This document shows positions 1 to 41,008 of a DNA stretch of 41,008 nucleotides, piece by piece. Position numbers and translations under genes: made by a program. The notes below the pieces were generated by a model that worked only from the letters and a program-made list of their open reading frames with translations, did not search any database and was not told where the DNA came from. Within the stretch, counting starts at the first letter, position 1; each line of letters starts with the position of its first letter. Origin of the DNA: a virus; the IMG/VR virus record IMGVR_UViG_3300027494_000001, positions 1 to 41,008 of that record; one strand, written 5' to 3'.

Positions 1-127
1 GTCCAATCACTAGGCGTGAATACCCCTCCGGCTTTTCTGGCAACAGGTTTTCGGGTGTTGCCTCCATGATGTCGGGTGCATCGTGCGGAAGTGCTGCGAC
101 CTGTGGTAGTTTGCGTTTCATGTGTCC
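1..127. repeat. Terminal direct repeat, copy 1 (identical to 40882-41008)
   Basis: Read directly: bases 1-127 equal 40882-41008 base for base. The junction falls inside the CsrA-like ORF (ATG at 119-121 equals 41000-41002). So 1-121 on the minus strand is a duplicated 5' gene fragment, not a separate gene. Confidence 0.95.
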
Positions 128-147
128 ATATTCTTTCACTCTGAGGG

Positions 148-585
148 TTATGTGCCTGAGGCACACTCGCGAATCCAGATGTCAGTTTGCGGCGTCACTG
201 ACCATCGTTTGCATACGAATGCCGATGCCACCTGTTTGTCATCGGCCCACACGCCGCAATCCGTCAATGCGTCGCAGACGGCTTTGCCAACGTTGTCCCA
301 ATCCGGTTTGCTATCATGTATTGCGCCCTGCAATTCAGCACGTTTTTTCTTGCTCCACGATGCGGGCATTGCAAATCTACAATACACGTTTAGCTGCACA
401 GGCCCCGTGATTGTTTTCCACCGTGGCGCCGCCTCAATAAACGCCGCTCTGATCGCGACCTTATATGCGTGCACTGGATGCGACTTTGGCAAATACAATC
501 TGCCACGTCCTCCAATCGTGCTCACTCTGTGCCGCGGTTGTGCCACTGGCTCACCGGGCACAATGAAAAATAGATCAGTGCTCAA
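148..585 (-). CDS. rusA: RusA-family Holliday junction resolvase
   Basis: 145 aa with a TTG start overlapping the upstream stop. The C-terminal KPDWDNVGKAVCDAL...WADDKQV fits the RusA acidic catalytic motif pattern (D-x-D-N-x-x-K ... D-x-L ... DD). Confidence 0.8.
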   Translation of the reverse strand: MSTDLFFIVPGEPVAQPRHRVSTIGGRGRLYLPKSHPVHAYKVAIRAAFIEAAPRWKTITGPVQLNVYCRFAMPASWSKKKRAELQGAIHDSKPDWDNVGKAVCDALTDCGVWADDKQVASAFVCKRWSVTPQTDIWIRECASGT

Positions 586-1057
586 AATCCGTCCTCCCGC
601 TCTGTGTGTCTCTCAGGTAATGCGACCGTGGAACGCTCCACGCTGTCGGCTGTGCTCGCATGTCCCGTTGTTGCCGGACCTCGTCCGGCCATTCCCGTTG
701 AATCTCCAGACACCGCTGCCGGATCTGCTCCGGTGTCGGGTCTGCTCCGCGTGGTCTCTGCGGGTCGGGATTGACGGCGTCTGCCGGTGCCCAGACCTGC
801 CTGCCGTTCCGCAGCGTGACCACGTACGCCACTCCGCCGTTTTTCAACTCGATGATCGTGGCAATCTTGCCAGCTTGCCACATGCCATCACCTTCAGCCA
901 CCAGCACACGCTCACCCAGTCTCCGGATTCGGTTTGATTTCTTTGGCACGTCCGTTGCCTTTCTGTTGGAATGGAAAACCACCGGCGAATCATTCGCCAC
1001 GGGGATCAGCCGCCAGCGGACCTGATGCAGTGCTGCGGTGGTTGTTGTTGTGTTCAC
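575..1057 (-). CDS. hypothetical protein
   Basis: 160-aa ORF. Its GTG start overlaps the upstream stop (GTGA). No family recognised. Confidence 0.5.
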   Translation of the reverse strand: MNTTTTTAALHQVRWRLIPVANDSPVVFHSNRKATDVPKKSNRIRRLGERVLVAEGDGMWQAGKIATIIELKNGGVAYVVTLRNGRQVWAPADAVNPDPQRPRGADPTPEQIRQRCLEIQREWPDEVRQQRDMRAQPTAWSVPRSHYLRDTQSGRTDFEH

Positions 1058-1296
1058 TCATGCCGAAAAATCGCCCGCGCTCGCGGGCAGTAATACGATG
1101 TCGTTTTGCCCGGATCGCCCTGCCGCACGATCTCGCTGCCGAGTGCCTGCAGATCTTGCAGATCCCGCAGCAGCATCCGTGCTCCGGTGTACTGCAGACG
1201 CTCGACGCACTCGGTTTTCGTGCGTCGTCCAGAGCACAGGAACAACTCCAGATCGCGGAGTCTGATCAGGATTTGTAGGCGGTGTGGGTGTGTCAC
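1054..1296 (-). CDS. putative winged-helix DNA-binding protein (DeoR/HTH_11-like)
   Basis: 80 aa, GTGA-coupled. RLQILIRL...RRTKTECVERLQYTGARMLLRDLQDLQALG resembles the RT-x-x-RD-x-x-x-L recognition region of DeoR/HTH_11 N-terminal domains. Confidence 0.4.
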   Translation of the reverse strand: MTHPHRLQILIRLRDLELFLCSGRRTKTECVERLQYTGARMLLRDLQDLQALGSEIVRQGDPGKTTSYYCPRARAIFRHE

Positions 1297-1865
1297 TGTC
1301 GCGCCTCCAGAATCATGCTGATCGCAATCCGAAATCCCTCACGCTCGCCACGCTGTTCCGCCTGCAGGTTCGCCGTCACCTTGTTGTGTGACTCCTGCAG
1401 CGTCCGCAGTTGTCGGTGTGACTCAGCAGCGTAGCCCCGCAATTCGGCCTGCAGCCGCTCGACCTCGGCCTGCAGCCGCTCGTTCTCGGACCGCAATTGC
1501 TGCGCCGCAGTGAACTCGCTTTGCCATTCAGCCTGCAGTCGTGCAATCTCAGCTGACTGGTTGCTGATTGTGGCGTTCGCCGTTTTCAGTTTCTCTCCCA
1601 ACTCGTAAATAATCCGCCCCGGATCGTCACTGACGCCACCTGCAACCGCCGTTGTGCTTTCCGTTTCTGCTGGCCGGCTGACTGGCAGCAGCCCGACGAA
1701 CGCCACCAGATCCAAATTGCTTTCTTTAGCGCTGAATCTGCCGTCGTCGCCGACGTGGTACATGCCATCTGTCCACCGCTGCCCGGCCACTGGCTCGCAT
1801 TGTGTAATAACAAGCCGCTGCCCCAGCCGATTCCGCCAGATTCCCTCACAAATTTGCACACTCAC
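1293..1865 (-). CDS. coiled-coil protein, function unknown
   Basis: 190 aa, GTGA-coupled. Globular N-terminal part followed by a heptad-rich C-terminal half (ENERLQAEVERLQAELRG). Confidence 0.55.
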   Translation of the reverse strand: MSVQICEGIWRNRLGQRLVITQCEPVAGQRWTDGMYHVGDDGRFSAKESNLDLVAFVGLLPVSRPAETESTTAVAGGVSDDPGRIIYELGEKLKTANATISNQSAEIARLQAEWQSEFTAAQQLRSENERLQAEVERLQAELRGYAAESHRQLRTLQESHNKVTANLQAEQRGEREGFRIAISMILEARQ

Positions 1866-2059
1866 AGCCCACGCCCTCCGTTATCCCCTCGCACCCGTCG
1901 CACCTGCTGCTTTGGTCGACCACCGACCACCAGCCGCGCGAACAAATCCAGCCCAAACATAATCAGAATCAGCCCCGCCACGCCCGCGAAACAACCGCAC
2001 ACGAACCCAAATTGCACGTCATGATTCCACAGGGCTGACCATTTCTCAACGTTGCTCAC
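1862..2059 (-). CDS. small membrane protein
   Basis: 65 aa. Hydrophobic core FGFVCGCFAGVAGLILIMFGLDLF followed by a basic tail. The GTG start overlaps the stop of the upstream micro-ORF. Confidence 0.45.
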   Translation of the reverse strand: MSNVEKWSALWNHDVQFGFVCGCFAGVAGLILIMFGLDLFARLVVGGRPKQQVRRVRGDNGGRGL

Positions 2060-2133
2060 AGTCCGTCCTCCATCTGAATTGCCACGAGCATAGCCACGAT
2101 TGCCGCCACGACTGCTGCGATGATGTCCTGCAT
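2056..2133 (-). CDS. 25-aa hydrophobic micro-ORF (MQDIIAAVVAAIVAMLVAIQMEDGL)
   Basis: Below the ORF-track size cutoff; found by hand translation. Its ATG at 2131-2133 lies one nt after the stop of the upstream gene. Its TGA overlaps the GTG of the next gene. Confidence 0.3.
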   Translation of the reverse strand: MQDIIAAVVAAIVAMLVAIQMEDGL

Positions 2134-2134
2134 G

Positions 2135-2494
2135 TCACTTGCCCTCCCGCAATCGCACGCACTTCAGCGCGTCGTCAGCCTGCGTGTATCGCTCGTCGTC
2201 TGCCTGTGCCAGATCGCCGGTCAGAATGCCCAGCATCCCCACAATCGGATACCAGCCCTCGCACGGTGGACATGCTGCCGCCAACTCCGGCGTCATGTGC
2301 TCTCCCCGATGCTCGTCCGCCCACACCTGCAGGACGTCGCGGTCCGTCCACTCCTCGCTGATCACCTGCACCATCGGCTGCGTCTCGTGCTGCTTGCACT
2401 CCACCGCCCATCGCTCTGCCTGCGCCCAAACTGGCGTCCACGGACTGATGATCTCACGACTGCCGATATTTCGCACCGCGTACACTGTCAACAT
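2135..2494 (-). CDS. hypothetical protein
   Basis: 119 aa from ATG 2494, which is preceded by GAGTGAGGGAACGAACG. The track start at 2509 is a GTG inside that conserved leader. Confidence 0.55.
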   Translation of the reverse strand: MLTVYAVRNIGSREIISPWTPVWAQAERWAVECKQHETQPMVQVISEEWTDRDVLQVWADEHRGEHMTPELAAACPPCEGWYPIVGMLGILTGDLAQADDERYTQADDALKCVRLREGK

Positions 2495-2564
2495 CGTTCG
2501 TTCCCTCACTCAATCGCCTCAGAATCCCCCGCCGCACTGTGCAGCGGGGGAAGGTGTCACCCGA

Positions 2565-2813
2565 TCAGCCAGCATCCGGTGTGCGGTCCAGCCAGTAGCC
2601 GCTGATGGTCCGGCCGGTCTGATCCCACGCAATCACTCGGTAGCCGCCACCGCTGCCGCCGTATGGCTTCATGCCGGACTGGTAGGATGCAGTCAGGCTC
2701 TTGGCGACCTTGCGGGCAGCCTGCAGGCTCCGGCAGATTCGTGCGACTCGCACGTTGTCGCCGCTACCGTATGTGCCATGCGTTGGTACCACTGCGTATG
2801 TTGCTGTGCTCAT
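2565..2813 (-). CDS. hypothetical protein
   Basis: 82 aa. ATG preceded by the conserved GATTGAGGGAACGA leader. Confidence 0.55.
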   Translation of the reverse strand: MSTATYAVVPTHGTYGSGDNVRVARICRSLQAARKVAKSLTASYQSGMKPYGGSGGGYRVIAWDQTGRTISGYWLDRTPDAG

Positions 2814-2889
2814 GATCTCGTTCCCTCAATCTCGCGTGTCTCGGAAGAAATCCCCCGTCAGCCAGTCTGACGGGGGAAGGTGTTATGAA

Positions 2890-3126
2890 TCAGCAACGCT
2901 CGACACTGCACAGCGCTTTCGCTCCGGCGTCGTTTGTTGCGTCCGCCTCATTCTCCCAGATCAGCAGTCGGCCATGCTCCCACTCACCTGTCACCAGCTC
3001 GTTCGCGTCGTATCCATAGGCAGCCAGCAGCACCTCAGCGTGGATGGCAGCCTCGGTGTCGTTTTTCATTGTGCCCAGCAGTTCGGTTTCGTTGCCGGAA
3101 GTAAATCGGATGGTGTATTCGCTCAT
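2890..3126 (-). CDS. hypothetical protein
   Basis: 78 aa from ATG 3126, preceded by GATTGAGGGAACGAACA. The track start at 3141 lies in the leader. Confidence 0.55.
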   Translation of the reverse strand: MSEYTIRFTSGNETELLGTMKNDTEAAIHAEVLLAAYGYDANELVTGEWEHGRLLIWENEADATNDAGAKALCSVERC

Positions 3127-3191
3127 TGTTCGTTCCCTCAATCTCGTTTGTCGTTGTCCCGCGTGTCACACTGCGTGACTCGCATGGTGGG

Positions 3192-3220
3192 ATAGTACGT
3201 CTATCGTCACATTGTGTCAA
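3192..3220 (-). promoter_or_regulatory. sigma70-like promoter (TTGACA-N17-TACTAT) on minus strand
   Basis: Plus-strand tgtcaa at 3215-3220 and atagta at 3192-3197, with a 17-nt spacer. It sits in the 131-nt gap after the methyltransferase gene. An A/T-rich stretch lies upstream, and a GTCAC-N5-GTGAC inverted repeat (3165-3179) lies downstream. Confidence 0.5.
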
Positions 3221-3257
3221 TACCTTGAACAAAGATTTTCAGAAAATAATTCTGGAT

Positions 3258-4169
3258 TCAGAACAGCACCCCCTGTTGCCCGTCGTTGTGGTGCTGTCTT
3301 GCGGTGTCGAGATTCCGCAGTGCCTGCTGATAATACTCTGATTTCAGCTCGCATCCGTAGAACCGCCTAGCGTCTGCAATTTGCTTTCCAGTCTTTGCGG
3401 ACTTGCCGCCCATCGCAACAAATCCCTCTGACCCGATGCCGGCGAATGGCGAAAACACGATCTCCCCCGGATTGCTGAACAGCAACACGCAACGTCGAAT
3501 GACCTCCAACTGCAGAGGGCAAATATGCCGCGTGTCATCGTCTGATTTCGCTGCCGCTGTGTTGAGTGTGTCGGTCTCCTGAATGTCAGCCCAGCAGCCC
3601 TCAGCCCACGCAATCCAATCGTTGCGGCTCACCTGCCCCTTCGCGGAAATCGGAACGGCATTGTCTCCGGGTTTGCGAAACTTGATCAGGTAGTCCTGCA
3701 GCGTTCCACGCTGCTTGCATCGGTCTGATTCCAGCCCGGCAAACTGCAGCTCGCGGCTGCGTGTCCGGATTGCCTGTGCCTGAGGATTCTTTCGCACGCT
3801 CCAGTCGTATTCATACACCAGCCCGGCACGCTCGCCGATCCGGATGTTGGTTCCGCGGAAGTCGTGCAAACCAACGCCGCCCGTCCGCTTCATTCGCGGG
3901 ATCTGACACACGTGGACAATCGCCACCCGCCCCGGCTTCAGAACCCTCGCCAGCCCGGAAAACATGAATCCCAAATGAACCGCAGCTTCGTTGCCCATCG
4001 TGTCAACATTGCCCACGTCCGCTTCGCTTGCAGTGTATGCGTACAAACTCGGAAACGGTGGCGAGAACACTGCCATGTCTACGCTGTTCTCCGGCATGTC
4101 CTCCAGCATGTGGGGAATGCAGTCGCCGTGATGAATGTGTGCGTCGTTGTCGTTATCGAATACGTTCAT
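3258..4169 (-). CDS. DNA methyltransferase, beta-class amino-MTase (N4-C or N6-A)
   Basis: 303 aa. Motif IV (FSPPF) is near the N-terminus and the AdoMet motif (FSPFAGIGSEG) near the C-terminus, which is the beta-class order. ATGA-coupled to the helicase gene. Confidence 0.85.
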   Translation of the reverse strand: MNVFDNDNDAHIHHGDCIPHMLEDMPENSVDMAVFSPPFPSLYAYTASEADVGNVDTMGNEAAVHLGFMFSGLARVLKPGRVAIVHVCQIPRMKRTGGVGLHDFRGTNIRIGERAGLVYEYDWSVRKNPQAQAIRTRSRELQFAGLESDRCKQRGTLQDYLIKFRKPGDNAVPISAKGQVSRNDWIAWAEGCWADIQETDTLNTAAAKSDDDTRHICPLQLEVIRRCVLLFSNPGEIVFSPFAGIGSEGFVAMGGKSAKTGKQIADARRFYGCELKSEYYQQALRNLDTARQHHNDGQQGVLF

Positions 4170-5629
4170 TGTTCAACCCCTCGAAAAAGATTTTCCTGTT
4201 CCTGTGTGTCTGCCTCAACTCGACTGGCCTTCCTCAACACGTTGTCTACAAACGGCACCTCCAATTCGGTGACTGGGATATGGACGTGTAGCGGTCGCGT
4301 TGAACCAATCCGATTCGACCGCTTGACGGCCTGATAATATTCCTCGTAACTGTCTTTCAATCCGCTGAATACCTGCCGCGTGCAAATCTGCAGGTTCAAC
4401 CCGAACCCAAGAATTTTAGGCTTGCTGATTAGCACCTTTGCCCGACCTGCCTTGAAGTCGTCGATCATCTCTTGCCGCTTGTTCTCCGGTGTGCTGCCTG
4501 AAATACTGACGGCCTCCGGAAACACTCGCTCCATGCCCTCCTGTTCGTCGTTGTAATGACACCAGATGATCGTTGATTCGTCCGGCCAGCTATCGACCAA
4601 ATCACGAATGAATTGCGGCTTCAGGGTTTCGATATTGCCTTTGCCTTTGGCTATCTGCGACAGCTTGCCACGCTGGCCGATGCCGCCCACCGAATTGACC
4701 ATCAGGCTGCCGGTCAACTTCTGCGACGCCGTTCGCTGTGCTGCCGTCAGTTCAACGTGCTCGATGTGGACGTGAATCGGTGGCATTGTGCCCACGTTGT
4801 CACGCCATCCGTACGTTGCTGGATTGCTCAGGAATATCGACCAATTCGCCAGTGACCGATAGAACGGCTTCAACGCGTGCGGTTTCAACTCCCAGCGGTT
4901 TTGAGTTTCCCCGCGGTTGATGAAATACGTGGCGAGGAATTCATTCACGGTCCTTGCCCGATCGAGAAAGACGGCATGATTTGCAAATTCGATTCGGTCG
5001 TTCGGTGCTGGCGTTCCGGTTGCGCACAATTTCCACTGCAGGCCACGGCCCAGCTCGATCAGTCGTGTGCCGTATTCGCCGTAGTGGCTTTTCAGCATGG
5101 ATGATTCGTCGAGAATCAACGCCGTCAAATTGTCCGCCTGCAAGCCCTCACGAATCGCTTCGTAGTTCGTGCATCCGATTGCCTGCCCCTCTGTGCTCAG
5201 CCACGATTGCAGCTTAGCGGCTTTGATCGCGTCGACTGGCAATCTGTCACCGTACCATCGCTGTGCTTCGCTGATTGTCTGCCGTACAACCATCAACGGG
5301 GACACAATCAAAACACGGCCACCTGTCACCGCGGCTGCATGTCGCGCAAACTCCAGCAGCATCAGAGTCTTGCCCAGACCACAATCGGCAAAGATCGCAT
5401 AGCGGCGTTTCTGAATTGCCGTCCGCGTGATTGCCTCTTGATAGTCAAAAAGATTCACCGCTGGGCTGTATCCCTGCGACTCACTGCACTGAATGACAGC
5501 CCCAAACGCCGCTGCGTATTCGTCCGGCACGACTGCTGCCGAACCCTCAAAGCGGTACATTGGCAATCGCCGCACCGCCAGAAATTTGCGGTAGTCGTTT
5601 GCAGACCGCAAATCAAACCAGATCTTCAT
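4166..5629 (-). CDS. SNF2-family (SF2) helicase/ATPase
   Basis: Contains DCGLGKT (Walker A), DESSMLK (DExx), ATGTPAPN (motif III) and a helicase-C region. I prefer ATG 5629 (GAGGGG five nt upstream) over the track GTG at 5644. Confidence 0.8.
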   Translation of the reverse strand: MKIWFDLRSANDYRKFLAVRRLPMYRFEGSAAVVPDEYAAAFGAVIQCSESQGYSPAVNLFDYQEAITRTAIQKRRYAIFADCGLGKTLMLLEFARHAAAVTGGRVLIVSPLMVVRQTISEAQRWYGDRLPVDAIKAAKLQSWLSTEGQAIGCTNYEAIREGLQADNLTALILDESSMLKSHYGEYGTRLIELGRGLQWKLCATGTPAPNDRIEFANHAVFLDRARTVNEFLATYFINRGETQNRWELKPHALKPFYRSLANWSIFLSNPATYGWRDNVGTMPPIHVHIEHVELTAAQRTASQKLTGSLMVNSVGGIGQRGKLSQIAKGKGNIETLKPQFIRDLVDSWPDESTIIWCHYNDEQEGMERVFPEAVSISGSTPENKRQEMIDDFKAGRAKVLISKPKILGFGLNLQICTRQVFSGLKDSYEEYYQAVKRSNRIGSTRPLHVHIPVTELEVPFVDNVLRKASRVEADTQEQENLFRGVEQ

Positions 5630-5677
5630 TGTCACCCCTCGCACAAGAAACTATCTGCCACCATCACCAACACACGT

Positions 5678-6262
5678 TCACCGTGTCCTCCGAATCTGAA
5701 ACGTATTGTCCGAAATCTGCTTCGCCCTGAACCTGAGTGAGTGCTTAAAATTCCTCTGCACCCTCCGCACGTCCCGCAGTTCCACGTTGTCCACGTTGCC
5801 CACGCAATCGACGCTGAGCCGGCGAATCATTCCGACAATTCGCAGGTACTGTTCCTGACGGTGGATAACACACCTGCAACGGCACAGCGTTTTCAAAACG
5901 AAGGACTTGCCGCCCTCGACGATTACACGGAACCGATACCCTCGCTGCAGTTGTTTCGCGGCTTCGTTCGCCCTCGCGACTGCGTGTTCCAAACTCAGCC
6001 GATCCGTACACGGGAACGGCTTCAGCTTGCCGACTTTCCAGTCTGGACTGTCGGCAATCCGTACAATCTCCCGACGGCTGACCGTGATGCCGTCCGGCTG
6101 AATTTTTGTCCGCAGCGCGGTGCCGTCGTCGGTGCACTCATTAAAATACAGGATCACGCGTCGCAATGGCGTGAACTGCTCACGCGGGATTCGCAGCAGG
6201 ACGGATTGCCCGACGGCCAACTGGTGCAAGCGGTGTTGTTCAATGACGGGATGAAGTCTCAC
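5678..6262 (-). CDS. hypothetical protein
   Basis: 194 aa with a GTGA-coupled start. The C-terminal third is Arg-rich. No family recognised. Confidence 0.45.
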   Translation of the reverse strand: MRLHPVIEQHRLHQLAVGQSVLLRIPREQFTPLRRVILYFNECTDDGTALRTKIQPDGITVSRREIVRIADSPDWKVGKLKPFPCTDRLSLEHAVARANEAAKQLQRGYRFRVIVEGGKSFVLKTLCRCRCVIHRQEQYLRIVGMIRRLSVDCVGNVDNVELRDVRRVQRNFKHSLRFRAKQISDNTFQIRRTR

Positions 6263-6492
6263 TTTGTCACCTCCACGTATTCACCGTTCTCCAGATTAAC
6301 TTCGCATCGAACGTCCAGCAGGCAAATGCCAGTCAGTTTTGCGCGTCCTTTTTGGAATGGCCCCGTCAGGGTTTTCTCACTAACTATCGCATTGCACGAA
6401 ACGGTCCGCACAACGCCATCCACCAACGTTGTCACCTCAACGCGAATCACCTGCCCGATATCAATCGGCGTGATGTGTTTGTCCAGACTCAT
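6259..6492 (-). CDS. hypothetical protein
   Basis: 77 aa, ATGA-coupled at both ends. Confidence 0.5.
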   Translation of the reverse strand: MSLDKHITPIDIGQVIRVEVTTLVDGVVRTVSCNAIVSEKTLTGPFQKGRAKLTGICLLDVRCEVNLENGEYVEVTK

Positions 6493-6956
6493 TTTGCGAC
6501 CTCCTGCAGCAAAACACGCACGCTGTCAACCCAGTCAGACACTGGCGTCAAATGCTGATAGACTGGCCGGCCCGCATGGACCTCCTGAAACTCACATCCG
6601 CCTCGCCACACGTCCGCCCGCGTTACTGCCATTGCGTCGTCGTCAGATAGCGTCAATCGCAGTTCATTGCGCACTCGCTGGTCAATATCGACTTGCTGCT
6701 GAATTAGCCATGAGTCAACATACGGCCTCACCACGTCCCCCGTCAGGATCTCGTGGCAGTCATGCAGCAGCCCCCACAACCGCACATTCGCGGGCCACCC
6801 GGCCAGCCTGTCATACACCGCCAGCGAATGCTGCAGCACACTACAGCCAATCGCCTGACCGCCAAATCGGTTGATGCGATGCAGGCATTCCGCAACTCGC
6901 TGCGGATCGTTGCGGATTGCGTCCGCCAGTTGTTCGGGTGTTTGTATTAGGCTCAT
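6489..6956 (-). CDS. HD-domain phosphohydrolase
   Basis: 155 aa. LQHSLAV ... WGLLHDCHEILTGD gives the H...HD...D metal-binding pattern of HD-superfamily proteins (YfbR-like). Confidence 0.6.
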   Translation of the reverse strand: MSLIQTPEQLADAIRNDPQRVAECLHRINRFGGQAIGCSVLQHSLAVYDRLAGWPANVRLWGLLHDCHEILTGDVVRPYVDSWLIQQQVDIDQRVRNELRLTLSDDDAMAVTRADVWRGGCEFQEVHAGRPVYQHLTPVSDWVDSVRVLLQEVAK

Positions 6957-7243
6957 TCCGTTTCCCCCAGTATCTGCCGTGCCAATTCAATCGCCGTTGT
7001 TTTCGGGTGAACGAACTGCGTTGCCATCCACTCAATAGCCCGCCTGTAAATCTGCAGTTCCTCGTTCTCCCGTCTAAGATCGCGAACCAACTCCCGCCAA
7101 ATTTGAGCAGACGACTCGATTGTGGCGACTGCGTCCACTGCCACCTGCTCCGCGTTGTTTTGCTGTGCCGCCAGCCGCTTCAGCAACTCCGCGTTCTCGG
7201 CCTCCAGACGCTCGAATCTACGTTCCAAAATTTCGCTGTTCAC
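6953..7243 (-). CDS. coiled-coil protein
   Basis: 96 aa. GTG start with an AAGGTGAGG Shine-Dalgarno site. Heptad-rich sequence. Confidence 0.5.
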   Translation of the reverse strand: MNSEILERRFERLEAENAELLKRLAAQQNNAEQVAVDAVATIESSAQIWRELVRDLRRENEELQIYRRAIEWMATQFVHPKTTAIELARQILGETE

Positions 7244-7246
7244 GCC

Positions 7247-7492
7247 TCACCTTACCTTCGTTGAACCCCTCAGAAAATCACCATCAGACCACCCCGAAAA
7301 ATGCGGATTCGTTCTGCCTGCCGAATCCATCGCGTCCCCACACTCCGGATGCAGCACCACCGTCCCTGCGTCGCGGCCATCAGCCCACCGATAGGACTGG
7401 TACGGCTGCCCGATCTCAACCGGATCGCCGCACCATGTGCACGTCCGCGGCTTGCGTGCCCACCTGACGACTCGGGAATGGAACGTCCTCAT
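7247..7492 (-). CDS. small Cys/His-containing protein
   Basis: 81 aa. CTWCG ... HPEC is a possible zinc site. ATGA-coupled. Confidence 0.5.
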   Translation of the reverse strand: MRTFHSRVVRWARKPRTCTWCGDPVEIGQPYQSYRWADGRDAGTVVLHPECGDAMDSAGRTNPHFSGWSDGDFLRGSTKVR

Positions 7493-7692
7493 GGTACCTG
7501 CCCCTCCGCGTCGTCCTCAATCAGTCGCAGCCTCAGCCCCCGCACGTCACTTTCGATCTTCGCGATGCGTCGCATTACGTCGGACAGTGTCCGGTTGATT
7601 CTGTCAATCTCCGCCTGCAGATCCGGTGTCGGCTCTGCCTGCGGTGTCGGCTGCTCCGTGTCTCCGTCGATGTAGATTCGGATTTGTGCCAT
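7489..7692 (-). CDS. hypothetical coiled-coil protein
   Basis: 67 aa from ATG 7692, which overlaps the upstream stop by one nt. The track start at 7695 is a GTG. Confidence 0.5.
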   Translation of the reverse strand: MAQIRIYIDGDTEQPTPQAEPTPDLQAEIDRINRTLSDVMRRIAKIESDVRGLRLRLIEDDAEGQVP

Positions 7693-7883
7693 CACTGCAC
7701 CCCCGCCGCATTTGCCACGATTGCCGACAGCCCCTCCTGCCGCGTCGTGTATCGTGCATCAATCCACGCCACCACCTCCGGCGGGAGTTTGACCACGCAC
7801 GTTATTGCGTTGCGTGCGTGTTTTCTCGGTCTGCCCATCACGGGCTTCGTCTCGGTCACTGTCTTTGCCTTCTTCATGTCCAT
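7692..7883 (-). CDS. putative ribbon-helix-helix DNA-binding protein
   Basis: 63 aa. GRPRK is followed by VVKLPPEVVAWIDA..., which matches the beta-strand/helix pattern of CopG/Arc-type proteins. Confidence 0.35.
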   Translation of the reverse strand: MDMKKAKTVTETKPVMGRPRKHARNAITCVVKLPPEVVAWIDARYTTRQEGLSAIVANAAGVQ

Positions 7884-7968
7884 CCCTTTCGTTGAGTAAA
7901 CACACCTCGCACCGCTGCACCTCCCACGGGCACAGCGGCTGCCTGCACTTGTCGCACAGTTCGTTCAT
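7759..7968 (-). CDS. small Cys-rich ORF, real length uncertain
   Basis: ATGA-coupled start. The N-terminus is MNELCDKCRQPLCPWEVQRCEVC, with two CxxC pairs. It overlaps the next gene by 125 nt out of frame, and its tail looks non-coding. Confidence 0.3.
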   Translation of the reverse strand: MNELCDKCRQPLCPWEVQRCEVCLLNERDGHEEGKDSDRDEARDGQTEKTRTQRNNVRGQTPAGGGGVD

Positions 7969-8171
7969 GGTGCCTCAATCTCCGCTCCGTCGTTCGCACA
8001 CTTGCGAGCATACGCCAGTGCGTCCGCAAACGCGGTAAACGTGTCGTCTGTCCAGTCGTCGTAAATCCGCCAGCCGTCCTCGACCTGCTCAACGACGTAG
8101 CCGCATGGATTGCGGGCGGTGGCCAGTGCCTTCCCCAACGCTGCCTCAATCTGCTCAATCTGTGTTGCCAT
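7965..8171 (-). CDS. hypothetical protein
   Basis: 68-aa acidic protein. ATG preceded by TTGAGTGAGGGGAAGAGGCG. Confidence 0.5.
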   Translation of the reverse strand: MATQIEQIEAALGKALATARNPCGYVVEQVEDGWRIYDDWTDDTFTAFADALAYARKCANDGAEIEAP

Positions 8172-8202
8172 CGCCTCTTCCCCTCACTCAAAACCATTGC
8201 CG

Positions 8203-8232
8203 CCAAAAACCCCGCCAGCCAGTCCGGCGGGG
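8203..8232 (-). terminator. terminator-like hairpin (CCCCGCC-N9-GGCGGGG followed by TTTTTGG)
   Basis: 7-bp GC stem at 8210-8216 and 8226-8232. The U-run on the minus strand is the complement of 8203-8209. It lies between the 50-aa ORF and the next gene. Confidence 0.4.
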
Positions 8233-8251
8233 ATGTCGTTTTCTTTGTTTG

Positions 8252-8404
8252 TCAGCCCTGCGCCTTGGTTTCTGCCACCACCTGACGCCACTGTGCGATG
8301 CTCAGCCCCACACCACGGAACATTCTCCGCAGCATCTGTGCGTCCTTTTCGTCGTTACCGGTCAACCACGGCTGGATCATGTTTCGCACTGCGTCGGTCG
8401 TCAT
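8252..8404 (-). CDS. 50-aa ORF, first gene after the early promoter
   Basis: Hand-translated as MTTDAVRNMIQPWLTGNDEKDAQMLRRMFRGVGLSIAQWRQVVAETKAQG. ATG preceded by ACGAGGGGATGAACG. Below the ORF-track cutoff. Confidence 0.4.
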   Translation of the reverse strand: MTTDAVRNMIQPWLTGNDEKDAQMLRRMFRGVGLSIAQWRQVVAETKAQG

Positions 8405-8450
8405 CGTTCATCCCCTCGTTTGTCGTTTGTCGTTCACTTGCCACATCAGG

Positions 8451-8478
8451 ATCATACAATCATTTTCGGAAAGTGCAA
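8451..8478 (-). promoter_or_regulatory. sigma70-like promoter (TTGCAC-N16-TATGAT) on minus strand
   Basis: Plus-strand gtgcaa at 8473-8478 and atcata at 8451-8456. It lies directly downstream of the late terminator and about 45 nt upstream of the first early ORF. Confidence 0.5.
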
Positions 8479-8496
8479 CCCCATTCCTCCAATATT

Positions 8497-8533
8497 TTTG
8501 GAAAATAAAAAACCCCGCTTTTCCGCGGGGTTT
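8497..8533 (-). terminator. rho-independent terminator closing the structural operon
   Basis: Minus-strand RNA reads AAACCCCGC-GGAAAA-GCGGGGUUU followed by UUUAUUUUCC. The 9-bp stem is at 8510-8518 and 8525-8533. It sits 25 nt after the stop of the last tail gene. Confidence 0.75.
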
Positions 8534-8557
8534 CTGGGGGTCATTTCGTCCGCCAGG

Positions 8558-10780
8558 CTATTCCGGATCAACCAAGACGCCAGGCACAATCACCAGCCCA
8601 GCCTGCAACCACGGTTTGAACAGTGCTCCCGGCCCGGTGTAGGAGGTCGCTCCTTTGCTGCCCCATGTCCGCGTCCACCTGACTGTGCCTGTTGTCCGGC
8701 TGTGGCTCGCAATGCCCGCCGCGCAGTATTGGCTGAAATTCTGAAATTCAATTGTGACGGAATTCGTCAGCAAATAGTTCGGATTGATGTACCCCTCGGC
8801 ATTGCCTGCAGCGTTTGCAAATCCTGCAAAGCGAATCACCAACCCCACGTCAAACAATCCGTAATCCGTGTTGCCGATGATTGATGCAGGACCGCCAAGC
8901 GGATACATGACCACGTTGTCTGTTACGCCTCCGGTGTTGGCGGTGAATATGTTGTCCAGTGCTGTTTTGATCTCGGCTGATGTCGCGTCCCAATCTAGCC
9001 ACGCTGTTGTTTTTGTGGCCAACCCAGTGCGTGCAAATCGAAACCTGAATTGCGTCGTCAGTGCCGGCTTCGCCCAGTCCACCGTGTACCATCGCCACAC
9101 ATACGCGCGGGCATTGGTGCCGCTGATGATCGGCGGTGTGACTGACGGCCCGGTGAATCTCACGCCTGCCCCTTGCGTGTTGATAATTGAGTAATACCCG
9201 TCGCCATCCGTCAGCAGTGGATATTGATAATCGACAACGCCATGCAATTGCGTCGTGCCGTCATAGACTCGGCTGCCGTCCAGGTTATATTGGAATGAAC
9301 CGCCGAATCCTGTTGTGGTTGCCGGATAGTTTGCCACGCTCCAGTTCGCGCTGCTGCCCTCGTGGTAATACACGCGCGGTGTTTTGCCCGTGCTCACCAC
9401 GGAAGAGTCTGACGCCGTCGCTGTGCCGTCCGCAATTGTCACCTGCGCAATGCAACGGCTGCCCGCTGTGAATGTCGCTCGCGTGAACTCGATTAGCTGC
9501 TTGTCGCCTTCGACATTGGAAAGGCTGATATTCTGGACGTTAACCCATTTCTGCCAAACCGCTGACCACGGCCCTGTCGTTTCCCATCCCTCCACGTACA
9601 GCCCGTTCGTTGTCAGGACAGCCACGCGGTTGTTGGCACCTGCTCGGATGTCGTCGATTCCTGCAGTTGCTGCAAAATTGCTCGTGGGAACAGTGCCGCT
9701 GTTGTCCACCAGTTTGGGCGGTGCCGATCCGTTGCGCAATCCGAATTGATAGCCGACGCTGCTCGTGATCAGTCCCGTTCCGGTGTCGTATCGTGCCGCA
9801 ATCCCGTAGGTTGGACGCTGTATCGTGTAGCCGGCTGAACCACCAACGCATGTTCCGGGAATGCCAACGTCTCCCGGACTGCCCGGTGTCGCTGGTGCTG
9901 TTGCTACAGCTCCGCCTGTGCAGGCGTCGGTGTTGAGGCCCCAGTAGTCTCCGGTTGGTGGCGGACTCAACACCCAGTCCCACGTTGACGTGCCACCACC
10001 GCCGCCAACCGTGACCGCGTATTGATGATCCACCTTGACGCCGTCAATATCGCCAGTCGCTGCGGACCACGTCACACTGATTTCAATTTTGCGGTGTGGC
10101 CACGGCCCCCCGGTTGCTGTCGCTGCTGTGCAGTCCGCCGTCGCCTCAAACGCTGCCTCAACGTCCGCAGCTGTGGCGTTGTACTGCAATTCAATAACCT
10201 CCAGACTCGTTTTCGTCCGGATGTAAACCTTGCCGGCCTGCTGAATGTGCGCGTGTAGAATATACTCTTTGTCGGCTGTGTCAGTCGTGTAGTCAACCCA
10301 TTCAATCGCCACCGCGCGATTGCCGAGAATCACGTAATCGCCACCGGACAGAGCCGCAGCATTCCGGATGCTCATGGAATAGTAATCCGGCCCGGTGATC
10401 AGCGTGAAACTGTTGTCTGTTCCGTCCTGCTGAAACAGCCCGTCAATTGTTGCCGTCTCGATGACAGTGCCGTCCGTTGCGTCCAGTTTCACAAGTGCAA
10501 TCGACTCCCGGCAGTTTGCCATCAGTGCTCCGGCTGTTCTGGCAGGTCTGGTGACATACGGATTCGCTGCGCCGATGTTCTGCAGTGCCACTAATACGAA
10601 CCGGTTTTTCGTCACGCTCAAAGCGGCTTCGATGCCGGTGATTTCGTCGGTGCCATAGTGCTCACGCCAGAACGAACCATGCCCGTATTCCCAGACGGTC
10701 GTTCCGTCGCTGGTGTCCAGCCCTTTGATTGTCGTTGGTCTGCGCTCGCCGATGCAATTGCAACACCTGCCAATCAGCAT
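8558..10780 (-). CDS. large distal tail protein (central fibre or receptor-binding candidate)
   Basis: 740 aa and the last gene of the tail operon. Gly/Thr/Ser-rich with repeated DxSDGT/DATDGT turns. No enzymatic motif recognised. Confidence 0.55.
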   Translation of the reverse strand: MLIGRCCNCIGERRPTTIKGLDTSDGTTVWEYGHGSFWREHYGTDEITGIEAALSVTKNRFVLVALQNIGAANPYVTRPARTAGALMANCRESIALVKLDATDGTVIETATIDGLFQQDGTDNSFTLITGPDYYSMSIRNAAALSGGDYVILGNRAVAIEWVDYTTDTADKEYILHAHIQQAGKVYIRTKTSLEVIELQYNATAADVEAAFEATADCTAATATGGPWPHRKIEISVTWSAATGDIDGVKVDHQYAVTVGGGGGTSTWDWVLSPPPTGDYWGLNTDACTGGAVATAPATPGSPGDVGIPGTCVGGSAGYTIQRPTYGIAARYDTGTGLITSSVGYQFGLRNGSAPPKLVDNSGTVPTSNFAATAGIDDIRAGANNRVAVLTTNGLYVEGWETTGPWSAVWQKWVNVQNISLSNVEGDKQLIEFTRATFTAGSRCIAQVTIADGTATASDSSVVSTGKTPRVYYHEGSSANWSVANYPATTTGFGGSFQYNLDGSRVYDGTTQLHGVVDYQYPLLTDGDGYYSIINTQGAGVRFTGPSVTPPIISGTNARAYVWRWYTVDWAKPALTTQFRFRFARTGLATKTTAWLDWDATSAEIKTALDNIFTANTGGVTDNVVMYPLGGPASIIGNTDYGLFDVGLVIRFAGFANAAGNAEGYINPNYLLTNSVTIEFQNFSQYCAAGIASHSRTTGTVRWTRTWGSKGATSYTGPGALFKPWLQAGLVIVPGVLVDPE

Positions 10781-10783
10781 AAC

Positions 10784-11155
10784 TCAGCCCCCGCAATCCA
10801 GACTCACCAGCCTCCATTCGCCATCCATCCACCGGCAATACACGATGTCACCTGTGAATCCCTCGATGTGCTCCATTCTATTAACCACGGTTTCTGTTCG
10901 CCCCGTGTCAATCATGTTGCCGTTTGTGTCCTTGCCCCAGATGTTGACGGTTGCAGTCCCTGGTGTTGTGCTGAAACTTGTGGCCTTCGCCAGATTGCCA
11001 GCCAGTTTTCCGGACAAGTCCAGCGGCTGAATAACCTGCGTTCCGTGTATCCGGTCGATAATCCTCGCGACAGACTGCGCCAACGAATTCAACGCCGCTG
11101 CTGTCAGGCGTTGCCCGGACTCAAACACTGGCGGTGTGCGGTCTGCCTGCGTCAT
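10784..11155 (-). CDS. tail tip or baseplate-associated protein
   Basis: 123 aa from ATG 11155, ATGA-coupled. Assigned by its position between distal tail genes. Confidence 0.45.
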   Translation of the reverse strand: MTQADRTPPVFESGQRLTAAALNSLAQSVARIIDRIHGTQVIQPLDLSGKLAGNLAKATSFSTTPGTATVNIWGKDTNGNMIDTGRTETVVNRMEHIEGFTGDIVYCRWMDGEWRLVSLDCGG

Positions 11156-12048
11156 ACCTGCGAAGTCCACAGCGTGTTGAAATCGAACGTCTGAAACATG
11201 GTTTCCGAGCTGTCAGCGGACAGCACTTTGTCATAGTCTGCCGTGTCGGGGCGATACTGGTGGTTCCACCCGTAAATGATCGCACCTGCCGGACTCGCTC
11301 CGGTGCGTGCGGTGCTGCTGAATGCCTTCTGTGCCTTTTCGATGAAGGACAGCGTCAGTTTTCGCGTGCTCCATTGTCCATCTGTTGATAACGTCACCTC
11401 GTCCTTCAGCCCATCAAACAGCAGCGTTTCAGGCTGAAATACTTGCGGGCTTCCGGGGAGCCTGAACGCCGCCGAATTAACGCATCCTTTCATGTTGCCT
11501 AACGTCACCCATGGCACCACCTGGACTTGGTTCCATGTGACGGTGTGCATTGTCACGCTGTCTGGCACTTGTTGGTTGATGTCTGCCGGCAGCAGTGCGC
11601 TGTCAGATTCCCATTTGCAACCGCGGCCTGGTATCGTTCGAAATTCTGTGTTGCTGTCTTGGTTGTACGTGCACCACGTCCCCGCCGGTAACGGTGTCGG
11701 GTCGTTTGGGTCTCCGGCCTGCAGTTGGTCCGCCTGAAGTGGTGTATAAACGAACGTGATGACGGCTAGTGTTCCATCATGCGTAATGATGTCTGTGTTC
11801 GGATCTGATACCGAACCCGCTGGCAGGTTGCTCACGCGCGAAATTTCGAAAGAGTCCGCCAGCACCCCAGGCCAAAGGGTACTATACGACGCAGGCAAAC
11901 CGAAAGGACCACTGCGCATGTGTTCTGCCACAAAGTCCCAGCGGTCATTCCATGCCGTCAGGAAAATACGAGTCAGATTGAACTGCCCGGATCTGTTGCC
12001 GGACTCTTTCGGGCTGTCCTCATGCTCTTGAAACGCTGGATACGGCAT
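11152..12048 (-). CDS. putative distal tail protein (Dit-position)
   Basis: 298 aa, immediately downstream of the tape measure gene. The call rests on position only. Confidence 0.45.
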   Translation of the reverse strand: MPYPAFQEHEDSPKESGNRSGQFNLTRIFLTAWNDRWDFVAEHMRSGPFGLPASYSTLWPGVLADSFEISRVSNLPAGSVSDPNTDIITHDGTLAVITFVYTPLQADQLQAGDPNDPTPLPAGTWCTYNQDSNTEFRTIPGRGCKWESDSALLPADINQQVPDSVTMHTVTWNQVQVVPWVTLGNMKGCVNSAAFRLPGSPQVFQPETLLFDGLKDEVTLSTDGQWSTRKLTLSFIEKAQKAFSSTARTGASPAGAIIYGWNHQYRPDTADYDKVLSADSSETMFQTFDFNTLWTSQV

Positions 12049-12052
12049 TCTG

Positions 12053-13555
12053 TCACCCTAAGATCGCAACGCCGGACAATCCGCCCGACACCGCGCCCAG
12101 AATCTGTTTGTTCACTTCCACCGCTGCCTTTTGAACCGCCAACTGCTCACGCGCTATTTTGTCGGTTTCGCCCTGTTTGGCCAGTCTGTCCTGCAGGCTG
12201 CGGAACATTTCCACAGCCCCGCCTCGCTGAACCTGTGCCTGTGCCACGGCCTGCACTGCCGCTGTTGCTGCAACGTCTGCCACAAACTCAGTTGGCGGTG
12301 CCTGTCCGCGGTCCTGCTGCATGGCTTCCAGTTTCGCCCGCTTTTCCAGATCCTTTCGCCCCGCTTCCTGTCGCGATTCAATTCTCATTCGACGGGCAAG
12401 CTCCAACTCACCAAACACGGCGTCGATCGCACTGCCCCGACTCTGGCTTGCCGCAAATTCCAGTGTGGGCATTGGGACGGCTTCGGCATTGCCCATCAAT
12501 ACCGACGGGCTGAGACGGCTCGCAATGGATACTCCGGCAGATGCCGCGTATTCGATCAATTGGCCGATCCACGTTTTCACGTCATGGAACATCAGCTGCA
12601 ATGTGTTCGGCACTTGCTGCAATGCCACGGTGGCCACGATTGCAAAGTCTGCCAGATTGTCCTGCAATGATTGAAACATTGCCTTTGCGTTCGCCACAAA
12701 CAACGATGCCCCAGCCCCAACGCCGTTGAAACTTTCAGAAGTTCCGTTGATTGAATCCAGCATCGCATTCAGTTCTGGTAATAATGCCGAACCGATTGCT
12801 ATCGCCGTCATCTCCACGTTTGTTTTGAATTTTGCGTACGCGCCGGCTGTCGTCGCGGCCAGTCGGTCATTCATGCCGGCCAGCCGTCCGCTGCCTGTCG
12901 TCAATGCCTCCAGTGCCTTCGCGACCATATCGAACGAAATCAATCCGGCTTCCATGTCCTTCTTCAAGTCGGCCATGCTGCGGCCAGTCATCTTGCTGAT
13001 TTCAAACAGCGGACCGAATCCGCTGTTGATGAGCTGGTTGGCCTCTTGGCCCATCAGACGGCCAGCCGCTTTGACCTGCGCCATGCCACGCGCCAACAGC
13101 ATCAACTGCTCACTGTTGCCCTGTGCCACTTCGGTCAATTGCGTCAGCGTCGTGAAGGCTTCGTCGGACCCCATGCCGAAATTCAACATCAACTTTTGTG
13201 CTGCGGCCAAATCCGGCAAACCGAACACGGTTTTCTTATCGAGTGCTCGCAAATCCTCCAGCGTCTTTTTCGCCTTGCTCACAGATCCCAGCAACACCTC
13301 AAACGAAATCGCTGTGGTCTCCGCGTCTGCGGACAGCTGCAGCATCTTCACCGCGCCAGTCGTCGCCCCGATTGTGGCCAGTATTCCACCCAACCCGCTG
13401 AACGCACCCCGAAGTCCACTTAGCGCATTGCCAGCCGCACCTGCCTTGCTGGCAATTGACTGCATGGCTGTTGCTGCCTTGCCGGCTTCCGTCTGTACGG
13501 CCTTCATGCCGTCCGCGGAAAACAGAACCTGTGCTTCCTGAATCGTGATTGCCAT
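12053..13555 (-). CDS. tail tape measure protein
   Basis: 500 aa, Ala/Gly/Leu-rich and largely helical. It follows the G/GT chaperone pair. Its ATG overlaps the GT stop (TGATG). Confidence 0.8.
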   Translation of the reverse strand: MAITIQEAQVLFSADGMKAVQTEAGKAATAMQSIASKAGAAGNALSGLRGAFSGLGGILATIGATTGAVKMLQLSADAETTAISFEVLLGSVSKAKKTLEDLRALDKKTVFGLPDLAAAQKLMLNFGMGSDEAFTTLTQLTEVAQGNSEQLMLLARGMAQVKAAGRLMGQEANQLINSGFGPLFEISKMTGRSMADLKKDMEAGLISFDMVAKALEALTTGSGRLAGMNDRLAATTAGAYAKFKTNVEMTAIAIGSALLPELNAMLDSINGTSESFNGVGAGASLFVANAKAMFQSLQDNLADFAIVATVALQQVPNTLQLMFHDVKTWIGQLIEYAASAGVSIASRLSPSVLMGNAEAVPMPTLEFAASQSRGSAIDAVFGELELARRMRIESRQEAGRKDLEKRAKLEAMQQDRGQAPPTEFVADVAATAAVQAVAQAQVQRGGAVEMFRSLQDRLAKQGETDKIAREQLAVQKAAVEVNKQILGAVSGGLSGVAILG

Positions 13556-14192
13556 CAGACTGTTTTCTTTTGAAAGATGTCCTCAGGTGCCCAGTAGCCC
13601 AGATAAATCAACGCCTGATACATGGTCAGGCTTGCGACGGTGTCCGGTGTCCAATGGTACTTTTCGCACAGCCCACGGAACACCGTAGCCCACGGGACGG
13701 TGCGCCGCGTCTGCATCGGTGCGCCTGGTTGTCCAGGCGGTTTCAGTTTCCCAGTGCGTCTTTCTGTTCAACTTTGTGAACGGCTTCGACAATTCGCCGC
13801 ACGTCACCAAACCATGCGATGAAGTCGCACCCCAGCTGAATGCCCTGCGTGTTGCTGACATTCGGCGGGAATTCATCCGGATGATTGACACACAAGGCCC
13901 GCCAAACTGACCACGCCAGACCGCGAAACGAACGGTCAAACCGTTCCTCGTCCTCCATTGTGGCAATCAATGGACGTGCCGCAATGTCCGCCGCAATTTT
14001 GAATGCCTCAGATCGCACACGACCGTCTGTAATCGACTCCAGCCCGTCGTACGGGCTGCCGGTCGTCTGGACAATCGCAGCCTCTTTGAGTGCGTAATCG
14101 GCCAGCGTGCGAAATGCCAGCCGATACGTTCTGTCGTCCTTCGTCAGCTCCACAGTCCGCCGACTGCAGAGGTTGAATAAACCGTCCGCCAC
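13555..14192 (-). CDS. tail assembly chaperone GT-like fusion made by -1 programmed frameshift
   Basis: The -1 frame is open from 13767 to the TGA at 13555-13557. That fills the otherwise non-coding 187 nt gap. It would add 63 aa (LKPPGQPGAPMQTRRTVPWATVFRGLCEKYHWTPDTVASLTMYQALIYLGYWAPEDIFQKKTV), for about 212 aa in total. Confidence 0.65.
13743..14192 (-). CDS. tail assembly chaperone (gpG-like, zero-frame product)
   Basis: 149 aa with a GTG start and an AAGGAG Shine-Dalgarno site. It lies between the tail tube and tape measure genes and ends ...CTG GGA AAC TGA. Confidence 0.75.
   Translation of the reverse strand: MADGLFNLCSRRTVELTKDDRTYRLAFRTLADYALKEAAIVQTTGSPYDGLESITDGRVRSEAFKIAADIAARPLIATMEDEERFDRSFRGLAWSVWRALCVNHPDEFPPNVSNTQGIQLGCDFIAWFGDVRRIVEAVHKVEQKDALGN
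13746..13752 (-). other. slippery heptamer G GGA AAC (X XXY YYZ)
   Basis: Plus-strand gtttccc at 13746-13752. It is in the zero frame of the chaperone gene, one codon before its stop. Confidence 0.65.
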
Positions 14193-14210
14193 GGTTGCAA
14201 CTCCTTAAAA

Positions 14211-14621
14211 TCAAACAACGTCAAACGCGGTGCCGCTTGCTGCTGGCGCACCCTGTCCGGAAAACTTGTAATCAATCGCCACCGGATCGCCGCTATCAGC
14301 GTCCAGCGTGATCGGCCCGACTTCGGTGATTAGAATTGTGCCGCTGATGTAATCATCGGAATCAGCGTGAAACTGTGCTGCCACTTCGTCATTCAGAATG
14401 AACGGCATGGACTCGCCATCGTGAAGCATGATGCGAACCGTTCCGCTCCATTCCTTCGTTCCCTTGACCGACTTCCGCCAGCCGCTGGTGCTGTTGCTGG
14501 CATACTTTCCACTGTTCGATGTCAGCGTGATTTCCCACCGCCCGGTGTGCACCTCTTCTGCTACCGGGCTGCCCGTCTTGAACGTCATATCCTTGCCACT
14601 GAACACTGTGCCTGCTGCCAT
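14211..14621 (-). CDS. major tail (tube) protein
   Basis: 136 aa, directly upstream of the chaperone pair. The pattern ...SNSTSGWRKSVKGTKEWSGTVRIMLHDG... is typical of siphovirus tube proteins. Confidence 0.65.
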   Translation of the reverse strand: MAAGTVFSGKDMTFKTGSPVAEEVHTGRWEITLTSNSGKYASNSTSGWRKSVKGTKEWSGTVRIMLHDGESMPFILNDEVAAQFHADSDDYISGTILITEVGPITLDADSGDPVAIDYKFSGQGAPAASGTAFDVV

Positions 14622-14634
14622 TGCTGTTTATCCT

Positions 14635-15045
14635 TCAAGGCTTGGCGATTGCGGAATAAAGAATACCAATTTTCAGATTTGTGGCAGTAGTTGCCACGCC
14701 CAGAATCGTGACGAAGTCACCGGATGCCAAATCGCTGTACGGTGCAATGCCGCCTGCGGTCGTGCTCGCTACGTACACCTGCCCCACGGTGAAGGCAGAG
14801 TTAAACGTCAGGTTGCCGCCGGTCGCATACTGCAGTGGCTGGCCATCGCTCGCACCATGCAATGCAATTCCCGCCACCTTGCTTGACGCCAACACGTCAG
14901 CATCTGCCGCCTTCAATTTATTGCTCGCGGCTGTGTCTTGATAAACGGGCTGCCCAGCAGTCACAGTGCCACCGGCCACACCGATTGCAAATACGGTCGT
15001 GGTGGTCTTGACGACACTGGCTGCTGTGACTGAAACGTCTGCCAT
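14635..15045 (-). CDS. DUF2190-like protein
   Basis: 136 aa. AGQPVY...KVAGIALHGASDGQPLQYATGGNLTF...VGQVYVA fits the beta-rich DUF2190 pattern. Confidence 0.45.
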   Translation of the reverse strand: MADVSVTAASVVKTTTTVFAIGVAGGTVTAGQPVYQDTAASNKLKAADADVLASSKVAGIALHGASDGQPLQYATGGNLTFNSAFTVGQVYVASTTAGGIAPYSDLASGDFVTILGVATTATNLKIGILYSAIAKP

Positions 15046-15048
15046 CTG

Positions 15049-15483
15049 TCAAACTCCGGTGTGCATTATCTCGAACTGAATCTGTGTGTCCCAGACGCCC
15101 GTTTGCGTGTCCTGTTCTGTCGTCATTTGTCCCGTCGGCCTTGCCTGAATGGCCTTTGCGGCAGTGCCGGTGAATCCCTTGTCTGCCCATTGGTTGACGA
15201 TCTCCTGCGCGATGGATTTTCCCGCGTCGTAATTGATCGACAAACAGGACAGAGTCAGCGTCGAGCGATACCCGCGTTGGCTGTTGGTTCTCCATGCCGG
15301 TTCTGTCGCAATCGTGAACACCACCGCATCGTCGAAATAGTCGTCCGCGTCCGCGTCCTGCTGTTCCGTCTCGCTGAATTCATCGACACTGGCCACAACT
15401 CGATTGACTGGCACCAACGCGGACAACGTCGGTGTCTGCGCCCACCATTCGCCAACCAGTCTGTCGATGCCTGTGTCCGCCAT
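15049..15483 (-). CDS. putative tail terminator or tail completion protein (DUF3168-like)
   Basis: 144 aa. Assigned from its position between the gp10-like and tube genes and its N-terminal pattern. Confidence 0.4.
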   Translation of the reverse strand: MADTGIDRLVGEWWAQTPTLSALVPVNRVVASVDEFSETEQQDADADDYFDDAVVFTIATEPAWRTNSQRGYRSTLTLSCLSINYDAGKSIAQEIVNQWADKGFTGTAAKAIQARPTGQMTTEQDTQTGVWDTQIQFEIMHTGV

Positions 15484-16187
15484 TATCGCACTCGTGCCTT
15501 CTGCTTCGGTCCCGTTGCTGTTTTCTTCACTTCCTGAACTACCGTCTCCCCGTATTCACTCAGGTGATTCATCACTGACGGCTTCAAAAATGGTCTTTGT
15601 TTGCCGTCCTGCCGAAACTCCCACATTGCCATATAGGGCGCGACCTTTTTGTCGACGTACACCCGGCCCTCCGGCTTTGGCCCCTTCATTCTGATTTCGA
15701 TCGTAATTGACTGCCGGCCCTTGCCTGATCTCATTCGGGGCGGTTCACCGGGACGGCTCGCCCCCGGATCAGTCGCCCGCACGCCTTTTTCAAATTCCTC
15801 CGGCAGTTGACTGCCAACCAAAACCAGACGGCCAAACTCACGCTTCTGAATTCTCGCGGCTGATCTCCGCTTTCTTTCGATTTCCCTTCGCCGTGCCTTC
15901 CGTTGCCGATTCCACTTCCTCAATTGCCTGCCGGATGCCTTCGCGGTCCGTGTCAGGCTCTTCCGTGTTCTGCTTGCCTGCTTGACGGCTTTGGCGGTTG
16001 CCCGCCTCAGTCGTCTGGATGTCGTTGCCGCCTTGCGTTTTGCTCGGCTCGTCAATCGTCGTTGTGTTCTCTGTGCCGTTCGTTGCAGCCGTTTGCCGCT
16101 TCTTGCCGCTTGTCTACGGGCTTTCGCAAATCGCTTTACCAGCGTCTTGCGAAACCTCGTGAAACTACTCTGTCGTCGCCTCGGCAT
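15483..16187 (-). CDS. HK97 gp10-like head-tail protein, C-terminal part with a polybasic region
   Basis: 234 aa from ATG 16187. The C-terminus (GEPPRMRSGKGRQSITIE ... VAPYMAMWEFRQDGKQRPFLKPSV) fits the gp10 family. The first ~120 aa are about 40 percent Arg+Lys by hand count. The track start (TTG 16340) is unsupported. Confidence 0.55.
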   Translation of the reverse strand: MPRRRQSSFTRFRKTLVKRFAKARRQAARSGKRLQRTAQRTQRRLTSRAKRKAATTSRRLRRATAKAVKQASRTRKSLTRTAKASGRQLRKWNRQRKARRREIERKRRSAARIQKREFGRLVLVGSQLPEEFEKGVRATDPGASRPGEPPRMRSGKGRQSITIEIRMKGPKPEGRVYVDKKVAPYMAMWEFRQDGKQRPFLKPSVMNHLSEYGETVVQEVKKTATGPKQKARVR

Positions 16188-16362
16188 TCTGCTGCCTTTC
16201 CCGCCGTCTCTGCTCCCGTCGTCTCGTGTACCGCTTGCTGACCAACTGCCTCGCGATTGCGTGACAACGTTTGCTGCACGCCTCCACGACTCGCCCCGCC
16301 GCGGTCTGCAAAAACCGCTGCAGTTCTGGCCTTCGGTCAATCAGTTTCACCCGTGCACTCAT
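16165..16362 (-). CDS. HK97 gp10-like N-terminal fragment, in a different frame from the C-terminal part
   Basis: 65 aa with an ATGA-coupled ATG at 16362. MSARVKLIDRRPELQRFLQTAAGRVVEACSKRCHAIARQLV resembles gp10-family N-termini. It ends at TAG 16165, overlapping the other frame. Confidence 0.45.
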   Translation of the reverse strand: MSARVKLIDRRPELQRFLQTAAGRVVEACSKRCHAIARQLVSKRYTRRREQRRRERQQNAEATTE

Positions 16363-16976
16363 GCGTCCGATCTCCGACAGATCAGATAGGGCAAATCCAC
16401 GCGGTTGAATTGCTGTTCCACTCGATCCACACGATAGGCCAGCCCATCGGAATCGGTGATTGTGTCACCCACTCCAACGTCCAGCAGTTCCTGCAGAATC
16501 AAATAGAACTCACCAACGATCCCACGCCGCCGGCCTGCCTGACTGGTCTCGATTTCCGCCGATGACGTGAACCATTGGCAGCGGATGCCGCTGGTTTGCG
16601 TATCCACCACCTGACGCTCTGCCATGCTCTGCGTTTGTGCCGTCTTGCGTTTGCGTAGCGTGACGGTGTCGGTCAATTGCAGGTGGCAATAGGATCTCTG
16701 GATTGCAGTCTCTGCCGGGTCTGTGTACATGACTCGCCAGACCGTCGTAACGGCCCCACGCCTCACGGTAAACAGATCCCCGACAGATACCCGCGTTGTC
16801 GCTATCGGCGTCCACACGTGCGCCCTGCGAATCGTCTGCCGGTCTGGCTGCTCGATCAACCTCACGCACCGTGTCAGGCTTCCGCCGCTTGCCGTTGTCC
16901 AGGTCGCGGCTTCGCCGAGTTCATCGGTGTTCAAGATTGCTGCACAGTCCAGCGCAAACTGCTCGCGTAGGCTCAT
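16359..16976 (-). CDS. head-tail connector or head closure protein
   Basis: 205 aa, ATGA-coupled, lying between the capsid and gp10-like genes. The call rests on position and general pattern only. Confidence 0.4.
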   Translation of the reverse strand: MSLREQFALDCAAILNTDELGEAATWTTASGGSLTRCVRLIEQPDRQTIRRAHVWTPIATTRVSVGDLFTVRRGAVTTVWRVMYTDPAETAIQRSYCHLQLTDTVTLRKRKTAQTQSMAERQVVDTQTSGIRCQWFTSSAEIETSQAGRRRGIVGEFYLILQELLDVGVGDTITDSDGLAYRVDRVEQQFNRVDLPYLICRRSDA

Positions 16977-17236
16977 TTGCTGGCCCTCTGTGTCTGCTCT
17001 GGCATATCCTCAGCGGATACCTTTGTCAGATACTTTCTGACCACCAATTCCTGCACCTGATTTTCAAGACCGACACGCAACGCCTGTGGAGTCTGCAGGT
17101 CAATTTTGACAGGCTCATCGCCCACCTCAATTTTGCCTGCAGACGGATTTCCAGGACGCTTCGGTCCAACCCGAAAACCGAAGGACTTGCCGCTTGCGGC
17201 TGGTCCCTTGGTGACTGTGATATTCTTGAGTGCCAT
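16973..17236 (-). CDS. hypothetical head-associated protein
   Basis: 87 aa from ATG 17236 (MALKNITVTKGP...). The track start at 17377 would overlap the capsid gene. Confidence 0.45.
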   Translation of the reverse strand: MALKNITVTKGPAASGKSFGFRVGPKRPGNPSAGKIEVGDEPVKIDLQTPQALRVGLENQVQELVVRKYLTKVSAEDMPEQTQRASK

Positions 17237-17343
17237 GTGATCAACTCCGCAAATCCGCCGCCAAAAAATGCCTGCCCACTGTGGCGGACAGCGAACAGGC
17301 CACCGCATCCCGTCGGATGCGGTGTTGCTCGATTTCACCGCCA

Positions 17344-18273
17344 TCAGGTGAACGTGGTCAAAACCGCGTTCCACCATGCGCCGTACCCGATGTTGTATCG
17401 TGCGTAGGTGCCCATCTGCAGCTGCTTCATGTTCATGTCCTCGGCTCCCTGCACGTTAGCGGTCAGGGATTCGCGGGGCTGAAAAATAAATGGTCGCAAT
17501 GGCACGTCAACACGCAGAAGATACCACTTCGCCGCATTGCTCAGATGCGTGCTCATGGCGACGGCTGGCGTGTCCAGCACAATGTTGGTGCCGCCGCTGT
17601 TGTTGAGGATCTGATTGAATGCCTTCTTGGCAATCGTTTCCAGTGCTCGCGGGACAAGCGCGACAAACTGCATCCCGGAATTCAGCCCGGTAATCACGTC
17701 CTCGTGCAACGGTTCGCCGTTGTCGTCCTTGAATCCCATCATCGCGCTTCGGGCTGCTTCGTAACTGCCCAGAAACTCGTCAATGGTTGGAGTGGTGCCG
17801 GTTGCCGCAGCGTAGGTCAAATCGTTGTCCTGGCTGCCGCTGTTGCCCCAACTGTGGTCAGTGTCGAAAAAGAACTGCCCATCGAAACACTGCGTGCTTT
17901 CGCCGTTCACGATCGCACTCATCAGCAGTTTGTCGGGATGTCGTGCGGCTCGCTGTGCCAGTGTGGTCAACGCGCCGTCATACAGCCCCAAACGGTCGTC
18001 CGCAACGTCCTTCTTCTCGATCTCCAGCGAACCTTCCCACTCTTTGTTTGCGAGTGTGTAGGTCGCCCCGCGCAGCTTGTTGTAAACGCGGTCGCCGAGG
18101 TACTCGCGAATGGACGGCATGGCACCGAGGATGCCATACTGCTCATCTGCACCATCGGACGGAGTCACGGTACAAATTGACGGATAGAAGGTCTGCACAG
18201 CAGACGCTTCACGGTTGAACTTCGCGGTGAGTGCTCGGCTTGCCGCGATTGCCTTGGCAGTATCAAGTGCCAT
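17344..18273 (-). CDS. major capsid protein, Mu gpT-like family
   Basis: 309 aa. GAMPSIREYLGDRV ... AARHPDKLL ... CFDGQFFFDTDH ... YARYNIGYGAWW matches the conserved blocks I know from Mu-like gpT major head subunits. Confidence 0.85.
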   Translation of the reverse strand: MALDTAKAIAASRALTAKFNREASAVQTFYPSICTVTPSDGADEQYGILGAMPSIREYLGDRVYNKLRGATYTLANKEWEGSLEIEKKDVADDRLGLYDGALTTLAQRAARHPDKLLMSAIVNGESTQCFDGQFFFDTDHSWGNSGSQDNDLTYAAATGTTPTIDEFLGSYEAARSAMMGFKDDNGEPLHEDVITGLNSGMQFVALVPRALETIAKKAFNQILNNSGGTNIVLDTPAVAMSTHLSNAAKWYLLRVDVPLRPFIFQPRESLTANVQGAEDMNMKQLQMGTYARYNIGYGAWWNAVLTTFT

Positions 18274-18319
18274 TGTGAAAACTCCTCAAACAGAAATGAA
18301 ATGCGGTCAAACCAAACGA

Positions 18320-18913
18320 TCAGGAACCACGAGACTCCAGATCCAGCACGCGGACCTGCAAATTCTTGATCACAGACAGCACGGTGTTCGCTTCGTCCTG
18401 CGTGCTGAATCCGTAGGGGCTGCTGTTCGTCGTGTTGGCGATTGCGTAGTCCGGTGTGCCAGGTGCGGTGTGTGTGATCGTGGTCAGTGCTGCCACTGGC
18501 AACGCGCCGGTCCCAACTGCGTCAATATCCACACGAATCTTCGTGCTGCTGATGTACTCCGTAACCATGCCAATCGGCACGGATGCGGTGCTGATGCTGA
18601 CGCCGACCGTGTAATTGTCCTCAGCGTAGACTTTGCTGCCCACGTCTGCCTGCGCAAATCCGGTGCCGGTCAGCACAAACTCGCCCTCTGGCCAGACCTC
18701 AACAGTCAGATCACCGGCACTGCCGCTGCTGTTGTCGGCCTCACCAACAGCAACACCAACAAACCCATTCACCCCGGTTGCTGTCACGTCTGTGGCGTAG
18801 CCTGCAGCCGTGAGAAATACCAGCGTGCCCTCGTAAAGGTGCACTGACGCTGCCACTGGGTAACTGCGTCGCCCCATCCGCTTTTCGATCACCTGATTTG
18901 CCGTGACGGCCAT
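18320..18913 (-). CDS. DUF2190-like protein, head decoration candidate
   Basis: 197 aa between the scaffold and capsid genes. YEGTLVFLTAAGYAT...FVGVAVGEADNSSGSAGDLTVEVWPEGEFVL fits the DUF2190 pattern. Confidence 0.5.
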   Translation of the reverse strand: MAVTANQVIEKRMGRRSYPVAASVHLYEGTLVFLTAAGYATDVTATGVNGFVGVAVGEADNSSGSAGDLTVEVWPEGEFVLTGTGFAQADVGSKVYAEDNYTVGVSISTASVPIGMVTEYISSTKIRVDIDAVGTGALPVAALTTITHTAPGTPDYAIANTTNSSPYGFSTQDEANTVLSVIKNLQVRVLDLESRGS

Positions 18914-18959
18914 TGCTTAGCCCTTTCAAATCGAAACCAAATCAAACCACGCCTGACCG

Positions 18960-20096
18960 TCAGGCTTTGTTTGCGTGCTTCACGTACTCATCTTCGCTCA
19001 TGCCGAACGTCATGCCGCGTTTCTGCAGGTCCGCAAACTCGGCCTTCAGCCCGGAATGCGGGTCGCTTTCCTGCGGTGTGACGGATGCCGCCAACACGGG
19101 ATTTCGCGCAACCACCAACGCACTCAATGCGGCTTGTGTCTGCTCCACGCTGAATCCAGCATCCACGAACGCATTGAATTTGTCGCCGGCTCCAGCCAGA
19201 TCGCACAACGCTCGGATCTGTTTGCACCGCAGCCGCTCGACCTGTGCCAGGTCTGCGGTTGCCGCCTGAACCACTTCCGGCTGCACGTCGACTGCTGACA
19301 GATCCGCAGCAGGCTGAACCGGTGCCGGTGTCTCTGATTCTACCACGTCCGGTGTCTGCGTCTCCGTAGCCATCGGGGTTCCTTTCGCACTAAAATAGCG
19401 GTCCAAAAATCCTGCAATGCGTGCCCGGACCACGTCAGGCGTTGCATCAGTAAAATAGGTGTCCAGCAGTGCGGTTGCCTGTGCTGGCAGGTTCCGCAGG
19501 TCCGCATCTGCCAGACTGAACAGCCCGGTTCGCGTTGCGGCTGGCGTGTCAACCACGTCCGCCGCTCTTAGTCTCGCGAATCGCATCGGCCACCGCGCTG
19601 CCTTGCGGTCTGCCGGTGCCATGTCTGGCAATGCGTCCTGCCACTGCTGTAGATTTGATTCGTCCAGTGCCGTCGCGATGCTCACGCCGAAGGCTTCGGG
19701 ATCTTGTTCGGCCATGTCCAGAACATACGTTCCCAGATCGCCCTGCGGACTCGTGAATGCCGCATCTGCAATGTGCAGATCCGCTCGAACGGTGTCGCCG
19801 TCCAATCGGAAATTCGCCCACCTGCCCAGATACGAACCCATGCCGTCATTGGACATATTCGGATGCGTGAATCGGGCTTTGATGCCGCCACGGGACGATT
19901 GCCCGAAGTCCACCACCTGCTGCAGTGTCTGCATGTCGGCTGTCCACGGTCGCGCATCGCCTTCATTCAGGATTCCGGCCTGCATGATGGACGCGCCGTA
20001 AATGACATTGCCCTGACGGTCTACGCGCTGTGGTGCGGTGCGTGATGCGTCCGTCCGGAACATGCCTGCAGCGGGTGCTGTGTCAATTTGTGGCAT
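18960..20096 (-). CDS. prohead protease / scaffold fusion
   Basis: 378 aa from ATG 20096 (GAGGG nine nt upstream). The N-terminal half has IKARFTHPNMSNDGMGSYLGRWANFRLDGDTVRADLHI, like the His region of HK97-type S78 proteases. The C-terminal half is acidic and helical, like a scaffold. Confidence 0.55.
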   Translation of the reverse strand: MPQIDTAPAAGMFRTDASRTAPQRVDRQGNVIYGASIMQAGILNEGDARPWTADMQTLQQVVDFGQSSRGGIKARFTHPNMSNDGMGSYLGRWANFRLDGDTVRADLHIADAAFTSPQGDLGTYVLDMAEQDPEAFGVSIATALDESNLQQWQDALPDMAPADRKAARWPMRFARLRAADVVDTPAATRTGLFSLADADLRNLPAQATALLDTYFTDATPDVVRARIAGFLDRYFSAKGTPMATETQTPDVVESETPAPVQPAADLSAVDVQPEVVQAATADLAQVERLRCKQIRALCDLAGAGDKFNAFVDAGFSVEQTQAALSALVVARNPVLAASVTPQESDPHSGLKAEFADLQKRGMTFGMSEDEYVKHANKA

Positions 20097-22071
20097 TGGC
20101 TTCATCCCTCGCTCGCATTTGTTTCTGAACCTTGCCGGCCCATGCCTGCCCAGGATCTCCGCCCCACAGTGCCCACGCAATCCGACCGTTTGACGGATAG
20201 CCCGGTTCACCCTGGCTGAATCCCTCGCCCTGTTTGTCAACCTCGTGACGTGCAAAGAACGAGACCATGCGGTTGATGGTGCTTGGGCTGACAGCTTTCC
20301 CGTTGCTCAAGTCCCGTGCTCTGGCAACGCCAACAGCAGTGCCACCACGCTTGTACTCGCGTCGCCATTCCAGGCCTTGGCGTGCTTCATCCCTGACGCC
20401 TTGGGGCGGTCTGAATTCGATGCCGGCATATTTCTTCGGGGTCGCCAGCATCGCAATGCGGGCATTCTGGCCCATGTCTGTCGCGTCGTCTGTGTTGTCC
20501 GTGTCGTCCTCTGTGTCCTGCGTGCCGTCCAGCCCTAACGATGCCCGATAGGCTGCCACGCGGGCTTCCATGTCGGCCTTCACCAACTGCTCACGCTCGA
20601 TCTGCTGCAAAGTCTCGTCAAAGTCCCGACCACGCGCCGCCAGTGATTCCGTCTGCGTCGTCAGACCTGCAGAGATTGCTGCAACGTCTGCCTTGACCTC
20701 TTTTTCCGGGTCAACCCACGGCCAGCCGGGTGGAATCCATTGATGCTGCAGGAAATGGTCTCTGTTTTCTTCGTAGGTGATTGCATCAACTGGCAACAAA
20801 CCTTGCATGACAGCCCTGTCAATGAATCGGCCCCAGACCTTGCGCAACACCTGTTCAATCAGACAATACTGCCAATTTTTGAACGTGATCCGGCCATCAA
20901 TCAACGCCAACCGTCCGCCGCTGAAATTGTTCGTGAACTGCTTCGCCAGCAGTTCATACGGATACCGCAAGGCAGCCGCAACGCCGTGCAAGGCCCATTC
21001 GACATACGGCCCCAGCGTCGTTCCTGGTCGTGCCGGGTCGCTGAACTGGACGCCTTCACCATCGGCCAGATATTGAATGGTGCCGGGTGCCAAATCCTCA
21101 AGACTGCTGCGCCCAGCCAATCGGCCAGACTGTGCCATCGTTGTAGGATCTGTGACACCCGTAATAAACGCCCCGTAACATGCTGCCACCTGCTCGGCCA
21201 CAAGGTGCGCGTGAACGAAGTCCTTCAGATCCTTTAGCTTGCCCATTGCAGGGGACAGCCACGGGACGCCTCGCAATTGCCCAGGCGTCAGTTCTTCGTA
21301 GCAGTGCAGCAGGTCCACCAAACTTACTTCGTCCTCTTTCACGTCCACCTGCCATGAATCGTACGGCAGGCTGCGTCGAACGAACGCCGCAATCGGCTTG
21401 TTATTATTGTCCAGTCTCAAACCCAGTCGCCGGCGTTCGTTTGCCTGCATCCGGCTGTACGTGATGACCGGAATTCTGGACGGGCTGATGACTTGCACCG
21501 TCAACGTAACGGGCTTTTCCGGATTCGCATCGTCGGCCATGTGTAGCCACGATTCGCCGTAAATCGCGTTGCACCGTTCCAGCATTCGCTGCTTCGCGAA
21601 AAACTGCTCGGATTCTGCCCACTTGGCAAAGTACCACTCCGACATTACGCGGAATTCCTCCGCCTGTCGCGGTGTCAGAATTCCACGCTCAGCCTGCACT
21701 CGGCACTGCGGACGAATGCCGGTCCCAATGACGTTGTCCACACGTCCGTTAATTGCTGACGCCGCAAACACGTCGTTCCGATACAGATCGTTGGCGCGGT
21801 CGATCAACCGCTCCAGTTCGTCCTGCAGCTGGTCGTTGCTGGTGTTCTTCGGGGTGATCCAGTTTTCCCCGCGTAGACGATCGTTGCCCGCCGCTTCGTA
21901 GGCTGCGAAATTGTCAGCAGCCCGTGCCGCCAGCATCATCCGCAATTCATGGTCAACACGCGCCTTCACCCGGCCTGCAGCCCAGCGCGGGGAGACTCGC
22001 TGAATGACGGAATCCAGCCGCGTGTACTGTGCAGCGGACTTCACGCGGTCGGCATAGTTTGGCTGGCTCAT
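20083..22071 (-). CDS. portal protein, lambda gpB family, with an extra C-terminal domain
   Basis: 662 aa. YEAAGNDRLRGENW...LERLIDRANDLYRNDVFAASAINGRVDNVIGTGIRPQ matches the lambda-family portal N-terminal signature. ATGA-coupled to the gpW-like gene. Confidence 0.85.
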   Translation of the reverse strand: MSQPNYADRVKSAAQYTRLDSVIQRVSPRWAAGRVKARVDHELRMMLAARAADNFAAYEAAGNDRLRGENWITPKNTSNDQLQDELERLIDRANDLYRNDVFAASAINGRVDNVIGTGIRPQCRVQAERGILTPRQAEEFRVMSEWYFAKWAESEQFFAKQRMLERCNAIYGESWLHMADDANPEKPVTLTVQVISPSRIPVITYSRMQANERRRLGLRLDNNNKPIAAFVRRSLPYDSWQVDVKEDEVSLVDLLHCYEELTPGQLRGVPWLSPAMGKLKDLKDFVHAHLVAEQVAACYGAFITGVTDPTTMAQSGRLAGRSSLEDLAPGTIQYLADGEGVQFSDPARPGTTLGPYVEWALHGVAAALRYPYELLAKQFTNNFSGGRLALIDGRITFKNWQYCLIEQVLRKVWGRFIDRAVMQGLLPVDAITYEENRDHFLQHQWIPPGWPWVDPEKEVKADVAAISAGLTTQTESLAARGRDFDETLQQIEREQLVKADMEARVAAYRASLGLDGTQDTEDDTDNTDDATDMGQNARIAMLATPKKYAGIEFRPPQGVRDEARQGLEWRREYKRGGTAVGVARARDLSNGKAVSPSTINRMVSFFARHEVDKQGEGFSQGEPGYPSNGRIAWALWGGDPGQAWAGKVQKQMRARDEANATN

Positions 22072-22301
22072 TGGCTGAACCTCACCAGATTACGAGCGCC
22101 ATGAATGCCGCCGCTCGCCTGTCGCCGCAGATCGGCTATGCGTGCGTCCAATTCCGCCAGCCATTCCGAAGTCGGCTCCTTCTGGACCATTTGCCCGTCC
22201 AGCGTGTACGCAACCACCGGCGCACCACCCAACAAAGCCGATTCGACTTTGTCGCGGATGCCTTCGTAGAGTGCCAATCGTTCGGTTGCGGATCGTGCCA
22301 T
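22068..22301 (-). CDS. gpW-like head-tail joining protein
   Basis: 77 aa. It sits between terminase and portal, as in lambda. The pattern GG-x-VV-x-Y-x-LDG-x-x-V ... L-x-x-LDARIADL resembles gpW. Confidence 0.55.
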   Translation of the reverse strand: MARSATERLALYEGIRDKVESALLGGAPVVAYTLDGQMVQKEPTSEWLAELDARIADLRRQASGGIHGARNLVRFSQ

Positions 22302-22360
22302 GCTCGCACAATCGCAGACGCTTGCGCTGTTGTCGCCTGTGGTCTACCAAAACACTGGTA

Positions 22361-22558
22361 TCAACTGCCCGAAATCACCGTCTTAAACCTATTGCCACAC
22401 GAACAGGCCCGGTGCTGAATTCGCACGCCGTCTGTCTCGTGGCTGCAGTAGGCCGTCGCGAATTTGCCGCATGACGGACACATGCCGAACCCCGGAACAG
22501 CGTGCCGCGGTGTGTATTCTCGCCGTTCTGTGTATGCGGGGCTTTTTGGCGGTTTCAT
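22361..22558 (-). CDS. Zn-ribbon protein (Ogr/Delta-like C-x2-C ... C-x-C)
   Basis: 65 aa, ATGA-coupled to the TerL stop. Contains MCPSCGKFATAYCSHETDGVRIQHRACSCGNRFKTV. Confidence 0.4.
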   Translation of the reverse strand: MKPPKSPAYTERREYTPRHAVPGFGMCPSCGKFATAYCSHETDGVRIQHRACSCGNRFKTVISGS

Positions 22559-24582
22559 CGCAGATTCCTCACGAATTTCTGTGCTTTTTTACCCGAAATC
22601 ACGCCTTTTGCAGCCTGAATTTCCGCCTGCCGCTGCCTCTGAGATTCTACCGTGTCGCTGTCGTAACGCAAAATCGACAGCCCGACAAACGACAGATACG
22701 CCGCGTCCAGCAGGTGGTTGCGCGTGAATGTCTGCTGCCACTTCGTCACAGATCCTTTGCCGACCTCAAACGCTGTGACCTCGCGTTCTGCGGTCAACTG
22801 TTTGGCCAATTCAATGCGGTGCTCTGGCTGATCAGTCGCCGGCAGCAACAATGCCTGCGGAGATTCAACGGGAACGCTCAACGCCTGATGTACTCTACGC
22901 TTCCACAGGTCCGCGTTGTTCTGGTATTCGCGATAACGTCCGGCAGATCCGGTGCACAGCACGTCATGCCAGCCCTCACCTAGTTTCACCGTGATTTTTG
23001 AGCGGTCCCGCGGTGCGTTGTAAACCTGCCCGAGGTGCTGCTTGAATCCAAAACCCTTGCTGGTGTTCCACAGGCTGTGTTGAGCGGCTTCCTCGCGGAT
23101 GATGTCGGTCTCCCAACCGGCGTCAATCAGAACAATGTCTGCCGACCGATTGCCGCTATCGGATTGCCACCCCGAATCGAACTTTTCCTGCAGCAGTCGG
23201 ATAGCCTGCCGAAGTGCGGTTTTCAGGTCCGCCAGATCTCGCTGCACTGGCTCGAAACCGTAATCAATACAGATCGGCTGTCCGTCCCGCTGCTCCGCCG
23301 TGACGAACCAATCCAGTTGTGCCGCTCGCACGTCCACGCCTGCAGCAATGCGAACAGTCTCCGGCGGGATCTGTCCACGCCGGTAATCGCTCTGGCGGTG
23401 CATGATCGTCCGGAAGTCCAGCGGTTCGACGGCCTGCTCCTTCGGCTGTGCCGGAAGTGCCCACGTCCACTGCAGCAACTCCCGCTCACTGTTGTCCGCG
23501 TCGATTTCTCGCTTTCCTCGCCATTCATCGGCCCCGACAATTGCCGCAGTCACAAACGTATTTGTGGCTGCCGAGTATCTGAACCCCATTGTTTTTGTTG
23601 CCGGTATGTCGCCGGTGACAATGCCGGCGGAATCAATGTGCTGCCCGCGGTGTCGGAGTTTTGCACGCTGAAGCATCTCCCGCCGCTTCGCATCATCGAA
23701 CAGCCACCCGCATAACGGACAGGCCCATCGGCTGTTGGCTTCCGCTTCTGCCTCTGACTGTGCCTCTTGCCAGCCGTGAAGGTGCTCACGACTCGGACAC
23801 ACGTAATCTCCGCAGGAGTCGCACGGGAAAACCACCTCGCCCGCGGTCCCGTTCTGGTACTCCTGCCAGATCCGGCCATCCTCGACGGTCACAGTTGATT
23901 CCAGGTAAATCCTCGCCTGCCCGCTCGCTCGGTATGCTCGAACGCGACCCTCCATCTGCTTCAGCTTAGTGGCTTCGTCAGACTTGCCACCGACTTCATC
24001 GAGATGTGACACCTCAGTCACCACCAGCACAGGCCCGGTAAAGCCGGCGCGCTTTTCGTCACCACCGCCCGCTGTAATGAATTTCAGGTTGGCCCCGTTT
24101 GTAAACTGGATCAGCTCCGGAGTGCTGCCACGGCTGCCGGCTCCTCTCCGCGGCAGAAATCGCGCGTATTGGCTGGCCTCGATTGCCGGTTTGATGTCCA
24201 GCTGCCATTTGTCGTTTGCCATCTCCATTGACGGCAAGCCGAACAGCACTGTTTGCTGTCGCTCAAACAAGTGATAGAGAATCGGAACCACAACGAACGC
24301 CAACGTCTTGCCTGACTGCTGCGGACCCGTGCACGCAAACCGGAAGAAATTGCCAGCGTCCACGGCGTCGAAAAACAGCCCATGCGCCGGCTGTCTGTTG
24401 CACCGAAATCGCTGTCCCTGAAACGGCCCATCAGGCAGGATGATTTCGGATTCAGCGAACTGGCGAAGGCTCCGAAATGGTCGGATGATCACATGCCGCC
24501 GGAAAATGTCAGCCAACGCTCGCCGGCTCGTTTTCGCGTATTCCGTCCACGGTATCGTATTCGGCGGTGTCTGCATGTGCAT
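22555..24582 (-). CDS. terL: terminase large subunit, lambda gpA family
   Basis: 675 aa. Walker A is TGPQQSGKT. It also has a gpA-type N-terminal block (FAESEIILPDGPFQGQRF) and an internal Cys cluster (CDSCGDYVCP ... CPLCG). Confidence 0.85.
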   Translation of the reverse strand: MHMQTPPNTIPWTEYAKTSRRALADIFRRHVIIRPFRSLRQFAESEIILPDGPFQGQRFRCNRQPAHGLFFDAVDAGNFFRFACTGPQQSGKTLAFVVVPILYHLFERQQTVLFGLPSMEMANDKWQLDIKPAIEASQYARFLPRRGAGSRGSTPELIQFTNGANLKFITAGGGDEKRAGFTGPVLVVTEVSHLDEVGGKSDEATKLKQMEGRVRAYRASGQARIYLESTVTVEDGRIWQEYQNGTAGEVVFPCDSCGDYVCPSREHLHGWQEAQSEAEAEANSRWACPLCGWLFDDAKRREMLQRAKLRHRGQHIDSAGIVTGDIPATKTMGFRYSAATNTFVTAAIVGADEWRGKREIDADNSERELLQWTWALPAQPKEQAVEPLDFRTIMHRQSDYRRGQIPPETVRIAAGVDVRAAQLDWFVTAEQRDGQPICIDYGFEPVQRDLADLKTALRQAIRLLQEKFDSGWQSDSGNRSADIVLIDAGWETDIIREEAAQHSLWNTSKGFGFKQHLGQVYNAPRDRSKITVKLGEGWHDVLCTGSAGRYREYQNNADLWKRRVHQALSVPVESPQALLLPATDQPEHRIELAKQLTAEREVTAFEVGKGSVTKWQQTFTRNHLLDAAYLSFVGLSILRYDSDTVESQRQRQAEIQAAKGVISGKKAQKFVRNLR

Positions 24583-25027
24583 ATGCGTTGTCCAATCCCC
24601 GCAGGACTTCGGCGTTCGCCTCCTCCAGCATTTCCCACACGTCGTTGTTGCCCATTCGCTTCACGTGCTCGGCCAGTCGCCTGTACGGTCCCAGAATGGC
24701 CTGAACAGCCTCCTCAAAATCATTCAGCCTGACAATCTGCTGCCGCTGCTCCGCCAGTTTGATTTCTTCGATCTGTGCCTTGGCCATCCGGTACCGCTCA
24801 AGACCTTCCGACTCTGACCCCACCAGCATTTCGTCGCCGTTTGCCGGACTTGGTGCCGTGCCCTCGGTCCTGTTGTTCCACCACAGCACACCAGCATAAA
24901 TCTCGACCGTGTTGTCCTTATCGAATGGCGGGAAGGTTGGATCGTGTTTGCATTTGGTCAAGGCCGGGGAGCTGCAGCCGAGAATTCTGGCCAACTCAGA
25001 CTGGTTGCAGCGTTTTCGGTATCCCAT
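24509..25027 (-). CDS. terS: terminase small subunit
   Basis: 172 aa. N-terminal HTH (CNQSELARILGCSSPALTKC) followed by a helical C-terminal part. It is immediately upstream of TerL and overlaps it by 74 nt. Confidence 0.65.
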   Translation of the reverse strand: MGYRKRCNQSELARILGCSSPALTKCKHDPTFPPFDKDNTVEIYAGVLWWNNRTEGTAPSPANGDEMLVGSESEGLERYRMAKAQIEEIKLAEQRQQIVRLNDFEEAVQAILGPYRRLAEHVKRMGNNDVWEMLEEANAEVLRGLDNAYAHADTAEYDTVDGIRENEPASVG

Positions 25028-25116
25028 GCGTTGTAATAACCCAGTTCAAAACCCAAAAACACAAAAATTCAGGGATGGTGAAACACCGCACGGCCCAAAC
25101 CCCCTAGGGAGGACCC

Positions 25117-25189
25117 GTTTCTCATTTTTGAGAAACCTGCCAAAATGGCAGGTTTTCTCATTTGTGAGAAAACCTGCCATTGTGGCAGC
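25117..25189. repeat. tandem ~36-bp repeat, each unit forming two hairpins
   Basis: Unit 1 is 25117-25152 and unit 2 is 25153-25189. The hairpins are gtttctca-tttt-tgagaaac, cctgcca-aaa-tggcagg, ttttctca-tttg-tgagaaaa and ctgcca-ttg-tggcag. T-runs follow the GC hairpins on both strands. Confidence 0.7.
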
Positions 25190-25191
25190 CA

Positions 25192-25548
25192 TTACACTGT
25201 TGCCACTTTGATCTTGACCCGCGCCTGCTCAGTGCCTGCCACCGTCGTGAATGTGATCCTCAATGTGGTCGTTTGTTCGTCATCATCGCTCCCCGCTGTC
25301 CCTCCGGACAACGTGAAACTGATCCCGGTGTTCGCCTCGATCGTCACGGGGTTTCCGTATTGGTCATAGTCGCTAGTGTCAGCTGATAACACGGTCGCTC
25401 CGCTGATTGTCAGGGATGCGTCAGGGCTGGTCACGCTGGTAACGCCTGTGATCGTCCGGCCCTTGATTGCTTCCCCCAAATCCACGTAATATGTTTTGGA
25501 TTCGCCGGTGTAATGCAGCAGCACTTGCCCATCAATGCAACACGTCAT
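25192..25548 (-). CDS. hypothetical beta-rich protein, fibre-module member
   Basis: 118 aa from ATG 25548, ATGA-coupled. Thr/Ser/Gly-rich. Confidence 0.5.
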   Translation of the reverse strand: MTCCIDGQVLLHYTGESKTYYVDLGEAIKGRTITGVTSVTSPDASLTISGATVLSADTSDYDQYGNPVTIEANTGISFTLSGGTAGSDDDEQTTTLRITFTTVAGTEQARVKIKVATV

Positions 25549-25763
25549 CTCCACGGCCCTCCATTCACGATTCTGCCTCTGTGCTCAATGGTCGCTGTCC
25601 TGCTCCGCGTCCCCAGTGTTGCCACCCTCGTTCTGTATTCGACTGCCACACCGTCACGGGCTGGCTGTGGTGACGGCGTAACGCCAGAATCAGCAAGCGC
25701 CCTTCCAGCCGCCCTCCAACCCTGCTGTGCAAACCCCCTGAATATGAATCGTCCTGTGCTCAT
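25545..25763 (-). CDS. hypothetical protein
   Basis: 72 aa. ATGA-coupled at its start, and its stop overlaps the next start. Confidence 0.4.
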   Translation of the reverse strand: MSTGRFIFRGFAQQGWRAAGRALADSGVTPSPQPARDGVAVEYRTRVATLGTRSRTATIEHRGRIVNGGPWR

Positions 25764-26914
25764 GCCTTACTCAATGTCGTTGTGCTGCGGTTCCCGCTGC
25801 TGTCCAGTCCCGTGTAATCCACGGTAAACGTATTGCCGCCGATCGTCAGCGTATACGTCTCTGCTGCCGTCTGCGCGTCGCTGCAGGCTCCCACAAGCAC
25901 AGCCAACGAATAGCTCACCCGGTCACTCACGATTAGCAGATTCGCGGCTGTCGCCAGCCCTGCCTGCAGCTCCGTCACCGCACTGGCTGCGATAGCGTCT
26001 GCATCAATCACGTCCATCTGCATCTCGTGCACGTCTGCTGCAACGTGGTTGCTGCCTGTCACCTGCACCGTCCGCTGATTGCTATTCTGTGCCAGCAACA
26101 CGCTGTCGAGATACCCCGCTCGTGTCGCCGTCCACGCGCTCGCCAGTGCCGCGTTGTCTGTCCCTCGCATGTCTGTATTTACGGTCGTCGTATCGACCAG
26201 CGTAACGCGTGACACATGCCCGCTGCTGTTGATGCCGAGTGCTGCGAAATTGGCTGGCACTGTAAACGTCGCCATGCGACTACTGATCGCTGCGTCGATC
26301 CGGCCCAACTCTGTGGCCAACTCCGTCCGCACTCCGCCCGCTGTCAACGTGCTACGACTGCTGACACTCACATCAATACGACCGAGCTCCGTCGCCAGTT
26401 CCGTCCGGACTGCGGTCGCGTTCGTCGCTGCTGAGGGTGGTGTCGTATATGATGCCGTGGCCAGCCTGCTGCCGACTGTGGTGTCAATCCGTCCCAACTC
26501 TGTCGCCAGTTCTGTCCGCACTCCGCCCGCTGTCAACGTGCTGATCGCTCCAGCCATCGCAGTGACTGCTGCGGTTGCTGTGACCAGTCCGCCGGTTGCG
26601 TTGGTGGCGTTGGTCTGCAATGCGTCGAACACCGAGGCCAGTAACACCGTCCAGTTATGCACCGCTGTTGCCTGTGCTGTGTTGCCGGAATATATCTCCA
26701 GCCGTCCGACCGTGTCCGTGTTGCTGGTGGTGAGTGCAATGGTGTAATAGCCGTTCGCGTCATGCGTCACGGTCGCTCCGCTCAGCGTTGCTGGCGTGCC
26801 GTTTTTGCTGATGCGGAAATCTCCGACAACAGCCGTTGTCACGGCTGCTCCGTTGGCGTCCAGCACTGGTCCGACGGTGACTGTTGCGGTTGCCGATTGT
26901 CTCAGGATCTTCAT
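25760..26914 (-). CDS. fibre-like protein with VRTELATELGRID repeats
   Basis: 384 aa from ATG 26914, two nt after the upstream stop. It carries three copies of (G)VRTELATELGRID-x-x-[VI]-S/G-SR, an Ala/Thr-rich shaft and a globular C-terminus. Confidence 0.6.
   Translation of the reverse strand: MKILRQSATATVTVGPVLDANGAAVTTAVVGDFRISKNGTPATLSGATVTHDANGYYTIALTTSNTDTVGRLEIYSGNTAQATAVHNWTVLLASVFDALQTNATNATGGLVTATAAVTAMAGAISTLTAGGVRTELATELGRIDTTVGSRLATASYTTPPSAATNATAVRTELATELGRIDVSVSSRSTLTAGGVRTELATELGRIDAAISSRMATFTVPANFAALGINSSGHVSRVTLVDTTTVNTDMRGTDNAALASAWTATRAGYLDSVLLAQNSNQRTVQVTGSNHVAADVHEMQMDVIDADAIAASAVTELQAGLATAANLLIVSDRVSYSLAVLVGACSDAQTAAETYTLTIGGNTFTVDYTGLDSSGNRSTTTLSKA
26297..26541. repeat. 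in-frame repeats, period 189 nt, inside the fibre-like gene
   Basis: An identical 29-mer (gtccgcactccgcccgctgtcaacgtgct) occurs at 26324-26352 and 26513-26541, with about 27 nt of near-identical flank upstream of each. A diverged third copy lies between them. Confidence 0.8.
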
Positions 26915-26916
26915 GC

Positions 26917-27651
26917 TCAACACTCCGCTCCGCAAATGATTCGCCGCCGTCTGTTGCCTGCCGTCGGAACCCGAAACGCATAACTCCGTCGCTGTGGTGT
27001 CAGCAGTCGCCCAAGACCGCCACGGCCTGCCTGGTACAGTTGCCGCACCTCCGGTGCCGTCAGCCCACGCCGCCAAACGCCGATGCTGTCGTGCTGTCCC
27101 GTTGTAAAAAATCCACCGGTGCTGAGACTGCCAATCCGGAACGTCGAGATACTCGGCACCGTTGGCGTCAGTGAGCCTGACACAGCTTCGCGACCATCAA
27201 CGTAAATCCGGCCAGTTGATCCGGTGCGTGATCCCACAATTTGCATGTAACTACCTGTGAGCGATGCTGCCGCACTAACATTATCCAATCCGCCATTACG
27301 GATGGAAAAATAAACATTTCCGTCTGAGTAATACTGCAGCCACGCGCCAGCCGTTGCGCTGGTTCGTGAACCTACAACGGAATCCACCAAAGCAGATGTT
27401 TTTCTGACCCAGTAACTGATCGTTAAATCAGTCGCACCGCTGAGTATTCCGCTGTTAATGACCACCTCGTCGTTGACGCCATCGAAATCGAGTGCCCACC
27501 CGCCCGGAGTACCAACCCAGTCGCTGCCAGCGTCCATATTTGTGAGGGTGCCGTGCTGGCCCCGTCCGCTGCGGTCCAGCAGCGTGTAACCGCTCGGCCC
27601 CAGCGTCGGACACCACGCACCAACCAAACCTTGTAGGATATTTCGGCTCAT
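26917..27651 (-). CDS. LamG (concanavalin A-like lectin) domain protein
   Basis: 244 aa. ...GWALDFDGVNDEVVI...LTISYWVRK...IYVDG... matches the Laminin_G_3 pattern common in phage fibre and adhesin proteins. Confidence 0.65.
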   Translation of the reverse strand: MSRNILQGLVGAWCPTLGPSGYTLLDRSGRGQHGTLTNMDAGSDWVGTPGGWALDFDGVNDEVVINSGILSGATDLTISYWVRKTSALVDSVVGSRTSATAGAWLQYYSDGNVYFSIRNGGLDNVSAAASLTGSYMQIVGSRTGSTGRIYVDGREAVSGSLTPTVPSISTFRIGSLSTGGFFTTGQHDSIGVWRRGLTAPEVRQLYQAGRGGLGRLLTPQRRSYAFRVPTAGNRRRRIICGAEC

Positions 27652-28151
27652 TGGATTTGCGGGTACTCGCCGTAATATGACAGTTCGTGATTGGCTGCGG
27701 TTGCGTTGAGTGCCGCCACTGTGTCATGCGTAACAAACAGCACAATCTTAGACGGCAATGCCCCGCCGAATGCACCGCGAAGGCTGATATTGGAAAAATG
27801 ATATGTTCGATCTGCGGTGTTATTTGTGGACATGTTGGCAACCGGCTTACAGATCAATGCCTTAATGTCTGCGCTGGTAATCGTCTCGCCTGACACCGTG
27901 CCGTCGAACACGTCCGGCCAATTCGCTCCGTCCCAACCAATCGCCCAAACCTGTATTTCCCTTTTGTCTGTGGGGCTGGTGCCGGTCGTGATTTTGCCAG
28001 AAGCGTAGATGTCCGTGAACCCGTCCGTGGTATTGTCGATTACGCTGGTTTCAATGCCCGTGAGTTTGTTTGTGTCACTGGCCAAACCCGGAACACCTGT
28101 GATCGTCAGCGTCGTCTTGCTGCCGTATTTAATCAGCACATTGTTGGGCAT
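27648..28151 (-). CDS. hypothetical beta-rich structural-like protein
   Basis: 167 aa from ATG 28151, which overlaps the upstream stop (TAATG). Confidence 0.5.
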   Translation of the reverse strand: MPNNVLIKYGSKTTLTITGVPGLASDTNKLTGIETSVIDNTTDGFTDIYASGKITTGTSPTDKREIQVWAIGWDGANWPDVFDGTVSGETITSADIKALICKPVANMSTNNTADRTYHFSNISLRGAFGGALPSKIVLFVTHDTVAALNATAANHELSYYGEYPQIQ

Positions 28152-28600
28152 TATGCACCCCCTGCGATTACTTTGCGGGCATTGATCACATAGCCGATTC
28201 CAACCTCGCCAATGTCGACGGTGTCGACCCACGGAACGGTCCTGACGCCCAGTGCAGCAATCGCTGTCGCATCCTCCTGCGTCAGCAGATTGTGCTGGAT
28301 CAGAATTGCGGATGCTGTAGAGACAGCAGCGTTCTGCAGGTCGATTGTGTCGCCAGCCTCTAGGAGTGCCATCAGCGTCGCACAGGCGTCATAAGGTGGC
28401 TCCGGCGCTGCTGTGTTGTCACCGATACGCTTAATCGCGGCCAGCTTGCCACGACTCGCCAGCGTCAGCCGGATCTGCTGTGCCGGAACGGGTGCGGCCT
28501 GCTGCACCGTCTTTGCGTTCACCGCGTTCGCTGCCTCCTGATCGCTCATGGTGGCATATTGCGGCTGTTTCAGTTCTTCGATCAATGCCTGTTCATTCAT
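28151..28600 (-). CDS. hypothetical protein
   Basis: 149 aa from ATG 28600 (MNEQALIEELKQ...). It overlaps the upstream stop by 8 nt. Confidence 0.5.
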   Translation of the reverse strand: MNEQALIEELKQPQYATMSDQEAANAVNAKTVQQAAPVPAQQIRLTLASRGKLAAIKRIGDNTAAPEPPYDACATLMALLEAGDTIDLQNAAVSTASAILIQHNLLTQEDATAIAALGVRTVPWVDTVDIGEVGIGYVINARKVIAGGA

Positions 28601-28970
28601 TGGCTGCTGCCTGTTGCTGTGGTGGCGTGCTGACAATCTCAATTTCGCCGATCACTTGATTCACTCGATTGCCTGCCGTCCGCAGGATCAATTTCGCACC
28701 GTTGATGCTCTGTTGTGTCATGTTTGCTCTGTTCGCATCAATACCACCGAACGCCTGTGCTTTGGCTTCTCGGCATTCCCAAAAACGATCCAGATTGTAA
28801 TTGATTCGTTCCGTCAATCGGTCCATTTCCGCCATCAATTCGTCGAGTGCGTCCTGAAAGATCTCGCATCCAGGTTCGACTGGTGCCGTCGGAATATCGG
28901 GCTCGCTCATATCGGCAACCAGAACCAGACTCGACCACGTCTGACGCAACCAATCGTACAGCCCCGCCAT
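28593..28970 (-). CDS. hypothetical soluble protein
   Basis: 125 aa with ordinary composition. Its first 233 nt lie inside the tail of the upstream 2-TM ORF, in the +1 frame. Confidence 0.5.
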   Translation of the reverse strand: MAGLYDWLRQTWSSLVLVADMSEPDIPTAPVEPGCEIFQDALDELMAEMDRLTERINYNLDRFWECREAKAQAFGGIDANRANMTQQSINGAKLILRTAGNRVNQVIGEIEIVSTPPQQQAAANE

Positions 28971-29220
28971 CCTCCACCCCCTGAGCTTTCTTTGCGGCCA
29001 CCATTGTGGCCAGTTCCTGATTGACCTGAACCATCTCGTAATAGCCGCGCGTCAGTGTCGCCGGACACAACACGCCTGTCAGTCCCGCCAGTATTCCGCC
29101 AATCAACTGCCAGCGGAACTGCTTTTGTCTCCATGCCTCAAACGCACACAAGACACTAATCACACCGCACGCCCATGCGGTCGTCGCTGTGTGCCAGAAC
29201 TCCTGCGTGAAATCAATCAC
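28738..29220 (-). CDS. two-TM membrane protein (holin-like), C-terminal extent doubtful
   Basis: GTG start overlapping the upstream stop. The TM helices are TATTAWACGVISVLCAFEAW and LIGGILAGLTGVLCPATL. After about aa 86 the sequence turns Arg/Gly/Ser-rich and overlaps the next gene. Confidence 0.45.
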   Translation of the reverse strand: MIDFTQEFWHTATTAWACGVISVLCAFEAWRQKQFRWQLIGGILAGLTGVLCPATLTRGYYEMVQVNQELATMVAAKKAQGVEDGGAVRLVASDVVESGSGCRYERARYSDGTSRTWMRDLSGRTRRIDGGNGPIDGTNQLQSGSFLGMPRSQSTGVRWY

Positions 29221-29423
29221 TGTCCACCTCTCACAAATCCATTGAGTGCGTAAATAATGATTGCCGCGGCCAAAGCGAAAACAACAGCCATCCAGCTTTT
29301 GCCGGTATGCCTGCCGATTGTTTCCAGTGTCTTGTTCGTGATCCGAATCGACAACCCCGGCATAGTGAAATGTACGATTTCACCATCGTCAGAATCATCC
29401 CTCGGCTGTGTCTGATCGTCCAT
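29217..29423 (-). CDS. small protein with a C-terminal TM helix
   Basis: 68 aa from ATG 29423. Acidic N-terminus and C-terminal WMAVVFALAAAIIIYAL. Confidence 0.45.
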   Translation of the reverse strand: MDDQTQPRDDSDDGEIVHFTMPGLSIRITNKTLETIGRHTGKSWMAVVFALAAAIIIYALNGFVRGGQ

Positions 29424-29467
29424 TGCATGATCCGACCTGATTTTCAGATTACGGGTTTCCCCTGATG

Positions 29468-29917
29468 TTACTCTGTTTTCCCCGCCCGTGCAACATGCGC
29501 CGCCTTCACTCGCTCCAGCAGGCTCCCCACGGTGCCCTTCTGGTATCCCGTGACAGTCTGCTTTTTTCCGTCCGGTCCTGTCCATCGCATTGCCGGAACA
29601 CGGTCGCTAAACCGCACCCATCGCACCTCAACGCCTGTGTTTCCGAGTGCCGCCAAATCCGCCTTCAGAGTCTGACACGGACCGCACCACGTCTCGGAAT
29701 GGATCTCCAGCACGGGCAACGGCTCCGCAGTTGTCGCCGACTCAGCAACGGTTGGCGTTTCAAGTGCCTGCACTCGTCGTTCCAGCTCGCTGACACGTGC
29801 CGCCAGTGTCGCCACGTCTGCGACTCTTGACGGTGTCGGTTCGTCGCTCTGTGTCTGCGTACGGTCCAGCAGTACCGCCAGCACAGCAATTCCGAGAATG
29901 CCCATTGCCTGCCTCAT
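29468..29917 (-). CDS. membrane-anchored thioredoxin-fold protein (WCGPC)
   Basis: 149 aa from ATG 29917, ATGA-coupled. It has an N-terminal hydrophobic anchor (MGILGIAVLAVLL), a short coiled coil, then VLEIHSETWCGPCQTLKADL ... VPAMRWTGPDGKK, a thioredoxin fold with a cis-Pro position. Confidence 0.6.
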   Translation of the reverse strand: MRQAMGILGIAVLAVLLDRTQTQSDEPTPSRVADVATLAARVSELERRVQALETPTVAESATTAEPLPVLEIHSETWCGPCQTLKADLAALGNTGVEVRWVRFSDRVPAMRWTGPDGKKQTVTGYQKGTVGSLLERVKAAHVARAGKTE

Positions 29918-30774
29918 GCGAAATACCCTCCCCCGCTCGTGATCCTGTCGTATCGTTCCTGCATCTTGTCCGGCGTCAGCAGGTATGCGCCAAACGGCTC
30001 CCATTTCGCCTTCTGCAACTGGTCGTAGCATCGCCTGCTCATCAGATAGTAGCCGTCCCCGTGACTATTCCAGACGGCCAGATACCACACCCCGCGCACC
30101 TCGATCGCCCAGATGATTTCGGTTGCGTGTCCGCCGCCCGATGTCGGCATTTTGTCCATCACCCGCTTTGGAGCACCTGCAACCGTCTGCCAGTCGACGC
30201 CCCATTTTGTGCCAATATGCCCGGTCGCACCCGCGGCCAACGCTGCCAGCAAATCATCCCAATCCGGCATATCGCCGACCTCGGTGACGTTGCAGTCCTC
30301 CGTCTGGAGATCCCTCGCATATCGCTCGAACTCACTCGCCCGTCGGCAGTATCTCAAATACGGCCATGCGGCCTCAGTGCAGATCCCCGGCCCCACCCCC
30401 AACCGTGGCAGTCCCTCGACCTGCACCCGCACTCCTGAGTGTATGCTGGTGCCGCGGTCAAGGCCGACATTGCTGGGTGCCATCGCGTATTCGCTGGCGT
30501 TGTACGCGTAAATCTCCGACAGCACTGGCATTGTCTGCCGTCCGCTGACATACCACGTTCGGCATTCCGCCCCGTTTGCGGCTGCATTGCCTTGGCAGTC
30601 GTTGCGTCGCTGCGTCTCCACCTGCATGACGTTCAGCGGGCTATTCGCCGGATCTCGCAACACGTCCAGATGCCCGCTGAAGTCGGACGCCCTCACGCGC
30701 ACCGATCGCAGTCCGCTCACCGCCTCACGCTCATCATCAGTGGGCTCGGGTAGTATTGCCTGTGGTTCGGCCAC
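29914..30774 (-). CDS. papain-fold-like cysteine peptidase (endolysin candidate)
   Basis: 286 aa from GTG 30774, with AGGAGGT six nt upstream. The order QRRNDCQGNAAANGAE ... GGHATEIIWAIE ... VWNSHGDGYYLM matches the Cys / His / Asn-Ser-x-G order of clan CA. Confidence 0.4.
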   Translation of the reverse strand: MAEPQAILPEPTDDEREAVSGLRSVRVRASDFSGHLDVLRDPANSPLNVMQVETQRRNDCQGNAAANGAECRTWYVSGRQTMPVLSEIYAYNASEYAMAPSNVGLDRGTSIHSGVRVQVEGLPRLGVGPGICTEAAWPYLRYCRRASEFERYARDLQTEDCNVTEVGDMPDWDDLLAALAAGATGHIGTKWGVDWQTVAGAPKRVMDKMPTSGGGHATEIIWAIEVRGVWYLAVWNSHGDGYYLMSRRCYDQLQKAKWEPFGAYLLTPDKMQERYDRITSGGGYFA

Positions 30775-31456
30775 GGCTGTACCTCCTGATGTATTGCGAG
30801 TGCTTTTCCGCTGTCCAATTCTCGCCGCCAAACTGCACCGACTCAGCCCTCAGCAGCGGCAGAAACGCCTGCTTGCGTGCCTCGATGTTCGCAGCCCCGA
30901 ACCAATCCGCGGCCAGTTTCTCGGACGTAATTTCTCCGCTGTCCAGCCTGTCGGCCAGATCGCTCTGCGCCTGACGCCATGCGGTCTCATACGCCCGGAA
31001 TGCAACAGCCACATCATCCGCAGGTGGCTGTGGTCGCTGATCCGGTGGTGTCGTTTGCGCTGCGGTCACATTCAGGATTCGCCTTCGCAAATCCACCACG
31101 TCCGCAGATCCAGCAGGCAGAATCAGCAGCTCGGCTGTGCCTGCCGCCAGTCCTCGGACGATGTACCCATTGGCTCGAGTAATCTGCCGTTCCTCGAGAC
31201 CCTTGCCACCGGCAAACCTCGAGTATATCACCGATCCCTGCTTTGCTGGCGTGACCTGCAGGACGCCTGCAGGGCTGGCCAGAATCACAAGCGATAAATC
31301 AGACTGGATCAGGTACAACTGATCGGTCGCGAAGGTGTCCGCAGTCGGTTGCGGCTGCGGTTCGTCCTCAATCTGTGGTGTCGGCTGCGGTGGCGTCGGA
31401 AACTCGATTGTTGGCACGTCCTGCAGCAGTGTCAGCAGCAGAAACAATGCCTTCAT
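30737..31456 (-). CDS. secreted protein with Pro-rich linkers
   Basis: 239 aa from ATG 31456, ATGA-coupled. It has the signal-like N-terminus MKALFLLLTLLQ, then a PTPPQPTPQIEDEPQPQP linker. Confidence 0.5.
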   Translation of the reverse strand: MKALFLLLTLLQDVPTIEFPTPPQPTPQIEDEPQPQPTADTFATDQLYLIQSDLSLVILASPAGVLQVTPAKQGSVIYSRFAGGKGLEERQITRANGYIVRGLAAGTAELLILPAGSADVVDLRRRILNVTAAQTTPPDQRPQPPADDVAVAFRAYETAWRQAQSDLADRLDSGEITSEKLAADWFGAANIEARKQAFLPLLRAESVQFGGENWTAEKHSQYIRRYSRGRTTGNTTRAH

Positions 31457-31929
31457 GTGACACCGTATTCCGAGCACAGGGATTCAGTGTCTGCCGGCTT
31501 CGCGGTGGCGAATCTGGTGTGCATCTTGTCCGCTAGCCGGTACGCTGAATCGGCGTTCATATCGTAGCGCCCAATGTCTGCAGGCAATCCTGTCTTGCGT
31601 GCGTTGCGGATTTCTTCGCCTCGCTTGCGCTGGCATTCCAACAGGATCTTCCGGGCGAGGCTCTCGACGTTTTTTGTCCGCTGTCCGGCGTCTGCATGTG
31701 CTGCCGCAACCTGCTGCTGCGGTGTCTGGTCCTGCTGTCGCTGCTGTCGCTTCTCGCGACAAGCCTTGAACCACTCGGCAATCATTGGCAGCAACGTGGT
31801 AATCACCGTGGCAATCGAGATTGGGTCAATGCCTGCTCGCTTGCCGTCCACGCCAACCGACACCAGTGCTCCGCAATCGTCACTCACCGTCTTTGCAAAT
31901 TTCTGTCCTGCCTTCATCGCCATCGTCAT
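31453..31929 (-). CDS. hypothetical protein
   Basis: 158 aa. Three in-frame ATGs follow a G7 run (31929, 31923, 31917), so the start is uncertain by up to 4 codons. Confidence 0.5.
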   Translation of the reverse strand: MTMAMKAGQKFAKTVSDDCGALVSVGVDGKRAGIDPISIATVITTLLPMIAEWFKACREKRQQRQQDQTPQQQVAAAHADAGQRTKNVESLARKILLECQRKRGEEIRNARKTGLPADIGRYDMNADSAYRLADKMHTRFATAKPADTESLCSEYGVT

Positions 31930-31950
31930 CCCCCCCTGAAAAAAGTGCCC

Positions 31951-32175
31951 TCAAATCCCCTCGCTCGGTTGCTCCACCACCGCCTCAATCGTGTAGGCCA
32001 GTGCCGCTGTCACCATCTCCCCAAACGCCCTCGCAGCCCTGTCGGCTGCCTGCACCGCTGCGGATCGCGTCGGGTATGTCTCCGAATTGAAAGTGATCTC
32101 TCCGTTGCCGCCAACGAATCGCACCCAGTGCTGTCCCGACTCACCGCTGACAACCTCAAGTTTCCACGGTCGCAT
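31951..32175 (-). CDS. YegP-like (DUF1508) protein
   Basis: 74 aa from ATG 32175, preceded by GAGGGGGAACGAAC. WVRFVGGNGEITFNSETYPTRSAAVQAADRA fits the DUF1508 repeat pattern. Confidence 0.55.
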   Translation of the reverse strand: MRPWKLEVVSGESGQHWVRFVGGNGEITFNSETYPTRSAAVQAADRAARAFGEMVTAALAYTIEAVVEQPSEGI

Positions 32176-32364
32176 GTTCGTTCCCCCTCGTGTCTCGAAA
32201 ACCCCCTGTGTGCTGTCCTCCGGGTTTGGAGAAGGCCCCTGCCGGAACGACGACCGGCAGGGGCGAGGGGGGGACTGCGATGCAGTCGCGGCCAATCGTC
32301 CGCGGGATTGGCGAGTGTGTCAATTCTTTTCTGGGTGCTTTTCCGGGACATACCGGGTCGGCTC

Positions 32365-32591
32365 CTGAATTCCCTCGCACAGACGTGAAAGAGAAAAATG
32401 GCCCAAAACGGTAGAAATTCAGTGTAGTGGTAGACCCTATAGGAATTAGGGAATTTACTCTTAATCATGTATATAAAGCTGGATATTTACTAGACTTACG
32501 ACGCCTCTCTGAATTCCCTGGCGTCAGGGAATTCAGCGGAACTCAGACTTTTCCGCTCGCTGAATTCCCGGAATTCAGGCTGAATTCCCTG
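32365..32591. promoter_or_regulatory. iteron-like CTGAATTCC(CTG) repeats flanking an AT-rich stretch (candidate origin or operator region)
   Basis: Direct copies lie at 32365-32375, 32509-32520, 32560-32570 and 32580-32591. Inverted copies lie at 32525-32536 and 32570-32578. Copies 32509-32520 and 32525-32536 form a perfect 12-bp palindrome with a 4-nt spacer. The segment from about 32380 to 32500 is visibly AT-rich. Confidence 0.55.
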
Positions 32592-32604
32592 ACGTTCTTG
32601 GAAC

Positions 32605-34782
32605 TCACAGACCTGTCGACGTGTACACCGAAACCCGCTTGCCGTTCGCCTCGACCTGTTCATACGTACAATCTCCGGCAGTCTGCAAATCCTGCAAGAT
32701 GTCCAGCCGCTGTTTCGGCGTCAGCTTGCGGGTGCGTCTGGTAATCTCTGTCAGCGTCCACGGCTCGCCTGGACGCTCTTGGAGCAGTCGCCTGACCTGC
32801 AGGACCAATTTCCCGTACTCGCTGCCTGCAACGTGTCTGTCGGCCCCTCGCAGCATTCTGCGCGTCAGCCAGTTGTTCAAGCGAATCGCCAGATCCGCAT
32901 CCGCCAAACGAATGACCGGCCATTCCTGCCCGGTGCACCGACTGCAGGCAAACAGCAACGCCAGCTTGTTCGTTTTTTCCGCGGCTCGGCTCCATATCGC
33001 CGACCTCACCGGGTCCTCTGTCATCCGTCGCTCACTGATCTCGACGGTGTGCTGATGCAGTCTCTGCTGTGCCTGTTCGTCCCTGTCCACTCGCCGCGGA
33101 CTGGCCCCCGGAGGATTGATGTCTGACAGATTGCCATCGCCTCCGGTGTCGAGATCCAGCCACCACCGCGCACGCGCGACGATGTCCGTCGGCACGTCCA
33201 CCCATTCCGGCTCCTGATAATGGACGTACCCCGGACTTTCAAAAACCAAACACCTGCCGATCAAACCGCCTTTCAGGTTGTGTTCCGTCAGCTCGCTCCA
33301 GAAATCTTCCGGGCAGGCTGTACCGTAAATAATCGCGTGCGGGTACTCCAATTTCTTGACCTTTTTCACGTCGCCGTAGGCGTCCGAAATCCACTCCGAA
33401 TCGGCACTGGAAAACAACTGCATCAGCACGGCAGAAATCTGTACCAGATGCGGACTGCCCTTGTCCTGCATCGCCATCACGAGGTGGGCGATTTCGTCCA
33501 ACTGCCACAGCGTCCGCCAGTGCTCCGCCATGCGTGCGATGATCCCGGCATGACTGCCCACACGCTCCGGCCCAACTGTATCGGCGTGTCCGGCTTGCCG
33601 CAGAATCAGACGGTTGATTTTCCTGCCGTGGTCTTTGCCAGACCCGGACAACGCCAGCCCTATCACATACAGGTTGGTGCGTGTCCTGACTCTGTCGATC
33701 ACCTTGCCCGCCGTCAGTGTGCTCATCAACGCCAGTGCTGCCGCCAGTGCCAGTTCTGGCAACGGATAGTGTGCCGTTGCCAGATTGTGCCGGACAACGT
33801 CACCAATCAATCCGGGGACCTCCAGCAACTCCGGTGGCAGTGCTGATTCAGGATCAATTTTCCGCGGCTCTTTTGAAGGCCTCGGTGCGACAAACGCGGA
33901 CAGATCCAACCCAGACAAATCAACACGCTCCACCGGCAGTTTATCGGCTCGTGGCTTGCCGTTCGTACGTGCGCTCGCAATCGCTCGGTGCAGTTCGTCG
34001 TCAGGCAATGGCGATGCGTTCCGACTGTTCCAGACCGCCATCAATTCGTTGACCTGATCCGGTGCCAACCGTTGCCCGCCGCCATCCGTGAAGGCCCAAA
34101 GATTGCCCGCCACCCGGAAGGCTTTGTTGTTCCGCTCGCCCTCACTCGCTGGTTCCACGGACTGCATCCACGCTGACGCTCGCTGCATCAATGCGTCCGG
34201 CTGTACCATTGCCGGCTGCTGCGCCTTTTTGCCGGTTGCTGCAGGTTTTTGCGGCTTCGGTTCCGGTGCCTTCTGGCTCAGGTACTCGGAACACAACCAA
34301 TCTATGACGGCCTGCCCGTCTTTGATTTCATCGCACCCTGCGTACACCTCGCCTGTAATCGTCCAGAATCGGGAGTGGTCATAGCATTCAATCTGCTGCT
34401 TGCCCTCGCCGATTTTGTGTGTGCACCTGCTGCCGTCTGGCTTCCGTGCTCGGGTGATGAATTTGATGCCGAGACCACTCGGGCTGACTTCGCTGTAGCT
34501 GACCTCAGACAGTTTTGCGACCAGCTCCCACGCCCACGGCTTCAGGCTGCCGTTGTCCTCAAGACAGCCGTCCAGATCGACGCCGCAATACGGCTCTTCC
34601 AAAAATGTCGCGATGCGGTCGAAGTGCTCGACCGTTTCAAACTCTGCCCATGTGCTCGGGTCATTGCTTTTAGCTGCGGTGCCGGTTGCCTGTGTGGGCA
34701 TTTTGGTACCCTTGACCAGCTTCCAGCAACACCACCTTTTCAGGGCGGTCAACTCCGTCGGTACTCGCCTGTAATGATCCAT
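32605..34782 (-). CDS. AEP-type primase (prim-pol) fused to a DUF3987-like NTPase/helicase
   Basis: 725 aa from ATG 34782. It has the GVDLDGC (DxD) and EVSPSGLGIKF motifs and ECYDHSRFWTITGE in the N-terminal part. The C-terminal part has NLYVIGLALSGSGKDHG (Walker A) in a DUF3987-like context. Confidence 0.75.
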   Translation of the reverse strand: MDHYRRVPTELTALKRWCCWKLVKGTKMPTQATGTAAKSNDPSTWAEFETVEHFDRIATFLEEPYCGVDLDGCLEDNGSLKPWAWELVAKLSEVSYSEVSPSGLGIKFITRARKPDGSRCTHKIGEGKQQIECYDHSRFWTITGEVYAGCDEIKDGQAVIDWLCSEYLSQKAPEPKPQKPAATGKKAQQPAMVQPDALMQRASAWMQSVEPASEGERNNKAFRVAGNLWAFTDGGGQRLAPDQVNELMAVWNSRNASPLPDDELHRAIASARTNGKPRADKLPVERVDLSGLDLSAFVAPRPSKEPRKIDPESALPPELLEVPGLIGDVVRHNLATAHYPLPELALAAALALMSTLTAGKVIDRVRTRTNLYVIGLALSGSGKDHGRKINRLILRQAGHADTVGPERVGSHAGIIARMAEHWRTLWQLDEIAHLVMAMQDKGSPHLVQISAVLMQLFSSADSEWISDAYGDVKKVKKLEYPHAIIYGTACPEDFWSELTEHNLKGGLIGRCLVFESPGYVHYQEPEWVDVPTDIVARARWWLDLDTGGDGNLSDINPPGASPRRVDRDEQAQQRLHQHTVEISERRMTEDPVRSAIWSRAAEKTNKLALLFACSRCTGQEWPVIRLADADLAIRLNNWLTRRMLRGADRHVAGSEYGKLVLQVRRLLQERPGEPWTLTEITRRTRKLTPKQRLDILQDLQTAGDCTYEQVEANGKRVSVYTSTGL

Positions 34783-34794
34783 CTCCAACGCTCC

Positions 34795-34842
34795 AAAGAA
34801 AAACCCACTACAGACGAGATGCGACCTCGCCTGTAGTGGGTT
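34795..34842 (-). terminator. strong rho-independent terminator
   Basis: Minus-strand RNA forms a 17-bp stem (34802-34818 with 34826-34842, one G-U pair) and a 7-nt loop, followed by UUUUUCUUUGG. It lies 93 nt after the stop of the upstream gene and about 12 nt before the primase ATG. Confidence 0.8.
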
Positions 34843-34934
34843 AAGTCCGGCAACGCTGCCGGGTGAATCAATTGGGTGGCAGTGTCGCATACCGCCACGC
34901 GCATCTTACCACGCGCATCCGCGCGGGTCGATCA

Positions 34935-36101
34935 CTATTCCTCAATCAATCGCGATGCAATCTGAGGCAGAAATTCCAGCACGGAAACAGCCAATATGCT
35001 GCTGTCGTCGGGATGATCTGCCACCACCTCCAGCACTGGACGCAGCCACGTCTGCAGCCGATCCAGCGCTCCCGACAACTGGTTGCGATAACGCTCGCGT
35101 TCCAGCGTCAACGCCCGCACCCGCTCCCGCAACTGCTGCAGTTCGGCGTTGGGCTGCTCGATGCGTCGCCGGTAAGCCCCGCAGCGCATTCGCGGCGTGT
35201 CACCAAATGCCTTCGCCGGCACCCATCCGCCCAGTGTGTAGTCCATGCGCGACCATCGCACGTCGCCCTGCGCGATCACTTCATCCGGCCCGAGATCACG
35301 CCAGCCCGGCCCGCTCGGGTCGTCTGGTGCTGACTGCTGCCCGATGCGTCGGCGCACCACGTCGTCGTCGGTCACTGTCTCACCAGGCTCCGCCGCCACC
35401 CATCGTCCGAGGGGAAATTCGTCGTCCGCGCGAACCATGTCGCCGTCCTGCGTAACGCCGCCGGTCGTCACATCACGCCATCCCGGCCCGCTCGGGTCGT
35501 CTGTTGTTGGCTGTGTCTGTGGCTCGATCGCTCCAGCCAACTGGTTGCGGTACCGGTCGCGTTCGCGTGTCAGCGTCTGGACCTGCTCTTTCAGTTGCTC
35601 GATCTTGCTCGCTTCGCCTGCGACTTGTCGCCGCGACATTTCCGCGAGATGCTGTGAGGTTGCCAATTGCTCCCGCAACTGCTGCAGTTCGGCGTTGACC
35701 TGCTGGCCTGATCGATCGGCCTCGGCCAGCAGCACCTCACACTCTGCCAGCCGTCGCCGCAGATCGTGCACAGTCTTCGGCTTGCTGTTGCTCGGCTTGC
35801 TGTTGCTCGGCTTGCTGTTGCTCGGCTTGCTGTTGCTCGGCTTGCTGTTGCTCGGCTTGCTGTTGCTCGGCTTGCTGTTGCTCGGCTTGCTGTTGCTCGG
35901 CTTGCTGTTGCTCGGCTGCTGTTGCTCGATGCGTCGGCGGTATCCAGTACCGTATCGGTACGATTTCGTGCCAGCGTTCTGTGTCGCCTCCCAGCGATCG
36001 ATTCTCCAGAACATATCGCCGACCTGCAAGACCTCATCCGGCCCAACTTCCCGCCAGCCCGGCCCGCTCGGGTCGTCTACCTGTGTCTGTTCCTTGCTCA
36101 T
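34935..36101 (-). CDS. repeat/coiled-coil protein with three DDPSGPGWR modules and an (SNSKP)9 linker
   Basis: 388 aa from ATG 36101 (MSKEQTQVDDPSGPGW...). It is a paralog of the gene at 36470-37000 and shares its C-terminus: WLRPVLEVVADHPDDSSILAVSVLEFLPQIASRLIEE. Confidence 0.7.
   Translation of the reverse strand: MSKEQTQVDDPSGPGWREVGPDEVLQVGDMFWRIDRWEATQNAGTKSYRYGTGYRRRIEQQQPSNSKPSNSKPSNSKPSNSKPSNSKPSNSKPSNSKPSNSKPSNSKPKTVHDLRRRLAECEVLLAEADRSGQQVNAELQQLREQLATSQHLAEMSRRQVAGEASKIEQLKEQVQTLTRERDRYRNQLAGAIEPQTQPTTDDPSGPGWRDVTTGGVTQDGDMVRADDEFPLGRWVAAEPGETVTDDDVVRRRIGQQSAPDDPSGPGWRDLGPDEVIAQGDVRWSRMDYTLGGWVPAKAFGDTPRMRCGAYRRRIEQPNAELQQLRERVRALTLERERYRNQLSGALDRLQTWLRPVLEVVADHPDDSSILAVSVLEFLPQIASRLIEE
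35781..35915. repeat. perfect 9 x 15-bp tandem repeat (gcttgctgttgctcg)
   Basis: Counted directly: nine identical units, followed by a degenerate 14-nt copy at 35916-35929. In-frame on the minus strand it encodes (SNSKP)9. Confidence 0.95.
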
Positions 36102-36103
36102 CG

Positions 36104-36466
36104 TCACACCCTCCAAACAAACACCGCGTAAAACCGGACGGCAAACCACATGGCCCACCGCCTCCACCTGCCCACACCAGCCCTTCGCAGCATCATCAGA
36201 AACACCGCATCGGCAACCATACGATCCTCGGGCGTCTCGCTGCCCTCACACAGTCGATCATGCCAATAGGACGCCTCACGCACGTCTGCCGCCAACGGGT
36301 GGCCCATGACAGACCATGCCCAGCGGGGAATACTGGCACCGTCCCAACTGCTGCCGACGTCCTCGGGCCGTGATATGTGCACGCCACCCGGCAGCATATC
36401 ATGCGCGATGTACTCGACAAGAAATGCCAACCGCTCACCCTCGAGGCACACTGGGGAATCTGCCAC
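36104..36466 (-). CDS. DUF1353-family protein
   Basis: 120 aa. GTG start with an AAGGAG Shine-Dalgarno site. WDGASIPRWAWSVMGHPLAADVREASYWHDRLC matches the DUF1353 signature (DGASIPR ... HD). Confidence 0.65.
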   Translation of the reverse strand: MADSPVCLEGERLAFLVEYIAHDMLPGGVHISRPEDVGSSWDGASIPRWAWSVMGHPLAADVREASYWHDRLCEGSETPEDRMVADAVFLMMLRRAGVGRWRRWAMWFAVRFYAVFVWRV

Positions 36467-36469
36467 GCC

Positions 36470-37000
36470 TCACTCCTTGATCAATCGCGATGCAATCCCC
36501 GGCAGATACCCCAGCACAGCCACGGCCAGCGGGCTGGCGTCCTCGGGATGTTCTGCCACCAGTTCCAGCACCGGCCTCAGCCACGCCTGCAGTCGATCCA
36601 CAAGTTGCGCCTGCGCCTCCGGTGCATTGCTGTGCTCGATCGCTCCCTCAAGCTGGTTGCGGTATCGATCGCGATCCATCGTCAATGCTTGGACCTGCTC
36701 CCGCAACTGCTGCAGCTCGGCATTGACCTGCTGGCCGGATCGCTCGGCCTCAGCCACCAGTGCCTCAGCCTCCGCCAATTGTTGCCGCAAATCCGGCTCG
36801 CTGTCGCTCGACTGCTGTGGCTCGATGCGACGGCGGTAGGTGCGCTCATCCACCGCGGGCTGCCCTGCGTGCTGTGTCGCCTGCCAATGATCCACGTTCC
36901 AAAACAGATCGCCATGCCGCAACACTTCATCCGGCCAAACATCCCGCCAGCCCGGCCCGCCCGGGTCGTCTGCCTGTTGTGTTTGCTGCTCACTGTTCAC
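36470..37000 (-). CDS. DDPGGPGWR-module coiled-coil protein (short paralog)
   Basis: 176 aa from GTG 37000, which overlaps the upstream stop and has GGAGGAAGG upstream. It has one module, a coiled coil and the same conserved C-terminus as 34935-36101. Confidence 0.65.
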   Translation of the reverse strand: MNSEQQTQQADDPGGPGWRDVWPDEVLRHGDLFWNVDHWQATQHAGQPAVDERTYRRRIEPQQSSDSEPDLRQQLAEAEALVAEAERSGQQVNAELQQLREQVQALTMDRDRYRNQLEGAIEHSNAPEAQAQLVDRLQAWLRPVLELVAEHPEDASPLAVAVLGYLPGIASRLIKE

Positions 37001-37296
37001 TTGCCTTCCTCCATCTGAATCTGTGGTTCTGCCGCTGCAAACTCCGCGGCAACCTGCCACGTGTTTCGCGCGTCGTATCCGCTGTTAATCAATGCCAAAG
37101 CAAACCGCCGTGTCAGTTCTCGCCGTTCCTCCTGCTCCGGCGTGATGCTCGCGTCGGACCACTCGCCGCAGAAATTTTGGTCGTCCGTGTATGGGCGTTG
37201 TCCATTAAGATCAATGGGGGGATGCCTTTTGCATGTGCCATGACCTTTTTCCAAATGATTCCACCACCTGCAATGCATGCACCATCGCTCTGTCAT
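36997..37296 (-). CDS. small Cys-rich protein
   Basis: 99 aa from ATG 37296, with GGAGGG seven nt upstream. MTERWCMHCRWWNHLEKGHGTCKRHPP...NFCGEW is a four-Cys pattern. Confidence 0.5.
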   Translation of the reverse strand: MTERWCMHCRWWNHLEKGHGTCKRHPPIDLNGQRPYTDDQNFCGEWSDASITPEQEERRELTRRFALALINSGYDARNTWQVAAEFAAAEPQIQMEEGK

Positions 37297-37317
37297 CGTC
37301 TCACCCTCCAAAAAACA

Positions 37318-39069
37318 TCAAAACGGACAATCTTCACCAAACTCATTCACCGCCGTTGTCAGTTCCCGAATCATCGTCGGCTTTTCTTCGCTGAACTCAG
37401 CCTGCACGATCCTGTCCCACTGGCCCTCCCTTTTCACCAACAGCCTTGACGGCTTCCGTGCTGATCCGTGATTGAGGGCGGTAATTGCCTCCGCCACGCT
37501 CGCCGGGAATGGGAAAACAGATCTCGCATCCCACCACGCAAACGCCTTCTGCAATGCAAATCCTTCATGCTCGAAGCAGACCCATTCACGCACCACAATC
37601 CAGCCGAGATTGCCCGCGGGCATGGTGTCGTCGCTGACGTAGTACGACACGCATAGCGTCGGCGGTTTGCCCGGTGTGTTCTTCTTTGCGTGCAGATGCC
37701 AATTGACTTCTTGCACGTCGTACCATTGCGGCTCCAATTCTCCAACGATGCTGCTCGTGGTGTCGATCTCGTCGCCGTGTCTCGGTGTCCCGTCCATCTG
37801 CCGGACAAACAGATGCCCGCATTCACTGCACTTGACGGCGGAAAGATACACCTCCTGTTTGCACTTCGGGCAGACTTTTGACGGTGCCTCAGAACCGTCG
37901 GAATTGCGTGGCTTGCTGATGCCGTAATCGTCCGCATCGAGTGCCCCGTGCCGTTGCAGGTTGCCGCCAAAGTCCAGAATCAGACAGTCTGTTTTTCCGT
38001 CTGCAATCCGAAGGCCACGGCCCACAATTTGAGCGAACAAACCGGGTGACATTGTGGCCCTCAGGACGGCCACCGCATCAATCCCGGGCGCGTCAAATCC
38101 TGTTGTCAGCACGTCCACGTTGACACACCACCGCAGACTGCCGTTGCGGAAGTCGCTCAACACACGCTGACGTTCGATCGCGTGAGTCTCGCCTGTCACC
38201 AATCCAACCTCCTGCCCCGTCAGATCCCGCAGGGCAAGTGCCACTTGCTCGGCATGACTCACACCGGCACAAAATACCAGAATGCTTTTGCGGTGCTCGC
38301 AGGCGATTGTCAACTCACAAACCGCTGCGTGAATGATTGCGTCCGTCGTAAATGCGGCTTCCATTTCCGCTGCCACGAACTCACCGCCACGGATCTTGAC
38401 GCCCTGCAAATTCGCCTGGCTGTCTGCCGGATTGTTGGTCAGTTTGGACAGGAAACCGGCCTCAATCAACGCTCCAGTTTTGGCCTCATAGCAAACGCCG
38501 CTGAACAACTTGCCGTCATCTGCCAACGATCCCTCACCCGTGCGGTATGGTGTGGCGGTCAGTCCCACGCAAAACAACCTGCGGTTGTGTCGCTGAAGTC
38601 CGTCGAGGAACTGCCGATACATGCTCCCGCCGTCGTCGCTAATTAGGTGCGCTTCGTCGATCACCACCAGACCACGCTGCCCGAATTCCGCTGCGTCCCG
38701 ATACACGCTCTGAATGCCGGCACATATCACTGTGCTGTCGATGTCCCGCTCATTCAGTCCTGCAGAATTGATCCCGACCTTTAGCCCGGTCAGTCGCTGA
38801 ATCTTGTCCGCGTTCTGCTGCAACAGTTCTTTGCGATGTGCCACCACCAGTACCCGTTGCCCCCACTCAACTGCCTGCCGGATCAGCAACGCAATCACGA
38901 TCGACTTGCCTGCTCCCGTCGGCAACACGATCAGCGGATTCCCTCGTCCGTCGCTGATGTACTGCCATGCTGCCGCATTCGCTTCCGATTGATACCATCT
39001 CGCTTCCACCGTCACTTCCCCTCCCCGCAAAACACCCGGCAGCGTTGACCGCTGCCGGGTCTCGAACAC
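37318..39069 (-). CDS. DEAD/DEAH-box SF2 DNA helicase with an internal Zn-ribbon
   Basis: 583 aa, GTG start. It has LPTGAGKS (Walker A), VIDEAHLI (DEAH), GLTATP and a helicase-C region, plus CPKCKQEV...CSECGH. Confidence 0.8.
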   Translation of the reverse strand: MFETRQRSTLPGVLRGGEVTVEARWYQSEANAAAWQYISDGRGNPLIVLPTGAGKSIVIALLIRQAVEWGQRVLVVAHRKELLQQNADKIQRLTGLKVGINSAGLNERDIDSTVICAGIQSVYRDAAEFGQRGLVVIDEAHLISDDGGSMYRQFLDGLQRHNRRLFCVGLTATPYRTGEGSLADDGKLFSGVCYEAKTGALIEAGFLSKLTNNPADSQANLQGVKIRGGEFVAAEMEAAFTTDAIIHAAVCELTIACEHRKSILVFCAGVSHAEQVALALRDLTGQEVGLVTGETHAIERQRVLSDFRNGSLRWCVNVDVLTTGFDAPGIDAVAVLRATMSPGLFAQIVGRGLRIADGKTDCLILDFGGNLQRHGALDADDYGISKPRNSDGSEAPSKVCPKCKQEVYLSAVKCSECGHLFVRQMDGTPRHGDEIDTTSSIVGELEPQWYDVQEVNWHLHAKKNTPGKPPTLCVSYYVSDDTMPAGNLGWIVVREWVCFEHEGFALQKAFAWWDARSVFPFPASVAEAITALNHGSARKPSRLLVKREGQWDRIVQAEFSEEKPTMIRELTTAVNEFGEDCPF

Positions 39070-39084
39070 CTCAACACACAGCCA

Positions 39085-39549
39085 TCAGCCCCACGGATTT
39101 GCGGGATTGCTTGCGGTTGGTGCCGCGTAGGATGTCTGCGTCATCGGCTGATCGCTCAACCTCTTCGGGCTGTATCCTTTGACCTTGTTCGTCGGCTCGC
39201 CGTTGTACTCGCCGTGGGCGACTGTCACGGTCAACAGCCGATTGTGCAACTGCTGACTATCGGAGATGCTAGCCAACCCGACGGCGTCCATGATCGCCTT
39301 CAATCGCTGTTTAGCAATCTGCCCAGCCGTCCCTGCATGACGGATGCAAAGATTGTCCCACAACTTCGCGCCGCTGAACTGTGGATGTCCCTGCACCTGC
39401 AGGACCAATTCCAGCATCGCGGCCCCGCCGGACTTCGGGATCTTCATTCCGCTCTCGACAATCACCGCTTGATAATCACCCTCAGGCAACAGCCGCCGTA
39501 CAGGCTGCGCCTGCACGTTGTTCATGTCCAGATCACTGAGATTCGCCAT
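39085..39549 (-). CDS. DUF669-family protein (phage SSB-like)
   Basis: 154 aa from ATG 39549 (MANLSDLDMNNVQ...). A GTG at 39558 is the alternative start. LPEGDYQAVIVESGMK... is typical of DUF669, and it is adjacent to the Sak4-like gene. Confidence 0.55.
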   Translation of the reverse strand: MANLSDLDMNNVQAQPVRRLLPEGDYQAVIVESGMKIPKSGGAAMLELVLQVQGHPQFSGAKLWDNLCIRHAGTAGQIAKQRLKAIMDAVGLASISDSQQLHNRLLTVTVAHGEYNGEPTNKVKGYSPKRLSDQPMTQTSYAAPTASNPANPWG

Positions 39550-39554
39550 TGTTA

Positions 39555-40307
39555 TCACCCTTTCACTTCTGAAGAAACACCACTGATACAGTTCACATAA
39601 TCAACCCACCTAAACCCAATCTCACCGCCTTCGATGTTCAGCCGATTTTTCGCCAACGCTGTTGGCGTTTCGGTACAGCGGATGTATCGCTCGCCGGCAC
39701 CACTGGCAATCGTCCGCTCCTTGTTGAATCCCTGATCCTCCTTGCGGGTGTAGATTCGATAGCTTGCGAAAAACACCTCGTCACACCACTCCTGCAGCAG
39801 TGCTGATGCCGTCTCGTGTAGTGCAGGCTGAAACCTGTCGTATGAATCCGCGCCCGGATCTTGATGTCGCCGAATCGCACAATGTGCCAGCAGGATGATT
39901 CCCATCCCTTGCGTGCGCCGCAGCACGTCCAAATCATCAATGACTTGATCCCACAACGCCATTGCTGACTTGTACCCCGCCCCATAGGGAATATCGCTGA
40001 TGTGTTTTTTCGATGCTCGATCTGCCACATCCTGATGAATCAACGCCTCCAGCCAATCGACGGTGTCGATCGCCAATGACTTGAACCCGTGGTCAGGATT
40101 CGCGAACAGCCAACTCAGCGCACCCTTCACGTCTGCGTATGTCCGCAGATGCTGAGTCTTTGCCGTGTCGATGTCGTTCAACCCGTCCTCAAGATTCAGG
40201 AACAACACGTCCGGTGCCTGTGCCGCCCATGACGATTTGCCGATGCCGTGTGTGCCGTACAGCATCACACGTCTCGGCACCACCGTTTTACCCCTCGTAA
40301 TCTTCAT
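39555..40307 (-). CDS. Sak4-like AAA_24 ATPase (RecA-fold recombination protein)
   Basis: 250 aa. VMLYGTHGIGKSSWAA (Walker A) ... LAIDTVDWLE ... IILLAHC gives the AAA_24 block order. Confidence 0.75.
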   Translation of the reverse strand: MKITRGKTVVPRRVMLYGTHGIGKSSWAAQAPDVLFLNLEDGLNDIDTAKTQHLRTYADVKGALSWLFANPDHGFKSLAIDTVDWLEALIHQDVADRASKKHISDIPYGAGYKSAMALWDQVIDDLDVLRRTQGMGIILLAHCAIRRHQDPGADSYDRFQPALHETASALLQEWCDEVFFASYRIYTRKEDQGFNKERTIASGAGERYIRCTETPTALAKNRLNIEGGEIGFRWVDYVNCISGVSSEVKG

Positions 40308-40543
40308 TCGTCGTTACTCCTCCCATCACCCATCAAACCTGATTCGCCGACCGTCGGCCAATCTAATGGATCACTACTCAATCGCTCGCGATAGTCCGGA
40401 TGAATCCGCCGCGGGATCGTCCACGGCATTTCACCAGGATCCCAACGGCCATGTGGTCCGTCGCGTCCGTATTCCCGCAGTTCGCGTTCCCTCGCTCCGT
40501 CCTGAACAGCCCCAAAAAACGGGGCAAAAATGTTCTCGCTCAT
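40304..40543 (-). CDS. hypothetical protein
   Basis: 79 aa, ATGA-coupled at both ends. Confidence 0.45.
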   Translation of the reverse strand: MSENIFAPFFGAVQDGARERELREYGRDGPHGRWDPGEMPWTIPRRIHPDYRERLSSDPLDWPTVGESGLMGDGRSNDE

Positions 40544-40734
40544 GCGTCCCTCGTAACCGTGAATCGCGTCGTGTTTGTCTGCGGTGTGATGATCTCAATC
40601 ACCGTCCACCGATATCCTGTGAGTGCCAGCATATTGCGGACTGTGACCTCCACTCTGTAGCGGGCAGGCAGCCGATGGGATTCGCCGACAGCCAACGTTT
40701 TCAGCGTTGCCGCCATTCTCTCATCGCCGACCAT
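40540..40734 (-). CDS. hypothetical protein
   Basis: 64 aa from ATG 40734, with GGGAGGG five nt upstream. It overlaps the CsrA-like stop by 14 nt. Confidence 0.45.
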   Translation of the reverse strand: MVGDERMAATLKTLAVGESHRLPARYRVEVTVRNMLALTGYRWTVIEIITPQTNTTRFTVTRDA

Positions 40735-41002
40735 ATGCGCCCTCCCGCAACTCTGACCGCAGAATGTGTGCGTCACGTGGTGCCACGATTGCCAGTCGTG
40801 CCTTGTCGTTGCGGATCTCCACCAGCGTAATCTGCACCTGCACTCCGTTGCAGTCGATCACGACCGATTCGCCTGCCGCGCGTCCAATCACTAGGCGTGA
40901 ATACCCCTCCGGCTTTTCTGGCAACAGGTTTTCGGGTGTTGCCTCCATGATGTCGGGTGCATCGTGCGGAAGTGCTGCGACCTGTGGTAGTTTGCGTTTC
41001 AT
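40721..41002 (-). CDS. CsrA/RsmA-like RNA-binding protein with a ~35-aa N-terminal extension
   Basis: 93 aa. RLVIGRAAGESVVIDCNGVQVQITLVEIRNDKARLAIVAPRDAHILRSEL aligns by eye with E. coli CsrA ([46 protein letters not shown]), including the GE-x-x-x-I, AP and R-x-E-[IL] positions. Confidence 0.65.
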   Translation of the reverse strand: MKRKLPQVAALPHDAPDIMEATPENLLPEKPEGYSRLVIGRAAGESVVIDCNGVQVQITLVEIRNDKARLAIVAPRDAHILRSELREGAYGRR

Positions 41003-41008
41003 GTGTCC
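40882..41008. repeat. Terminal direct repeat, copy 2 (identical to 1-127)
   Basis: Read directly; see copy 1. Confidence 0.95.

Follow-up and report, generated by a model that had tools for sequence, protein, structure and literature searches.

Genes between the helicase and the primase

The window analyzed here (the whole stretch of 41,008 nucleotides) carries four minus-strand open reading frames between an SF2 helicase gene and a primase gene, and all four were confirmed at the positions reported for them in the earlier note (Table 1). They encode a four-cysteine protein (C), a first module protein (modA), a DUF1353 protein (D) and a second module protein (modB); modA, modB and their relatives are collectively referred to as M. 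An independent gene caller, run on a near-identical contig from ENA (L108), returned products of 99, 176, 120 and 353 aa, the last of which is identical to the 388-aa modB of the window, the sole difference being the number of PSNSK repeats. The four genes are translationally coupled: the stop codon of C and the start codon of modA overlap in GTGA, gaps of 3 and 2 nt separate modA from the DUF1353 gene and the latter from modB, respectively, and this start/stop coupling is conserved. The cassette does lie, as proposed, in a non-structural region within the replication operon; this operon encodes Sak4, SSB, SF2 helicase, primase and RusA, with the Sak4-like annealase and SSB genes located two genes upstream.

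Downstream of modB, a hairpin had been described as the strongest terminator in the genome, and its stem of 19 pairs (34842-34802), followed by a T-rich tail, is indeed the longest among the terminator-like sites in bases 1-41008. Both features are those of an intrinsic (Rho-independent) terminator, and the hairpin is kept in 10 loci. The intergenic element that contains it has 32 predicted pairs, 6 of them with compensatory changes among these 10 loci, and no Rfam family matched either this element or the cassette. The terminator falls within the 5' extension of the longest primase ORF; the primase encoded on L108 has 725 aa, and its likely start in the window is M37 of that ORF.

Table 1. 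Coordinates of the cassette, its parts and its flanking genes in the window.
Feature	Coordinates	Strand	Support
SF2 DNA helicase, upstream flank, anchoring the variable slot	37318..39069	-	Pfam ResIII, Helicase_C, DEAD; phrog_16, 1.5e-93
C, 99-aa four-cysteine protein	36997..37296	-	78 homologues
modA, 176-aa module protein: one beta module, coiled coil, hairpin allele LPG	36470..37000	-	
modA beta module (residues 8-62), type 2	36815..36979	-	HMM, E 6.7e-28
Linker 20-mer encoding DDPGGPG, one-mismatch copy	36951..36970	+	
D, 120-aa DUF1353 protein, TtaP-like candidate phospholipase A2	36104..36466	-	PF07087, 58.5 bits
modB, 388 aa: three modules, two coiled-coil blocks, hairpin allele LPQ	34935..36101	-	
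modB module 1 (residues 6-61), type 0	35919..36086	-	HMM
PSNSK tandem repeat, linker after modB module 1	35777..35928	-	Tandem Repeats Finder
modB module 2 (residues 198-256), type 5	35334..35510	-	HMM
modB module 3 (residues 257-317), type 26	35151..35333	-	HMM
Structured intergenic element, modB to primase: hairpins, then terminator	34785..34934	-	
Intrinsic-terminator-like hairpin, 19-bp stem, TTTTTCTTT tail	34802..34842	-	
Primase / primase-helicase, downstream flank	32605..34782	-	phrog_3022, 4.9e-68; PriCT_1

Anatomy and variation of the module proteins

We then focused on the M proteins, a family in which modA has 292 homologues. Their parts come in the order modules, conserved acidic linkers, coiled coil and conserved helical hairpin. 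Each module has about 55 aa and the number of copies per protein ranges from 0 to 4; one to three modules, together with the coiled coil and a WLRP...IASRLIEE hairpin, are present in all 120 modA homologues listed, and some relatives are devoid of modules (L072 and L083). In the window, an HMM recovered one module in the 176-aa protein and three in the 388-aa protein (E 7e-28 to 3e-17), in agreement with the earlier count. The coiled-coil and C-terminal blocks said to be common to modA and modB proved to be DNA repeats with 77-84% identity (families D2, D4, D5 and D6). The two proteins have non-overlapping module types and different C-terminal alleles (LPG vs LPQ). The isolated modA module was modeled by AlphaFold2 with 4-5 strands (pLDDT 87.1, pTM 0.70), and in the model of full-length modA, residues 18-58 contain the beta strands, and helices span residues 71-123, 127-150 and 157-175, that is, a single 53-residue helix and then a helical hairpin. 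Moreover, the proteins are acidic (pI 4.64 for modA, with a net charge of -4 for its module, and a median pI of 4.79 for the M family), a property more in keeping with protein binding or a decoy role than with binding to DNA. A C-terminal membrane (tail) anchor was considered and rejected, as the best 19-residue hydropathy (1.40-1.47) is too low and the type-II clade has a hydrophilic sequence at its homologous C-terminus (NPNLANETLQHLPQIMRHLTGL).

The impression that C and M belong to no described family held throughout: Pfam, PHROGs, NCBIfam, PADLOC, PDB, Foldseek and GenBank phages yielded no assignment. Searches of 40 modules against Pfam gave nothing better than E = 0.15, and 143 distant module proteins matched no repeat model therein. 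With M, PHROGs, NCBIfam and PADLOC returned sub-threshold coiled-coil matches only; when all four proteins were submitted to PADLOC, C and D had no match and M had weak coiled-coil matches to LmuB/JetC (E >= 5e-4). The M profile matched no PDB sequence, and Foldseek comparisons with PDB had E > 2 throughout, for the isolated module as well as for the complete M model, those with BFVD retrieving only uncharacterised phage proteins (E 0.2-0.5). Nothing was found in GenBank phages by megablast of 8 kb or tblastn of modB, the DUF1353 protein and a generic 9-module protein, in GTDB genomes scanned with the M alignment, or in the literature on the module. The module profile itself matches 587 clusters (50% identity), in which arrays reach 9 copies, and the module behaves as a general add-on domain, being fused N-terminally to dGTP_diPhyd_N, AAA_5 and Peptidase_M28 and, in one case, to DUF1353. 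The module belongs to an unnamed repeat family which, since its 587 clusters have no Pfam model, represents sizeable viral dark matter, and which could now be named and tested.

The variation of M is unevenly distributed along the protein. The flanks and scaffold of the module (DDPSG-GWR ... GD ... W ... G ... YRRRIE) are near-invariant, and at least 30 positions reach an entropy of approximately 3 bits, with indels. Unique modules make up 130 of the 150 analyzed. At 60% identity there are at least 27 module types, each common type being found with both C-terminal alleles. Within types, dN/dS is 0.25-0.32, i.e., selection is purifying; therefore, the module types are maintained and functional, and there is no sign of ongoing positive selection. 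As for the linkers, the 20-mer previously noticed occurs exactly at 35305-35324, 35482-35501 and 36058-36077, and with one mismatch in modA (Table 1), the four copies lying 177-893 bp apart; no further copy was found at up to 3 mismatches, and 0 were expected in 100 shuffles. The DDPS codons are nearly invariant across 46 independent instances, and codon diversity at amino-acid-invariant codons, estimated from few linker codons, is 0.19-0.26 in the linkers vs 0.34-0.49 in the helicase, which suggests a modest excess of synonymous conservation in the linkers. The same DDPSGP and SDSEP linkers also flank, in either order, three other cassettes: HTH_3 (32 bits vs a cut-off of 23), a helical one with Cys and another of the beta kind. 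The earlier note had called the duplications recent or homogenised: the linker DNA does look homogenised, but the duplications are not simply recent, and the module cores are old and discrete alleles under purifying selection, shuffled at conserved linkers. A diversity-generating retroelement was also considered as the source of the variation and rejected: no reverse transcriptase family was found when 26 window ORFs, including all of those of at least ~300 aa, were compared with PHROGs, and the modules differ as discrete alleles that include indels rather than by point changes.

In addition, modB contains a perfect tandem repeat of ten 15-nt units, absent from the earlier note, which Tandem Repeats Finder scores at 10.2 copies with 99% matches and which encodes nine PSNSK units. 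Their number varies between samples: the window has 9, L108 has 2, and the other members of the family have 2-7.

Neighbors of the module proteins and the slot in related phages

The DUF1353 label of D was verified, as PF07087 matches residues 38-110 with 58.5 bits against a cut-off of 22.5 (E = 5e-16), and 60 out of 60 full-length D homologues have this domain. The accompanying statement that the function of DUF1353 is not known no longer holds. TtaP, a member of this family from the typhoid toxin islet, has been demonstrated experimentally to be a phospholipase A2, of a group-XIV-like kind (PMC11525133); this was the only paper on DUF1353 retrieved. Residues H70, D71 and D85 of TtaP comprise the catalytic His/Asp dyad and the Asp adjacent to the His, and its link to group XIV phospholipases A2 rested on HMM-HMM comparison (PMC11525133). 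D belongs to the same size class as TtaP (120 vs 125 aa), and its H69, D70 and D86, invariant in an alignment of 28 D homologues, stand where TtaP has these three residues. The catalytic H/D/D set thus seems conserved in D, the equivalence being one of position and motif only, and D is a candidate TtaP-like phospholipase A2. When a relationship to the solved group XIV structures (1LWB, 4AUP) was sought, comparison of D with PDB sequences gave no match up to E = 10 by phmmer or with a profile of 28 sequences. Unlike TtaP, D is encoded in a phage replication operon and not in a toxin islet, nor in a tail or lysis region, a context for a TtaP-type phospholipase-like gene that is new to the discussion of DUF1353 so far. 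DUF1353 genes of other phages have been placed among tail genes (PMC7924643); the "tail assembly chaperone" label of phrog_1158 reflects such gene positions and was rejected as a function for D. Two fusion proteins found in metagenomes, P0171 (module and DUF1353) and P0403 (DUF1353 and C), may be read-through gene calls.

All homologues of C are metagenomic. C6, C22 and C43 are invariant and C9 is nearly so, the motif CGEW-D-SITPEQ is conserved as well, and the protein probably consists of a Zn-binding domain with a conserved helix after it; no family was found in Pfam, PHROG or NCBIfam. C is commonly the upstream, translationally coupled partner of M, and the pair is also present in a PolA-type phage that is unrelated. 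An allele association between C and M gave no signal, with 15 unique pairs only, so it is adjacency that links the two.

Dozens of IMG/VR contigs encode a helicase 93-95% identical to that of the window, and in these relatives the slot between helicase and primase always contains M. Across 27 related contigs, C is present in approximately 22 and D in approximately 12, in many gene orders; slot contents at this helicase identity are DCM, DM, CM, M, CMDCM, DMCM and DCMCM. Thus, module and DUF1353 genes do co-occur outside this genome, a point that the earlier note had wanted checked. D is optional, the usual partner of M is C, and M is what the slot constantly holds. The clade with a 78%-identical helicase has M-like genes without C and lacks D entirely, and in more distant relatives the slot either contains an HNH gene or is empty, with 19-113 bp between its flanks. 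Overall, we read the helicase-primase slot as a recombination and accessory hotspot of an uncultured lineage of siphovirus-like phages, which may infect Verrucomicrobia. With a 94%-conserved helicase on one side and the primase on the other, it offers a clean natural experiment in which accessory genes of these phages can be found.

Possible functions of the module proteins

Taking the results on M together, it is probably a retargetable binding adaptor, with interchangeable mini-domains on a constant coiled-coil stalk; the more specific proposal, a recombination-shuffled and multivalent binding adaptor in an accessory hotspot, is the one we put forward tentatively, giving it somewhat less than an even chance. 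The stalk would oligomerise the protein, and the conserved C-terminal two-helix hairpin would cap it or bind a constant partner. One to four N-terminal modules of ~55 aa, beta-barrel-like and with hypervariable strands and loops, would be the specificity heads, separated by flexible, acidic, Pro/Gln-rich linkers, one of which has the variable-number PSNSK repeat. Conservation of the linker DNA lets heads be exchanged by homologous recombination; this process, possibly mediated by the Sak4-like annealase of the phage, would swap, add or delete them, and could insert unrelated cassettes such as HTH_3 in the same manner. Exchange of heads would retarget M and leave the stalk unchanged. The window would then encode two adaptors, modA and modB, with D as an optional TtaP-type phospholipase-A2-like payload. 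The anatomy and family of M, the shuffling of its heads and the variability of the slot are established by the results above, and we infer from them that the modules bind targets, which would be host or competitor factors in host takeover or counter-defence; the roles suggested in the earlier note (host takeover, anti-defence or replication) are compatible with the data. If the modules are specificity heads, they would provide a natural case of retargeting a protein by exchange of domain cassettes, and M would represent a new class of phage early protein acting in host takeover or counter-defence. Against an adaptor, M is found in every close relative, core-like with variable specificity, which would also fit a replication-specificity role, whereas many anti-defence genes are distributed patchily. 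The purifying selection within module types, the missing signal of allele association among the 15 C-M pairs, the M-like genes without C in the 78% clade and the modest size of the linker effect likewise weigh against it. No link between the M family and a defence or counter-defence system was found, PADLOC giving sub-threshold coiled-coil matches only.

Known systems share some of these features with M. Mosaic phage genes shuffle at short conserved boundaries, as in tail fibres and in the exchange of lambdoid modules; similarly, M has diverged, discrete cassettes with short DNA-conserved flanks, these are seen in every combination, and a gene for a Rad52/Sak4-type annealase lies close by. However, M exchanges 55-aa domains inside an early cytoplasmic protein, and not whole genes or receptor-binding tips, and its junctions are shared by unrelated folds, including HTH_3. 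The part order of M resembles that of TIGR04211, "SH3_and_anchor" (small beta-barrel, coiled coil, C-terminal anchor), but the match of the latter to modB is a weak one to the coiled coil (24.7 bits, far under the 65-bit cut-off) that leaves the module uncovered, and M has neither a signal peptide nor a convincing membrane anchor. Ocr, ArdA and T7 gp5.9 are acidic dimeric early phage decoys or DNA mimics; M would be similar to them in its expression from an early/replication region, strong acidity and elongated helical oligomers (presumed for M), yet these proteins show no homology to M by any search and lack repeated beta modules and cassette shuffling. An even broader proposal is that the locus holds a combinatorial binder repertoire, with at least 27 mini-domains plus HTH and other cassettes, maintained by the lineage as a population-wide library and recombined at the DNA-conserved linkers onto a constant stalk, directed against variable host defence proteins or competitor phages. 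We consider this rather unlikely; if true, it would amount to an innate, antibody-like retargeting of one early effector, and the ~55-aa module would define a large unnamed phage domain family.

A role in replication was also weighed. Initiators of the lambda O type have a variable N-terminal specificity domain and a conserved C-terminal recruitment domain, and their gene lies inside the replication operon; M likewise lies in a replication operon, with a variable N-terminus and a constant C-terminus, and is universal in close relatives yet variable. It could, by the same logic, be an origin-binding or replisome-organising specificity factor, the heads reading phage DNA or replisome and the C-terminus recruiting helicase or primase. 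In agreement with this, M or an M-like gene lies between helicase and primase in every relative with a helicase at least 78% identical, none of the other genes identified in the operon is a candidate initiator, an HTH_3 DNA-binding cassette can replace or join modules, fusions with enzymes of DNA metabolism occur among distant module proteins, and the C-terminal type of M switches together with the helicase clade. Nevertheless, this C-terminal type is shared by a phage whose replisome is completely different, having PolA and Toprim but lacking an SF2 helicase, two contigs (L080 and L099) have an empty slot, and 1 to 3 M genes are found per phage, with heads that are repeated and freely shuffled and some relatives headless. 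M has no sequence or fold similarity to lambda O, both proteins and modules are acidic, an iteron array is lacking near the cassette, where the 20-mers have the wrong spacing for iterons and are explained by coding sequence, and HTH_3 occurs in rare variants only. An iteron array and a DNA-binding N-terminal domain would be expected of a lambda O-like initiator, and a replication-specificity factor built on this logic seems unlikely to us.

Improbable, too, is a unit centred on D, in which a PLA2-type enzyme would act on the host membrane (in superinfection exclusion, lysis timing or abortive killing) and be regulated, inhibited or targeted by M and C. The PLA2 activity of TtaP (PMC11525133), the invariance of H69, D70 and D86, the location of D between both M genes and coupled to them, and the P0171 fusion would favor it, but D is missing from approximately 15 of the 27 related contigs that retain M and from the whole 78% clade, the linker in P0171 resembles an intergenic read-through, M has no membrane anchor (maximum 19-residue hydropathy of 1.40, type-II C-terminus hydrophilic) and DUF1353 genes of other phages lie among tail genes (PMC7924643; phrog_1158). 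We give an equally small chance to M proteins being oligomeric regulators of the transcription or immunity type, whose heads would bind partners or operators and set strain-specific immunity between co-circulating phages. HTH_3 cassettes in P0083 and P0084, a 147-aa module-plus-HTH protein without a stalk encoded on L015, the presence of hypervariable M in every close relative, as with immunity determinants, and a conserved promoter-like structured element after the last M gene are consistent with such a regulator; on the other hand, most M proteins are acidic and have no recognisable DNA-binding domain, and operator-like repeats were looked for near the cassette and none was found. Moreover, neither integrase nor repressor was found among the ORFs scanned, a subset of those in the window, so nothing suggests a temperate lifestyle. 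Finally, it is barely conceivable that the repeats are artefacts of assembly or annotation, or decaying selfish DNA without function. All data do come from metagenomic assemblies, and the tandem-repeat copy number differs between them, as short-read collapse could cause, but against this stand hundreds of independent contigs (JGI, ENA, Logan and NCBI) with intact ORFs, the purifying selection acting within module types, the high-confidence prediction of the module fold, and the preserved coupling of starts and stops.

Gene order of the window and the four-gene cassette

All genes of the 41-kb window are carried on the minus strand, and the window represents a siphovirus-like phage genome. The four open reading frames that the earlier note had placed between the SF2 helicase and the primase are indeed present: a 99-aa protein with four cysteines (hereafter C), two proteins sharing a module (modA and modB, of the family referred to as M) and a 120-aa DUF1353 protein (D). 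On L108, an ENA contig nearly identical to the window, an independent gene caller delimited the same 99-, 176- and 120-aa products, the fourth product being 353 aa long.

Positions of the recognized genes and of the four-gene cassette in the window
Feature	Coordinates	Strand	Remark
Tape measure protein	12053-13555	minus	
Major head protein	17344-18273	minus	
Portal	20083-22071	minus	
Terminase	22555-24582	minus	
Primase, longest ORF	32605-34890	minus	likely start 34782
modB	34935-36101	minus	388 aa
D (DUF1353)	36104-36466	minus	120 aa
modA	36470-37000	minus	176 aa
C (four cysteines)	36997-37296	minus	99 aa
SF2 helicase	37318-39069	minus	
SSB-like protein	39085-39558	minus	
Sak4-like annealase	39555-40307	minus	

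The genes are tightly coupled, as had been described (a GTGA overlap, followed by gaps of 3 nt and 2 nt), and a profile recovered the claimed module copies, one in modA and three in modB. Moreover, the coiled-coil and C-terminal blocks seen in both proteins are those of paralogues (77-84% DNA identity), and the reported 20-mer has three exact copies plus a fourth with a single mismatch, where 0 are expected. The supposedly strongest terminator of the genome is a hairpin at 34842-34802, made of a 19-bp stem with a T-rich tail, and no other terminator-like stem of the window is as long; because this hairpin lies within the first 36 codons of the longest primase ORF, this ORF probably starts too early. 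Absent from the earlier note is a 15-nt unit repeated perfectly 10 times in tandem, which encodes nine copies of PSNSK in the modB linker. This in-frame repeat (35777-35928) has two copies in L108 and two to seven in other members, while modB and the L108 protein are identical outside it; the difference in copy number reflects either true variation of the linker or collapse during assembly.

A 23-nt junction, TTTGGAGGGTG(A/T)GACGATGA, with the ribosome binding site and start codon inside, precedes both modB (36098-36120) and the C gene (37293-37315), with 91% identity between the two copies. On other contigs, too, C genes are preceded by this peptide context (LEG(E/V)TM), and the junction may serve as a gene-level boundary sequence for cassette exchange.

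The module proteins and variation of their heads

Metagenomic homologues of modA (n = 292) are all unnamed or bear meaningless automatic names. Every listed member has the same plan, composed of a short conserved leader (MxxEQQTQQA), one to three modules of about 55 aa (the heads), a coiled coil (the stalk) and a nearly invariant C-terminus (the tail, WLRPVLExVAEHPxDxSxLAVxVLxxLP(G/Q)IASRLIEE, with alleles LPG and LPQ). The fold is confidently predicted by AlphaFold2: the isolated module (pLDDT 87, pTM 0.70) is a small all-beta domain with four to five predicted strands, and in the full protein a single helix of 53 residues and then a two-helix hairpin come after the module. The module was recognized neither in Pfam (40 modules; 143 distant members) nor in PHROGs, NCBIfam or PADLOC; its profile had no match among PDB sequences, Foldseek returned no match in the PDB and only uncharacterised phage proteins in BFVD (E 0.2-0.5), and tblastn of GenBank phages found no relative. 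Among 1.84 billion representative proteins, on the other hand, the module profile reached 587 clusters at E <= 1e-3 (119 at E <= 1e-10), with the generalised repeat form (P/G)xGYRLLxxGExIxxGDE...W...G...YRRK. Repeat arrays comprise as many as nine copies, the longest of these proteins reaching 942 aa, and fusions of a few members join the module to dGTP_diPhyd_N, AAA_5, Peptidase_M28, DUF3310 or, once, to DUF1353. The module is thus an add-on domain that is widespread and has no name.

A degenerate DNA pattern for the generic module matched only two of 185,579 species-representative genomes, both Verrucomicrobia MAGs, which offers a weak lead to Verrucomicrobia as hosts of phages with this family. 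In one of them (L113, a 159-kb contig of a Verrucomicrobiaceae MAG), a stand-alone 64-aa ORF with a single module (6638-6832) is placed between a 93-aa Cys-rich ORF and a 755-aa ORF judged by eye alone to be terminase-like, suggesting a prophage.

The module flanks and a small number of scaffold residues are invariant or nearly so (DDPSG-GWR, V14, E18, G23-D24, W32, G39, YRRRIE), about 30 of the other positions have an entropy of about 3 bits, and indels occur in two loops. Unique sequences make up 130 of 150 modules, and grouping at 60% identity resolves at least 27 discrete head types. As each common head type occurs with both tail alleles, heads and tails reassort freely. In the window, modA has a head of type 2 and modB has heads of types 0, 5 and 26, none common to both paralogues, which also bear the two different tail alleles. 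The dN/dS ratio within head types is 0.25-0.32, as compared to 0.06 for the helicase and 0.14 for DUF1353, so that head types are maintained alleles rather than products of hypermutation. DGR-type variation of the modules was rejected, since no RT was found among the 26 window ORFs scanned, which include all of about 300 aa or more, and the variation consists of discrete alleles.

The linkers are conserved at synonymous sites: DDPS is encoded as GAC GAC CCG AGC in 46, 46, 40 and 44 of about 46 instances, respectively, and the YRRRIE and PSDSEP linker codons are similarly conserved. Where the amino acid is invariant, codon diversity amounts to 0.19-0.26 for linkers, against 0.34-0.49 for the helicase and 0.38 for the C-terminus of M, a modest excess of conservation, with few codons underlying the figure. 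Unrelated cassettes occupy the same junctions as the modules, namely an HTH_3 domain (32 bits, cut-off 23), placed before or after the beta module, and a helical cassette of about 60 aa with two cysteines (IDHRQCVxALQQIAQLADTG...) and no Pfam match. In addition, a second, unrelated beta cassette of about 65 aa (EGRWRTRxG...WWD...DLVxYLGPIE; at greater length (V/I)QVxEGRWRTRxGxIRNVTPTP...WWDAxYRQTW...GRYY...DLVxYLGPIE), also without a Pfam match, is found there; its carriers are the protein P0024 and slot genes of the related loci L068, L069, L074 and L076, some with two copies.

The slot in related phages and a proposed role for M

Relatives were fetched with the helicase as anchor (80 IMG/VR loci), a choice made to avoid selecting for the module. 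In about 27 distinct contigs with a helicase 83-95% identical and enough downstream DNA, M is found in the slot, the variable space before the primase, without exception; C accompanies it in about 22 of them and D in about 12, in the orders DCM, DM, CM, M, CMDCM, DMCM and DCMCM. In a clade with 78% helicase identity, the slot holds one divergent gene of M-like plan, with its own leader, a long coiled coil, zero to three modules of the PPEGWRVL...YIRRIEP kind (two members lack any module) and a hydrophilic C-terminal hairpin (EWLEPIRxVDNPNLANETLQHLPQIMRHLTGL), a feature that led us, among others, to reject a membrane anchor in M. In more distant relatives the slot is empty (113 bp in L080, 19 bp in L099) or contains an HNH gene. 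C and M also occur together in L003, an unrelated PolA/Toprim-type phage, and in L015 the slot is expanded (6900-11000), with inverted M and C remnants and a 147-aa protein joining a module to HTH_3 with no coiled-coil stalk. This varying content marks the slot as a recombination hotspot, with M as constant resident, C as frequent partner and D as optional. Moreover, comparison of L016, L025 and L026 with L001, L011 and L012 revealed two downstream primase classes, 96-98% and about 61% identical to that of the window, beside a helicase that stays at 93-95%, so the mosaic boundary passes through the slot.

Also seen in the L015 expansion are a YegP/DUF1508-like 93-aa ORF, an HD-motif 172-aa ORF, an inverted 25-aa piece of M leader plus linker, an inverted C gene and another, forward, C gene.

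The 78 homologues of C are all unnamed, and both C and M fall outside every described family. In C, C6, C22 and C43 are invariant and C9 is nearly so, the motif CGEW(S/A)D-SITPEQ and a helix, ELTRRFAVAIMS, are conserved, and the inter-cysteine loops and C-terminal third are mosaic; it looks like a small metal-binding domain. D matches DUF1353 with 58.5 bits, and the earlier view that nothing is known of what this family does no longer holds: the 125-aa DUF1353 protein TtaP, from Salmonella Typhi, has phospholipase A2 activity, which requires D85 of an H70/D85 dyad, D71 being also important (PMC11525133). H69, D70, D86 and a DGAxIP motif are invariant in D and 27 homologues, and PDB sequence searches from D did not reach PLA2 structures. 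The PHROG label 'tail assembly chaperone' for DUF1353 reflects gene position in other phages; in phage KIRK, a DUF1353 gene is flanked by head-tail joining and tail-fibre genes (PMC7924643). D is a new DUF1353/TtaP-like member whose genomic context is unusual.

For M, the reading with the most support is that of a multivalent adaptor with interchangeable heads. Its stalk would oligomerise, the C-terminal end remaining constant, and would present specificity heads on flexible acidic linkers; heads would be exchanged through homologous recombination at the linker sequences conserved in DNA. The heads may bind targets, possibly host or competitor proteins, and C may be a physical partner of M. 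A rival that we keep alive is that M is a dedicated origin-binding protein, in line with its presence in every close relative and the existence of HTH cassettes, but at odds with the acidity of M (median pI 4.79) and the finding of C and M in a phage with a different replisome. As more than half of the relatives lack D, the core function is unlikely to lie in a membrane system centred on DUF1353. With regard to the adaptor reading, it is known that phages are mosaic at conserved boundary sequences and that their early regions contain accessory hotspots; we know of no description of domain-level cassette exchange within an early cytoplasmic coiled-coil protein nor, to our knowledge, has the module family been described before. 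If the locus were a true system for combinatorial retargeting, it would be highly interesting, but we consider this doubtful.

Other sequence elements of the window

The modB-primase interval (34785-34934, minus strand) contains a structured element of about 130 nt, conserved in 10 loci with compensatory changes at 6 pairs and with no match in Rfam. It comprises a direct repeat, GATGCGCGTGG, twice around a TAAGAT/TAGGAT box, then two or three hairpins and the strong terminator. The box could be a promoter (TCGACC-17-TAAGAT, 8/12 matches), and the element could be a phage small RNA of about 100 nt or a primase leader/attenuator. Directly downstream of the primase stop (32505-32595), CTGAATTCCC(T/G)G occurs in three copies spaced by 51 and 20 nt, one of them within the palindrome CTGAATTCCCGGAATTCAG; these are candidates for an operator, origin or terminator cluster.

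At 25118-25188, in intergenic DNA immediately downstream of the ORF at 25192-25554 and preceding the block that ends in the terminase gene, two short palindromic repeats, TTTCTCATTTTTGAGAAA and AAACCTGCCAAAATGGCAG, each occur twice, about 36 nt apart. At the far genome end, outside the replication operon, lies a second helicase of SF2 type (phrog_62), with a DNA methyltransferase after it (3258-5644). Finally, region 2498-3152 has three repeats of TCGTTCCCTCA(A/C)TC, 312-326 nt apart, two of which are accompanied by the GC-rich hairpin AATCCCCCG...CGGGGGAAGGTGT; this arrangement suggests that a small gene or terminator unit was duplicated in tandem.
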